From: Nemertoderma westbladi
Taxonomy: Eukaryota > Animalia > Xenacoelomorpha
Reading direction: 5' to 3'
DNA length: 64,000 bases
Assembly (NCBI GenBank): GCA_032718475.1
Contig: JAUCBJ010006543.1
Coordinates: forward strand, 17,528-81,527
Position numbers and translations under genes: made by a program. A model generated the notes under the pieces. The model made no database searches and was not told the origin of the DNA. It was given only the letters and a program-made list of their open reading frames with translations. Shown here piece by piece: positions 1 through 64,000 of this stretch. How positions within the stretch are numbered: the first letter of the stretch is position 1; each line of letters begins with the position of its first letter.

Positions 1-1064
1 CCACTAGACCTCGTAACGCTATGTCACACTTCACAACCAATCCACTACACCACGTAATGCTGTCACACTCCACAACACCCCCCCCCCCCTCACTGCACCT
101 CGTAACGCTATGTAACACTTCACAACCAATCCACTACACCTCGTAACGCTACCTCACACTTCACAACCAATCCACTACACCTCGTAACGCTACCTCACAC
201 TTCACAACCAATCCACTACACCACGTAATGCTGTCACACTTCACAACACCCCCACCCTCACTACACCTCGTAACGCTATGTCACACTTTACAACCAATCC
301 ACTACACCTCGTAACGCTATCTCACACTTCACAACCAATCCACTACACCACGTAATGCTGTCACACTCCACAACACCCCCCCCCCTCACCGCACCTCGTA
401 ACGCTATGTAACACTTCACAACCAATCCACTACACCTCGTAACGCTACCTCACACTTCACAACCAATCCACTACACCTCGTAACGCTACCTCACACTTCA
501 CAACCAATCCACTACACCACGTAATGCTGTCACACTTCACAACACCCCCCCTCACTGCACCTCGTAACGCTATGTCACACTTTACAACAAATCTACTACA
601 CCTCGTAACGCTATCTCACACTTCACAACCAATCCACTACACAACGTAATGCTGTCACACTTCACAACACCCCCCCCCCCTCACTGCACCTCGTAACGCT
701 ATGTCACACTTCACAACCAATCCACTACACCTCGTAACGCTACCTCACACTTCACAACCAATCCACTACACCACGTAATGCTGTCACACTTCACAACACC
801 CCCCCCCCCACACTGCACATCGCAACGCTATGTCACACTTTACAACCAATCCACTAGACCTCGTAACGCTATGTCACACTTCACAACCAATCCAGTACAT
901 CTCGTAATGCTACCTCACACTTCACAACCAAACCACTACACCACGTAATGCTGTTACACTTAAAAACACCCCCCACCCTCACTACACCTCGTAACGCTAT
1001 GTCACACTTTACAACCAATCCACTACACCTCGTAACGCTATGTCACACTTCGCAAGACCCCCCT
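1..1064. repeat. Satellite array, ~41-bp monomer (CCACTACACCTCGTAACGCTATGTCACACTTCACAACCAAT) with recurring variant monomers
   Basis: Directly visible tandem copies. A variant with CACGTAATGCTG and a poly-C tract recurs every 3-4 monomers. The array runs off the left edge. Confidence 0.95.
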
Positions 1065-2074
1065 TTACAAAACTCGCGCCATAAACAAAACAGTCAGAAA
1101 TTTATTTCGTTTACCTTTATTTAATGTTGAAACTGGTTTTCCTAACAGCGCCAGTGCTATGCTTGTTAATCTAGGTATTAAATCACTTATTGAAATACAT
1201 AGACATGCTCTATGTAGTTTGCATATACGTGTTGATAAATCTATAAACTCAATTATCTCTACTGTTCGCTTGGTGTGTCGCCCAGTCTCAGTATTATATA
1301 GTAACTTCATAACATTATGTAGATAGTCCAATTACTAATTTATTTTACGTCCTAATTAAACTTTACTATACTATAATACTCTGTGCTAAATATTAATATA
1401 TATCTATCTTTTACTGTACCATATCGGCTGCAATATGCTGAAATAAAGAAAAAAAAAAAAAATAATAATCATTCCGAAAATATATTTATAAAAAAAATTT
1501 ATAAAAATATATTTCCTCTAAATTTAAATTTAATACCCATATATTTTATCTCATTCCATATGAAATCCAGTCTGTATTAATTATAATTATGTCCATAATT
1601 ATTAGCAATGCCCCTTTAATGGAATATTTCTTATCTATTATATTTTTAAGTCTAACATTAAAATACAGAAATAATATTAATTCGGTGTATTTTAATGTAC
1701 TTTATTTATTGACTCACATTTTAAAATACGTATGTTTTTAACTATTATTTTACCTTTATTACTTTACCTATTACCTTTACTATTACTTATACTTAGAACT
1801 ATCTAACTGTATTAACTAAAGTTAATTTGTCAGCATATTTTATCTTTGTTTAAGTTACAGAATGGTGTAAATTTATATTAATAAATAATAATAATAATAT
1901 TACATTAGTTATTATTTATAAATATAATGTAGAACTTCGATCTTGACGACTTTCAAACAGGTGCGGAGAAGTTCCTACTGACAACTCCTCTTGTAACGAA
2001 CGTAACAACTACAAAACAAATATATTGAATAACTTATTATTAATCGCTTATTTAAGGGAGTAAAGTGAATCTTT

Positions 2075-2168
2075 GGGCCAAAACGTCCGACAAGCAAATC
2101 TTGTATTTCATTCATTGGGCCGAAACGTCCTAGGCCAAAACGTCTTAGACCGATAGGTCTGTTACCCT
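2075..2168 (-). mobile_element. Probable terminus of a non-autonomous DNA transposon with subterminal GG(C/G)CC(A/G)AAACGTC repeats
   Basis: Three to four short GGCC(A/G)AAACGTC repeats ending at GTTACCC, a style typical of MULE-like subterminal arrays. The partner end was not identified. Confidence 0.35.
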
Positions 2169-2230
2169 TCGCCAGCGAATTTGTAGGAGAGTGATAGGAT
2201 TAATTAAAGGAATGATAGTGGAGTTTATTA

Positions 2231-2232
<2 letters not shown>

Positions 2233-2275
<43 letters not shown>

Positions 2276-2724
2276 TAAATCACGAAACATGAAATTTAAT
2301 TTTTTCTAGAATCCCCTTATGTATTATATGAGGCCTATATAACATTAATTCTTTTATTAATAATATCTCGACTCAATGTAAATAATAATAATATCTCGAC
2401 TCAATGTAAATAAATCAAATTTATCGTCAGCTCTGAGTTTATTAAACTTTATTACTAAACGGGTTCAGAAAAAAAAAAAAGAGTTAAAAGGTAAAAAGAG
2501 TTCAGGGTCCATCGAATAGGTCACCCGGAGAGGGACAGCCCGTCGCCATAACAGACGCCGCGTTGCCCACTAGAATGGCCACCTGAATCCGCTGTAGGAG
2601 GAAGCGGAGTGAGCGGGGTTCGTGGGTGAACGCGTGCATTCGGGAGCCAACCTCCAGGAGGAAGGCCGCAGTCTCTGGGCCGGGGCGGCCGAGGGTCTCA
2701 AAGGCCACAGGTGGCCCGTACAAC
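2233..2724 (-). mobile_element. 5'-truncated CRE-clade non-LTR retrotransposon (C-terminus, 3' UTR, poly-A)
   Basis: Encodes PVAFETLG...FLLQRIQVAILVGNAASVM, a typical CRE/RLE C-terminal tail. Has a 42-nt poly(T) on + at 2233-2274 and TSD TTTATTAAG at 2224-2232 and 2725-2733. Confidence 0.85.
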
Positions 2725-4236
2725 TTTATTAAGTTGTACGGGAGAAGGATTTTATTGGTTTTGACACTTTTAATTTATGTGGTTGCGTGTTTCAGATCAA
2801 AGGGAATTGGAAATTAATGGATGCAGTAGGTTAGGCGGAATAGCGGGATTTGGTAGAACTAAGGAGAGTAGACGCACCTCCCCATCCCCTTCCCTCACCA
2901 GCCACATCCATATCTCTACCACAAACTGCTGTCACAGCAGCCAATGTATTGGTACATTAGATTGATACAAAAGCAACCTGGTTTACTGCCCAGCCCATCT
3001 CCAACCAATAATATTAGTTACTGGAATTATCCATCTATAGGATAGACATAGGACATATGAGCTATCGGTTTAACCAATTATAATTAACCTCCGCTACCAA
3101 CAACATTATAACTAACACCCCAGCAATGCCCCTTTCCAGATATCATCTGCACTATTGATCAGAAGCGCTATTGATTGGCTAATATCCTTGTTTTGCTTTG
3201 GTTGAATAATACCTTAGGCTTTAGTATATTAGGAAACCAACTACAACATTATTTTAGTTAGGCCTAGTGTATTGGGTTAGCTAGTGTATTGGGTTATTTT
3301 TAATATGTTGCAATGCCAGTACTCCTTCACAGACTGATGGTGTACTGGTAAACTACCTACCCTAAACCCTACTGGTACCGGTACAGGACTAGCTGATTGG
3401 TAATATCTGATTATATTAATTCTGATAAAATTAAAACCCAACCACATAATTTAATAGGCCTATACCGGTACGGTAGGTACCTTGTACCTGCTGTGCTCAC
3501 TCTTATCTGTTAAATATTAATTCTCATAAAATTAAAACCCAACCACCTAATTTAATAGGCCTATACCGGTACCTTGTACCTGAACCTGCTCTGCTCACTC
3601 TTATCTGTTATCTTCAACTCTATTCACTTCACTGCATTATTTAAACAAGATTCTTTATAATCCTTAGTTAGGTTATCTAATATAATAAATAATGTAGTCT
3701 ACAGTATTCTATATTGTTGCGAATTGCTACACACTACCGGTACTAGTGCTGTAGTGAGTTCTACATAATATACCGATACGGTACATCTGTGTATATTGTT
3801 ACTTCTTTAGTATCTAGTAGGTGTACTTATCTGACTCGTAGGAAGTTAGTTTTATTGACTGAGACCTCCAACTAACACAATTTTTTATGGAACAAGTAGT
3901 GGGCCTATTGCCTGTATCTTTATTTGACACAGACGGTTTTGTACAAAAGGCCTGTCAGCTACCAATTCTACATACATTGGTTATCAATTTGTAATTTATA
4001 ATATTTAATATAAAAAAAAATCCTTAGTTAATATTTATTGGTTAATTATTAGTAGGCCTACACTACAGTAAGTTGGTTTATTGATTATTAACTTTACATG
4101 CTTAGCTATATTTCAACCTGTGCATCATTAAAAAAAATCTAAATTAATATATACCAGTATAGTAATTAATTTACTATAATAAATAATATAATAATAATAA
4201 TAATAATAATTATTATTATATTTCACCTTTTATTAA

Positions 4237-5611
4237 CCCTTATTGTACACCTGGGGTCAAAAACGACCCCAGTGACCTAAATCTCTAATTTTTTCTTCAA
4301 TAGTTGTATGTGGGGTTCTGAACTTGATAGTACCTTCCTAGCACATGTAATTCTATGAAATACCATGAATATTTGTTTTGTTTATCTATTTGATATAAAA
4401 ATAAACACCTCTTTTTTAGCAACACTCCCTGTGACCGCCTGGGGTCAATAATGACCCCACTGATAAAATCAAATACAGGTTAGGGTGCACCTGCTCCTTT
4501 TTTTCGAAATTGGTGTTCTAGATAGTTTTATTTTGTTACACACCCCAAAAAATTGTTCCATGCCAAATTTTATGAAAATTGAACAATGTCTAGAGGGTAC
4601 ACACTCACACAAAGCACATGGCCAATTCCCGCCCCTTGGTGCAAGTGAGTCATATTCCCTATTTTTGTGATGATCAACTTCTAGTATTCCTACTGCATTG
4701 ATATTATGCTCATGAGAACCACAATGACCGATTTAGTTGTGTAGACACCTTCAAAACAAGCATAGAGCGAATAGTTTTTGAGATATTGCAGAAAATGTGA
4801 AGTCCAGTACAAGTCAACATTAGCACTTTGATGCGATATTGACAAATACACTAAAAATTATACTTCTAACTATCTCAAGGCATCCAGAATTTACACATAA
4901 CTGCAATCTCAATTTAGGTGATGTTGACCAGTTGACACTCTAAAAACTTGAGTTGAGTCATTTGTTCTCGAGTTATTGTACAAAATGTCTGGACTAGGTC
5001 AACTCAATATAAGGTCATTGGTGGACCTAGCCTTGACATTTTGTACAATAACTCGAGAACTAATCACTCAGCTAATATTTTTACAGTGTCAACATCACCT
5101 AAATTGATCATTGCAGTTATGTGTAAATTCTGGATGCCTTGAGATATTTAGAAGTATCATTTTTAGTGCATTTTGTCGATATCGCATCAAGGCGCTAATG
5201 TTGACTTGTGCCGGACTTCACATTTTATGCAATATCTCAAAAAATATTCACTCTATGCTTGTTTTGATGGTGTCTACACCAACTAAATCGGTCATTGCAG
5301 TTCTAATCAGCATAATATCAATGCAGTAGGAAAACTAGAAGTTGATCATCACAAAAATTGGGAATATGACTCACTTGCGCCAAGGGCGGGAACTGGCCAT
5401 ATGCTTTTAGTGTGAGTGTGGACCCTCCAGACATTGTTCAATTTTCATAAAATCTGGCATGGAACACTGTTTTGGGGAGTGTAACAAAATAAAGACATGA
5501 AGAAACTGTAGACCTACCATTTATTGGGGAAAAAATCACATTCAACTGAATGGGATCAAAAACGACCCCAGGTGGTGGAAGTGGCACTTTTACCACGTGT
5601 ACATAGGAGGG
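4237..5611. mobile_element. Non-autonomous piggyBac-type element with long internal inverted arms
   Basis: TTAA on both sides (4233-4236, 5612-5615) and CCCT...AGGG ends. The TIR CCCTCCT(C/A)TGTACAC is clearest in the second copy. Inverted arms run ~4528-5003 and ~5021-5492. Confidence 0.85.
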
Positions 5612-5615
5612 TTAA

Positions 5616-6585
5616 ATAAAATATTTAAAAACAAGGGAGAACATCAAGGTTTACAAAAACACTAACTGATGACAATTATACATTAAAAAGACAGACAAAC
5701 CAAATATACATAGTTCAATCATTAAAAATACTAATCAAAATCATTAATACAGTATAAACTTATATAAAATATAACCGAATAAAGTAAAAATAAAATAAGG
5801 CAAGTGAACTGATATTAATCTAAATTTCTAACTAATAATAATCTAATATTTTAAAATAACAATATCTTTTACCCGACTTTTAAAAACATTTATATTGGGA
5901 GAGTTAACTACTTCTACAGGTAATTCGTTCCATATATCAACTACGCGATTTGAAAATCTAAATTTACTAATTTGTAATCTGGCATATCGTTTAAATAATT
6001 TGAAATTATGACCTATATTGCTACGTTCACCATTTCCATAAGTAAAAAAATCATCAAAATTTAAATCAACACAGCTATTTATAATATTGTAAACCATTAT
6101 TAAATCTGATATGACGGTGCATTTCAAGTGGTTATAACTGTAGTTACGTTAATCGACAAGGTAACTCTTGCGATCTAGTTTACAGCGAGCAAAAAGACAC
6201 TGGGTAAAAAAGCGCTGTACTTGTTCAATCAAGTCAATAGTTCCAACGTTGAATGGTGACTGGTGTACAATACTCAAGTAATGGACGCAAATAAGCCTTG
6301 TAAGCGGTTAGTAGATCAAAGTATAAAAACATCGGAAAATCATATTAACTATTTTAAATGCTTTTTTTAACTTGTTCTCTAAAATATAAATTAAATTTTA
6401 AATATTGTAATTCCGAGATCACTGCATGACTCATCACTTGGCAATAATTTGTTAAACAAAATATATGGATACATGGTGGTACTACTACTTGTTGAAATAA
6501 TTGAAAATTGAAACTGAACATTTATGGGCAGCAATTGTAATTTGCCACTTAGTCGCCCAGTCTTCCAACTGATTCAATGCCAAAT
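5616..6585 (-). pseudogene. CR1-clade LINE 3' fragment (RT C-terminus and 3' UTR)
   Basis: DLIMVYNII...GHNFKL...FSNRVVDIWNELP...FKSRV is the characteristic CR1 ORF2 end. Stops and frameshifts lie upstream. Confidence 0.85.
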
Positions 6586-6754
6586 ATTATATGTAATATT
6601 ATATGTATCTGAGGCAAATCGGAGCAGAACTCAAATTCTGTTTAGCGGTGGTCCAGATGTATAACCCTTGGGCCAACATGTCTGGTTAATATGAAAATAA
6701 ATTAACCCGATAAAAGCCCATAACTGAGAAAAAGGCATGTTAAAACCAGTAATT

Positions 6755-7430
6755 AAGAAAAATAAAATTAATGAATTAAATACCAATAATATAGAAAAAA
6801 AAGGCAAGTAAAAACCAGTAATAAAGTAAAAAGGCAAGTAAAAACCGGTAATAAAGTATAGCAAAGTAAAGCAAGTAAAACTGATAATAAAGAAAAAAAA
6901 GATCAAGTGAAAACCGGTATGAAGGAAAAAAGGCAAGTAAAAACCGGTAATAAAGAAAAGGCAAGTAAAAACTGGAAATGAAGAAAAGAAAGGTCTTAAG
7001 TAAAAACCAGTAATAAAGAAAAAAAGGCAAGTAAAAACCAGTAATGAAGAAAAAGGTCTTAAGTAAAAACTGGTACTAGTAATAAAGAAAAAAAAGGCTA
7101 GTAAAAACCGGTAATGAAAAAAAATGCAAATAAAAACCGGAAATAAAGGAAATGGCAAGTAAAAACTGGTAATGAAGAAAAAAAGATCTTAAGTAAAAAC
7201 CGGTTATGAAGAAAAAAGGCTACTAGTAATAAAGAAAAAAAAGGCTAGTAAAAACCGGTAATGAAAAAAAAAATGCAAATAAAAAACGGAAATAAAGGAA
7301 ATGGCAAGTAAAAACTGGTAATGAAGAAAAAAAGATCTTAAGTAAAAACCGGTTATGAAGAAAAAAAGTAAAACTGGTAATGAAGAAAAAAGGTCTTAAG
7401 TAAAATCTGTTTATGAAGAAAAAAGGTTCC
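6755..7430. repeat. A-rich minisatellite, ~28-33-bp unit (GGCAAGTAAAAACCGGTAATAAAGAAAAAAA)
   Basis: Directly visible. The Phe/Tyr-rich ORFs here are artefacts of the repeat. Confidence 0.9.
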
Positions 7431-7935
7431 AAATGCTTTTATGACTTAAGTTGATATCTGCTCAACTAAACTGGGGCTAGATCTCCCCCTCCCCCCCCCC
7501 CCCCCCCCCAGGGGGCTAAAGGGGCAAGAAAAGAGCTGAAAAAATGGAACGATTCTTAGCAGTGGGTAAGAAATGGGTGTGGATTGGTCAGGAGTGGGCT
7601 AAATGTACCTTATATATGATTTTGGAGGTTTTGCTGTCACTTTTTGCCATTTCTCATTAAGACCAGCTTATAAAATGCGAGTGTAGTTCTTATTAGTTGT
7701 TTAGCCTGGGCTCTCAGTATAAAAAAAATTCTGCATTATGAAATAAAAAAAAGCTATATGTATATTTTTTGTCATCATATATTTGTTATTAAAAATAAAA
7801 AAAAGCTTATGTGTATATTTTTTATCATCATTTATTTGTTATTAAAAATAAAGTAAAATCGCTTATATTCTCAATTTCTCAGATATCTTATTTCTAAATT
7901 ATATTTGTTATATTTAATAATTCATGTTAGCAGAT

Positions 7936-9800
7936 TCAACCCGTTATGTGCTCCAACCAGAAAATGGGAGGGGTGCATTTCTGCGCATTGTGACGGATAT
8001 GTACTAATTTGGGTAGATACAGTATACCACATATGTAAGATACGCTGGAATCGTAACTAAAACCAAAAAGTTTTCTAATAATATTATTATATCCAACGCG
8101 GAATTTACTATATGTGGAGAGTGGAAAATTACTTCTCGCCCATAGGGAGTTACAGTAGATCTGAGTGCAAAATGACCTGAAAAGTTTTATTTTGACAATT
8201 TTTGAGCAATAGCTAAATTTACGTATTAAAAAGTTTCCTCTTCTATAAAGACTTGACAGTTGGTTAAGGATATCATAATTGTTGTCAGTTGTGTTGTGGA
8301 AAGTATTGCCTAAGTACTTGTATTTACTTACAGTTTCTATTGATTTACCATTAATACTGATAACAAGGCTATTTTTATATGATTTTGGTGTATAGGTTAT
8401 GAACTTAGATTTCTTAATATTAATAACGATGGAGTGCCTATCTGGGAAGTCTATGTAAGTATCAATAAGTTTTCTTAGACCAGCTATGGAATTAGAAACT
8501 AAAGACAGGACATCAGCGTACATTAAGTGAATACACCTATGTTTATTAAGTTGACAACCTATATTAGTATTGTTAAGTTCCCTACTAAGGTCGTCTACGT
8601 AAACAGCGTACAGATAACCAGATAGAATCCCCCCTTGTTTTGTCCCGTTTGTTACCGTAAAACTTTGAGTTTTGACATAATTTTGACGTAAAGCTTTGAA
8701 AACTTAAGAGTTTGAAAACGATACCAATACCTGATAATCCTAATATAAAAAGTAGAAATATTGCGATCAACTAATTTAGAGAATAATTTATAGTGATTAA
8801 CTAAGTCAAAGTCGAAGGCTTTAGAAGAGTCTATAAAACAAATGTAAATTGGGCTGTCATTATCCAAATAGTACTGTATTATTTCTTTTAAAGTGTATAT
8901 GAATAATTCTGTGCTTAACTTATTTTTGAAGGCAAATTGTGAATCGGAAGTAATTAGTTTTGCGCCAAATCGGTCAAGATATACTAATTCTAGAATTTTA
9001 CTACTAATTGATGCGAGATAGCAATGCCCCTATAATTGTCAAAATTTGTATTATCATCGTTCTTATCCTTCACAATGGGCAGGATATTGCAACGTATGAG
9101 ATCGTCATTTAAGTAGCCATGTACATTACAGATTGTGAAAATGGAAGCCAAATGCGAAAATAAACGAGCCATACCATTCATGTAATGTTCGCTGGCCAAA
9201 CCATCAGGGCCAGTTTTACCAGGGGACAATCTACAAACGGCTACAGCTACTTCGGCGTCTGTTACAAGCATACCGGTATCATTATTATACACAATATGAG
9301 TAAATATTGATTCAAGCTTTTCCTTGTCAGAGTCACTGTTGACCTTATTGTAAAGGGATGAGAATTTATCCTGAAAAAGGTTGCAAATGTCTTGCTCACC
9401 AACCGCACCACCAACTTTACTTGAAAGTGGGACGTTTGTACTGCAATGTTTCTTTACATTATTCCAGAAGTTGTTTTGATTATTGGAATACATTGACTCT
9501 GCAAGTTTATTAGCAGGAATACCCTTTTCCGTAAATTTACATTGTTTTAAAGCATGTTTGAACTCAAGTTTAAAATGTATATAATCACGAAATATTTGTC
9601 CTGCTCGGGGTCTCCCACTAGAGCGCCAAATACGAAAATGTAATCTTGATTCATCGTATTTCGATTTAATGAGATCGTTCCATCCCGGCACTGTATTACA
9701 TGTGTGGGACCCAGTTGGGTTTTTATTTTTAGGAATAGTTTGTTCAGCTGCCATATTAATAATACAGTTGAGTAGACAAAATATGACGTAATGGAATCAA
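7936..9800 (-). pseudogene. Degenerate LINE ORF2 (linker, RT and C-terminus), probably RTE-X-like
   Basis: VPGWND...GRPRAG, GPDGLASEH, NYRGIA, FIDSSKAFD, YAD(V), YKYLG and LYRRGN.LIRKFSYCS motifs, with frameshifts. The clade assignment is from memory of motifs. Confidence 0.8.
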
Positions 9801-9949
9801 TTATCAATGATACCTAGCTACTTGGAAGATGGTGAACACCTAATTTAATTATTATTTATTTTTACATTAGCAGATTGAGATTGAGTTCTTGAATATGAAA
9901 ATATAGAATACTCACTTTTGTAGAAAGTAGAGTCAATTTTATCATTCTG

Positions 9950-10114
9950 AATTGTGCCACTTATTACTTTTTTTTTATTTTTTTTAAACGATTTTTTGGT
10001 TTGTCGTTTTTGCTCGACCAAAAAGTCAATTCTTTGGTCAACCAAAAACTACTTTTTGGTTGACTAAAAAGTCAGTTAAAAAAAAGAAAAAAAGAAGTAA
10101 TAAGTGGCACAATT
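9950..10114. mobile_element. Small MITE (~165 bp)
   Basis: TIR AATTGTGCCACTTATTACT / AGTAATAAGTGGCACAATT, with internal TTTTGGTC(A/G)ACCAAAA palindromes. Confidence 0.7.
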
Positions 10115-10179
10115 ATTCAGCCACCATTTGACATTCAAATAATTCATACTAACTTACACAGTATCTTCTGTTTATTGTT

Positions 10180-10208
10180 GGCCCTTAAAAAAGGGCCGTT
10201 TTGGTTGG
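10180..10208 (-). other. Histone-3'-UTR-like stem-loop (orphan)
   Basis: The minus strand reads CCAACCAAAAC-GGCCCT-TTTTTA-AGGGCC-AAC. The loop is 2 nt longer than the canonical 4 nt, and no histone CDS is nearby. Duplicated at 33629-33657. Confidence 0.45.
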
Positions 10209-10223
10209 TAGGTCAGTTGGCCT

Positions 10224-11935
10224 TTATTTATTTATTTATTTATTATTTAATCCGGGCTAGCATACATCCCATATCAATATTACATACTGTAGAATGAATA
10301 TTATTTATGCACTTTATACGTAATTTATAGAATTACATATTTGTACCGTGGAACAGACCCCAGAGCTGGACGATTGATATAAGAGTAAATACCAAATTAA
10401 TATAATATATGTACACCAATTATTTATAATAACAATAATAAATAACACTTTAGTATAATGTTCACTGGCTAGTCCATCTGGACCAATCTTGTCACGAGAT
10501 ATCTTACCTACTGCAAATGCTACTTCAATGTCAGTCACAAACATATCCTTATTGAACTCAATGTTATTAAACATAGCTTCTACTTTATCCTTTTCAGTAT
10601 CACTGTTAACTTTATTATAAAGGTCCGCAAATTTTTCTTTAAAGAGATCACATATATCGTTTTCTCCTACCACAGTACCTGGAAAGAGGTACATTAGCAC
10701 CACAATGTTTTTTCACATTATTCCAGAATTCATTTTGGCTATCAGAGTACAGTGATTCTGCAAGTTTGTCAGCACGCAAATTCTTATCTCTACGCTTACA
10801 CTGTTTCAAAGCTCGTTTAAACTCAAATTTAGCATGCATGTAGTCATGGAAAATCTGTCCAGCCCTAGGGGATCCATGTGTAGGCCAAATACTCAAATAC
10901 CAAAAAATAGCCTCCTCGATTCATTATATTTATGTTTAACGAGGTCGTTCCAACCAGGTACAACCCTAGACTGCTGATGGGGAACTTTTTGGAATGGTCC
11001 GGTGCGTAAGCTAGCTTTACCACACAGACAATGGCATTATAATAATTATCAATTGCATTTTTATGCAGTGTACACCTACATTGTGCATCATGACATTCAC
11101 ATACGTTCTTAGGAATAATAATTTTACTAAGCAGATTATTTAGCACCAATTGATAATTAAGATTAGCAGCCATTGTTTTACTCCAGTCACATTTTTGCAT
11201 GGATGAATTTATTAAAGCAACTGTCACTATTATTACTCGATCTATTATTTTTCAGCACAGGTACAATACAAATTATCCATTCCAATATCCAAATTAAATA
11301 ATACTGGCATATGGTCTGAGACAGACAATTCATTGACTGTAACTGAATGCATCAACGGTACAACACTGCCAGTGCATGCCACATGGTCCAGCCATGAACA
11401 TGTATTATGAGCAGCACTCACGAATGTAAATGTTCCCACTGGAAGTAAGTTAATGTCATATAAAATCATATTCATATTTTTGCACCAATTATTGGTATAA
11501 TTAAAATAACGTGAGTCCGAGCCTGCATTAAAATCTCCTATCACGACACAGTGGGATGTATTCGCACAATCTATTATTGAACTGATCTTACCAAGTGTTT
11601 CTAAAAATTAATCATCGTTATCCGTGCATTCATTCGTAAGGCATATATATGTTTAACAGTAGGATTGTCATATTGTCATTTTTGTATTTAATCCCAAAAG
11701 TTCTCGGTTCCTTATAATCTATAATTTCAATGAATTGAGCTATATTATTTTTATATAAAAATCCAACTCCACCATATGGTCTATCTTGCAGTAGGGTGTC
11801 TCTGTAATCAACAGGCAAGATACCTCCAAGCAGACCAATCAAGTGCAAATCCTGCACAAGGCTGTTTAAACAATGTTACGCTGACTGATTCACATCTACG
11901 ACTGTAGCATCAATCACAGCTTTAAACTTACTGAA
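10224..11935 (-). pseudogene. RTE-X-like LINE with internal deletions (APE, linker, 3' UTR and (TAAA)n tail)
   Basis: RPYGGVGFL, NIYMP, IGDFNA, SWLDHV and SDHMPV (APE motifs). GPDGLASEH is joined directly to a 3' UTR ending in (TAAA)n. Confidence 0.8.
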
Positions 11936-12057
11936 TCGAGGAAAGCTAACCATTCCTTCAATTTCTGTTAACAACCTTGTGGCGGATTGCTTCAAAGTTA
12001 TATGTGCTGCCAAGAAACATCTAGAAACAATGAGACACTACAGAAACGCAGCGCTTG

Positions 12058-12098
12058 TCACACAAAAGTGCTGGAGAGGCTCCAGCACTTTTGTGTGA
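12058..12098. other. Perfect 19-bp hairpin with a 3-nt loop
   Basis: TCACACAAAAGTGCTGGAG-AGG-CTCCAGCACTTTTGTGTGA. Confidence 0.9.
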
Positions 12099-12535
12099 AC
12101 TCTGGGTTTAGATTTGGTTGCGTGGATCACAGATGTCAACAAGAACATCGTGTTTAGAACAGTTGTAAGTGTATTTGGCAACAAGTGTATTGATGAATCT
12201 CAGTTGGTTTGAGACGATTCCATTAAAAAATTCAAAACACGGCAGTGGGAAAAACATATTTACATCTGGGGATTCAAGCCAAAAGAATTGAGATTATTCT
12301 TTACACGGGGGTGGGGTCACTTACCACTTAATGAGTCTGAGCCCGGAGAGTCTTTAAACTGAGATATTTTCTACACAGATGGGGTCACAAGTCGAGTCCA
12401 CGCCCAGATTGACTCTATAAACTGAGATATTTCTCTACAGGGGGGTCACAAGTTGCGTTCGAGCCTGGAGAGACCCATTAAACGAAGATATTTCTCTGCA
12501 GGGAGAGACTCATTAAACTGACTTTCAACTGCCAC

Positions 12536-13238
12536 AGGCACAGCTACCACTGGGTCCTCCATGAACACAGCGTCCCAGACTGAACCAAGGACGACATCGC
12601 TAATGGCTGGGCCAGTCAGATGGGTTTGTGGACCATATCAGCTAGCCCAGTTAATTGTGGTATTTCAGCCACAATTTCCTTGCCCGCTGATTGTGCTTTC
12701 GCCACCACCACCTCAGCCCTTGGCTTCCTCAGTTTGGCTTGTCCGAATCAGTTTTGGATGTCCATAAATGGCAGGGGCTGGATAGGATTCAGCGATAGTA
12801 ATATCGCTAATCTGTGCTGAGACCTGAGTTGTTTCCATACAGATAATGGGAATGTTCTGACCCTTCTCACATATGACTCTCTCTAGCCACTTCTCTTTGG
12901 ATATGATCCAGTTCTAGAGAGGCACAGCTACCACTGGGTCCTCCATGAACACAGCGTCCCAGACTGAACCAAGGACATCGCTAATGGCTGGGCCAGTCAG
13001 ATGGGTTTGTGGACCATATCAGCTAGCCCAGTTAATTGTGGTATTTCAGCCACAATTTCCTTGCCCGCTGATTGTGGTTTCGCCACCACCACCTCAGCCC
13101 TTGGCTTCCTCAGTTTGGCTTATCCGGATCAGTTTTGGATGTTCATAAATAGCAGGGGCTGGATAGGATCAGCGATAGTAATATCGCTAATCTGTGCAGA
13201 GACCTGAGTTTTTTCCATACAGATAATGGGAATGTTCT
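12536..13238. repeat. Tandem duplication, 384-bp period (~1.8 copies), paralogous to 15078-15265 plus 16819-16985
   Basis: AGGCACAGCTACCACTGGGTCCTCCAT starts at 12536, 12920 and ~15078. Confidence 0.85.
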
Positions 13239-13571
13239 ACCAATTCATTCAACCAATGGGGATCAAGAATTCCCTTAGTGTTGTTCTCTAAATAAACTAT
13301 ATATATTAATATAATAAAAATAAAATAATAGGAAGGCATTTTATACAACCATGTTCAGCATGATCCGGTCTCTTAAATATAATTTTGAGTTGAACGAATT
13401 ATGTTTTTGACAGACCAATATCAAGCAAGTAAAATTATTTGGAAACAGAGAAACAACATGTTCCTATCTGTTCAACCGTAAGTAGTCATCGTTTTATTTA
13501 AGCAGGGACACAAAGCGCAACCCTGTTTAAATACTGTAAGTAAAATTATCACATTGGTTACATTTTTGCAT

Positions 13572-13625
13572 ATGTGTTTCGCCGGGATTTGGCTCATCAG
13601 CTACACTAACCCGTGCAGGACACAT
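13572..13625 (-). ncRNA. Hammerhead ribozyme, type III (copy 1)
   Basis: AUGUG-UC/-CUGCAC-GGGUUA-GUGUAG-CUGAUGA-GCC-AAAUCCC-GGC-GAA-ACACAU: full catalytic core, three stems and a GUC triplet. Predicted cleavage is between 13619 and 13618. Confidence 0.93.
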
Positions 13626-14031
13626 GTTAATCCAACTAACTACACCAAAACCCAGCTAAACACACACACATACATAATAAACAAAATAGTATTGCATTCC
13701 AGATCAAATAAGCAATCATTTCCTTAGCAACACTATATGAGATAATTTGTCTAGTGCATGGTTGCTAATTATAATAAAAATAAAATAATAGGAAGGCATT
13801 TTATACAACCATGTTCAGCATGATCCGGTCTCTTAAATATAATTTTGAGTTGAACGAATTATGTTTTTGACAGACCAATATCAAGCAAGTAAAATTATTT
13901 GGAAACAGAGAAACAACATGTTCCTATCTGTTCAACCGTAAGTAGTCATCGTTTTATTTAAGCAGGGACACAAAGCGCAACCCTGTTTAAATACTGTAAG
14001 TAAAATTATCACATTGGTTACATTTTTGCAT

Positions 14032-14085
14032 ATGTGTTTCGCCGGGATTTGGCTCATCAGCTACACTAACCCGTGCAGGACACAT
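14032..14085 (-). ncRNA. Hammerhead ribozyme, type III (copy 2)
   Basis: Identical to copy 1, shifted by 460 bp. Predicted cleavage is between 14079 and 14078. Confidence 0.93.
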
Positions 14086-14329
14086 GTTAATCCAACTAAC
14101 TACACCAAAACCCAGCTAAACACACACACATACATAATAAACAAAATAGTATTGCATTCCAGATCAAATAAGCAATCATTTCCTTAGCAACACTATATGA
14201 GATAATTTGTCTAGTGCATGGTTGCTAATTCCATGCATATATATTAATATAATATATATGACCCCAAATGATATATTATAGGCTTATAAAATGCACATAC
14301 GTAATATGATACATTAATGTATGCGGACC

Positions 14330-17300
14330 TTCCACTCATCTAGTGACACCCTCACTGTTCTTAGGGCAAAACCTACCTAACCCTGAAATTGCTATGTCCA
14401 GTGGCGGCAAGCATATAATTGTGGCAGGTCTTGCAAACATGCTTGCCAACTACAGGAATGGGGGGTGGGCGGGGGCCAAGCAGTCAGACGTGCCACTGCT
14501 CATGCGTCTCACCATCAACATTCTTGGGGCAGAACCACTTACACCACACCCTCTCCCATCCTTTCTGGATGTTCTTACCCAGCCGCATACGTTTCTGGTG
14601 CCTCCACTCAGTCATATAACCCCTCTTACGCCCCACATTCCGAGTGCTAGTGAGATTGGCCAGCATTGGGGGCAATGCTTCATCAGCCTGTCTCACCCAC
14701 TTTATGTTGGCAATTTTTGATCTTTCTGGTTCTTTTGGATTTTGGTTTTAGGGGTTTAGATTTCTGGACTGTATGTTTTCGTATGTAAATGGATAGAGGG
14801 ACATTCTCGGAGGATGAGAGAAATTGGAATGTGGAAGTTCTATTTGGGTTGGGGTTGATGTAGAAGGGCCAGAGGAAATAATCAGTACTGAGGAAGGTAA
14901 CTGATGGACGGTAGGGACACTGGGATAAGAATGCTCACCATAAAGGTCTCTGTTCCCAGGAGGGAAGCTGGTCCATGCCACCTGTGGCGGTGGCAGGGAC
15001 ACGGATGCGGGCAGCGGTGCCACCATCTGGATATAATCAGTCGCCACAAATGTGGCATGATCAATTTCAACAGCCACAGGCACAGCTACCACTGGGTCCT
15101 CCATAAACACAGCATCCCAGACTGAACCAAGGACATCACAGGTGCAATAGCAAGTGCAGGGCCAGTCAGCTGGGATGGTTAGACCACATCAGCTAGCCTG
15201 TAATTGCTGGTTTGGACACCACCTTAGCCCTCAGCTTCCACAGTTTCACTTGTCCAGATCAGTCTCCCAGGTAGCACAGGACGTCCACGAAAGAAATTGA
15301 ACGTTCATATTTGGTACTTTTTTTATGCGAATCTGAACATCAATGAAATATTGTTCAAAATAGGTAACAATTGCTGACGTTGTGAGTAATTTACCAAATT
15401 GTGACGTTCACATTAGGTAATTTAACGTCCTAACTTTAAAGAAATTGAATATGTACCAAAACAAACGAATATTGAACGTTCAAATTGCGTCCAGTTATGC
15501 GTTCATTTCTTTGTACCTAAATATGTACGTTGTTTGAACATTTATGAACGTTCAAACATAATTTACTTTAACTTGTTATGTCAATGGCATGTTCAAACTT
15601 GTTCGTGATACAATTATCTGACTATTTATTATTGTGCAATTATTTTTTATGTTGGTTAGCCTACTCCTTGTATGGTTGGTGTGGTTCCGCTTAGTTATAT
15701 CTGGACTAATGGTTCATTCTCAATACAAAACAATTACTTTAAGTAATCGAAAAATTATTCACACAACAAAACATTGATAACCAATACAATGCTGACGCAT
15801 TTTTAAACATTTTAAACAACAAATAACATCAAAATTAGACAAAGGTGATTCTACTGATTACTAAAGCTAATACACTAGTACTATGTCACAAAAAATTGTA
15901 ATAAAATTATTAGAATATATTAGGCCTATTGAACCAAGAAAATAACAAACAAAGAAAACCGCAAAAGTTTGTCTATTTTGATACCAACTGACCAAATACC
16001 ATTACATTTTGTTGAGATAAATCGGATATATGGGCGTTGGAATGTTCAAACTTCTATCATGCGTAGGGTAATTTTTTTAATCGCAAAACATTATTTTTTA
16101 TTTTACAAATTTATCATATTATATAAACCTTTCTTACGTTTCAATTGCTTTTTGTATGTATTATTGCCTTATTGCATAGATAAAAAATTTCAAATATCAA
16201 TTATAAGGTCATAAAATTAATGAATTTTTTTAAGATTCATCAATATGAAAAATCTATTTTGGCTGGAAATAAGATAAAATACAGAAAACTAACTAATCCA
16301 ATGCGAATTTGTGGATCATCACCATAATATATCATGGATACTCTTATATCACTATCGATTAAATAATTTCATATATACTCTGATGCTTCCTTCTCTAAAT
16401 GTATAGGGTATTGTAGGTGTAGGGCCGTAGGATAGGGTGTAGGGATTGGATAAGGTAGGCTAACCCCCCCCCCCCCTCCCCCCCTCCCCTCTCTACACAG
16501 AACATGCACCAACAAACAGTGATTGGTTGGTCTCACGTTAAATTTTTACGTTTATTCAACCTAATATGGACCTATAACACACCATAAATGAACGTCTAGT
16601 GAACACGTCATTTGATCATAGATTGCCTGTGGTCTCTTTTACGTTCAATTGCCCGTTCATATTACGGTACTTCTGACGGCCAACTTTGAACTATTGAACG
16701 TTTAGCATCAATAGCATCTTATGGGAGAAATACAACGTCATATGAACATAAATCCAGAACGTCTGGACGAATAATGAACGTAAATTTACCGTAAATTTAC
16801 GTATTTGTGCTACCTGGGCTGGGACGTCAGTAAATGGCAGGGGCTGGATGGGATTGGCAATGGTCATGTCTCGAATCTGTGCCGAGACCTGAGTAGTCTC
16901 CACATGGATAACGGGAATGTTCTGCCCCCTTCTCACATGTGACTCTCTCTAGCCGCTTCTCATTCGAGATAATCTAGTTAGAGAGAGTCCTCTTGTAAAA
17001 GAGGTGGCAATGGCAGCATATTACTTAAGAATTATTGCTTTCCTTGACTCATAGCCTCTCTTCTCTGTCCCATCGATTTGGGGATGGGTGTGTCCCCTAA
17101 TCTCCTCGGACAACTTCTGAACCAACTCCTCTTGTCATCAGAGGCAGCTAACCCTGCCAGTGGCAGTGGCACCTGCCAGTGGCAGTGGCAGTGGTGATGG
17201 ATTCTCTGTAGGGGCTGGTGGCAGTGGCGATGATTCTCTGTAGGGTTTGGTGGCAGTGGCGTCACCATAGGGGACAGTGGCTGTGGTGTAACCATAGTAT

Positions 17301-17600
17301 CAGTATTTCCTGTATTCTCTGTAGGGGCTGGTGGCAGTGGCGATGGATTCTCTGTAGGGTTTGGTGGCAGTGGCATCACCATAGGGGACAGTGGCTGTGG
17401 TGTAACCATAGTATCAGTATTTCCTGTAAGTGTTTTAATTGAGAAACAAAACTAACCTTGACAAAGCAATAACCACAGCTGCAGCTCAATTCAGTGGAGT
17501 GTGAACCTGTGGGATGAAACAATGTCCCACTCCTGGTGTGCATCCTGAACTTAGATATCGCATCCACTTTGAGTTTCACCTTGGGATTACGAGGATGCTG
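14330..17600 (-). pseudogene. Decayed Pro-rich gene with C-terminal KWFCP/GH zinc-finger-like motifs, probably transposon-derived
   Basis: Pro/Thr-rich repeats (17150-17425), and KWFCPKN...EQW similar to 25900-26150 and 38430-38680. Interrupted by the element at 15266-16818. Confidence 0.4.
15266..16818. mobile_element. Non-autonomous EnSpm/CACTA(CMC)-like element
   Basis: TIR CCCAGGTAGCACA / TGTGCTACCTGGG, 2-bp TSD CT, and many subterminal GAACGT(T/C) repeats. The joined flanks match the empty paralog near 12741-12780. Confidence 0.85.
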
Positions 17601-17737
17601 TAATAGAATATACTATATACTGTAGATATATTGATTCGGTAGATAAAAAGGGTACTGGGGCCACTCAAGACAGTAAGATAGGGACCGGTACAGAGGGAAG
17701 AAATAGAGACTTGTTATGTTAGTACAGTAGTATGCCT

Positions 17738-19203
17738 GTATGGGTCAAGTCAGGTCCCCAGATCCTGCTACCACTATGGCAGTAATGTGGTACTACCTGT
17801 AGCTGTCAGCCCAGTATGGCAGGCCCGATAAGCATAGCCTGTTCATTATTTAGTTGACCAAGGAGTGGGTTAGTTTAGCCCCATCAACTAAATAAGTCAT
17901 TGAGGGCTATAGCACCTAGGGCACCATTGAAGGCAAAGGCTTGATACTAATCTGCATTAGAGATCACATACGCCCCGCCCTGCCTATACTGGATGCTCCT
18001 CCACCAGTGTTAGGTAACCTAACCCAGGAGGCACACTTGGTTCAGGGTGTAACAAAAGGACCCCTACAGTCGGCAGCAGGGCTGTAGGCCATGGATATGC
18101 GGAAGGTAATCAACCAACGGCTAGACATGCTGACAAGGTCGATGGAAGGTAATCAACCAACAGCGACCTACTGCGAAGACGCTTGTAGGAGTTGCGACCA
18201 CAAGCGGTTTACTCCAGCAACTGAAAGATATGAGTATGAGAACCCTCCAGGAGAAATACCGGCTCGGTCGTCGCCCGGGTCAACAAGGACCACCACGTCC
18301 CTCAGTGGTACACCAGGCTGGGGTCGATAAATTGGCTACTGGAACAGAAGACAGAAGAAAGAAGAACCAACCTGTTGAAATGTAAAAAGACACTAAAGAT
18401 TGCTACAATGAACGCACACACGCTGAAAGCACATACCAACCAGGGTGACATGGTCGCTCTAGCAATGGAATATAACATCGACATCATCTGCATCCAAGAA
18501 CATCGGATTTGTCATGAAGACACTGCCATGAAGTACAATGACATTCATTGGAAACGGATGGACGTTAGTAACAAGCTCAGCAGTAATAAACTCGGCCAAT
18601 GCATCAATTGGTGGAGTAGGAATTCGGCTAAGCCCATTTGCACTTAAGACCCTAAACAACATCGAATCTATAAATTCCAGGGTTATGATCGCAACATTTG
18701 ATGGGAATCCCAAGGCAACAGTTATATGTTGCTACAGTCCAACCAATGCCTCAGAGCCAGAACTAGAAGTCAAGTTTTATGAAGAACTGACTGGACTTAT
18801 AAAGGAGATTCCGAAACACAATGTTAAAGTCATTGCTGGTGATGCTCAAATTGGCCCAGAAGACAGCAAGGGTTACACCTATAACACCCAGTTCTAACAG
18901 AAATGGGTACTTACTTTTAGACCTAATGGAAGAATGTGAATTGATACCAACAAACAACACATTCGAAAAGAGTAAGGGGAAGCTATTAAAAAATAAGCTA
19001 TATAAGAGGGATCTACTTCTCTGGCAACCAACTCATGGAAAGCATAGTCGTGGACGACCGGCCATAACATATATAGATCAACTTTAAAGGGATACTGAAC
19101 TTGGGAGAAACGAAATTGCGACAACTATGGAGAATCGGGAAGCCTGGAAGGAACTCATTTCCACTGTCCGAGTTCGCTCGACCTAGTTGTAGTAGTAGTA
19201 GTA
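17738..19203 (+). mobile_element. RTE-clade LINE, internally deleted (5' UTR and APE fused to the C-terminal end and (GTA)n tail)
   Basis: IATMNA, CIQEHR, GGVGI, YSPTN and AGD (APE) jump at ~18985 to LLLWQPTHG...GRPAITYIDQL, so the RT is absent. Probable TSD AGTAGTA(T/G)GCCT at 17726-17737 and 19197-19208. Confidence 0.85.
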
Positions 19204-19959
19204 GGCCTACAGCAGAATTATGTATGTTAATTACTGAAACGTTTGCTGGTTTGTCCTGATGTTGGTTTATATATTACTGTATTATTATTATATGGATATT
19301 AAGAAGGAAGATATTTAGATAATGAATGTCGATTTTATCCTATCCACCTAAAACCAATTCAATGGGCATACTGGAGCCCCCAGAATGTTTCTGAAAACCA
19401 AGACAGATGCTGACCTGGAAAAGTATGCAAATGGAATGTGCCACAATTCGGCAAATCCTTTGAAAATCACATCGTATTATTGTGAGGATGAATGCCCTTG
19501 TGATCTCGGGGCATGGTAGAACAAAATCAGAAAATAATAAAGAATGACTGAGGGAATGACAAGAAAAAGAATAAAACAACCAACAAGGAAATCAAATGAA
19601 AACTGAAGAAAAACTTAGAAAACAAAAGGCTTTCTTTAGAAATCTAAATCTTGGCTATGTACAATAAAGAAAGTAGAACATAAAAGTCATGGACCAGATA
19701 TGCAGGCTCCACCATGCAACTCCTCTATTGTTGTGGGGTACCAATTTCAATCGCAGATACCGAGTGTGATCTCTCAGTATTTAAAATGCCAGCATACTGA
19801 CCAGAGTCACCCATCACTGTCTTGCACTGGACGCCTTCATAACATAATCTATCTCTGTAGCACTCTGCTCTGTAGCAGAGATATGTATCTCTGCTATTTC
19901 CATACCATGGTCCATGGTGATCATACCGTTTCATCAGACTACAAAAATATCAACTCAAT

Positions 19960-20340
19960 GCCCCCACACCTACCTTCCATCACCCACAAATTCACCTCTC
20001 AGAACTCATTCAAAGTGGTGTAAGTCCATGATGCCCTACCACTGCAACTTCTTGATGAGCTTCCTTGTTTGGTCACATCATTCCATACAAATACACTCAC
20101 ACTGTATACTGTACTCATTCATCAATATATCAGCAGGGAAGTTTTTACTTAGTGCCAGACTGCACTTGGCATTACCAAAGTTCAAAATTATGGTTGCCTA
20201 ATCAAACCAACATCCAACACAAATTACACATCGATATACTTTTCTCTCATTACATACTTGTTGTTCCAAGTGGGTCCATTATAGTCCCGCTCGTACCTAC
20301 CTATACTGCAATATCTCACTCACCTGCTGGGACATAAACC
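19960..20340 (-). pseudogene. Fragment of DUF6729-like putative transposase
   Basis: Nucleotide similarity to 41560-41760 (D.T.KL..KLQ and MNEF segments). Confidence 0.55.
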
Positions 20341-20639
20341 ACTTTCCACAAAACCACTTTCGAATCTGAGCGCCTGGTTGTTTGGTTAAAAATATGAGCA
20401 CCTTGTCTAGAATTGATGTCCCTGGTTACAATTTGTTACAAATGGTTGCAAATTTGAGCACCCAGTATCAGCCAGCACTACCTATAATAATACTGTAATT
20501 TGCACATGTTCACTAACAGCTTGCACTAAATATCAATCACCTACCTATAAAACATTTTGAATGCCACAGTGTGTAACCTGGAATAAGCAGTGATTTTTAT
20601 ATTTCAAACTATAATGTTAGTGTTAGCCTTACAGAGTAT

Positions 20640-21200
20640 CAGTATGAATCTGAATTTCTTTTAATCCCATAACATACGGAATATTAGTTAAATAATAATA
20701 CAAATAGATAACAGGGTAACACTCATACGAGTAAGATAATTATATACAATGCCGTAAGTATCGTACATATGAATTCATATAATTTAAATATACAGTGGCA
20801 GAAAAATATAAGGCGATTAAAATATGGCAAACAGTGATAAAAAATAATTATTTGGGGAGACCCAGGGTGAGAAGGAAAAGAGTGCATCGAAGGTCAGTCG
20901 CGCATGGGGGAATGCCGGGGCAAGATTTGAAGTGCAATTTAGTGTCAGCCGGATTGTTGCACAGCAAGCAGATGCAACCATCATCCACTTTCCAACAGTT
21001 GGGACTGCTGCAAAGAGTCTGGTGACACCCGTTGGGCCGGACAGGCCTCTCAACCTGATGTCACTCACAATCGGGGTTGACGATGATGTCTACGGCGTCT
21101 AGTATTGCAGTGGAGGAGGAGAACTTGCTTACTCCACACCACGATTTTCCATTTTCGAGGCTAAATGGACACAGCATGCCAGACCCCTTTTGTGTAAGTG
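20640..21200 (-). mobile_element. Probable LINE 3' fragment
   Basis: Short open stretch followed by an AT-rich UTR, ATTAAA and a GATTCA-like tail. Family not resolved. Confidence 0.35.
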
Positions 21201-21287
21201 TGCAAAGTGACCGCTGGGGCTATTTTTGGTTGAGAGAGTTATACCGAGATAATTAAACTTACTGACAAATTCGATCTTCGTACCATT

Positions 21288-21656
21288 GTACTACTACTTG
21301 GATCGGCATGCTGCATTGCAGCTGCATTTTTAAGAATGCTGTGCTGGGTTATCGACAAAATTGCACCGCCACAACTCCCTATCACCCATGACATTTGCTA
21401 GATCATCCGCATCTTCAAGGCCAGTGTCCTTTAAGATGCGTCTCAAGAAAGTCATGGGCTGTCCACCATGCTTATTCACTCCATGAGGCTGCCAAAGTAC
21501 AAGATTATGCACTGGCTGGTCCTCACGGTGAAAGCAATGTCCTGCAAAGCGGAGGCGATTTTGTTCTAGTGTCAAGCTTGGGAGAACCAATGAGACACCT
21601 CCAATGTTATATAGTGTCTGGTTGGAGATGTGTTAATTGAACTTGACACAATGAAC
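21288..21656 (-). mobile_element. RTE LINE 3' fragment, same family as 54821-56241
   Basis: RLRFAGHC.R...LVLWQPHG, near-identical to 54835-55195, with a (TAG)n tail remnant. Confidence 0.9.
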
Positions 21657-22427
21657 AATGAAGTTATACAGTAGTAAATTGACAGCCATTTTAGTGGAAT
21701 GCTTTTTTCGAAAGCCGTACTGTTGGACCGGTAAAATAAAATGAGACTCCGCCCACATATAAAGTCTAGTAAATAAAATGGCGGTGTAAGTTTTGAGTAA
21801 ACAAGAAAGTAACGCTATACCTATGAGGCTGAGTAAACATTCCACGCACCTATAAAACATTTTGAATGCCACAGTGTGTAACCTGATACAGATAATAAGC
21901 AGCGATTTTTATATTTCAAACTATAATGTTAGTGTGAGCCTTACAGAGCAGTATAAGTCTGAGTAAACATTCCGCCTTATAAGCATATTAATGTTGGCAT
22001 TAATGTAGCCAATACACTGTGTACCTAACAGTCATTCAGGAGGGGGAAGAGTTATTCAGCTGAAGCGGTAATAGATTGCAAACTAAACCAACGAGTTGGC
22101 AGCCTCATCGATTTATACTAAGCCTGTGTAGAAATCCACAAAATAAACCAGCCAGTTAATGTTTGCTTTGCCAGATAGTGGTAGGGCCTAAACAAACAGT
22201 ATTGGTGTACTAAGTACAATAATCTTGGCAACCTCATCGATTTATACTAAGCCTGTATAGAAATGCATTTCATCAGGACACCAGCTGTTATTGGTGTTAT
22301 TTTACCATTGCGCCTATGGCGTTTTTTTCGAGCCCAGATGGTATGGACGGAGTAGCTGATCATGCCAGCCTTAGAATCCGTTCAGCCAGCCACTGTGAAA
22401 ATTTCATTCTGTTTCATTTCATGTTTC

Positions 22428-23850
22428 ATTTTTATGCAGTGTACCCTGCATTGTGCATCATGACATTCACATACGTTCTTAGGAATAATAATTTTACTAA
22501 GCACCAATTGATACTCATTAAGATTAACAGCCATTGTTTTACTCCAGTCACATTTTTGCATGGATGAATTATTAAAGCAACTGTCACTATTATTACTCGA
22601 TCTATTATTTTTCAGCACAGGTACAATACAAATTATCCAGTCCAATATCCAAATTAAATAATACTGGCATATGGTCTGAGACAGACAATTCATTGACTGT
22701 AACTGAATGCATAAACGGTACAACACTGCCAGTGCATGCCACATGGTCCAGCCATGAACATGTATTATGAGCAGCACTCACGAATGTAAATGTTCCCACT
22801 GGAAGTAAGTTAATGTCACATAAAATCATATTCATATTTTTGCACCAATTATTGGTATAATTAAAATAACGTTCGTAAGGCATGTGTAACAGTAGGATTG
22901 TCATATTGTCATTTTTGTATTTAATCCCAAAAATTATAGGTTCCTTATAATCTATAATTTCAATGAATTGAGCTATATTCTTTTTATATAAAAATCCAAG
23001 TCCACCATATGGTCTATCTTGCAGTAGGGTGTCTCTGTAATCAACAGGCAAAAATACCTCTAGCAAAATACCTGTCACCCAGTGATGCCGAAACTAAGTT
23101 CCTGTACTGGAGGCTGGAACTAGTTCCTGTATAAATATAATGTCTGTAGATTGATCACAGAGTGATTTAATGACATTCCTAGATTCTGAAGTCCGAACTG
23201 AATTACAATTACATGAAGCAAACAAATTAGGCTTACTAGGATAAGACATGTTGAGATTAGTCATTATAATCAGAACAAAAATATAAAAATTCATATCCAT
23301 TATCAAAATAATCTGTAAAAAAAGCAGTCATAAAAATTATCTATCTATATAAATCTATGATATACCGGACCAATCAAGTGCACATCCTGCACAAGGCTGT
23401 TTAAACAATGATACACTGACAGATTCACATCTGCGACTGTAGCATCAGTTACAGCTGAAACATCTATGGGAGTATGATTGTCAGCCATCATAACGGTACT
23501 AATGATACTCTCTTTACCAACCACCGAGCTGCCAGAGACTCTGTTAATCAGTCCTTGGCGACGCCGCCCATTGTCACTGTTCAAATTCTCACACTGCAGT
23601 ATCTGGGCCAGTTTTCTGCACACAATAACATTCAATCTCACTCCGTTTGCAGGATATTACGAAATACCTGAAGTACGGGTTATACTTACCGATAGGGAAG
23701 CATTTCACCTCCAAGTTAATCTTCTCCTTGACATGGTCAATTATGTTATCTGATGTTACATTTATTCCACATCCTGAGATATAAATTTTCTTCATTGGTT
23801 GAACTGTATCGAAAGCGCAGTTGTCTGAAGTTCCTAAGATGAAATTGCAC
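22428..23850 (-). pseudogene. RTE-X-like LINE fragment (ORF1 C-terminus with RRM-like segment, plus APE), same family as 10224-11935
   Basis: KKIYISG...YFVISC in ORF1; IIFIQE, RPYGG, WLDHV and SDHMPV in ORF2. High identity to 11055-11930. Confidence 0.8.
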
Positions 23851-23879
23851 CCGTATATATTCGTATATTCGGTATATTC

Positions 23880-23957
23880 GTGGTACTTTGAGGACCGTCC
23901 TTAAAAGGACCGTGTGTGGTTCTTTGAGGAAGTCCTTAAAAGGACCGTTTTGGTTGG
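23880..23957 (-). other. Histone-3'-UTR-like stem-loop, locally duplicated and scrambled
   Basis: The minus strand reads CCAACCAAAAC-GGTCCT-TTTA-AGGAC(T) at 23931-23957, with a second GGTCCTTTTAAGGAC at 23897-23911. Duplicated near 35022-35099. Confidence 0.5.
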
Positions 23958-24566
23958 TGGGACAGGCACACTACACTCTAACTTACTATTCACATATCTA
24001 TTACATATCTATATCTATTATTCAGGATTATTAATATATAAAAAAATCTTCATAATACTTATGGGAAGATACTATTTAATGTGATTGTGTATATAATGGC
24101 CACGTAATGGGATCATAGTTTTGTTACGGGGAGAAATACGTTATTATTACAGAAATTCTATGTTTTTGTTAGCTCATTTGAAAGCCACACATTTCAGCAT
24201 TATAAATATGTTAATAAATCGTAATAACACTAAAGAGAAGTTACTCTTTAGAGGGACCGAATATAAAATGACATTGCGTGGCTAATTACGTGATGGCGAT
24301 ACGTAACATTTACTAAGAGTTTATGTGGATATAAAAGGTCAATAAATCATATTGATTTGTAATTTGTCATTTTCTTATGAAGTAACAACAGTTATATTAA
24401 AACGCCATCATCCAATAATTGGAAGTGGTAAATATAAACATTAATAAATTTAATATGTTTAAACTTCCAATCACTAAAAAAAAGGTGGCCTAACCCCTGG
24501 TCTGGCACCCCAGAACACCAATATACAATTACACAACAATACACAACACCAATATAGCTACATCAC

Positions 24567-24800
24567 TCAAGCCATACCTTGCCAGATTGTGCAATATAAC
24601 ATTCCATGGCCTTTATCATTAAGGTGAATGCCATCAGAGTGAAGCAAGGATCCTTCCTCTACCCGATGGCATAGATCACCTTTCATGGTGTTGATGTGGC
24701 CGCATTTGTAGAACTTCAGCCACTCTGCCATCTGCATATTTGTAGCCACACGCCTCGAATCAAAATCAGGATCCACAGATACTCTCTTTGGGTGCATTGT
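24567..24800 (-). pseudogene. SGNH/GDSL-esterase-like fragment, as found in ORF1 of some LINEs
   Basis: LLHSDGIHLNDKG matches the SGNH block V (DxxH) motif. Duplicated at 35709-35940. Confidence 0.55.
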
Positions 24801-25474
24801 TCTTGGGGGGATCTGTGTCCATAAAACCTTGGAGGCTCCATTGGAAGACTGTCAGGACTTATAATAAATAATATTACTAACTGGCGGCTGATTTGCACAC
24901 TGGCCTATCATCAACAGCATACAAGCCGAACATTTCCGACCCATGTTTACGCAAAATTGTTTACAAAATTTGAGTCAATTTCTTAGTGGAAACGCTCGTT
25001 TCTTAATGCAATGTCAGCCTTTGCCCTAGTTATAGGGGTTATTCATAACAAATGTCATTGAATATATTGGAAAAGATTCTTTGGAAAGGACTCAGGTTAA
25101 GATTTTTCTTCCGTTTTTCATTCTTCCTTCGTATCTTCTTATCGATAAATTCTCTGATGTGTTCGATAAAACCTTGGAGGCTCCATTGGAAGAGTATTCC
25201 TTAATCATTGCCTTCATTCAATCTGGTGACAACAATGCAATCTGTCTCTCACACACAGTTGCCTCCAAAACTTACAACAATCATACAAGGTTTATTCTCT
25301 CAATGTCTCATAACCTCCTCAGGATTATGGTCAGCAAAGGTCCTCTCAGATTGCGGATGGAAGTTAACTCGAGCAACTGCTGGAGGCAGGCCAAAGTTAC
25401 AATTATGTCTGCAATCATTGTGGGCAAGGTACCCGAAGATTTTATCTGGGTGAGACATGTTGGTACAGATGTTT

Positions 25475-25780
25475 TATGAGGCTGATTTAAGAGTGAATTC
25501 ATGGTCTTCCATGTTTTACAATTGTTGTTGAGAGTTTTTTGAGAATTCCAAACCATGATAGTCTTTTTCAACTTTTCGTAATAGGCACGTACATTTATGG
25601 CGATATAATTTATAAATATGGAGGTTTTCTTTTGTTGGATTTTAGACATATTATTTGGCATAGAGAACATTTTTTTATGAATGGAAAAATTAAGCCCATT
25701 AGTCAACCAATGTCTCAACCTCTCTGAAGGTCCTCCTAGATCATGGCTGAAAATTAATTCGAGCAACTGCTGGAATTTAA
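25475..25780 (-). pseudogene. L2/CR1-like ORF2 linker fragment
   Basis: WLTNGL...KK and NCKTWKTMNSLL resemble the APE-RT linker. Confidence 0.5.
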
Positions 25781-25899
25781 AAAAAATGTCACTATAGGTG
25801 TCCTATTGTGCATATTGTACACCACGAACCATATCACATTCGCTAATGGTAGGCCTATAAAATGGACGAACATCTTACAAATATAAAATTATATAAAAG

Positions 25900-27021
25900 T
25901 GTAGAGTAATATAAATAGCTAATGAATGCAGGCCTTCCACGCATCCAGTGATTCGCCCTCGCTGTTGTTGGGGCAAAACCATCTACCCAGTGCCCAGTGG
26001 TGGCAAGCATATAGTTGTGACAGTCTCCCCCTCTACATTCTTGGGGTAGAACCACTTCCTTTTAATCTGGGGCAGAACCACTTCCCTTTAATATGTGTGT
26101 GTCCCTGCACACACTTGATCATATTGCCACAGGTCTTGCATACCATTCCACTACAGGGGTTGAGGGGTCTCAGCTTGGCCAGGCACTACTCCACTACTGA
26201 TGATCAACTGGCCCCTCTTATTGACTCATTGTTCAGGATCCCACTACTCATGGGGAATATAAAACTAATAGGAATAATCAAGGATAATTTTGAGGATGAG
26301 TGGAGGATGATTTTATGATTACATTCATTTTATTTTAAATATGTTAATTTATGATATTTTATATATTTTGTGCATTCAGTAACCTTCTAGAATATCAACT
26401 CTATCATAATATTTGGCAAATAATTATACTGACATTTACAGCCATTCATTATTGAATAGTGATTAAAAAAATTAGTGAGACAAACCAAATCCAACGTTTT
26501 TTCAAAAGTATAAATTTAAAACCAGTATTCTAAATCATTACAAATGTATTACTACACCATTAAATGCATACATTACTCACATGTACCTGTTCCAAGTGGA
26601 GCAAGTATTGTAGGTTGGCCCGCTCGTACCTACACTGTAGCATCTCACTCACCTGCTGGGATATAACATGTACACTTCTATCCGACCTATGCAATGCATC
26701 TCATCCATCGGTCTTGTACATATCCTTATTAAACATAAATACAGCAGGGAATATATTCTGCACACACTGAGGCAACATTCTCAAGTACTGTACCTACCAC
26801 AACACATGGTCTACCTAGCCTACGTTTTAATGCCACACCAGTATCACACCACAAACAGGGCAGACCTTTCACACCCACTAACGCTTTCATTATTGTCTCT
26901 GGAACCCACACAAACATAGGGTATATACACAGTAGGGCTCTGGTCTAGGCAAAGCCTGCAGTGCCCAAGAGTTCACCTGGAGGTGGCGAATGCCACAGTG
27001 GCTCACCTTCCCATCTCGATG
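25900..27021 (-). pseudogene. DUF6729-like transposase fragments (middle region and C-terminal CxxC...GH...WFCP motifs)
   Basis: CKTCG...GHTHIKGKWFCP. The 26560-27021 segment is similar to 45320-45740. Duplicated at 38430-39551. Confidence 0.55.
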
Positions 27022-27109
27022 TATTAAGTATATGTAAGTAATTAATTTACTATAATAAATAATATAATAATAATAATAATTATTATTATTATATTTCACC
27101 TTTTATTAA

Positions 27110-28454
27110 CCCTCCTCTGTACACCTGGGGTCAAAAACGACCCCAGTGACCTAAATCTCAAATTTTTTCTTCAATAGTTGTATGTGGGGTTCTGAACTTG
27201 ATAGTACCTTCCTAGCACATGTAATTCTATGAAATACCATGAATATTTGTTTTGTTTATCTATTTGATATAAAAATAAACACCTCTTTTTGAGCAACACT
27301 CCCTGTGACCACCTGGGGTCAATAATGACCCCACTGATAAAATCAAATACAGGTTAGGGTTGCACCTGCTCCTTTTTTTCGAAATTGGTGTTCTAGATAG
27401 TTTTATTTTGTTACACTCCCCAAAAAATTGTTCCATGCCAAATTTTATGAAAATTGAACAATGTCTAGAGGGTCCACACTCACACAAAGCACATGGCCAA
27501 TTCCCGCCCCTTGGTGCAAGTGAGTCATATTCCCTATTTTTGTGATGATCAACTTCTAGTATTCCTACTGCATTGATAATATGCTCATTAGAACCACAAT
27601 GACCGATTTAGTTGGTGTAGACACCTTCAAAACAAGCATAGAGCCAATAGTTTTTGAGATATTGCAGAAAATGTGAAGTTCAGTACAAGTCAACATTAGC
27701 ACTTTGATGCGATATTGACAAATACACTAAAAATTATACTTCTAACTATCTCAAGGCATCCAGAATTTACACATAACTGCAATCTCAATTTAGGTGATGT
27801 TGACCAGTTGACACTCTAAAAACTTGAGTTGAGTCATTTGTTCTCAAGTTATTGTACAAAATGTCTGGACTAGGTCAACTCAATATATGGAAGGTCATTG
27901 GTGGACCTAGCCTTGACATTTTGTACAATAACTCGAGAACTAATCACTCAGCTAATATTTTTAGAGTGTCAACATCACCTAAATTGATCATTGCAGTTAT
28001 GTGTAAATTCTGGATGCCTTGAGATAATTAGAAGTATCATTTTTACTGCATTTTGTCGATATCGCATCAATATCTCAAAAAATATTCACTCTATGCTTGT
28101 TTTGATGGAGTCTACACTAACTAAATCGGTCATTGCAGTTCTAATCAGCATAATATCAATGCAGTAGGAAAACTAGAAGTTGATCATCACAAAAATTGGG
28201 AATATGACTCACTTGCGCCAAGGGCGGGAACTGGCCATGTGCTTTTAGTGTGAGTGTGGACCCTCCAGACATTGTTCAATTTTCATAAAATCTGGCATGG
28301 AACACTGTTTTGGGGTGTGTAACAAAATAAAGACATGAAGAAACTGTAGACCTACCATTTATTGGGGAAAAAATCACATTCAACTGAATGGGGTCAAAAA
28401 CGACCCCAGGTGGTAGAAGTGGCACTTTTACCACGTGTACATAGGAGGGGAGGG
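27110..28454. mobile_element. piggyBac-type foldback element (duplicate of 4237-5611)
   Basis: TTAA-CCCTCCTCTGTACAC ... GTGTACATAGGAGGG(GAGGG)-TTAA. Confidence 0.85.
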
Positions 28455-28458
28455 TTAA

Positions 28459-29400
28459 ATAAAATATTTAAAAACAAGGGAGAACATCAAGGTTTACAAA
28501 AACACTAACTGATGACAATTATACATTAAAAAGACAGACAAACCAAATATACATAGTTCAATATAATACAGTATAAACTTATATAAAATATAACCGAATA
28601 AAGTAAAAATAAAATAAGGCAAGTGAACTGATATTAATCTAAATTTCTAACAAACCGACAATATTTTAAAATATCAATATCTTTTACCCGACTTTTAAAA
28701 ACATTTATATTGGGAGAGTTAACTACTTCTACAGGTAATTCGTTCCATATATCGACTACGCGATTTGAAAATCTAAATTTACTAATTTGTAATCTGGCAT
28801 ATCGTTTAAATAATTTGAAATTATGACCTATATTGCTACTTTCACCATTTCCATAAGTAAAAAAATCATCAAAATTTAAATCAACACAGCTATTTATAAT
28901 ATTGTAAACCATTATTAAATCTGATATGACGGCGCATTTCAAGTGGTTATAACTGTAGTTACGTTAATCGACAAGGTAACTCTTGCGATCTAGTTTACAG
29001 CGAGCAAAAAGACACTGGGTAAAAAAGCGCTGTACTTGTTCAATCAAGTCAATAGTTCCAACGTTGAATGGTGACTGGTTTACAATACTCAAGTAATGGA
29101 CGCAAATAAGCCTTGTAAGCGGTTAGTAGATCGAAGTATAAAAACATCGGAAAATCATATTAACTATTTTAAATGCTTTTTTTAACTTGTTCTCTAAAAT
29201 ATAAATTAAATTTTAAATATTGTAATTCCGAGATCACTGCATGACTCATCACTTGGCAATAATTTGTTAAACAAAATATATGGATACATGGTGGTACTAC
29301 TACTTGTTGAAATAATTGAAAATTGAAACTGAACATTTATGGGCAGCAATTGTAATTTGCCACTTAGTCGCCCAGTCTTCCAACTGATTCAATGCCAAAT
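28459..29400 (-). pseudogene. CR1 3' fragment (duplicate)
   Basis: ORF 28634-28942 has the same motifs as 5843-6127. Confidence 0.85.
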
Positions 29401-29569
29401 ATTATATGTAATATTATATGTATCTGAGGCAAATCGGAGCAGAACTCAAATTCTGTTTAGCGGTGGTCCAGATGTATAACCCTTGGGCCAACATGTCTGG
29501 TTAATATGAAAATAAATTAACCCGATAAAAGCCCATAACTGAGAAAAAGGCATGTTAAAACCAGTAATT

Positions 29570-30885
29570 AAGAAAAATAAAATTAATGAATTAAATACCA
29601 ATAATATAGAAAAAAAGGCAAGTAAAAACCAGTAATAAAGTAAAAAGGCAAGTAAAAACCGGTAATAAAGTATAGCAAAGTAAAGCAAGTAAAACTGATA
29701 ATAAAGAAAAAAAAGATCAAGTGAAAACCGGTATGAAGGAAAAAAGGCAAGTAAAAACTGGAAATGAAGAAAAGAAAGGTCTTAAGTAAAAACCAGTAAT
29801 AAAGAAAAAAAGGCAAGTAAAAACCAGTAATGAAGAAAAAGGTCTTAAGTAAAAACTGGTACTAGTAATAAAGAAAAAAAAGGCAAGTAAAAACCAGTAA
29901 TAAAGTAAAAAGGCAAGTAAAAACCGGTAATAAAGTATAGCAAAGTAAAGCAAGTAAAACTGATAATAAAGAAAAAAAAGATCAAGTGAAAACCGGTATG
30001 AAGGAAAAAAGGCAAGTAAAAACCGGTAATAAAGAAAAGGCAAGTAAAAACCGGAAATGAAGAGAAGAAAGTTCTTAAGTAAAAACCGGTAATAAAGAAA
30101 AAAAGGCAAGTAAAAACCAGTAATGAAGAAAAAGGTCTTAAGTAAAAACTGGTACTAGTAATAAAGAAAAAAAAGGCAAGTAAAAACCAGTAATAAAGTA
30201 AAAAGGCAAGTAAAAACCGGTAATAAAGTATAGCAAAGTAAAGCAAGTAAAACTGATAATAAAGAAAAAAAAGATCAAGTGAAAACCGGTATGAAGGAAA
30301 AAAGGCAAGTAAAAACCGGTAATAAAGAAAAGGCAAGTAAAAACTGGAAATGAAGAAAAGAAAGGTCTTAAGTAAAAACCAGTAATAAAGAAAAAAGGCA
30401 AGTAAAAACCGGTAATGAAAAAAAAAATGCAAATAAAAACCGGAAATAAAGGAAATGGCAAGTAAAAACTGGTAATGAAGAAAAAAAGATCTTAAGTAAA
30501 AACCGGTTATGAAGAAAAAAGGCTACTAGTAATAAAGAGAAAAAAGGCTAGTAAAAACCGGTAATGAAAAAAAAAATGCAAATAAAAACCGGAAATAAAG
30601 GAAATGGCAAGTAAAAACTGGTAATGAAGAAAAAAAGATCTTAAGTAAAAACCGGTTATGAAGAAAAAAGGCTACTAGTAATAAAGAAAAAAAAGGTTAG
30701 TAAAAACCGGTAATGAAAAAAAAAATGCAAATAAAAACCGGAAATAAAGGAAATGGCAAGTAAAAACTGGTAATGAAGAAAAAAAGATCTTAAGTAAAAA
30801 CCGGTTATGAAGAAAAAAGGCAAGTAAAACTGGTAATGAAGAAAAAAGGTCTTAAGTAAAATCCGTTTATGAAGAAAAAAGGTTC
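29570..30885. repeat. A-rich minisatellite (longer duplicate of 6755-7430)
   Basis: Same unit, about twice the length, with multi-unit blocks repeated. Confidence 0.9.
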
Positions 30886-31390
30886 CAAATGCTTTTATGA
30901 CTTAAGTTGATATCTGCTCAACTAAACTGGGGCTAGATCTCCCCCCCCCCCCCCCCCCCCCCCCAGGGGGCTAAAGGGGCAAGAAAAGAGCTGAAAAAAT
31001 GGAACGATTCTGAGCAGTGGGTAAGAAATGGGTGTGGATTGGTCAGGAGTGGGCTAAATGTACCTTATATATGATTTTGGAGGTTTTGCTGTCACTTTTT
31101 GCCATTTTTCATTAAGACCAGCTTATAAAATGCGAGTGTAGTTCTTATTAGTTGTTTAGCCTGGGCTCTCAGTATAAAAAAAATTCTGCATTATGAAATA
31201 AAAAAAAGCTATATGTATATTTTTTGTCATCATATATTTGTTATTAAAAATAAAAAAAAGCTTATGTGTATATTTTTTATCATCATTTATTTGTTATTAA
31301 AAATAAAGTAAAATCGCTTATATTCTCAATTTCTCAGATATCTTATTTCTAAATTATATTTGTTATATTTAATAATTCATGTTAGTAGAT

Positions 31391-33250
31391 TCAACCCGTT
31401 ATGTGCTCCAACCAGAAAATGGGAGGGGTGCATTTCTGCGCATTGTGACGGATATGTACTAATTTGGGTAGATACAGTATACCACATATGTAAGATACGC
31501 TGGAATTGTAACTAAAACCAAAAAGTTTTCTAATAATATTATTATATCCAACGCGGAATTTACTATATGTGGAGAGTGAAAAATTACTTCTCGCCCATAG
31601 GGAGTTACAGTAGATCTGAGTGCAAAATGACCTGAAAAGTTTTATTTTGACAATTTTTGAGCAATAGCTAAATTTACGTATTAACAAGTTTCCTCTTCTA
31701 TAAAGACTTGACAGTTGGTTAAGGATATCATAATTGTTGTCAGTTGTGTTGTGGAAAGTATTGCCTAAGTACTTGTATTTACTTACAGTTTCTATTGATT
31801 TACCATTAATACTGATAACAAGGCTATTTTTATATGATTTTGGTGTATAGGTTATGAACTTAGATTTCTTAATATTAATAACGATGGAGTGCCTATCTGT
31901 GAAGTCTATGTAAGTATCAATAAGTTTTCTAAGACCAGCTATGGAATTAGAAACTAAAGACAGGACATCAGCGTACATTAAGTGATTACACCTATGTTTA
32001 TTAAGTTGACAACCTATATTAGTATTGTTAAGTTCCCTACTAAGGTCGTCTACGTAAACAGCGTACAGATAACCAGATAGAATCCCCCCTTGTTTTGTCC
32101 CGTTTGTTACCGTAAAACTTTGAGTTTTGACATAATTTTGACGTAAAGCTTTGAAAACTTAAGAGTTTGAAAACAATACCAATACCTGATAATCCTAATA
32201 TAAAAAGTAGAAATATTGCGATCAACTAATTTAGAGAATAATTTATAGTGATTAACTACGTCGAAGGCTTTATAAGAGTCTATAAAACAAATGTAAATTG
32301 GGCTGTCATTATCCAAATAGTACTGTATTATTTCTTTTAAAGTGTATATGAATAATTCTGTGCTTAACTTATTTTTGAAGGCAAATTGTGAATCGGAAGT
32401 AATTAGTTTTGCGCCAAATCGGTCAAGATATACTAATTCTAGAATTTTACTACTAATTGATACGAGATAGCAATGCCCCTATAATTGTCAAAATTTGTAT
32501 TATCATCGTTCTTATCCTTCAGAATGGGCAGGATATTGCAACGTATGAGATCGTCATTTAAGTAGCCATGTACATTACAGATTGTGAAAATGGAAGCCAA
32601 ATGCGAAAATAAACGAGCCATACCATTCGTGTAATGTTCGCTGGCCAAACCATCAGGGCCAGTTTTACCAGGGGACAATCTACAAACGGCTACAGATACT
32701 TCGGCGTCTGTTACAAGCATACCGGTATCATTATTATACACAATATGAGTAAATATTGATTCAAGCTTTTCCTTGTCAAAGTCACTGTTGACCTTATTGT
32801 AAAGGGATGAGAATTTATCCTGAAAAAGGTTGCAAAAGTCTTGCTCACCAACCGCACCACCAACTTTACTTGAAAGTGGGACGTTTGTACTGCAATGTTT
32901 CTTTACATTATTCCAGAAGTTGTTTTGATTATTGGAATACATTGACTCTGCAAGTTTATTAGCAGGAATACCCTTTTCCGTAAATTTACATTGTTTTAAA
33001 GCATGTTTGAACTCAAGTTTAAAATGTATATAATCACGAAATATTTGTCCTGCTCGGGGTCTCCCACTAGAGCGCCAAATACGAAAATATAATCTTGATT
33101 CATCGTATTTCGATTTAATGAGATCGTTCCATCCCGGCACTGTATTACTTGTGTGGGACCCAGTTGGGTTTTTATTTTTAGGAATAGTTCGTTCAGCTGC
33201 CATATTAATAATAAAGTTGAGTAGACAAAATATGACGTAATGGAATCAAT
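31391..33250 (-). pseudogene. RTE-X-like ORF2 (duplicate of 7936-9800)
   Basis: Near-identical ORF fragments. Confidence 0.8.
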
Positions 33251-33398
33251 TATCAATGATACCTAGCTACTTGGAAGATGGTGAACACCTAATTTAATTA
33301 TTATTTATTTTTACATTAGCAGATTGAGATTGAGTTCTTGAATATGAAAATATAGAATACTCACTTTTGTAGAAAGTAGAGTCAATTTTATCATTCTG

Positions 33399-33563
33399 AA
33401 TTGTGCCACTTATTACTTTTTTTTTATTTTTTTTAAACGATTTTTTGGTTTGTCGTTTTTGCTCGACCAAAAAATCAATTCTTTGGTCGACCAAAAACTA
33501 CTTTTTTGTTGATTAAAAAGTCACTTAAAAAAAGAAAAAAAAGAAGTAATAAGTGGCACAATT
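33399..33563. mobile_element. Small MITE (duplicate of 9950-10114)
   Basis: Same TIRs. Confidence 0.7.
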
Positions 33564-33671
33564 ATTCAGCCACCATTTGACATTCAAATAATTAATACTA
33601 ACTTACACAGTATCTTCTGTTTATTGTTGGCCCTTAAAAAAGGGCCGTTTTGGTTGGTAGGTCAGTTGGCC

Positions 33672-34995
33672 TTTATTTATTTATTTATTTATTATTTAAT
33701 CCGGGCTAGCATACATCCCATATCAATATTACATACTGTAGAATTAATATTATTTATGCACTTTATACGTAATTTATAGAATTACATATTTGTACCGTGG
33801 AACAGACCCCAGAGCTGGACGATTGATATAAGAGTAAATACCAAATTAATATAATATATGTACACCAATTATTTATAATAACAATAATAAATAACACTTT
33901 AGTATAATGTTCACTGGCTAGTCCATCTGGACCAATCTTGTCACGAGATAACCTACCTTACTGCAAATGCTACTTCAATGTCAGTCACAAACATATCCTT
34001 ATTGAACTCAATGTTATTAAACATAGCTTCTACTTTATCCTTTTCAGTATCACTGTTAACTTTATTATAAAGGTCCGCAAATTTTTCTTTAAAGAGATCA
34101 CATATATCGTTTTCTCCTACCACAGTACCTGGAAAGAGGTACATTAGCACCACAATGTTTTTTCACATTATTCCAGAATTCATTTTGGCTATCAGAGTAC
34201 AGTGATTCTGCAAGTTTGTCAGCACGCAAATTCTTATCTCTACGCTTACACTGTTTCAAAGCTCGTTTAAACTCAAATTTAGCATGCATGTAGTCATGGA
34301 AAATCTGTCCAGCCCTAGGGGATCCATGTGTAGGCCAAATACTCAAATACCAAAAAATAGCCTCCTCGATTCATTATATTTATGTTTAACGAGGTCGTTC
34401 CAACCAGGTACAACCCTAGACTGCTGATGGGGAACTTTTTGGAATGGTCCGGTGCGTAAGCTAGCTTTACCACACAGACAATGGCATTATAATAATTATC
34501 AATTGCATTTTTATGCAGTGTACACCTACATTGTGCATCATGACATTCACATACGTTCTTAGGAATAATAATTTTACTAAGCAGATTATTTAGCACCAAT
34601 TGATAATTAAGATTAGCAGCCATTGTTTTACTCCAGTCACATTTTTGCATGGATGAATTTATTAAAGCAACTGTCACTATTATTACTCGATCTATTATTT
34701 TTCAGCACAGGTACAATACAAATTATCCATTCCAATATCCAAATTAAATAATACTGGCATATGGTCTGAGACAGACAATTCATTGACTGTAACTGAATGC
34801 ATCAACGGTACAACACTGCCAGTGCATGCCACATGGTCCAGCCATGAACATGTATTATGAGCAGCACTCACGAATGTAAATGTTCCCACTGGAAGTAAGT
34901 TAATGTCATATAAAATCATATTCATATTTTTGCACCAATTATTGGTATAATTAAAATAACGTGAGTCCGAGCCTGCATTAAAATCTCCTATCACG
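33672..34995 (-). pseudogene. RTE-X-like fragment (duplicate of 10224-11545)
   Basis: Near-identical, truncated at the 34995 deletion junction. Confidence 0.8.
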
Positions 34996-37374
34996 TATAT
35001 ATTCGTATATTCGGTATATTCGTGGTACTTTGAGGACCGTCCTTAAAAGGACCGTGTGTGGTTCTTTGAGGAAGTCCTTAAAAGGACCGTTTTGGTTGGT
35101 GGGACAGGCACACTACACTCTAACTTACTATTCACATATCTATTACATATCTATATCTATTATTCAGGATTATTAATATATAAAAAAATCTTCATAATAC
35201 TTATGGGAAGATACTATTTAATGTGATTGTGTATATAATGGCCACGTAATGGGATCATAGTTTTGTTACGGGGAGAAATACGTTATTATTACAGAAATTC
35301 TATGTTTTTGTTAGCTCATTTGAAAGCCACACATTTCAGCATTATAAATATGTTAATAAATCGTAATAACACTAAAGAGAAGTTACTCTTTAGAGGGACC
35401 GAATATAAAATGACATTGCGTGGCTAATTACGTGATGGCGATACGTAACATTTACTAAGAGTTTATGTGGATATAAAAGGTCAATAAATCATATTGATTT
35501 GTAATTTGTCATTTTCTTATGAAGTAACAACAGTTATATTAAAACGCCATCATCCAATAATTGGAAGTGGTAAATATAAACATTAATAAATTTAATATGT
35601 TTAAACTTCCAATCACTAAAAAAAAGGTGGCCTAACCCCTGGTCTGGCACCCCAGAACACCAATATACAATTACACAACAATACACAACACCAATATAGC
35701 TACATCACTCAAGCCATACCTTGCCAGATTGTGCAATATAACATTCCATGGCCTTTATCATTAAGGTGAATGCCATCAGAGTGAAGCAAGGATCCTTCCT
35801 CTACCCGATGGCATAGATCACCTTTCATGGTGTTGATGTGGCCGCATTTGTAGAACTTCAGCCACTCTGCCATCTGCATATTTGTAGCCACACGCCTCGA
35901 ATCAAAATCAGGATCCACAGATACTCTCTTTGGGTGCATTGTTCTTGGGGGGATCTGTGTCCATAAAACCTTGGAGGCTCCATTGGAAGACTGTCAGGAC
36001 TTATAATAAATAATATTACTAACTGGCGGCTGATTTGCACACTGGCCTATCATCAACAGCATACAAGCCGAACATTTCCGACCCATGTTTACGCAAAATT
36101 GTTTACAAAATTTGAGGCAATTTCTTAGTGGAAACGCTCGTTTCTTAATGCAATGTCAGCCTTTGCCCTAGTTATAGGGGTTATTCATAACAAATGTCAT
36201 TGAATATATTGGAAAAGATTCTTTGGAAAGGACTCAGGTTAAGATTTTTCTTCCGTTTTTCATTCTTCCTTCGTATCTTCTTATCGATAAATTCTCTGAT
36301 GTGTTCGATAAAACCTTGGAGGCTCCATTGGAAGAGTATTCCTTAATCATTGCCTTCATTCAATCTGGTGACAACAATGCAATCTGTCTCTCACACACAG
36401 TTGCCTCCAAAACTTACAACAATCATACAAGGTTTATTCTCTCAATGTCTCATAACCTCCTCAGGATTATGGTCAGCAAAGGTCCTCTCAGATTGCGGAT
36501 GAAAGTTAACTCGAGCAACTGCTGGAGGCAGGCCAAAGTTACAATTATGTCTGCAATCATTGTGGGCAAGGTACCCGAAGATTTTATCTGGGTGAGACAT
36601 GTTGGGACAGATGTTTTATGAGGCTGATTTAAGAGTGAATTCATGGTCTTCCATGTTTTACAATTGTTGTTGAGAGTTTTTTGAGAATTCCAAACCATGA
36701 TAGTCTTTTTCAACTTTTCGTAATAGGCATGTACATTTATGGCGATATAATTTATAAATATGGAGGTTTTCTTTTGTTGGATTTTAGACATATTATTTGG
36801 CATAGAGAACATTTTTTTATGAATGGAAAAATTAAGCCCATTAGTCAACCAATGTCTCAACCTCTCTGAAGGTCCTCCTAGATCATGGCTGAAAATTAAC
36901 TCGAGCAACTGCTGGAATTTAAAAAAAATGTCACTATAGGTGTCCTATTGTGAAATTTTTTTAAAATTCTTTATTACCATCGTACATCATACTGTGTACT
37001 TCCCCAACTTATGCTACATGTAGGCTACGCCCCTACTGTATACATACAGTATGTTAATACACATAGTCAAATGTCTAAATTTACATTATTGATTCGACCA
37101 GCACGAGATGATATTTGTTTTAAGTTCCCCCCACTTTATCCTCACCTTCTGTGTTGTCACGTGCTACTAGTGGTATAGGGCTCTAAAGGAAAATAATAAA
37201 TACATAATACAATAACATGATTAACAACAAACATAACATACATAACAATAATCTGTCATGTGGTCTGTCATGTCATAATGATAATTTGGTCTTAAAAACA
37301 TGCCTCTAGTACTTACTATTAGCAATGTGCAATGTAGGTAATAAAAAGTGTACTTTATAGCAGCTATATATGAT

Positions 37375-38090
37375 GACAGGTTGGCTCAGTAGGTTTAGCG
37401 CCAGGCAATCTATTGGTTGTAGGTTCACCCAAACCAGGGTCCACTTAACCTTTCATGCCCTGGGCTCGATAAAATTAGTACCAGTTAAATTACTGGGGAT
37501 AGGAGAGGGATTAAGGGATAGGAGAAGCGTCCACCCCTACCCTCGGGTAGCAGATAGGAGTAGCACCCACCCCTACCCTCGGGTAGCAGATAGGAGTAGC
37601 ACCCACCCCTACCTTCGGGTAGCAGATAGGAGTAGCGCCCACCCCTACCTTCGGGTAGCAGATATGAGTAGCGGCCACCCCTACCTTCGGGTAGCAGATA
37701 CGAGTAGCACCCACCCCTACCTTCGGGTAGCAGATAGGAGTAGCGCCTACCCCTACCTTCGGGTAGCAGATATGAGTAGCGGCCACCCCTACCTTCGGGT
37801 AGCAGATAGGAGTAGCATTCACCCCTACCTTCGGGTAGCAGATAGGAGTAGCGTTCACCCCTACCTTCGGGTAGCAGAGAGGAGTAGCGCCCACCCCTTC
37901 CTTGGAGTAGCGCCCACCCCTTCCTTCGGGTAGCAGATAGGAGTAGTGCCCACCCCTACCTTTGGGTAGCAGATAGGAGCAGCGCCCACCCCTACCTCGT
38001 CAAGCTCATGAGTTACTGGTGCAGAGCCTGCCTCTCCAGATATATTAATAAAGGAGTTCACCATCACCATCAGCACCAGCATCAGCTTTC
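37375..38090 (+). mobile_element. tRNA-headed SINE with an internal minisatellite
   Basis: A-box-like TGGCTCAGTAGG and a degenerate B-box GGTTCAC. The central CCTTTCATGCCCTGGGCTCGATAAAATTAGTACCAG resembles a core widespread in animal SINEs. AATAAA is followed by a (CACCAT)-like tail. Confidence 0.6.
37515..37997. repeat. 36-bp minisatellite (~13 copies), CCACCCCTACCTTCGGGTAGCAGATAGGAGTAGCRC
   Basis: Directly visible. The period of 36 matches the 12-aa repeat in ORF 37370-37933. Confidence 0.95.
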
Positions 38091-39551
38091 TCTCTAGGCA
38101 GGCTTATGATAATCAGACTCACACAACCAACAAGTTGCGTCTGGAAGAAGTGTGTATTCCAATATTCGGAAATTTGAGTTCCTTTGTATTGTATTGTAAT
38201 TTAATTGCTCAGGCCGTAGCCCATTGTAAATACATATTATATTAATTAGCACAAATAAAGATAATTTACATACAAATAATATAAAATAGAAAAAAAAAAT
38301 ATAAAATGAATCTTACAAATATAACAACATATAACAATATATAGCAATACACCACGAACCATATCACATTCGCTAATGGTAGGCCTATAAAATGGACGAA
38401 CATCTTACAAATATAAAATTATATAAAAGTGTAGAGTAATATAAATAGCTAATGAATGCAGGCCTTCCACGCATCCAGTGATTCGCCCTCGCTGTTGTTG
38501 GGGCAAAACCATCTACCCAGTGCCCAGTGGTGGCAAGCATATAGTTGTGACAGTCTCCCCCTATACATTCTTGGGGTAGAACCACTTCCTTTTAATCTGG
38601 GGCAGAACCACTTCCCTTTAATATGTGTGTGTCCCTGCACACACTTGATCATATTGCCACAGGTCTTGCATACCATTCCACTACAGGGGTTGAGGGGTCT
38701 CAGCTTGGCCAGGCACTACTCCACTACTGATGATCAACTGGCCCCTCTTATTGACTCATTGTTCAGGATCCCACTACTCATGGGGAATATAAAACTAATA
38801 GGAATAATCAAGGATAATTTTGAGGATGAGTGGAGGATGATTTTATGATTACATTCATTTTATTTTAAATATGTTAATTTATGATATTTTATATATTTTG
38901 TGCATTCAGTAACCTTCTAGAATATCAACTCTATCATAATATTTGGCAAATAATTATACTGACATTTACAGCCATTCATTATTGAATAGTGATTAAAAAA
39001 ATTAGTGAGACAAACCAAATCCAACGTTTTTTCAAAAGTATAAATTTAAAACCAGTATTCTAAATCATTACAAATGCATTACTACACCATTAAATGCATA
39101 CATTACTCACATGTACCTGTTCCAAGTGGAGCAAGTATTGTAGGTTGGCCCGCTCGTACCTACACTGTAGCATCTCACTCACCTGCTGGGATATAACATG
39201 TACACTTCTATCCGACCTATGCCATGCATCTCATCCATCAGTCTTGCACATATCCTTATTAAACTTAAATACAGCGGGGAATATATTCTGCACACACTGA
39301 GGCAACATTCTCAAGTACTGTACCTACCACAACACATGGTCTACCTAGCCTACGTTTTACTGCCACACCAGTATCACACCACAAACAGGGCAGACCTTTC
39401 ACACCCACTAACGCTTTCATTATTGTCTCTGGAACCCACACAAACATAGGGTATATACACAGTAGGGCTCTGGTCTAGGCAAAGCCTGCAGTGCCCAAGA
39501 GTTCACCTGGAGGTGGCGAATGCCACAGTGGTTCACCTTCCCATCTCGATG

Positions 39552-42500
39552 GAGAATTATACTCCCTTGTACCAGGTACCATTCCCAACTTAGTCAACTC
39601 TCTGTACATCCACTCTGACTGAGCTTGGCTCATTGTCTGACTCCACTTGTACCCACCACCATCTCAATCCTCATCAACCTCAGGATCCACAATAGCACTC
39701 ACCCTCATATCACGCATGTACAATCTCTCACTCTCACTCACCATACTGGGAATTTCCAAACCCAACATGGCCTGTTCAAGGGGATCATCCATTGGCACAC
39801 TCACACCCATGGAGAACAAACTACTCTCAGTGGTAGGTTGGATAGTTGTGAGATAGCTCCGCAACTAATCCATTGCAGTCCTGTATGTCCATCTTTGTCA
39901 TTTTCTTCCTAAATTTATTGTGCTCCGATTTCGTTGCCACATCTCTGTAGGTCAAAGCCTTTAACTTTCCATAGCCTCATGTTCACACCTTCGTCCTTCT
40001 GTGATTCAGCTTGATGCCTCGCTAACTCGCATTTACCTTCACTTTCACACATGTCCTCCACAACCTCGAACATATACGCATACTCCACCAACTTCTGCAC
40101 CCACTCTTGTTTATCCTTACCACAAAGAATTTCATGGTTTTTCTATTTGGTGAGTAATAATTCGTTATTAAATATCATAGCAGCACATTTAAACTACTGT
40201 ACTAACAACAAATAGACTACAGTACACCCTTCAAAAATGAAAGGCCTATAATAAAACCCAGTGATATAGAAAGTTAAAAGAAATTATATAATAATACAGT
40301 TAAATGTCTTACCTTCAAAGTAAATAAAAAACAAATGTCCAAATCCAAAATAAAGCGTGAGTTAGACTGACGACGTAATAATGCACTTATTTATAGTAGT
40401 GAGTTAGACTGATGACGTAATAATTCACTTATTTATAGAAAGTTAGACTGACGACATAATAACGCAGTCGGGTACAGTACAGTACAGTAGGCATTACCTC
40501 AGCCTTATACTTACCAAGTATACTCCTATACCACCATTGTGGTATATACATCACCATTGTAATCAAGTCCAAACTTCTCACCTGTTTCAGTGTCAGGGCA
40601 CTTCAAGTCCAGATACTTATATACTCCATACTCCTGGAAGCCGGCATTGTCTGGGGTCAAAGCAGTTTGGTAGAAACAACTTTCGGTATTCCTTTGATCT
40701 CTGCCAGTTCAATCTTGATACTCCTAAGAATACTTGAGCCTGAAATAAAGCAGAATTAACCTGGGCACACCTGTGACCCACTTTACCTGATGGTTATGGA
40801 ACTCATCACACTGTGATGAACCTCACAGTGGCTGGTAGACTGGCACTAGTGTCTCTGGTTGTTTCATACCTGCAAGATGAACCTCTTTCCTAATCCTGTA
40901 ATAGCAGCCATTTCGAATGTGCTGCACCTGTACTATCCATTCTTCCTTCATCCTACTGCTGTACAGATAGACATCTTTCTCCTTAGTTTTGGTAAAATAT
41001 ATTAAAAACTCTGATTCTGGTTAAAAAATGTTCCTCTAGTTCCTCCAATGAAGGTATTGCAGTCTTGTAATGCTTCCTGATCTCCCTTTTAGTTAGCTGA
41101 CCTTGATCTGATGCCAGTCTACTCACCATATCATGGGCTTTCTTTAGCCGGTCTAAATCATGGATATATAATAATATAGATAGCAGACGATTAAAGGGTC
41201 ATGAACCTCGGATCAGCTGCATGAGCTTCTGATATGCAGACTCGTACAAACTGATGGATGCAATAGAATATTACATTCAGCCCCATGAATTTTGGTATTG
41301 TGGGGTACCAGCCTCCTTCTCAGACACCCAGTGTGACCAATCAGTATCTAGAATGTCAGAATACTGACCAATCATCACCAGCATCATCATCAGCACCAGG
41401 TCCCTTCCTTGCACTACTTGCACTCGATGCCATTACAACAAAACAATCTCTATCCATATAGCGTATCTCAGCCAATGACACACCCTGCTGTTCATGATAC
41501 CATTTCCTCAGACCACGATAATAGCTACTCCACGCTCGATCACTGTCCACACCTACCATCCCCACAAACTCACCTCCCAGAACTCATTCATCATTGTATA
41601 AGACCACACCCTACCACTGAAACTCTGCACCTTCTTGGCGAGCTTCCTTGTATGGTCACTATGCCAATATCTGCCAAACGTACCATGCATCAATCCATAT
41701 AAATACTCATACTGTATACTGTACTCAGTCACCAACATATCAGCAAGGAAGTTCTCACCAACATCATCCACACTGCGCCAATCGTCATTGTCTCTGGAAC
41801 CCACACAAACATAGGGTGTATACAGTATGGCTCTGGTCTAGGCAAAGCCTGCAGTGCCCTTGGCTGCAATTCACCTGGAGGTGGTGAATGCCAGTGGCTC
41901 ACCTTCCCATCTCGATGGAGAATTATACTCCCTTGTATCAGGTACCATTCCCAACTTAGTCAACTCTCTATATATCCACTCCTACTGGGCTTGGCTCATT
42001 GTCAGACTCCACTTGTACCCACCACCATCTCAATCCTCATCAACCTCCGGATCCACAATAGCACTCAACGTCATATCATGCATGTACAATCTCGCACTCT
42101 CACTCACCATACATAACATTTCCAAACCTAACATAGCCTATTCAAAGGGACATTTCCAAACCCAATATAGCCTATTCAAAGGGATCATCCATTGGCACAC
42201 TCACACCCATGGAGGACAAAGGCTGACTCTCGGTGGTAGGCTGGATAGTTGTGAGATACCTCGGCAACTAATCCATTGCAGTCCCTTTCCGTATGTCCAT
42301 TTCAGTATTGTCATTTTCTTCCTAAATTTATTGTGCTCCGATTTCGTTGCCACATCTCTGTAGGTCAAAGCCTTTAACTTTCCATAGCCTCATGTTCACA
42401 CCTTCGTCCTTCTGGGATTCAGCTTGATGCCTCGCTAACTCGCGTTTAACTTCACTTTCACACATGTCCTTCACAACCTTGAACATATACGCATACTCCA

Positions 42501-42640
42501 CCAACTTCTGCACCCACTCTTGTTTATCCTTACCACAAAGAATTTCATGGTTTTTCTATTTGGTGAGTAATAATTCGTTATTAAATATCATATCAGCACA
42601 TTTAAACTACTGTACTAACAACAAATAGACTACAGTACAA
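39552..42640 (-). pseudogene. Further rearranged DUF6729-like transposase copies
   Basis: HSDHTRKLAKK...MMNEF, YMDRDC and QKLVEYAYMF motifs. 39900-40225 is repeated at 42310-42638. Confidence 0.65.
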
Positions 42641-43174
42641 ACAAACAACATATAAATTGTCAGACATACGAACGGACAGACATACGAACAACTGACCAAC
42701 GAATAATTTTACAGACGAATTAAACAGACAAACTAACTGGTAGACAGACACACAAATATAAATAAATATGCAATTACAAATAATAATAATAATAAATAAA
42801 TAAAGTAAATAAACACACTAACTTATATTAATTTGATTATGTAATGCAAGGTAATTTGCAAGGTAACAATGGGGATGGTGCGGGGTTGCGGGGCTCCGAT
42901 CTACCCGATCGGTATTAACCGATCTCGTATTTACTTCGTTTGTGACTTTAGATAGGTAACATAATATAGATTAATTATTTAGGCAATTTAATAAACAACT
43001 TGTGCAGTTTACTATGTAAATTTACTATGGATAATTTGCAATGATTTTATGATTTTTTTTATTTTTTTTTACAATATTTAAAGTCGTACTGTAACTATAT
43101 TTACATACATTAACTATTTATTATACAACACACTATTTATATGCATACAGACACATACTCACATCATACTCACA

Positions 43175-45773
43175 CTACTCCTTCCTCAGTTTAGTTCCCT
43201 TTGGGTTTCCGGGTGGTTTTCTACCTGCCTGCTCCCTTTCAATCATCCTACGTTCTTTTTCTGCTTCCTGTTCCGCCTTCCTCTGTCTGCATCCCGCCAT
43301 CTCTGTCTGGTGATGCACAGTTTTCTGAAACTCAAAGAATGTCATTGTTATGGGAGTTCCATACAAGTTACTAAACTTTTCAGGACAGTACAAATAAACG
43401 GGTTCTCCACGCTTGTTGTGATGCGCATGTAGATTCATCTCTGTCTCATCAAACCGAACCACGCTGATCAGTTGGGCGCAGTGGGTACACCTTCATCCCA
43501 CTGTATTTGTTCCTAGTCCATGCTTCCTGGAAATAATAAAACAGACGGCACAGCAATTGATTTCACAGGTGCTGGTGCCAATACAGGAACTTTCCTTTCT
43601 GTATATGGACACACTGGCGGTTTTACTTGTGGTGATAGGCTGACAACTTGTGCAAGGCCACATGGTGCCTGTGATGTGAGCAGGCTTGGTGAGGTCTATG
43701 TCTAGCCTCTTCAGTTCCCCCATGGCCTCTGGGGTAGGGTTAACCTCAATCTGCCTCCTTAACCCATTTTCTCTGGTTATTATGCCGCTTTATTACATCA
43801 ACTGAGGTGGTCTTCAGTTGAGAATAGCAGTAATCACTACCTTCCTTTTAGGCATTACCTCTCAGCCTTATACTTACCAAGTATACTCCTATACATACCT
43901 CTTACCCTCATCTCCTACCTCTGGGGTTGCGTCCAGGAGTTCATTGATCACCTTCTTCATGTATGGCCCCCAATTGGTGTGCTCCTCAACCAATACTTTA
44001 CCTGATATGGCTCAGTCTCTAAGTACCTCCCTAGCATACCATCGCTTTGGTGGTGGCATCTGTTGAGGTTGGTGGTGTCTCGGTTTCCTCAACCTTGGTG
44101 GTGTCTTCTGCAATCTCCATAGAACCAATTGTTGCTGCGGCGAAGTCTAAATTCAAGGGTTATTTCGTTCAACTCCTCGATGTCATTATGATCCAGTACC
44201 AGCTGCTCCTAGTCTGTGTGTCTGCCTCATCAGAAGAAGAATCAGCCATATCACCTTCAACAACAACCTCCTCTTCCACATTACCCTTGTAATCTAGTCC
44301 AAACTTCTCACCTGTATCAGTGTCAGAGCACTTCAAATCCAGATACTTACATACTCCTGGAAGCTGGCCTAGTTGATGGTAACACTACTTTGTGGTTGAA
44401 GTAGTTTGGTAGAGATAACTTTCGGTATTCCTTTGATCTCTGCCAGTTCCATCTCGACACTCCTAAGAATGCTTGAGCCTGAAATAAAGCAGAATTAACC
44501 CGGGCACCTGTGACCCACTTTACCTGATTATTGTGGAACCCCTCACACTGTGATGAACCTCGCAGTGGCTGGTAGACTGGCACTAGTGCCTCTGGGTGTT
44601 TCTTAACTGCAAGATGTACCTCTCTTCCTAATCCTGTACAGCACTCCACAGTCCACCTTGGGGTCTGATAAGCAGCCGTTCCTAATGTGCTGCACCTGTA
44701 CTAACCATTTCTCCTTCATCCTACTGCTGTACAGGTAGACATCATTCTCATCAGTAATGGTCAAAAAATACCACACTACCTACCTACCTACCTTGCTTAC
44801 ACATTCCTCTAGCTCCTCTGGGGAAAGTATTGCAGTCTTGCAATGCTTCTTGATCCTCTTATTTGAAGATGCCCATCTTAGTTATCTGACCTGGATCTGA
44901 TGTCAGTCTACTCACCATATCGTGGGCTTTCTTTAGCAGGTCTAAATCTTGGCTATCTATAATAAAGATAACAGAAGAGAAAAGGGTCATGAACCTCGGA
45001 TATGCTGCATGAGCTTCCAATATGCAGGCTCATCCAAATCGACAGAAGCAATGGAATACATCCAGCTGTTCTAGAAGGGTGGGATTGTAGTCCACCCTGC
45101 GACTGCTCTGGTGTGGTGGGGTACCAGCCTCCTTCTCAGATACCCAGTACGACCAGTCAGTATCTAGAATGTTAGAATACTGACCATGTGACCAATCATT
45201 AAGTCACCAGGTCCCTTCTTCGCACTACTCATACTCGACGTCTTCACAACACAACAATCTCTATCCACATAACGTATCTTGGCCAATGACACACCCTGCT
45301 GTTCATACCATTTCCACTGACATTCATTACATACCTGTTCCAAGTGGAGCAAGTATTGTAGGTTGGCCCGCTTGTACCTACCCTACACTGTAGCATCTCA
45401 CACACTTGCTGGGGCATGTCATGCATACTTCTACCCGACCTATGCATCTCATCCATCACAGTCTTGCACAGTCTTTTAATCGTAAACACAGCAGGGAACA
45501 TATTCTGCACACATTGAAGCAACATACTCAAGTACCGTGGGTCAGAACTCACCCATGATTGTGCTGACACGTCCCACCCTTCACACCCACTAATAATGCT
45601 TTCATCATTGTCTCTGGTACCCACACTAACATAGGATAGATACAGTAGGGCTCCGGTCTAGGCAAAGCCTGTGGTGGCCTTGGCTGCAATTCACCCGGGG
45701 GTGGCGAATGCCACCATGGGTTACCTTCCCATCTCAATGGAGAATTATACTCCCATGTACCTGGTACCATTCC
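43175..45773 (-). pseudogene. DUF6729-like putative DDE transposase, central and C-terminal part (continues at 51328-52140)
   Basis: YVDRDCC, QLDVFHCFCRF, RGSSQCEGFH...FQAQAFLGVSRWNWQR and C-terminal CxxC and YCP motifs, with many frameshifts. Confidence 0.7.
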
Positions 45774-46048
45774 TGTAAAATGCAATCCCAATCCCCCGCA
45801 GGGCAAAACTACCGCAGAGACGCAAATTGAGAAAGCTATCGCTATTGCGAGTAGGAAATAATATTGTTATGGCATATAGCTCCTTTTCTCAGCGACGCTG
45901 TTTAATTTTGGCCTTTTTTCAGAATTTTGTATACAGCAATAAGATAAATAAATACCAGTACTCTAATTTTGTTAATGGGCGAATATGTACAAAAAGAAGA
46001 TATCTGTGCGTTTTAATAAATTAATCTGGAAGCAGTTTTGGTACACAA

Positions 46049-48501
46049 TCTATCTATATATATAAATATCATGTGTCTGTCTGTCTGTTTGTTTGTTTGT
46101 CTGTCCAAGCTATACGTTTCTACACACAAGCACCAATCGGAGCTCGCGATACATCGAACGAAAGCTCTCGTCACGAGCACGTGCACTGTCGCTATCTCGA
46201 GTCTTATTTTACGCGTTTGTTTGCGTGAATGCGAATTTCGTGAATTCGGTACCGTTAGCGCGGTAGGCCTAGCAGTTCATTCTGTCACTCGACACGTTGG
46301 GTATCGACTATTATGCTACTTTTTGATACCAGACTTAATCTGTTCTAAATGATACTTTGCAGATCTGTTCCCGACCATAGAATAGACTGTGTGTTTGGGA
46401 GGACACTGATCAATCTGCAGTTCTCCAGTCTGCCGCTAGGGGGTGAAATATCCGAAACTGAAAACATCTCCCATTTCGTTATTATTAAAGCCTTTTAGCT
46501 GATACATGGCAGAGGTCTTCTACACCATAGGCTGTGTGTTTGGGGAGGATGCTGACCAATCTGCAATTCCCCAGTCTGCCGCTAGGGGGAGAAATATCTG
46601 AAAATGAAAACCTTATCCCATTTCTTTGTTTATAATGCTTTTTTGCTGATACTTGGCAGAGGTCTACTACACAATACAGCGTGTTTGGGGAGGAGCTAGA
46701 ATCAGTCTGCATTTCTCCAGTCTTCCGCTAGGGGGCCAAATGTCTGAAAGTGAAAACCTTATCCCATTTCGTTATTAATAATGCTTTTAGGCTGACACTT
46801 GGCAGATGTGTATTACACCATATGGTGTGTGTCCGTGGAGGACGCCCAACTACCTGCAGTTCTCCATTCGGCCGCTAGGGGGCGAAATATCTGAAAGTGA
46901 AATCCTTATCCAATTTCGTTGTTTATAATGCTTTTAGGCTGATACTTGGCAGAGGTCTACTACACCATAGACTGCGTGTTTGTGGAGAACTCTGACCAAT
47001 CTGCAATTCCTCTGTCTGCCACTAGGGGGCCAAATGTCTGAAAGTGAAAACCTTATCCCATTTCGTTATTAATAATGCTTTTAGGCTGACACTTGGCAGA
47101 TGTGTATTACACCATATGGTGTGTGTCTGTGGAGGACGCCCAACTACCTGCAGTTCTCCATTCGGCCACTAAGGGGCGAAATATCTGAAAGTGAAAACCT
47201 TATCCCATTTCGTTGTTTATAATTCTTATAGGCTGGTACTTGGCAGAGGTCTACTACACCATAGGCTGCTTTGTGGAGAACTCTGACCAATCTGCAATTC
47301 CTCTGTCTGCCACTAGGGGGCCAAATGTCTGAAAGTGAAAACCTTATACCATTTCGTTATTAATAATGCGTTTAGGCTGACACTTGGCAGATGTGTATTA
47401 CACCATAGGCTGTGTGTCTGAAGAGGACGCCGAACAACCTGCAGTTCTCTATTCGGCCGCTAGGGGGCGAAATGTCTGAACGTGAAAACCTTATCCCATT
47501 TTGATGTTTATAATGTTTTTAGGCTGATACTTGTCACTACATCAAGGTCTACTACATCAAAGACTGCGTGCGTGTTTGTGGAGAACTAAGACCAATCTGC
47601 AATAGCTCTGTCTGCCGCTAGGTGGCGCAATGTCTGAAAGTGAAAACCTTTATGCATTTCATTGTTTATAATGCTTTTTTGTTGATACTTGGCAGAGGTC
47701 TACTACACCATAGACTGTGTGTTTGGGGAGAAGCTAGAACCAGTCTGTATTTATCCAGTCTACCGCTTGGGGGCCAAATGTCTGAAAGTGAAAACCTTAT
47801 CCCAATTCGTTATTAATATGATTTCAGGCTGACACTTGCCAGATGTGTAGTACACCATAGGGTGTGTGTCTAGGTAAGACACCGAACAAACTGCAGTTCT
47901 CCATTCGGCCGCTAAGGGGCGAAATGTCTGAAAGTGAAAACCTTATCCCGTTTCGTTGCTTCTAATGCTTTTAGGCTGATACTTGTCAGAGGTCTACTAC
48001 ACCATAGACTGCGTGTTTGTGGAAAACTCTGACCAATCTGCAATTTCTCAGTCTGCCGCTAGAGGGTGAAATGTCTCAAGTGAAATTCTTCTCCCATTTC
48101 GTTGTTTCTAATGCTTTTTTGCTTATACTTGGGAAAGGCATGATGACCATAGGCTGTTTGTATGGGGAGGACGCTAACCAGTCTGCGGATTTCCAGTCTA
48201 CTGCTAGGGTGCGAAAAATCTGAATCTGAAAAGTAAAAACATTCTCACATTTATTTATTAAAAATGCTTTTACGCTGATAATTGTCAGAGGTCTACTGTA
48301 CTACATCATAAGGCTGCATCAATGCGAAGGACGTTGACCAGTGTAGGTATCTGAAAAGTAAAACAGCATCAGTCCTTTTGTTTGAGAGAGCACTCTCAAT
48401 CATATTAAGTTTTGTTAAGTTAATTAATTAATTAATGTTTGGAATGGTGAATAGGCTTGTGAACTAGAAAGCCGTGGCCCGAAGGGCCACTGGCTTTCTA
48501 G
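46049..48501 (+). mobile_element. Non-autonomous Helitron 1
   Basis: Starts with TC after an A, has a (TCTG)n stretch near the 5' end, and ends in hairpin CTAGAAAGCCGTGGCCCGAAGGGCCACTGGCTTTCTAG. No TSD. Confidence 0.85.
46355..48350 (+). repeat. 147-bp tandem array (~13 monomers, partly a 294-bp dimer) inside Helitron 1
   Basis: T(G/A)TCTGAAAGTG at 46741, 46888, 47035 and 47182. A/B variants alternate. Confidence 0.9.
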
Positions 48502-48503
48502 CA

Positions 48504-50304
48504 TCTATATATATAAATATCCTCTGTCTGTCTGTGAGTCTGTCCAAGCTATACGCTCCGACACACGAGCACCAATCTGAGCGAATGATACATCGATCGA
48601 AAGCTCTCATCCCGAGCACGTAAACTATCGCTATCTCGAGGCTTATTTTACGCTTATGCTTGCGTGAATGCGTATTTTGTATTCGCTGCAACATGTTGTG
48701 TGACAAAATCTCAAAGTGATTCGAATATTCCTTTTGGCAGTACAGGCCTGGCAAAGCTGAGTTAGATAGCAAGGCAACTAGCTACTTGCAGACCAATCAT
48801 AGGTGGCCTGCAGCAGGCTGTGTTGGTTAAGTAGTAATCTCAATAAATAGGACCCAGCAGAAGAGTGGAGTGGAACTACTGTGATTGGTTCTTGACTTAC
48901 ATTGGTAAGAACAAGCAGTAAATATTAGATTAGCTTTTTTCAGTTCACATGTGTGCTAGCGAGGTAGGCCTAGCAGGTCGTCAGTCCGTCATCCTACAAG
49001 TTGGATCTTGACTCTATCATGTGCGTGCATCTATATGATGCAGACCAACTGTGAACATGAATTGTAAAGGCTATCTCGAGGCTGATTTTTTACACATTTG
49101 CTTGATACTTGCATGAATGCGTCTTTGAGGTAAAATTGCATTATTCTGCAGTTGTTTTGTTATCGGACAAATTACTGGTCAGCAAGCAGGAAATTATAAC
49201 AGCAGTTATTGCATCATCGTAACCACTCTGTTCTAACTGACACTTTGCAGAAGAAATTCTACCTGACCATAGCTGCGTGTTGGGAGGACGCCGACCAGTT
49301 TGCGGTAAAGGCTATCTCGAGGCTGATTTTTTACACATTTACTTGATACTTGCATGAACGCGTATTAGAGGTAAAATTGCATTATTCTGCAGTTGTTTTG
49401 TTATCGGACAAATTACTGATCAGCAAGCAGGAAATTATAACAGCAGTTATTGCATCATCATAACCACTCTGTTCTAACTGACACTTTGAAAGAGAAATTC
49501 TACCTGACCATAGCTGCGTGTTGGGAGGACGCCGACCAGTTTGAGGTTCTTCAGTCTGCCACTAGGAGGCGAAATGTCTGAAAGTGAAAATCTTATCCTA
49601 TTTTGTTATTAATAATAATTTTTAGCTGGTACTTACAATATGTTTATAATGTTTTTTTGCTGATACCAAGCAGAGTATACTACACCGTAGGACCGTGTGT
49701 ATTTGGGGAGACGATGACCAAACTACAGTTCCCCAGTCTGCCGCTATCAGGGGATGAAATGTCTGAAAGAGGAAACCTACAATTTTGTTGTTTATGAATG
49801 CTTTTTTGCTGATACTTGGCACTTGGCAGAGGACTACTACACCATAGTCGTCGTGTTTGGGGAGGACGCTAACAAGTGCAGAATTAGGCAGTCTGCCACT
49901 AGGGGGCGAAATGTCTGAAATTAAAACCTTCCATTTTAATTCGATAGAGTTGCTGCAGTGACCTACTGCACTATAGGTTATGTTTGCGAGGACGCTAACC
50001 ACTACTCTGCAGTTATACAGTTTTCCACTAAGGGGAAAATATTACACACAGTTGAAACCTTTTCCCATTTTATTATTTGTAATCCATTGGAGGTGTTACT
50101 TGGTAGGTATCTACTACAACATAAAGCCTTATGTTTATTATTGTATGTAGCTGCAACTAAAACGGGATCAGTCTGTTAGTCTTTTGTAACGTTTTGTTAA
50201 GTTAATTAATTAATTTATTTATGTTTGATATTGTCCATTGATTGATTGACTGTATAGAAACTTGTGAACTAGAAAGTCGTGGCCGAAGGCCACGGGCTTT
50301 CTAG
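48504..50304 (+). mobile_element. Non-autonomous Helitron 2 (same family, head-to-tail)
   Basis: TCTATATATATAAATATC start, the same 3' hairpin, CTAG followed by T, ~4 diverged monomers and a ~240-bp internal duplication. Confidence 0.85.
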
Positions 50305-51327
50305 TAGGATATAATAAATATCAAACCTTCTGGGACACCATCTGTCTGTCTACCTTAACTCGGAATAAAAGGAGAAAGCAATTATAGTACCGTAGCCTAA
50401 CTAAAATTCTACAGCAAAAAATCCCTTTAACGCTAATATCCCAAATATCTAATTAAATTTTTGATGATTCCCAGAAATCAGGAAATAATGAGCTATAAGT
50501 CCCAATGTACTCAATGCCACTCAGGAATTAGAATGAAACGACGTGAATCAAACCAACACCACTAGCTGACTAGCAAGAAGCTAAACCGTACATCTTAGCT
50601 AGAAATGTTAAAGTGGGGCAAAGTGTACCTACCGTTCGATCCTAAACCCCAAATATTTACTTATTATTTATTTATTTTGTACCTAACTAACTTCCGAGAA
50701 AGTACGCAGAGAAAATCGGAATGATTTTAACTACATACCTCCATGGATACTATCAACTGTTGCATGCAATCCGAGATGAAAGTTAACCCAAGACTAGCCT
50801 AGCTAACACTTCCCTTTGAAGGATTTTGGAGGATTGCTCCGGGACAAAGCTGAGTGCACATCCTTCCAAGGTGAACTTCCATCGCCCAACGCCGGCACAG
50901 CCTGGTGCCCCTTCTATTCGGTACTCATAGTTAGTTCTGTTATTTGTAGAATAATATTTATCAGATAATGTTGAGCCCAGCCGCGCAAGCTGCCAGCTCT
51001 AAATATATTTATAGCATAAGACTAATTAAATTATTCGAATCAATTCATAATTACAGAATTAATATAACTCACAACCAGCAAAGAACGACTTCTGGTACTG
51101 AACGGTACCAGTACAGCAGTACAATAAAAAAAAATTACTGAAGTTGTGTCTGAATATAGAATAGAAAGAATGAATAGAATAAGACACCGGTACACAGTAT
51201 CGCTGGAATACATTTGTATATTAAAACTGTGGAGCAAGCCACAAAAGTAAGCAAGGTGTTTAATAAAGTTGTATTATTATGATTACGTTACTTTAAGTAC
51301 TGTAGCAGCACTGCGGAATACAATTCC

Positions 51328-52140
51328 CAACTTAGTCAACTCTCTGTACATTCACTCTGACTGGGCTTGGCTCATTGTCTGACCTTGTACCCACCACCAT
51401 ATCCATACTCATCAACCTCAGGTTCCATAATAGAATTCACCCTCACATCACGCATGTATGAGTTCTCACTCTCACTCACCATACTGGGAATTTTTCCAAA
51501 CCCAACATAGCCCACTCAAGGGGATCATCCATTGGCACACTCACACCCATGGAGGATGAAGGCTAACTCGGTTGTAGGCTGAATAGTTACAAGATAGTTC
51601 CATAACTTGTCCATTGCAGTCCCCTTACTTACGTATTTCTTTGCCAACAGTGTCTTCCTGAACTTCGTGTGCTCTGATTTCGTCGCCACATTTCTGTAGG
51701 TCTTTCCATAGCCCTCCAGGTTCATACCATCGTCCTTCTGGGATTCAGCTTGTTGCCTCGCTAACTCGCGTTTAGCTTCACTTTCACACATGTCCTTCAC
51801 AACCTCGAACATATACGCATACTCCACCAACTTCTGCACCCACTCTTGCTTATCTTTACTCACCACAAAGAATTTCACATACACCATATCATTCTCCAAT
51901 ATCCACTTGAATGTATGACCTTTGTACTGCCCAATCTGCATGTTACAGTGCCCTAACACATTCATTTCATCATTAACATTGCCACCTAAACAATCGCACA
52001 CGACTCACCACACTCTCATATTCCTCAACAATAATCCTAAGTACCTGCCTGGCTAGATTTGCCAGATTTACGTAGGGCCTTTGCTGCTACAGCAAGGTGA
52101 GTAGCAATCAACAAGAGCTCACCATAGCCTGTAAATCGCA
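51328..52140 (-). pseudogene. DUF6729-like transposase, N-terminal part
   Basis: MQIGQYKGHTFKWILENDMVY in ORF 51525-52001. Contiguous with 45773 once the LTR is removed. Confidence 0.65.
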
Positions 52141-52176
52141 TTTTCGGCCTAATTAGGCAAGACATAATGTAGTACA

Positions 52177-54530
52177 TTATAATAATGTAGTGTGGTCTAA
52201 AATACATGAATTACATCTACCTAAAAGTTCCAAAAAGGTATATAAATTATATCTACCTAAAAGTTCCAAAAAAGTATCTAAATTATCCTGATTATTGCAA
52301 GGCATATTATATACATTAAGGAAGAGAATCGGTAGTTTGTTATTTATTAAGAGAATACCCATAATTCTATCACATTCCAGGTCAATCACTTCAATAAAAT
52401 TTGCAAGGGATTTTCTCCACAAAACAGCCAAACCTCCCGAGGGTCTACCTACAAGGGGTCCGTCCATCCAATAAACAACTCCACTGCCATAATAATCGCA
52501 GTGTGCAGAGTTAAGTTTGAAAAGATCTTGCTTACATAACCAGGTTTCCTGTAAAAATATTATATTGTGTGTGTCACAAAGTTTTAGTATAAATTGAAAA
52601 TGATTATTAAAACCCCCACAATTATAGGAGCATTATTCTTAAGTTACCCATTTCAGTATTTTCATTAGCCATTGTTAATCTAGAGTACTTTAATTCAACA
52701 CATAGTATAAAACATAAATTTATCAATCAATGTGTGGCAGTGCAGCATCATCGACTGGTACAGTATGATTATTGCGTGGTGCCCAGTACTGCTTAACGAG
52801 AATGCCTTTTCCCCATGCGCTGGGATCACAAAGTTTTTGGAATGCAGTTTCATCCAGAGTGCTAATAATAAAGGAATTGTAGTTTGTAAACTACTTTTGA
52901 CTAGGATTCTTATCTACCTAGACTCCAGTCAGCTCATGCTCTGACTCCAAAAAGTCTAAAACATCCTGCTCAGTGGTAGAATAGCTCAACCTTGAGACAA
53001 ATATCTGCTTCCTCTGAGCAGGGGCTCGAGCCCGGGGAGCAGCGGCTGTAAGACCTGTGCAGTCTCCAGTACCCACCCCATACACTCTTCTCTTTTTCCA
53101 TTGTTCCGGAACCATTGTAAACCCATCTGAGTCGGGAGGTTGATTTGTCGCTGGTTCCATGGATGGAACTGAAATCCATTAAAAGAAGCACGTCCATTGG
53201 ATTGTCACAATCAACCGTGATGAATTGTGGTGGTTCATCGTTGTCAGGGCTGCAGGATAATACATCAAAACGGTTATGGTGAGCAAATGATCTAGGAGGT
53301 TGGCTAGGAAAACTTGCTTTCCCAACCCTGGCAACTGGACTGCACCTCCCAACAGTGTCCGTATATGATTTACATTGAGTTGTAGGGGGGACAACGTCAA
53401 CTGAAGTGGTGGATGTTGTTCGAGAATATTCGACACCAGGTGTGGGACTGGGATAACCCAAACAGGAAGCACCCATAGCAGAAACTATTGTCTTTAGCTC
53501 CACAAATTCTTCGGGGCGGACATAGTTCTGTAGTTCATACTCAAGACGAAAAACAGATTCTTGTAAACTGAGGACGAGGTCCCTCAACTCTCTCACCTCT
53601 TCATCCCGAATAGCAGCATCCAGAGACTTACGATCAGACCCAGGAATACGTGACGGGTTGAGAACAAAAAACGCGGGACGCTTGGGGGCATCTACATAAC
53701 TACTTTCATTAAACACATTGTATATGTCAACTACGTGACTCTGGTTTGGCGGCCAAACCAGGAGGGGATAGGGCCGTCCGGTACCACACATTTCTCCGAC
53801 TCAAAGAATAAAAGTTTCTTTGCAGAAACAATTTCTCCTAAACTGTAGAAATTTGCTATAGAGGAAACGAGGGAACGTTTATCCAGGTTCGATACCGTTG
53901 TCCAAAGCTTCATCAGGTGTTTCTCCTTCCCCTGCAAAACCGGTTCTGACACACATACTGGATGCAAGGGGTAAGCAACTCACCCCGTTTTAAACGGCAG
54001 CTCAGACACAGTGTACAACCATCAACAAGTTTAAAATTACTTAAGTTTGTGTTCAGTTGTTTGTTGGCCCAGCCAGGCCCATCAGGAATTGCTACAGTTT
54101 GGCAATCATTACAGCAAACAGTCTGACTTGCAGATAGGCCTAAATGCTTACTGGTAGTAGAGTTTGACATTATTCATGTAGGCTGGAATCTTTATTTGGT
54201 CAATTATTAGCACATGCTGCTAGACCTTTATTGTAAAGGTGGCGATAGTGACTACTTGGACCATTTTTTGTTGATAGAACTACTCCTAGATAGTTGAACG
54301 ATGAGGCAAATTCGATCTTCTGACCATCGTACCATAATACGTCTGATTGGGCAAGGCGACTGCCGCATCTGAATTTAATTGCCTTTGTCTTCAGGAGGTT
54401 GACGTGTAGTTTGTTTTGGAGGCAATACGTTTCCAGCTTCTTTAGACTTTGTTGGACTTCTTCTAAAGAGTCGGATAAAGTAACTAGATCTACCTATCCG
54501 TTTGAATGCCGAAAGGTGCCTGGAATTTTA
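52177..54530 (-). pseudogene. RTE-X-like LINE 5' part (ORF1 with coiled-coil and RRM-like segment, plus start of APE)
   Basis: NFYSLGEIVSAKKLLF, a heptad segment and QIFVSRLSYST in ORF1; FLQETWL, GRPSGGLAVLW and FLNVY in the APE. Confidence 0.75.
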
Positions 54531-54777
54531 GAATTATATTAATTTTATATTGTATATAATTTGTTGTGTATGACCAATAAATATTGTATATGAATATGTG
54601 AGTGAATATGTGTGAATGAATAACTTATGCATATATGAGCTTTCATTTCTGTATAGATAGACATTACTCTTTGGGCCTACAACTCGAGCCAAGTCCTCAC
54701 CCAACATGGTACCTGTGATCTGAGCAGTCTCAGTGAGGTCTATCCAGCATCTCCAGCTTCTTTATGGCATCTGGGGT

Positions 54778-57203
54778 GGTGTGCGGACACTTCCACCCCC
54801 CCCAGACACTTCCCCCCGGACTACTACTACTACTACTAGGATCAGCATGCTGCATTGCAGCTGCATTTTTAAGAATGCTGTGCCGGCTTATCGACAAAAT
54901 TACACCACCACAACTCCCTATCACCCATGACATTTGCTAGATCATCCACATCTTCAAGGCCAGTGTCCTTTAAGATGCATCTCAAGAAAGTCATGGGCTG
55001 TCCACCATGCTTATTCACTCCATGTGGCTGCCAAAGTACAAGATTATGCACTGGCTGGTCCTCACGGCGAAAGCAATGTCCTGCAAAGCGGAGGCGATTT
55101 TGTTCTAGTGTCAAGCTTGGGGGAACCAATGAGACACCTCCAATGTTATATAGTGTCTGGTTGGAGATGTGTGCATTGTACTTGACACAATGAACCCGGC
55201 GTAGCATTCTTGTGAATGTGCCATCCAGAGATTTGGTGTCCTCAGCAGTTAGAGCCCAGCATGGACTCCCATAGAGGAGTACTGGAACTACTGCTGCTCT
55301 AAATAATCGGACCTTAAGTTTCCGATTAATTCTCGGTGACTTCCAAATCCTGGAAAGCCTATTCAAGGCTGCCCATGCCTTTCTTTCCCTTACGTATTCG
55401 AAGGTCCTCACCTGACTTCCGGATCCATGATCCCAGGTACCAGAAGTCATCCACATGCTCAAGCATACCATCTTTTGAGCTTATGCTCATCCGATCAGAG
55501 ACTTGCTGAGGACTTTCAAAGTTAACTGTCAAAATTTTGGTCTTTCTGGAGTTAATAAAAAGACCAACACTAGAAGCAGCATGTTCTAATGAGCTGAGGA
55601 GCCGTTGGGCTCCCTCTAGTGATTCTGAGAGTACTCCTAAGTCATCAGCAAAGTCTAGATCAGTTAGGTACTTGGCAGGATTTCCTCGACTTCTGGAGCC
55701 AGTAGGTGGAGTTATCATCACCCCATCATCATTATGATGATCTAAGGACATGCATAGAACATAGTCAACAACAATTATGAACAAGAATGGTGCAAGTGTG
55801 TCTCCCTGGAGGACGCCCCATAACACTTCAAATGGTTCTGTGTCACTGTCAACAGTAGACACAAATGTTGTCGAACCATCGTATACTGATCTGATTGCTG
55901 CAATAATTTCATCAGGAATCCCATATAATGAAAGTATGCTGAACATAGGTGAGCGAGAGACTGAATCAAAGGCCTTGAAGAAGTCAACAAAGATAACAGC
56001 CAGATGCCTGTCTTTCTTTTTTGGTAACTCTTCAATTATCCTTCTAAGTGCCAAAATGGGCTCCATGGTCCCACGACCTTTACGGAACCCATTCTGATTT
56101 CCACGGAGCAGTCTCTCAATGGGATCCCTGATGCGATTTAATAGAATTCTATTGTATAGCTTTGCAGCAATCGAGATCAATGAGATTCCCCGAAAAGAAC
56201 CATAGAGTGTTAGGTTGCCCTTCTTGGGAAACTGGCACCAACCGGACACTTCCCCCCCGCGGACACTTCCCCCCCGACTGTTCTTAACTTCGCACATTCG
56301 TATTTTTCATTTTGTAAGGTAAACGGACCGCTCGTATCCAGACAAGTTGTATCCAATTTTCCTTTCGTAGCTCAGAAAGTGATCTTTTGCATCCTGATTT
56401 TACATTTTATATCCAAGTTTTATTTATGGATTTTTTATCAATGCAATTACATTGTATTGTTTGCTAATCTTTAAACAATTCATTAGATGACCTATAAATT
56501 CCATCCCCCGAATGATATACTGTTTTTATTAACTATAGAATTATAATAATTAATAGCTTTAATTATAGGTATTATTATGTAAGTCTTCTTCAAATTGTAG
56601 CAGATGGGGATGAATATTGTTGCAATCAAAATTATACCTCTCCAGGGTAAAATCGACATGTGTCTTTATGTATTCTGTGTTCAGCATTACATATTGATAA
56701 ATTAATTAAATTTTCTGGTTACTTGCAATATTTTTAATAGGATTTTGTTGAATTATATAATATTGTAGTAATTTATATATTAATTTGATTAACATTCAAT
56801 ACAGCTTCTACTTTAGGCTTAGTCAATACAAACATGAATTAATTATTTCAAAATGTTCTTAAAGTCTTTCACCACGGGCCCGGGTTTGGGGGCGAGAGCC
56901 CCCAAGAATAGAAGCAGGGGTTTGGGGCCGGCAGCCCCCAACAAAAGAAACGGGGGTTTGGGGGCGGCAGCACACAATTAAAAGATAAACAAACAAAATT
57001 TGACTATAAAAATGTTTCTTTTATAATTTTGAAAAAACTTGTCTAAGATACAACTGTAACCATCTTTAACTTTTGTTTATTGCTTTGATGCACCCAGATT
57101 AATTTTAACACTTTAACTGGGGGGGAAGTGTCCAGGGGGGGAAGTGTCCTGGTGGGAAGTGTCCGGGGAGGGAAGTGTCCTCAGGGGAAAGTGCCCTAGA
57201 TCC
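54778..57203. mobile_element. Non-autonomous MULE-like element
   Basis: 9-bp TSD ATCTGGGGT at 54769-54777 and 57204-57212, GG...CC ends, and inverted arrays of GGACACTTCCCC at both termini. Confidence 0.85.
54821..56241 (-). mobile_element. 5'-truncated RTE LINE (RT and C-terminus) nested in the MULE-like element
   Basis: FRGISL, QNGFR, FVDFFKAFDS, GVLQGDTLAPFLF, DFADD, YLGS and RLRFAGHC motifs, a (TAG)n tail, and short TSD CCGGA(C). Confidence 0.92.
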
Positions 57204-58410
57204 ATCTGGGGTATGGTTAACGGTTCTAGGACAGTAGCCCCCTGAATGAATGAGGTTTACCTTTATTTTTTTGTGCTTTTGAGAGTTTTTTTTATATTGG
57301 TAAATGTTCTAGAACCTTGAGTAGATATTTTTTTTTATGGTAGCTAGTGTTTTTTTACTAGCTAGTATTTTTTAACAATAAAAAAACATATTGTTTTTGA
57401 GTGTTTTTATATCATATCTATTTATAATTAATAGTGTCTAACCGTGGTCCAAAAGTTTGGGGTAGAGCGGGTGTAGCATGGGATGCGTTGCACAGCAATT
57501 GAAACCCCTCAGCTTGAGAAACAATGATGCGAATTTAGCTTTTTTAGCAACCCAGTCATATAACTCGCAATAACATTAGCAATATAATTTTTTCACTAAC
57601 TCTTCGAAATTTTGGTTGTGGCCTGTAAATTAATCCAAAACTCCATTCAATTTTTTGCAATCAAATTTCGGGCACTCTCTTTACCTCTTTAAGGTTCCCA
57701 TTGTTATCGGGCATTGTTATCCATTTATTTAAACATCTGAACTAAACTTGTAGGTGTCGTGTTGCTCGCACTGCCTATACAGTGAATGTGACAAAAACTG
57801 AATGTTTTTTTCTGTAAGTTTGTTCCCGTTTGAAACTAAAACGGTTTCGACTGACTTCATTCAACTGTTAGTTAGTATGTTTGTGTATGTTCATTTGTGT
57901 ATTAATAGTTAAGGCCTACAAAAGTCAAAGGTGGAAATCTTGGTAACAGTTTTTCTGTGTAGTAAGGCAAATGTATATGCGTCCTATATTCGCTACTTGC
58001 ATGTACTTTGTGCAGTATACTTGTGTTGTGGATTTACAAAGAGCATCCCTACATTGACCCTCCTCTTGGCTGGCAAATGGTCTACAACAAACGGCAGCAA
58101 CACCAGTACAGTGGTCTGGCAGTAGGCAGTTTGCTACCAGTTAATTATTTTGTAAATAGTAAATAACTCCATAAATGAGTTTATAGCATCGACTAATATG
58201 CAATACACTTCTTTCTACCCGCCCTATGAATCTCATTCTGTAAATGAAAAATGCTGTAATGACTGAATACCGGTAACATCTGTAATACCCTGCCTGCTGT
58301 TCTGCCATAAATTTGACTTTTTTTGGCCTACTACATCTACCACTACAAGCAGATAACTCTGTAGCGGTTTGATAGATTACAATAGACCAACTTTCAACCC
58401 CATCCCACAC

Positions 58411-59233
58411 ATGGCGCCCAAACGTAGTGGGAATCAGAATCCGGACTCGTCCGAAAAAATTGACAAACTCGAGGACTGGATAAAGACCTTGGTACTGGAA
58501 GTCAGAACCATGGATGGAAATGTAAAAAACTTGGAAAAGTCCATAAAAGCTATTCCGGATCTACAGGAAGCAATAAGCGGCTTAATAAGCGATAACAAAG
58601 CTCTAAGGAAAGAAAACAAACGGTTGATAGACGCCAATGATAAATTGGACCAATACATGAAACGACACAACGTTCTTCTCCATGGAATTAATGAGGGATC
58701 CGTCGAGGATACCAACCGTATAGTTTACGAGCTGCTAGAGAAACTAGGAATCCCACGAAACGGGGTTGACCTATTCCATCGAATAGGGCCACCTAAGAAC
58801 GACCGCACCAAATGTCGACCAATAATTATACGCTTTATTGGGCACTCTACTCGTCACATCGCCTTCCGAAACCGCAAACAACTTCCGGAAGGTGTTTACC
58901 TTATCTGATCATCTTACCTTGTTAAGGGCAACTCTCCTGCGCGATGCTCTTAAGCTAAAGATTAACAAGAAAGTTGCAGCGGCATATTCAACCAACGGTT
59001 CTGTTTACGTTCGTATGTCAGCAGACCGGAACGATATTCCGATATTAATCTCATCGCAGGAAGACATTGCTTACCTTCAGCAATCTCGTGACATTCCCAA
59101 GTCTAACCAAACAAGGCATAATGGGAACCAGTCCACTAATCGCCTCCCTCACGGCCGTCCTTCTGGTCGTCCTATTAATCAGCAACCGCCTGTATCCCCA
59201 ATGCAGGCCGATCGCAGGAAGGCGATGACGTGA
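58411..59233 (+). pseudogene. L2/CR1-group LINE ORF1 (coiled-coil, RRM and CTD; one frameshift at ~58905)
   Basis: LDQYMKRHNVLLHGI.E, HRIG, RPIIIRF, then SDHLT and NGSVYV in the next frame. Confidence 0.8.
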
Positions 59234-59724
59234 TCTATCGTGCAACAGTCGACAGTAATCATTCCGGCTCCCCAACGTGCTCACGCTCAGTCGACCTCAC
59301 TCGTGACGGCAACTATTGCACAACTAATCGTTAACTCTCGGAATTCCCTATAACTTGTGATTGTAAGTAACATTTAAGTCCTCCAGACTATCTAGATCAA
59401 ACTAAACGGGTCAGGTCTGTCATTCGACATTATTTCTTAATGGTAAGTAAACAGATATATATATAAATATGTAGTAACAATTTCTGCTGGTGTTGGGTGT
59501 ATTGGAATATATATATGTAATATTCATTTTCTTTCTTCACATTATTAACATTTCCTTTAATTATTTCACCCATCTCACATTGTAGGCATACTAACCAACC
59601 TTATTACTTTGGCGAACTCCAGGCTAAGAAAATGCAGATAGTAAGGTTAACAGTCAATAGTCATTTATCATCGTAACCCTCGTCTGTTTCATTTCATTAA
59701 CCCCCCCCCCCCCCCCCACCATCC

Positions 59725-61162
59725 ATGATAGGTATGCCTCCTTACCCAAATCCCCTGTCCTGTAATTTTTGTTACACCAATTTCAGCACCTTTGAGTCCA
59801 AATTTTCATGTAGTATTTGTCGCAATATATATCATACACCGTGTGGGTCATACCAACAACCTGATAATATTGCTAACGGTATGCGGATGGGCCTGGACAT
59901 TTACTGCTTTCATTGTTATAAGGATATTTTTCCATTTTATTCGGTTGGACCTGACGATTTTGACATATTTAAAGAACCTTCCGATGAAATTGACAACAGT
60001 ATTTTCAATCAAACATTTTTGCACCTTGACCCTGACGAAAACATAAATAAAATAAATATTGATGGCGGCATTTATACAGAAAGCTCTTTTAATGGAGAAA
60101 TAACAAATTTAAATAACCCTCCGACCTTTTCAATTTTTAATTTAAACTGCAGAGGTCTTCGCTCTAATTTTTCGGCTACAGTTGATTTCTTATTAACTAT
60201 TAAACATAAGTTTGACATAATTACCTTTAGCGAAACTTTTTTGACCGATAATACTTCCACTGATTTACTAAAACTGATAGGCTATCATAACCCCTTTCTA
60301 AATAACCGCAAAACAGGTAAACTGGATAGGGGTGGCACAGCGATCTGCGTCAAAGACACCATCAATGTTTTAGAACGGAATGGAATGACTTACAAATTGA
60401 GGGCCTTGAGACCTCTTGGGTTGAGATTACGCGTCCGCGGTCCAAAACACTAATAGTAGGGGCTATATACAGAACTGATGCTGTCCACCGTGATGACTTT
60501 ACTCGACTACTTGATTCTGCACTCTCACGTTTTGCTAATTCTAAATATGACGTAATTATTGCTGGTGATACTAACATTGATTTACTGAAACCTAAGGACA
60601 AACCGAAGGAATATATCAATCTACTAAATACGTATGGATTTATACAATTAATTAATTCACCTACCCGCATAAGTTCCTGTACCAATAATACTACCGGCTC
60701 TACCATACGAACTGAATCTATTATCGACCACATACTTACAAATATTACTTCTTGCGTATCAACATCCGGAACATTTAAAGTAAAAATCGGTACATCAGAC
60801 CATCAACCAACCTTCATCTGTCTTCAAAATTACTCCTGCTATTTTAAAAAACCCGATCAACATATTACATTTGATTTTTCAAAATTTAACACAACTAACT
60901 TTCTTCACGATGTCAAACTCACATCCAACTGGTCTTATACAGATAAAAACGTTGACAATTTTGAAAAATTTAATGTTTTTTATAAAGATCTCGAGAGAAT
61001 TTGTCACAAACACGTCCCAACAAAAATTATAACGTCTCAACGAAAAATTCCCGACAAGCCATGGATGACAGATTCTCTTATAACTTGTACTCTCCAGAAA
61101 AATAAATTATACCGCAATTACTTAAAATCTCCAACTGAAGTTAATCATGACATCTATAAAAA
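59725..61162 (+). pseudogene. L2/CR1-group LINE ORF2 N-terminus (PHD-like finger, APE and linker), cut by the CRE insertion
   Basis: CxxC...CxxC...H..C...CxxC, NLNCRGL, FSETFL, GGTAI, GAIYR, AGDTNIDLL, IIDHI, SDHQP and KPWMT motifs. Frameshift at ~60380. Confidence 0.85.
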
Positions 61163-64000
61163 TCCCTCCGTCCTCCTCCTCCATCTACACCTCCACCCAC
61201 TACTTCCACCCCTATTCCTCTACCACCATGCCCCCCGACTTTCGACTGGGCCACCCTTGGGGAGTGGGATGTCTTGGCGCGGCTACGGAACTGCAAACAA
61301 CGGCAGCTGCGCCACGTCCCCAGGGCCGCGCGTTCCAACTTCGCAGACCTCCTCGCTGACATCCTCGGGGAGGTAGCCACGCGGCCCAACGAGCCCCAGG
61401 GGTGGCTTAAACTACTGACCGTCAGCCACCACTGCCTCGCTACGCCCAAACGAGGGGGTCGGCGCCACACTCGGTCACTCGCTGCCACAATCAACGCGCG
61501 AGTGGCCGCCTTCCGTGCCGACCCCTTCGCGGACTCTAACTCCCCCGCCCCCCCAACTGCCACGAAGAAGCGTGGTGGTGCGGAGCGACTCGCGACGGCC
61601 GTAGCCGAAAAGATCGAGGACTCTGACTTGAAGGGCGCCATCCGGTTGGCATCCTCAGCTGACTCACTTGCGCCCAACACGCCGGAGACACTGGAGGCGT
61701 TGCGGAAGAAACACCCCGCACGGCCCGACAACCGCCGTCCCAACCCACCTCCAGTGGACCTCAACACTACGGCCTCGCCTTGTTCCTCTACTATCGCCCG
61801 CAGACTTATCCTGTCGTTCCCGAGCGGCAGTGCCGGAGGACCAGATGGGTTGCGGCCCCAAATACTCAAAGACCTGATCTCCCCCACCAACGGAGAGGCC
61901 GCGGCCCGTCTTCTACAACGACTCGCGGGATTCCTAGACACCACCACCTCCGGAGAAGTTCCCCTCGCCATCCGCCCCACCTTCTACGGCGCGAATCTCT
62001 TCGCGTTCACGAAGACGGAGGGTGGGGTGCGCCCGATCGCCGTTGGCAACACTCTGCGGCGATTGGTGGGGAAGTACTCCGGCTTCCTAGCCCAGGGACC
62101 CCGTACCTCCTCCTATGGCACTGTCCAGCTCGGGATCGGCACCAAACTCGGCGCTGAAGCGGCGGCCCACGCAGCGAGGGCACTCTCCTCCTCCCCGAAC
62201 CCACCCGGTAGTGTGTTGCTGAAGATCGACTTCAGCAACGCATTTAACTCCATCCGGCGGGATTCCATGCTCGAAACTGTGTACCAGTGTTACCCCAGCG
62301 TGTACAACTCCACGCTGGCGGCGTACGGAGCGCCTAGCTTCCTCCTCCATGGGGAGGATACACTCCTCTCTGAGGAAGGAGTTCAGCAAGGCGATGCGGA
62401 CGGACCCCGGCTTTTCGGCGACACGGTGAACCCATTCATCCAGTCGCTGCAGTCGAGGTTTAACATCTGGTACCTAGACGACGGGAATCTCGCTGACCAC
62501 TACCGGGTGGTGTTAGACGACCTCCGATCCGTCATCCTCGAGGGAGGTCGTTGCGGACTCCGGATCAACCCCTCCAAGTCGGAACTCTTCTTCCTTGGGG
62601 AGGAATCTCCGGAGTCCCGTCTATCCATCCAACGCGGGTTCGACGAGGTCTGCGAGGGGATTCAGGTGCGCCCACTAGAAGACCTGAAGATCCTGGGCGC
62701 ACCCATAGGAGACAATGCCATCGTCTCCTGTCTCGACAACAAACTCGCGGACCTCCGGACTCTCGTCTCCCGACTCCCTCTCCTCGACTCCCATCACGCC
62801 TTCTTCCTCCTGCGGTGCTCCTTCACCATTCCGCGACTGACGTACTTCCTCCGAACGGCTCCGTGTTTCGACTTCCCGGGGCTGCTGGAGGAGTACGATT
62901 CCATCCAGCGGAGCACCCTGCAGGAGATCTCCAACGTCCACCTGGACGACTCCGCGTGGGCACAATCCTGTTTGCCTGCGCGTTGCGGGGGTCTAGGACT
63001 GACCTCGGCTGTGCAGCTCGCACCTTCCGCCTTTCTGGCTTCCGCGGCTGCCTGCTCTGGACTCTCCTACTCCCTCTTTGAGTCTCCGGTGGACGCCCCC
63101 TCCCCATCCCACAACCGTGCCCTCGCTGCGTGGTCAACGACTCTCGATCCTGTCGTGACCCCCGTTCCCCCGCCTCTAGCGCCACCATCCTTTACGCCAC
63201 CGCCACCGCCACCACACGCGACGCCACCGCCACCATCCGCGACACCACCGCCTCCACCACCCACGACGCCACAACCCACGACGCCACCGCCACCAGCCCT
63301 GACACCACCGCCTCCACCCACGACGACGCCACCACCCACTACGCCACCGCTACCACCCGTGACATCACCGCCTCCACCCACGACGCTACCACCCACGACA
63401 CCACCGCCACCGTCCGCAACACCAACCACCCCCGCTGCTTTTCCGTCCGCGGCCACCAAGCAGTGGGCCTACCTGGCCCCTGTCCACGAGGCCAGGCTAA
63501 CAGCCCTGCGGGAGTCCCTCCCACCATCCGGGGTGGCGAGGTTGAACTCCCTGGACCACCCCGCCGCAGGCTGCTGGCTTGACGCCATCCCCGTCAGCTC
63601 TCTGGGACTGAAGCTGACGGACTCGCAGTTCCGGATCTCGGTCGGCACTCGCCTTGGGAGCAGGCTAACCGAGCCCCACAGCTGTGCCCGGTGTGGCAAG
63701 GATGTTCTGTCGGATGGCCTTCATGGGCTATCCTGCTCTAGGAGCCTCGGCAGACTTCCGCGCCACTCAATGGTTAATGACATTGTTCGCCGGGCGCTCA
63801 TCAGCTGTGGCGTCCCCGCTACGCTCGAGCCTCTAGGCTTGTGTAGAGGGGATGGGAAGCGAGTAGATGGCGTCACCCTGGTCCCGTGGAGCCGCGGACG
63901 GTTCCTCACGTGGGACGCGACGGTGGCGGACCCTCTGGCACCCAGCCACCTCGCCCAGACTCTATCCGCGGGAGGCCGTACTGCGGAGGAAGCGGAATCT
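61163..64000 (+). CDS. CRE-clade non-LTR retrotransposon ORF (RT, zinc knuckle, restriction-like endonuclease); 5'-truncated and running off the window
   Basis: All motifs checked fall in one frame that is absent from the ORF track: GPDGLRP, GVRPIAVGNTLRRL, KIDFSNAFNS, GVQQGD, WYLDDG, CARC...H...C, RH, EP.GL, DGKRVDG and WDATV.D. GC content rises sharply at the junction. Confidence 0.9.
63160..63435 (+). repeat. In-frame Pro/Thr-rich low-complexity repeat within the CRE ORF
   Basis: (CCA/CCG/ACG)n translating to PPPPHATPPPPSATPPPPPPTTPQPTTPPPP... Confidence 0.9.

Follow-up and report, generated by a model that had tools for sequence, protein, structure and literature searches.

A recent insertion of a multicopy, protein-free tandem repeat with type III hammerhead motifs in an animal genome, probably spread as circular RNA

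Introduction

Two head-to-tail, non-coding units of 460 bp lie in a 64,000-nt stretch of Nemertoderma westbladi DNA (hereafter the window), each with a hammerhead ribozyme motif of type III topology. The question raised by this locus is what kind of element the units belong to and how it came to be inserted in an animal genome. The published picture is split: plant elements have LTRs, type III motifs and a blocked ribozyme, whereas animal elements are tandem, with type I motifs and a free ribozyme. The definition of metazoan non-LTR retrozymes includes a type I motif (PMC7229834; bioRxiv 10.64898/2026.07.22.740005) and most animal retrozyme circles leave the ribozyme free, with the exception of some mussel circles (PMC7229834), while the type III motifs of plant LTR retrozymes are blocked in a long arm (PMC4918200; review PMC11722881). 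In animal DNA, type III motifs are known from termites and flies, where they take a long atypical form (PMC7936874), and insects are mentioned as holders of this type (PMC7761336). The 2026 survey (bioRxiv 2026.07.22.740005) searched for type I only, whereas PMC7229834 did include type III architectures in its search of animals. A preliminary description of the locus had stated that described animal retrozymes are mostly of type I, which agrees with this literature, but the occurrence of type III motifs in animals cannot be called unprecedented, as dipteran and termite examples are known (PMC7936874).

Results

Two identical non-coding units within an 18-bp target duplication

Comparison of positions 13310-13770 with 13770-14230 gave 0 mismatches at a period of 460, and the insert comprises two units plus 1 nt (Table 1), as the preliminary description had claimed. 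The count of two may depend on the assembly, since a cyclic repeat may be traversed any number of times during assembly. The unit has a GC content of 33.7%, and in its circularised form no ATG-initiated ORF exceeds 41 aa on the strand of the ribozyme or 51 aa on its complement, which supports the view of a protein-free element. Further copies of the unit are absent from the rest of the 64-kb window, and neither a PBS-like site nor a purine run of at least 10 or a poly(A) tract of at least 8 was found for the element. A tRNA search detected no tRNA, and sigma-70-like sites occurred in the unit at chance level (4 found versus 5.6 expected). Pol III transcription was dismissed on visual inspection, as the RNA strand contains several U runs of at least 4; Helitron and DNA-transposon readings were rejected given the long duplication with internal microhomology.

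Table 1. Positions of the features of the insertion within the window
Feature	Position	Strand	Remark
TSD, left copy, TA-rich	13299..13316	.	last 7 nt (13310-13316) also unit sequence
460-bp unit, copy 1	13310..13769	-	circularly permuted, start = monomer nt 309
Type III hammerhead, downstream copy in RNA sense	13572..13625	-	predicted cut 13619/13618
Predicted 460-nt monomer between cleavage sites	13619..14078	-	predicted branched fold closed by a rod of about 50 nt
Antisense lock arm (predicted)	13620..13670	-	monomer nt 409-459, imperfect complement of ribozyme body
460-bp unit, copy 2 plus 1 nt	13770..14230	-	identical to copy 1
Type III hammerhead, upstream copy in RNA sense	14032..14085	-	predicted cut 14079/14078
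Antisense lock arm (predicted), second copy	14080..14130	-	
Six extra bases, 5' junction	14231..14236	+	reverse complement of unit sequence 9 nt upstream
TSD, right copy	14237..14254	.	direct repeat, and empty site in run X2

The insert is flanked by an 18-nt direct repeat, compared to a maximum of 13 nt obtained in 1000 shuffles of the junction windows. The target site duplication (TSD) of 18 bp claimed for this locus is further borne out by an empty site in run X2, where a 398-nt contig joins position 13298 to 14237 with 0 differences, 18 letters fitting either side. In run X1 one contig stops at 13316 and another begins 12 letters before 14237, from which we infer that the empty allele is present in this run too. 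The filled insertion junction was bridged by none of the contig pieces listed (27 of 686). Five of the nine sequencing runs contain the stretch or part of it, four of them with at least half of its words; none of the nine is recorded as RNA. The empty site in public DNA, together with the many contigs per run described below, indicates a recent insertion of a multicopy family and thereby supports the proposal of a young and mobile element.

The proposed arrangement of a dimer flanked by the duplication holds, but its borders are not clean: the left copy of the duplication overlaps the unit by 7 nt, and six extra bases are present at the other end. The 7-nt overlap likely represents a priming microhomology. 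The extra bases contribute to a 7-bp DNA hairpin with a 9-nt loop at the 5' junction and likely derive from snap-back of the cDNA before joining. At this locus the duplication encloses only the 460-bp units. Both ends of the insert correspond to monomer nt 309, a coincidence that random 5' truncation would produce with a chance of about 3 in 460, and this congruence is independent of the true number of units, whether one, two or more. Ends at one and the same unit position are predicted for copying round a circle, whereas a linear template would not give rise to them.

The left flank (12523-13238) consists of a 381-bp tandem duplication of another multicopy repeat, of which a partial copy is found at 15065-15198.

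A complete type III hammerhead motif in each unit

On the minus strand each unit contains a complete type III hammerhead, with the CUGA located at 14060 and 13600 and cleavage predicted 3' of GUC at 14079 and 13619. The core is intact and all 15 stem pairs tested are standard (6 in stem I, 3 in stem II and 6 in stem III), confirming the type III motif with perfect core that had been noted before. Stem I comprises 6 bp and a 6-nt loop, stem II 3 bp and a 7-nt loop, and stem III 6 bp. The hammerhead descriptor matched the window twice, compared to a single match in 200 dinucleotide shuffles of the whole window. In the descriptor scan the plus strand gave 0 matches, and a minimal type I scan of the window likewise gave none. 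A comparison of the Rfam families Hammerhead_3 and Hammerhead_1 had been suggested as a check of the type; the search of the 64 kb yielded 0 matches at gathering level, and no hammerhead family was among the 10 rows listed at E<=10. Rfam thus leaves the type undecided, and the assignment to type III follows from the topology seen in the sequence. Between loop 1 (14072-14067) and loop 2 (14050-14044), 5 pairs could form, worth a predicted -4.3 kcal/mol in a duplex. Pseudoknots of this loop-loop kind are found in about 40% of hammerheads (PMC3088659).

An antisense arm centred on the cleavage site

The ribozyme is part of an inverted repeat that spans monomer nt 395-525 and has its centre at nt 460, the cut nucleotide. 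Alignment of the 51-nt arm to the ribozyme body comprises 33 Watson-Crick pairs, 12 G·U and 0 A·C pairs, 5 transversion mismatches and 1 gap. The excess of G·U over A·C, a strand-neutral comparison, is significant (binomial p=0.00024). Since a decayed DNA inverted repeat would give equal numbers of G·U and A·C, this bias suggests that a process on the RNA strand shaped the arm, which may have been selection acting at the RNA level or editing of the RNA with subsequent reverse transcription; both would need RNA of the ribozyme strand.

The inverted repeat centred on the cut nucleotide accounts for a strong predicted fold of the monomer on the ribozyme strand, with z=-5.3 for the linear form; for the circular form z=-6.1 was obtained, compared to -1.6 for the circle of the other strand (60 shuffles for each circle). 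In the predicted circle the arm pairs with 44 of the first 52 nt, and the cut site is positioned in a 3-nt loop at the tip of the rod. The predicted rod-tip geometry would suit a ligase that acts on 5'-OH and cyclic-phosphate ends. Ligation by RtcB has been shown for axolotl and mussel monomers (PMC7229834).

As the arm precedes the ribozyme, the precursor would be locked too. In equilibrium predictions the gap by which a competing fold beats the active one is 27-28 kcal/mol for both ribozymes in a read-through transcript, where the competitor is the locked hairpin, 6.6-8.6 kcal/mol for RNA beginning at the previous cut, and about 5.2 for the isolated motif. In a transcript reading through this locus, the arm, which the preliminary description had overlooked, is therefore predicted to keep the ribozyme blocked. 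The controls were 32 distinct phage type III motifs, picked with a pattern derived from the motif of the unit. In isolation they had a median gap of 0.65, and 1 of the 32 reached the 5.1 of the unit motif; with 56 nt of upstream sequence included, the maximum gap was 6.4 and none of the 32 had a comparable upstream lock. The fold competing with the active state of the isolated motif uses the same G and C runs as the loop 1-loop 2 pairs, which the nested folding model cannot score (about -4.3 kcal/mol).

In the growing chain, the arm is predicted to make its own hairpin first, and stem I attains a probability of 0.77 at nt 18. Among the lengths tested stem I is dominant only at this point, the lock prevails from nt 20, and the predicted barrier from the active to the locked state is only 6.3 kcal/mol. 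According to these models, the lock argues against easy cleavage of the read-through transcript, and the first cut would be unexplained unless transcription starts within the arm or the brief folding window suffices.

A multicopy family with variants and an inverted joint at the predicted cut

Contigs matching 361 nt of the unit (13400-13760) numbered 293 in run X1, 108 in X2 and 163 in X4, with X1 and X4 representing one sample. These 108-293 contigs per run support the multicopy status of the element. In X1, 170 of the 293 unit contigs are at least 99% alike. The summed depth of the unit in this run was about 10^4 compared to 25-50 for single flank contigs; this depth is not a copy number, and as a rough estimate the family may be present in hundreds of genomic copies. 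Nine variants have a frequency of at least 1%, four of which affect unpaired positions, one keeps a predicted pair and four break one, two of the latter pairs being weakly predicted. The 54-nt motif includes none of the nine, where about 1.3 would be expected (not significant), and the arm has three common variants, of which one keeps and two break a predicted pair.

The share of contigs continuing into unlike sequence beyond the unit is 0-0.01. Two contigs of 326 and 531 nt match only 13586-13670, that is, the ribozyme core and the arm, with 7 differences, and loose contig ends were found at 13557, 13572, 13669 and 13735 (X1, X2 and X4; part 13400-13760). Together, these partial matches and loose ends suggest a ribozyme-plus-arm module that is shared by several different bodies, representing diverged sister families.

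An opposite-strand joint of 13444 to 13618/14078 is present in X1 and X2 with depths of 35 and 53, and its second piece begins exactly at monomer nt 1 in RNA sense. The shorter side of the X2 joint comprises 45 letters with the stretch starting from 13400, which places this piece below 13444. We interpret the X1 and X2 joint as a single event at another locus, joining copies head-to-head at the predicted cut end. By analogy, it fits twin priming (described in PMC2837659) or the inverted 5' copies of Penelope-like elements (PLEs). As the tip of the hairpin coincides with the cleavage site, the joint could also stem from tip breakage or from RT switching. In run X5, which contains a small share of the words of the stretch, a 587-nt contig carries 13354-13395 in one orientation and 13839-13950 in the opposite one, an inversion away from the cleavage site.

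Run X3, possibly an RNA run and labelled as another organism, contains one 383-nt contig identical to 13691-14073 at a depth of 5.6, which spans the unit junction and ends 5 nt before the cut. Since trace DNA of a multicopy repeat would look alike, this contig was not counted as evidence for RNA.

Search for relatives

The loop-pairing pattern gave 0 matches in viral contigs and 0 in metagenome contigs, and an exact 27-mer had 0 matches in viral contigs. A 16-mer was found at 119 metagenome loci (27 of 64 parts scanned), none of which had stem II closure. At 51 viral loci with generic type III motifs, only the core was in common with the motif of the unit. A literature search that covered few subscription papers did not turn up any compact type III motif described for a tandem element of animals. 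The suggestion of a possibly undescribed family is in line with this lack of relatives in the collections searched. Three phage contigs (L010:601-1131, L015:601-877 and L023:601-877) contain two identical type III hammerheads each, 486 and 227 nt apart.

Discussion

Comparison to known systems

In its layout the element is like metazoan non-LTR retrozymes: the units are short, non-coding and head-to-tail with one hammerhead each, GC is below 50% (33.7%), LTR, PBS and PPT are lacking, the target duplication exceeds 4 bp (18 bp here), and the monomer is highly paired in the predictions. With 460 nt the unit is just over the 150-450 bp given in PMC7229834 and within the 51-972 bp of bioRxiv 2026.07.22.740005. 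It differs from these retrozymes in that the motif is only of type III and not of type I, in the stable 6-bp stem III, and in a ribozyme that is predicted to be blocked by the arm, a free ribozyme being typical, though not universal, among metazoan non-LTR circles. Type III motif, long blocking arm (predicted here), branched remainder and about two thirds of bases paired are shared with plant LTR retrozymes, but the LTR-internal-LTR layout, the tRNA-Met PBS and the purine tract are missing, the duplication is 18 instead of 4 bp, GC is 34% instead of more than 55%, and the unit is smaller. The HDV-like, termite and dipteran atypical hammerheads are likewise of type III with predicted Watson-Crick or wobble pairing of loops 1 and 2; however, in those forms stems I and II are long, with an internal loop, an extra hairpin and a stem II of 6 bp, whereas stems of 6 and 3 bp make the present motif compact, and the termite motifs are isolated rather than part of a tandem mobile unit (PMC7936874). 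Zeta and betaviroid-like circles (bioRxiv 10.64898/2026.09.16.752053) resemble the element in size range and in a type III motif that is paired in the folded circle, unlike the present case of a single polarity, no ORF, a branched fold and multicopy DNA with insertion scars. An animal layout combined with a ribozyme of the plant and viroid kind leads us to propose that the element would work like an animal non-LTR retrozyme, yet falls outside the published definition.

Proposed life cycle

We consider it probable that this locus represents a recent, polymorphic insertion of a multicopy protein-free repeat which likely spread as reverse-transcribed circular RNA, the reverse transcriptase probably being borrowed from a PLE or a LINE. 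Arrays would be transcribed on the minus strand and the hammerhead would cut after GUC. The antisense arm may then fold onto the ribozyme body and bring the cut ends together at the tip of the rod of about 50 nt for a host ligase, and the same arm would subsequently prevent recutting of the circle. A nicked TA-rich target could prime within the circle via the 7 matching bases (pairing with nt 303-309); the reverse transcriptase would go round the circle and halt back at the priming site, giving a whole number of permuted units, and a staggered second nick would generate the 18-bp duplication. Cutting may proceed as a relay, in that each arm of a 5'-cut multimer would pair with the body of its own unit and leave the next ribozyme nearly free. 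In a read-through transcript, cutting would begin slowly or depend on a different start point. The retrozyme cycle and RtcB ligation are known from PMC7229834, where a PLE partner is proposed, and inverted 5' copies of PLEs as well as (TA)n targets of Naiads are described in PMC8557442. The TA-rich target, internal priming, lack of poly(A) and inverted joints lead us to favour a PLE over a tail-dependent LINE as partner. Among the 70 of 122 window ORFs scanned there were 0 GIY-YIG matches and no PLE was seen. Matches to LINE reverse transcriptase and endonuclease are abundant in the window. For one neighbouring LINE reverse transcriptase, 120 relatives were listed, of which five carry eukaryote names, all of animals (ctenophore 2, lancelet 2, eel 1), and two are labelled as bacterial bins, the rest being unnamed or 'hypothetical'. 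These names make an animal host, probably an invertebrate, likely. A search with one LINE reverse transcriptase returned no match, and atlas scores were all below 0.9.

Alternative explanations

We regard it as unlikely that the unit is an endogenised viroid-like circle ('animal retroviroid') with once-paired type III hammerheads, the arm being a decayed opposite-strand ribozyme kept as a lock; just as doubtful is the scenario that such a circle was captured by a host reverse transcriptase, now has hundreds of genomic copies and cuts by relay. Viroids share the type III topology, the locked ribozyme and the highly paired circle, but the predicted fold is branched rather than a rod and that of the plus strand is no better than shuffles. 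Zeta and betaviroid viroid-like RNAs carry type III motifs on both strands, paired in a rod (bioRxiv 10.64898/2026.09.16.752053), whereas here the plus strand has no hammerhead and the conserved core Gs are all absent from it. When the opposite strand of the arm is compared to the ribozyme body, 33 of 51 columns align, yet head-to-head inversions at the cleavage site, as present in the family itself, could create such an arm without a viroid ancestor. Neither the viral nor the metagenome contigs searched contained a relative.

A second alternative, to which we likewise give a small chance, sees the unit as a pLTR detached from an undescribed autonomous PLE with a type III ribozyme and travelling as a part or as truncated copies of that element. 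Xenopus retrozymes derive from pLTRs (bioRxiv 2026.07.22.740005), and tandem or inverted insertions and TA-rich targets are PLE traits (PMC8557442); however, the PLE hammerheads described in the literature consulted are of type I, and the term 'type III' occurs 0 times in PMC4209133. Some contigs share only the ribozyme and the arm and then continue into other sequence, but the share doing so is as low as stated above, the duplication at this locus encloses units alone, and no ORF with reverse transcriptase and GIY-YIG domains adjoins them. As an origin, a pLTR is compatible with the preferred explanation of a repeat spread through circular RNA, and the two readings compete only if the unit cannot spread independently.

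That the ribozyme is permanently locked and inactive and the repeat spread as uncut multimeric RNA or by DNA-level satellite amplification is very unlikely: the predicted 28 kcal/mol lock, the competing nested fold and the lack of cleavage in 8 of 9 Xenopus dimers tested (bioRxiv 2026.07.22.740005) would fit this explanation, but the core and all stems are intact, the motif is free of the variants at or above 1% (a weak indication), the nt-1 joint and the whole-lap insert call for a cut end and a circle, failing which they would be two coincidences, and plant retrozymes with blocked arms cleave to about 50% in vitro (PMC4918200).

Implications

The element mixes the plant and the animal set of features, and with the 2026 survey restricted to type I, a class of such elements in animals may have gone unnoticed; ribozyme type would then not be tied to the mode of mobilisation. 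The insertion scars, comprising the whole-lap insert, internal priming and the joint at the cut site, may be read as signs at the DNA level of a circular-template route that has hitherto been a proposal. An arm centred on the cut offers a testable answer to how recutting is avoided and how the ends are presented to the ligase. The element also bears on the question whether viroids originated from retrozymes or the reverse, and the viroid-derived reading, if true, would directly link viroid-like replicons and animal retroelements.

Other repeats in the window

Tandem arrays of 147 bp (x13) at 46388-48297 and of 36 bp (x11-13) at 37517-37997 were searched and no hammerhead was found in them. A repeated ORF of 159 aa containing Cys and His is located at 51525-52004, with related DNA at 39577-40134 and 41943-42547; it had no Pfam match and only weak atlas matches, and possibly encodes a transposon protein. 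Two near-identical duplications, 23852-25810/34994-36952 (99.7%) and 25818-27021/38348-39551 (99.3%), are either recent or haplotype artefacts. A composite of about 7.4 kb occurs twice, at 4161-11545 and 27037-34995, with 93-97% identity, and includes a near-palindrome (4527-5493), an A-rich tandem repeat and fragments of LINE reverse transcriptase and endonuclease. The region 58357-61376 corresponds to the 5' part of a LINE, with a coiled-coil ORF1-like frame, an endonuclease fragment and a Cys-rich motif which we take to be finger-like.
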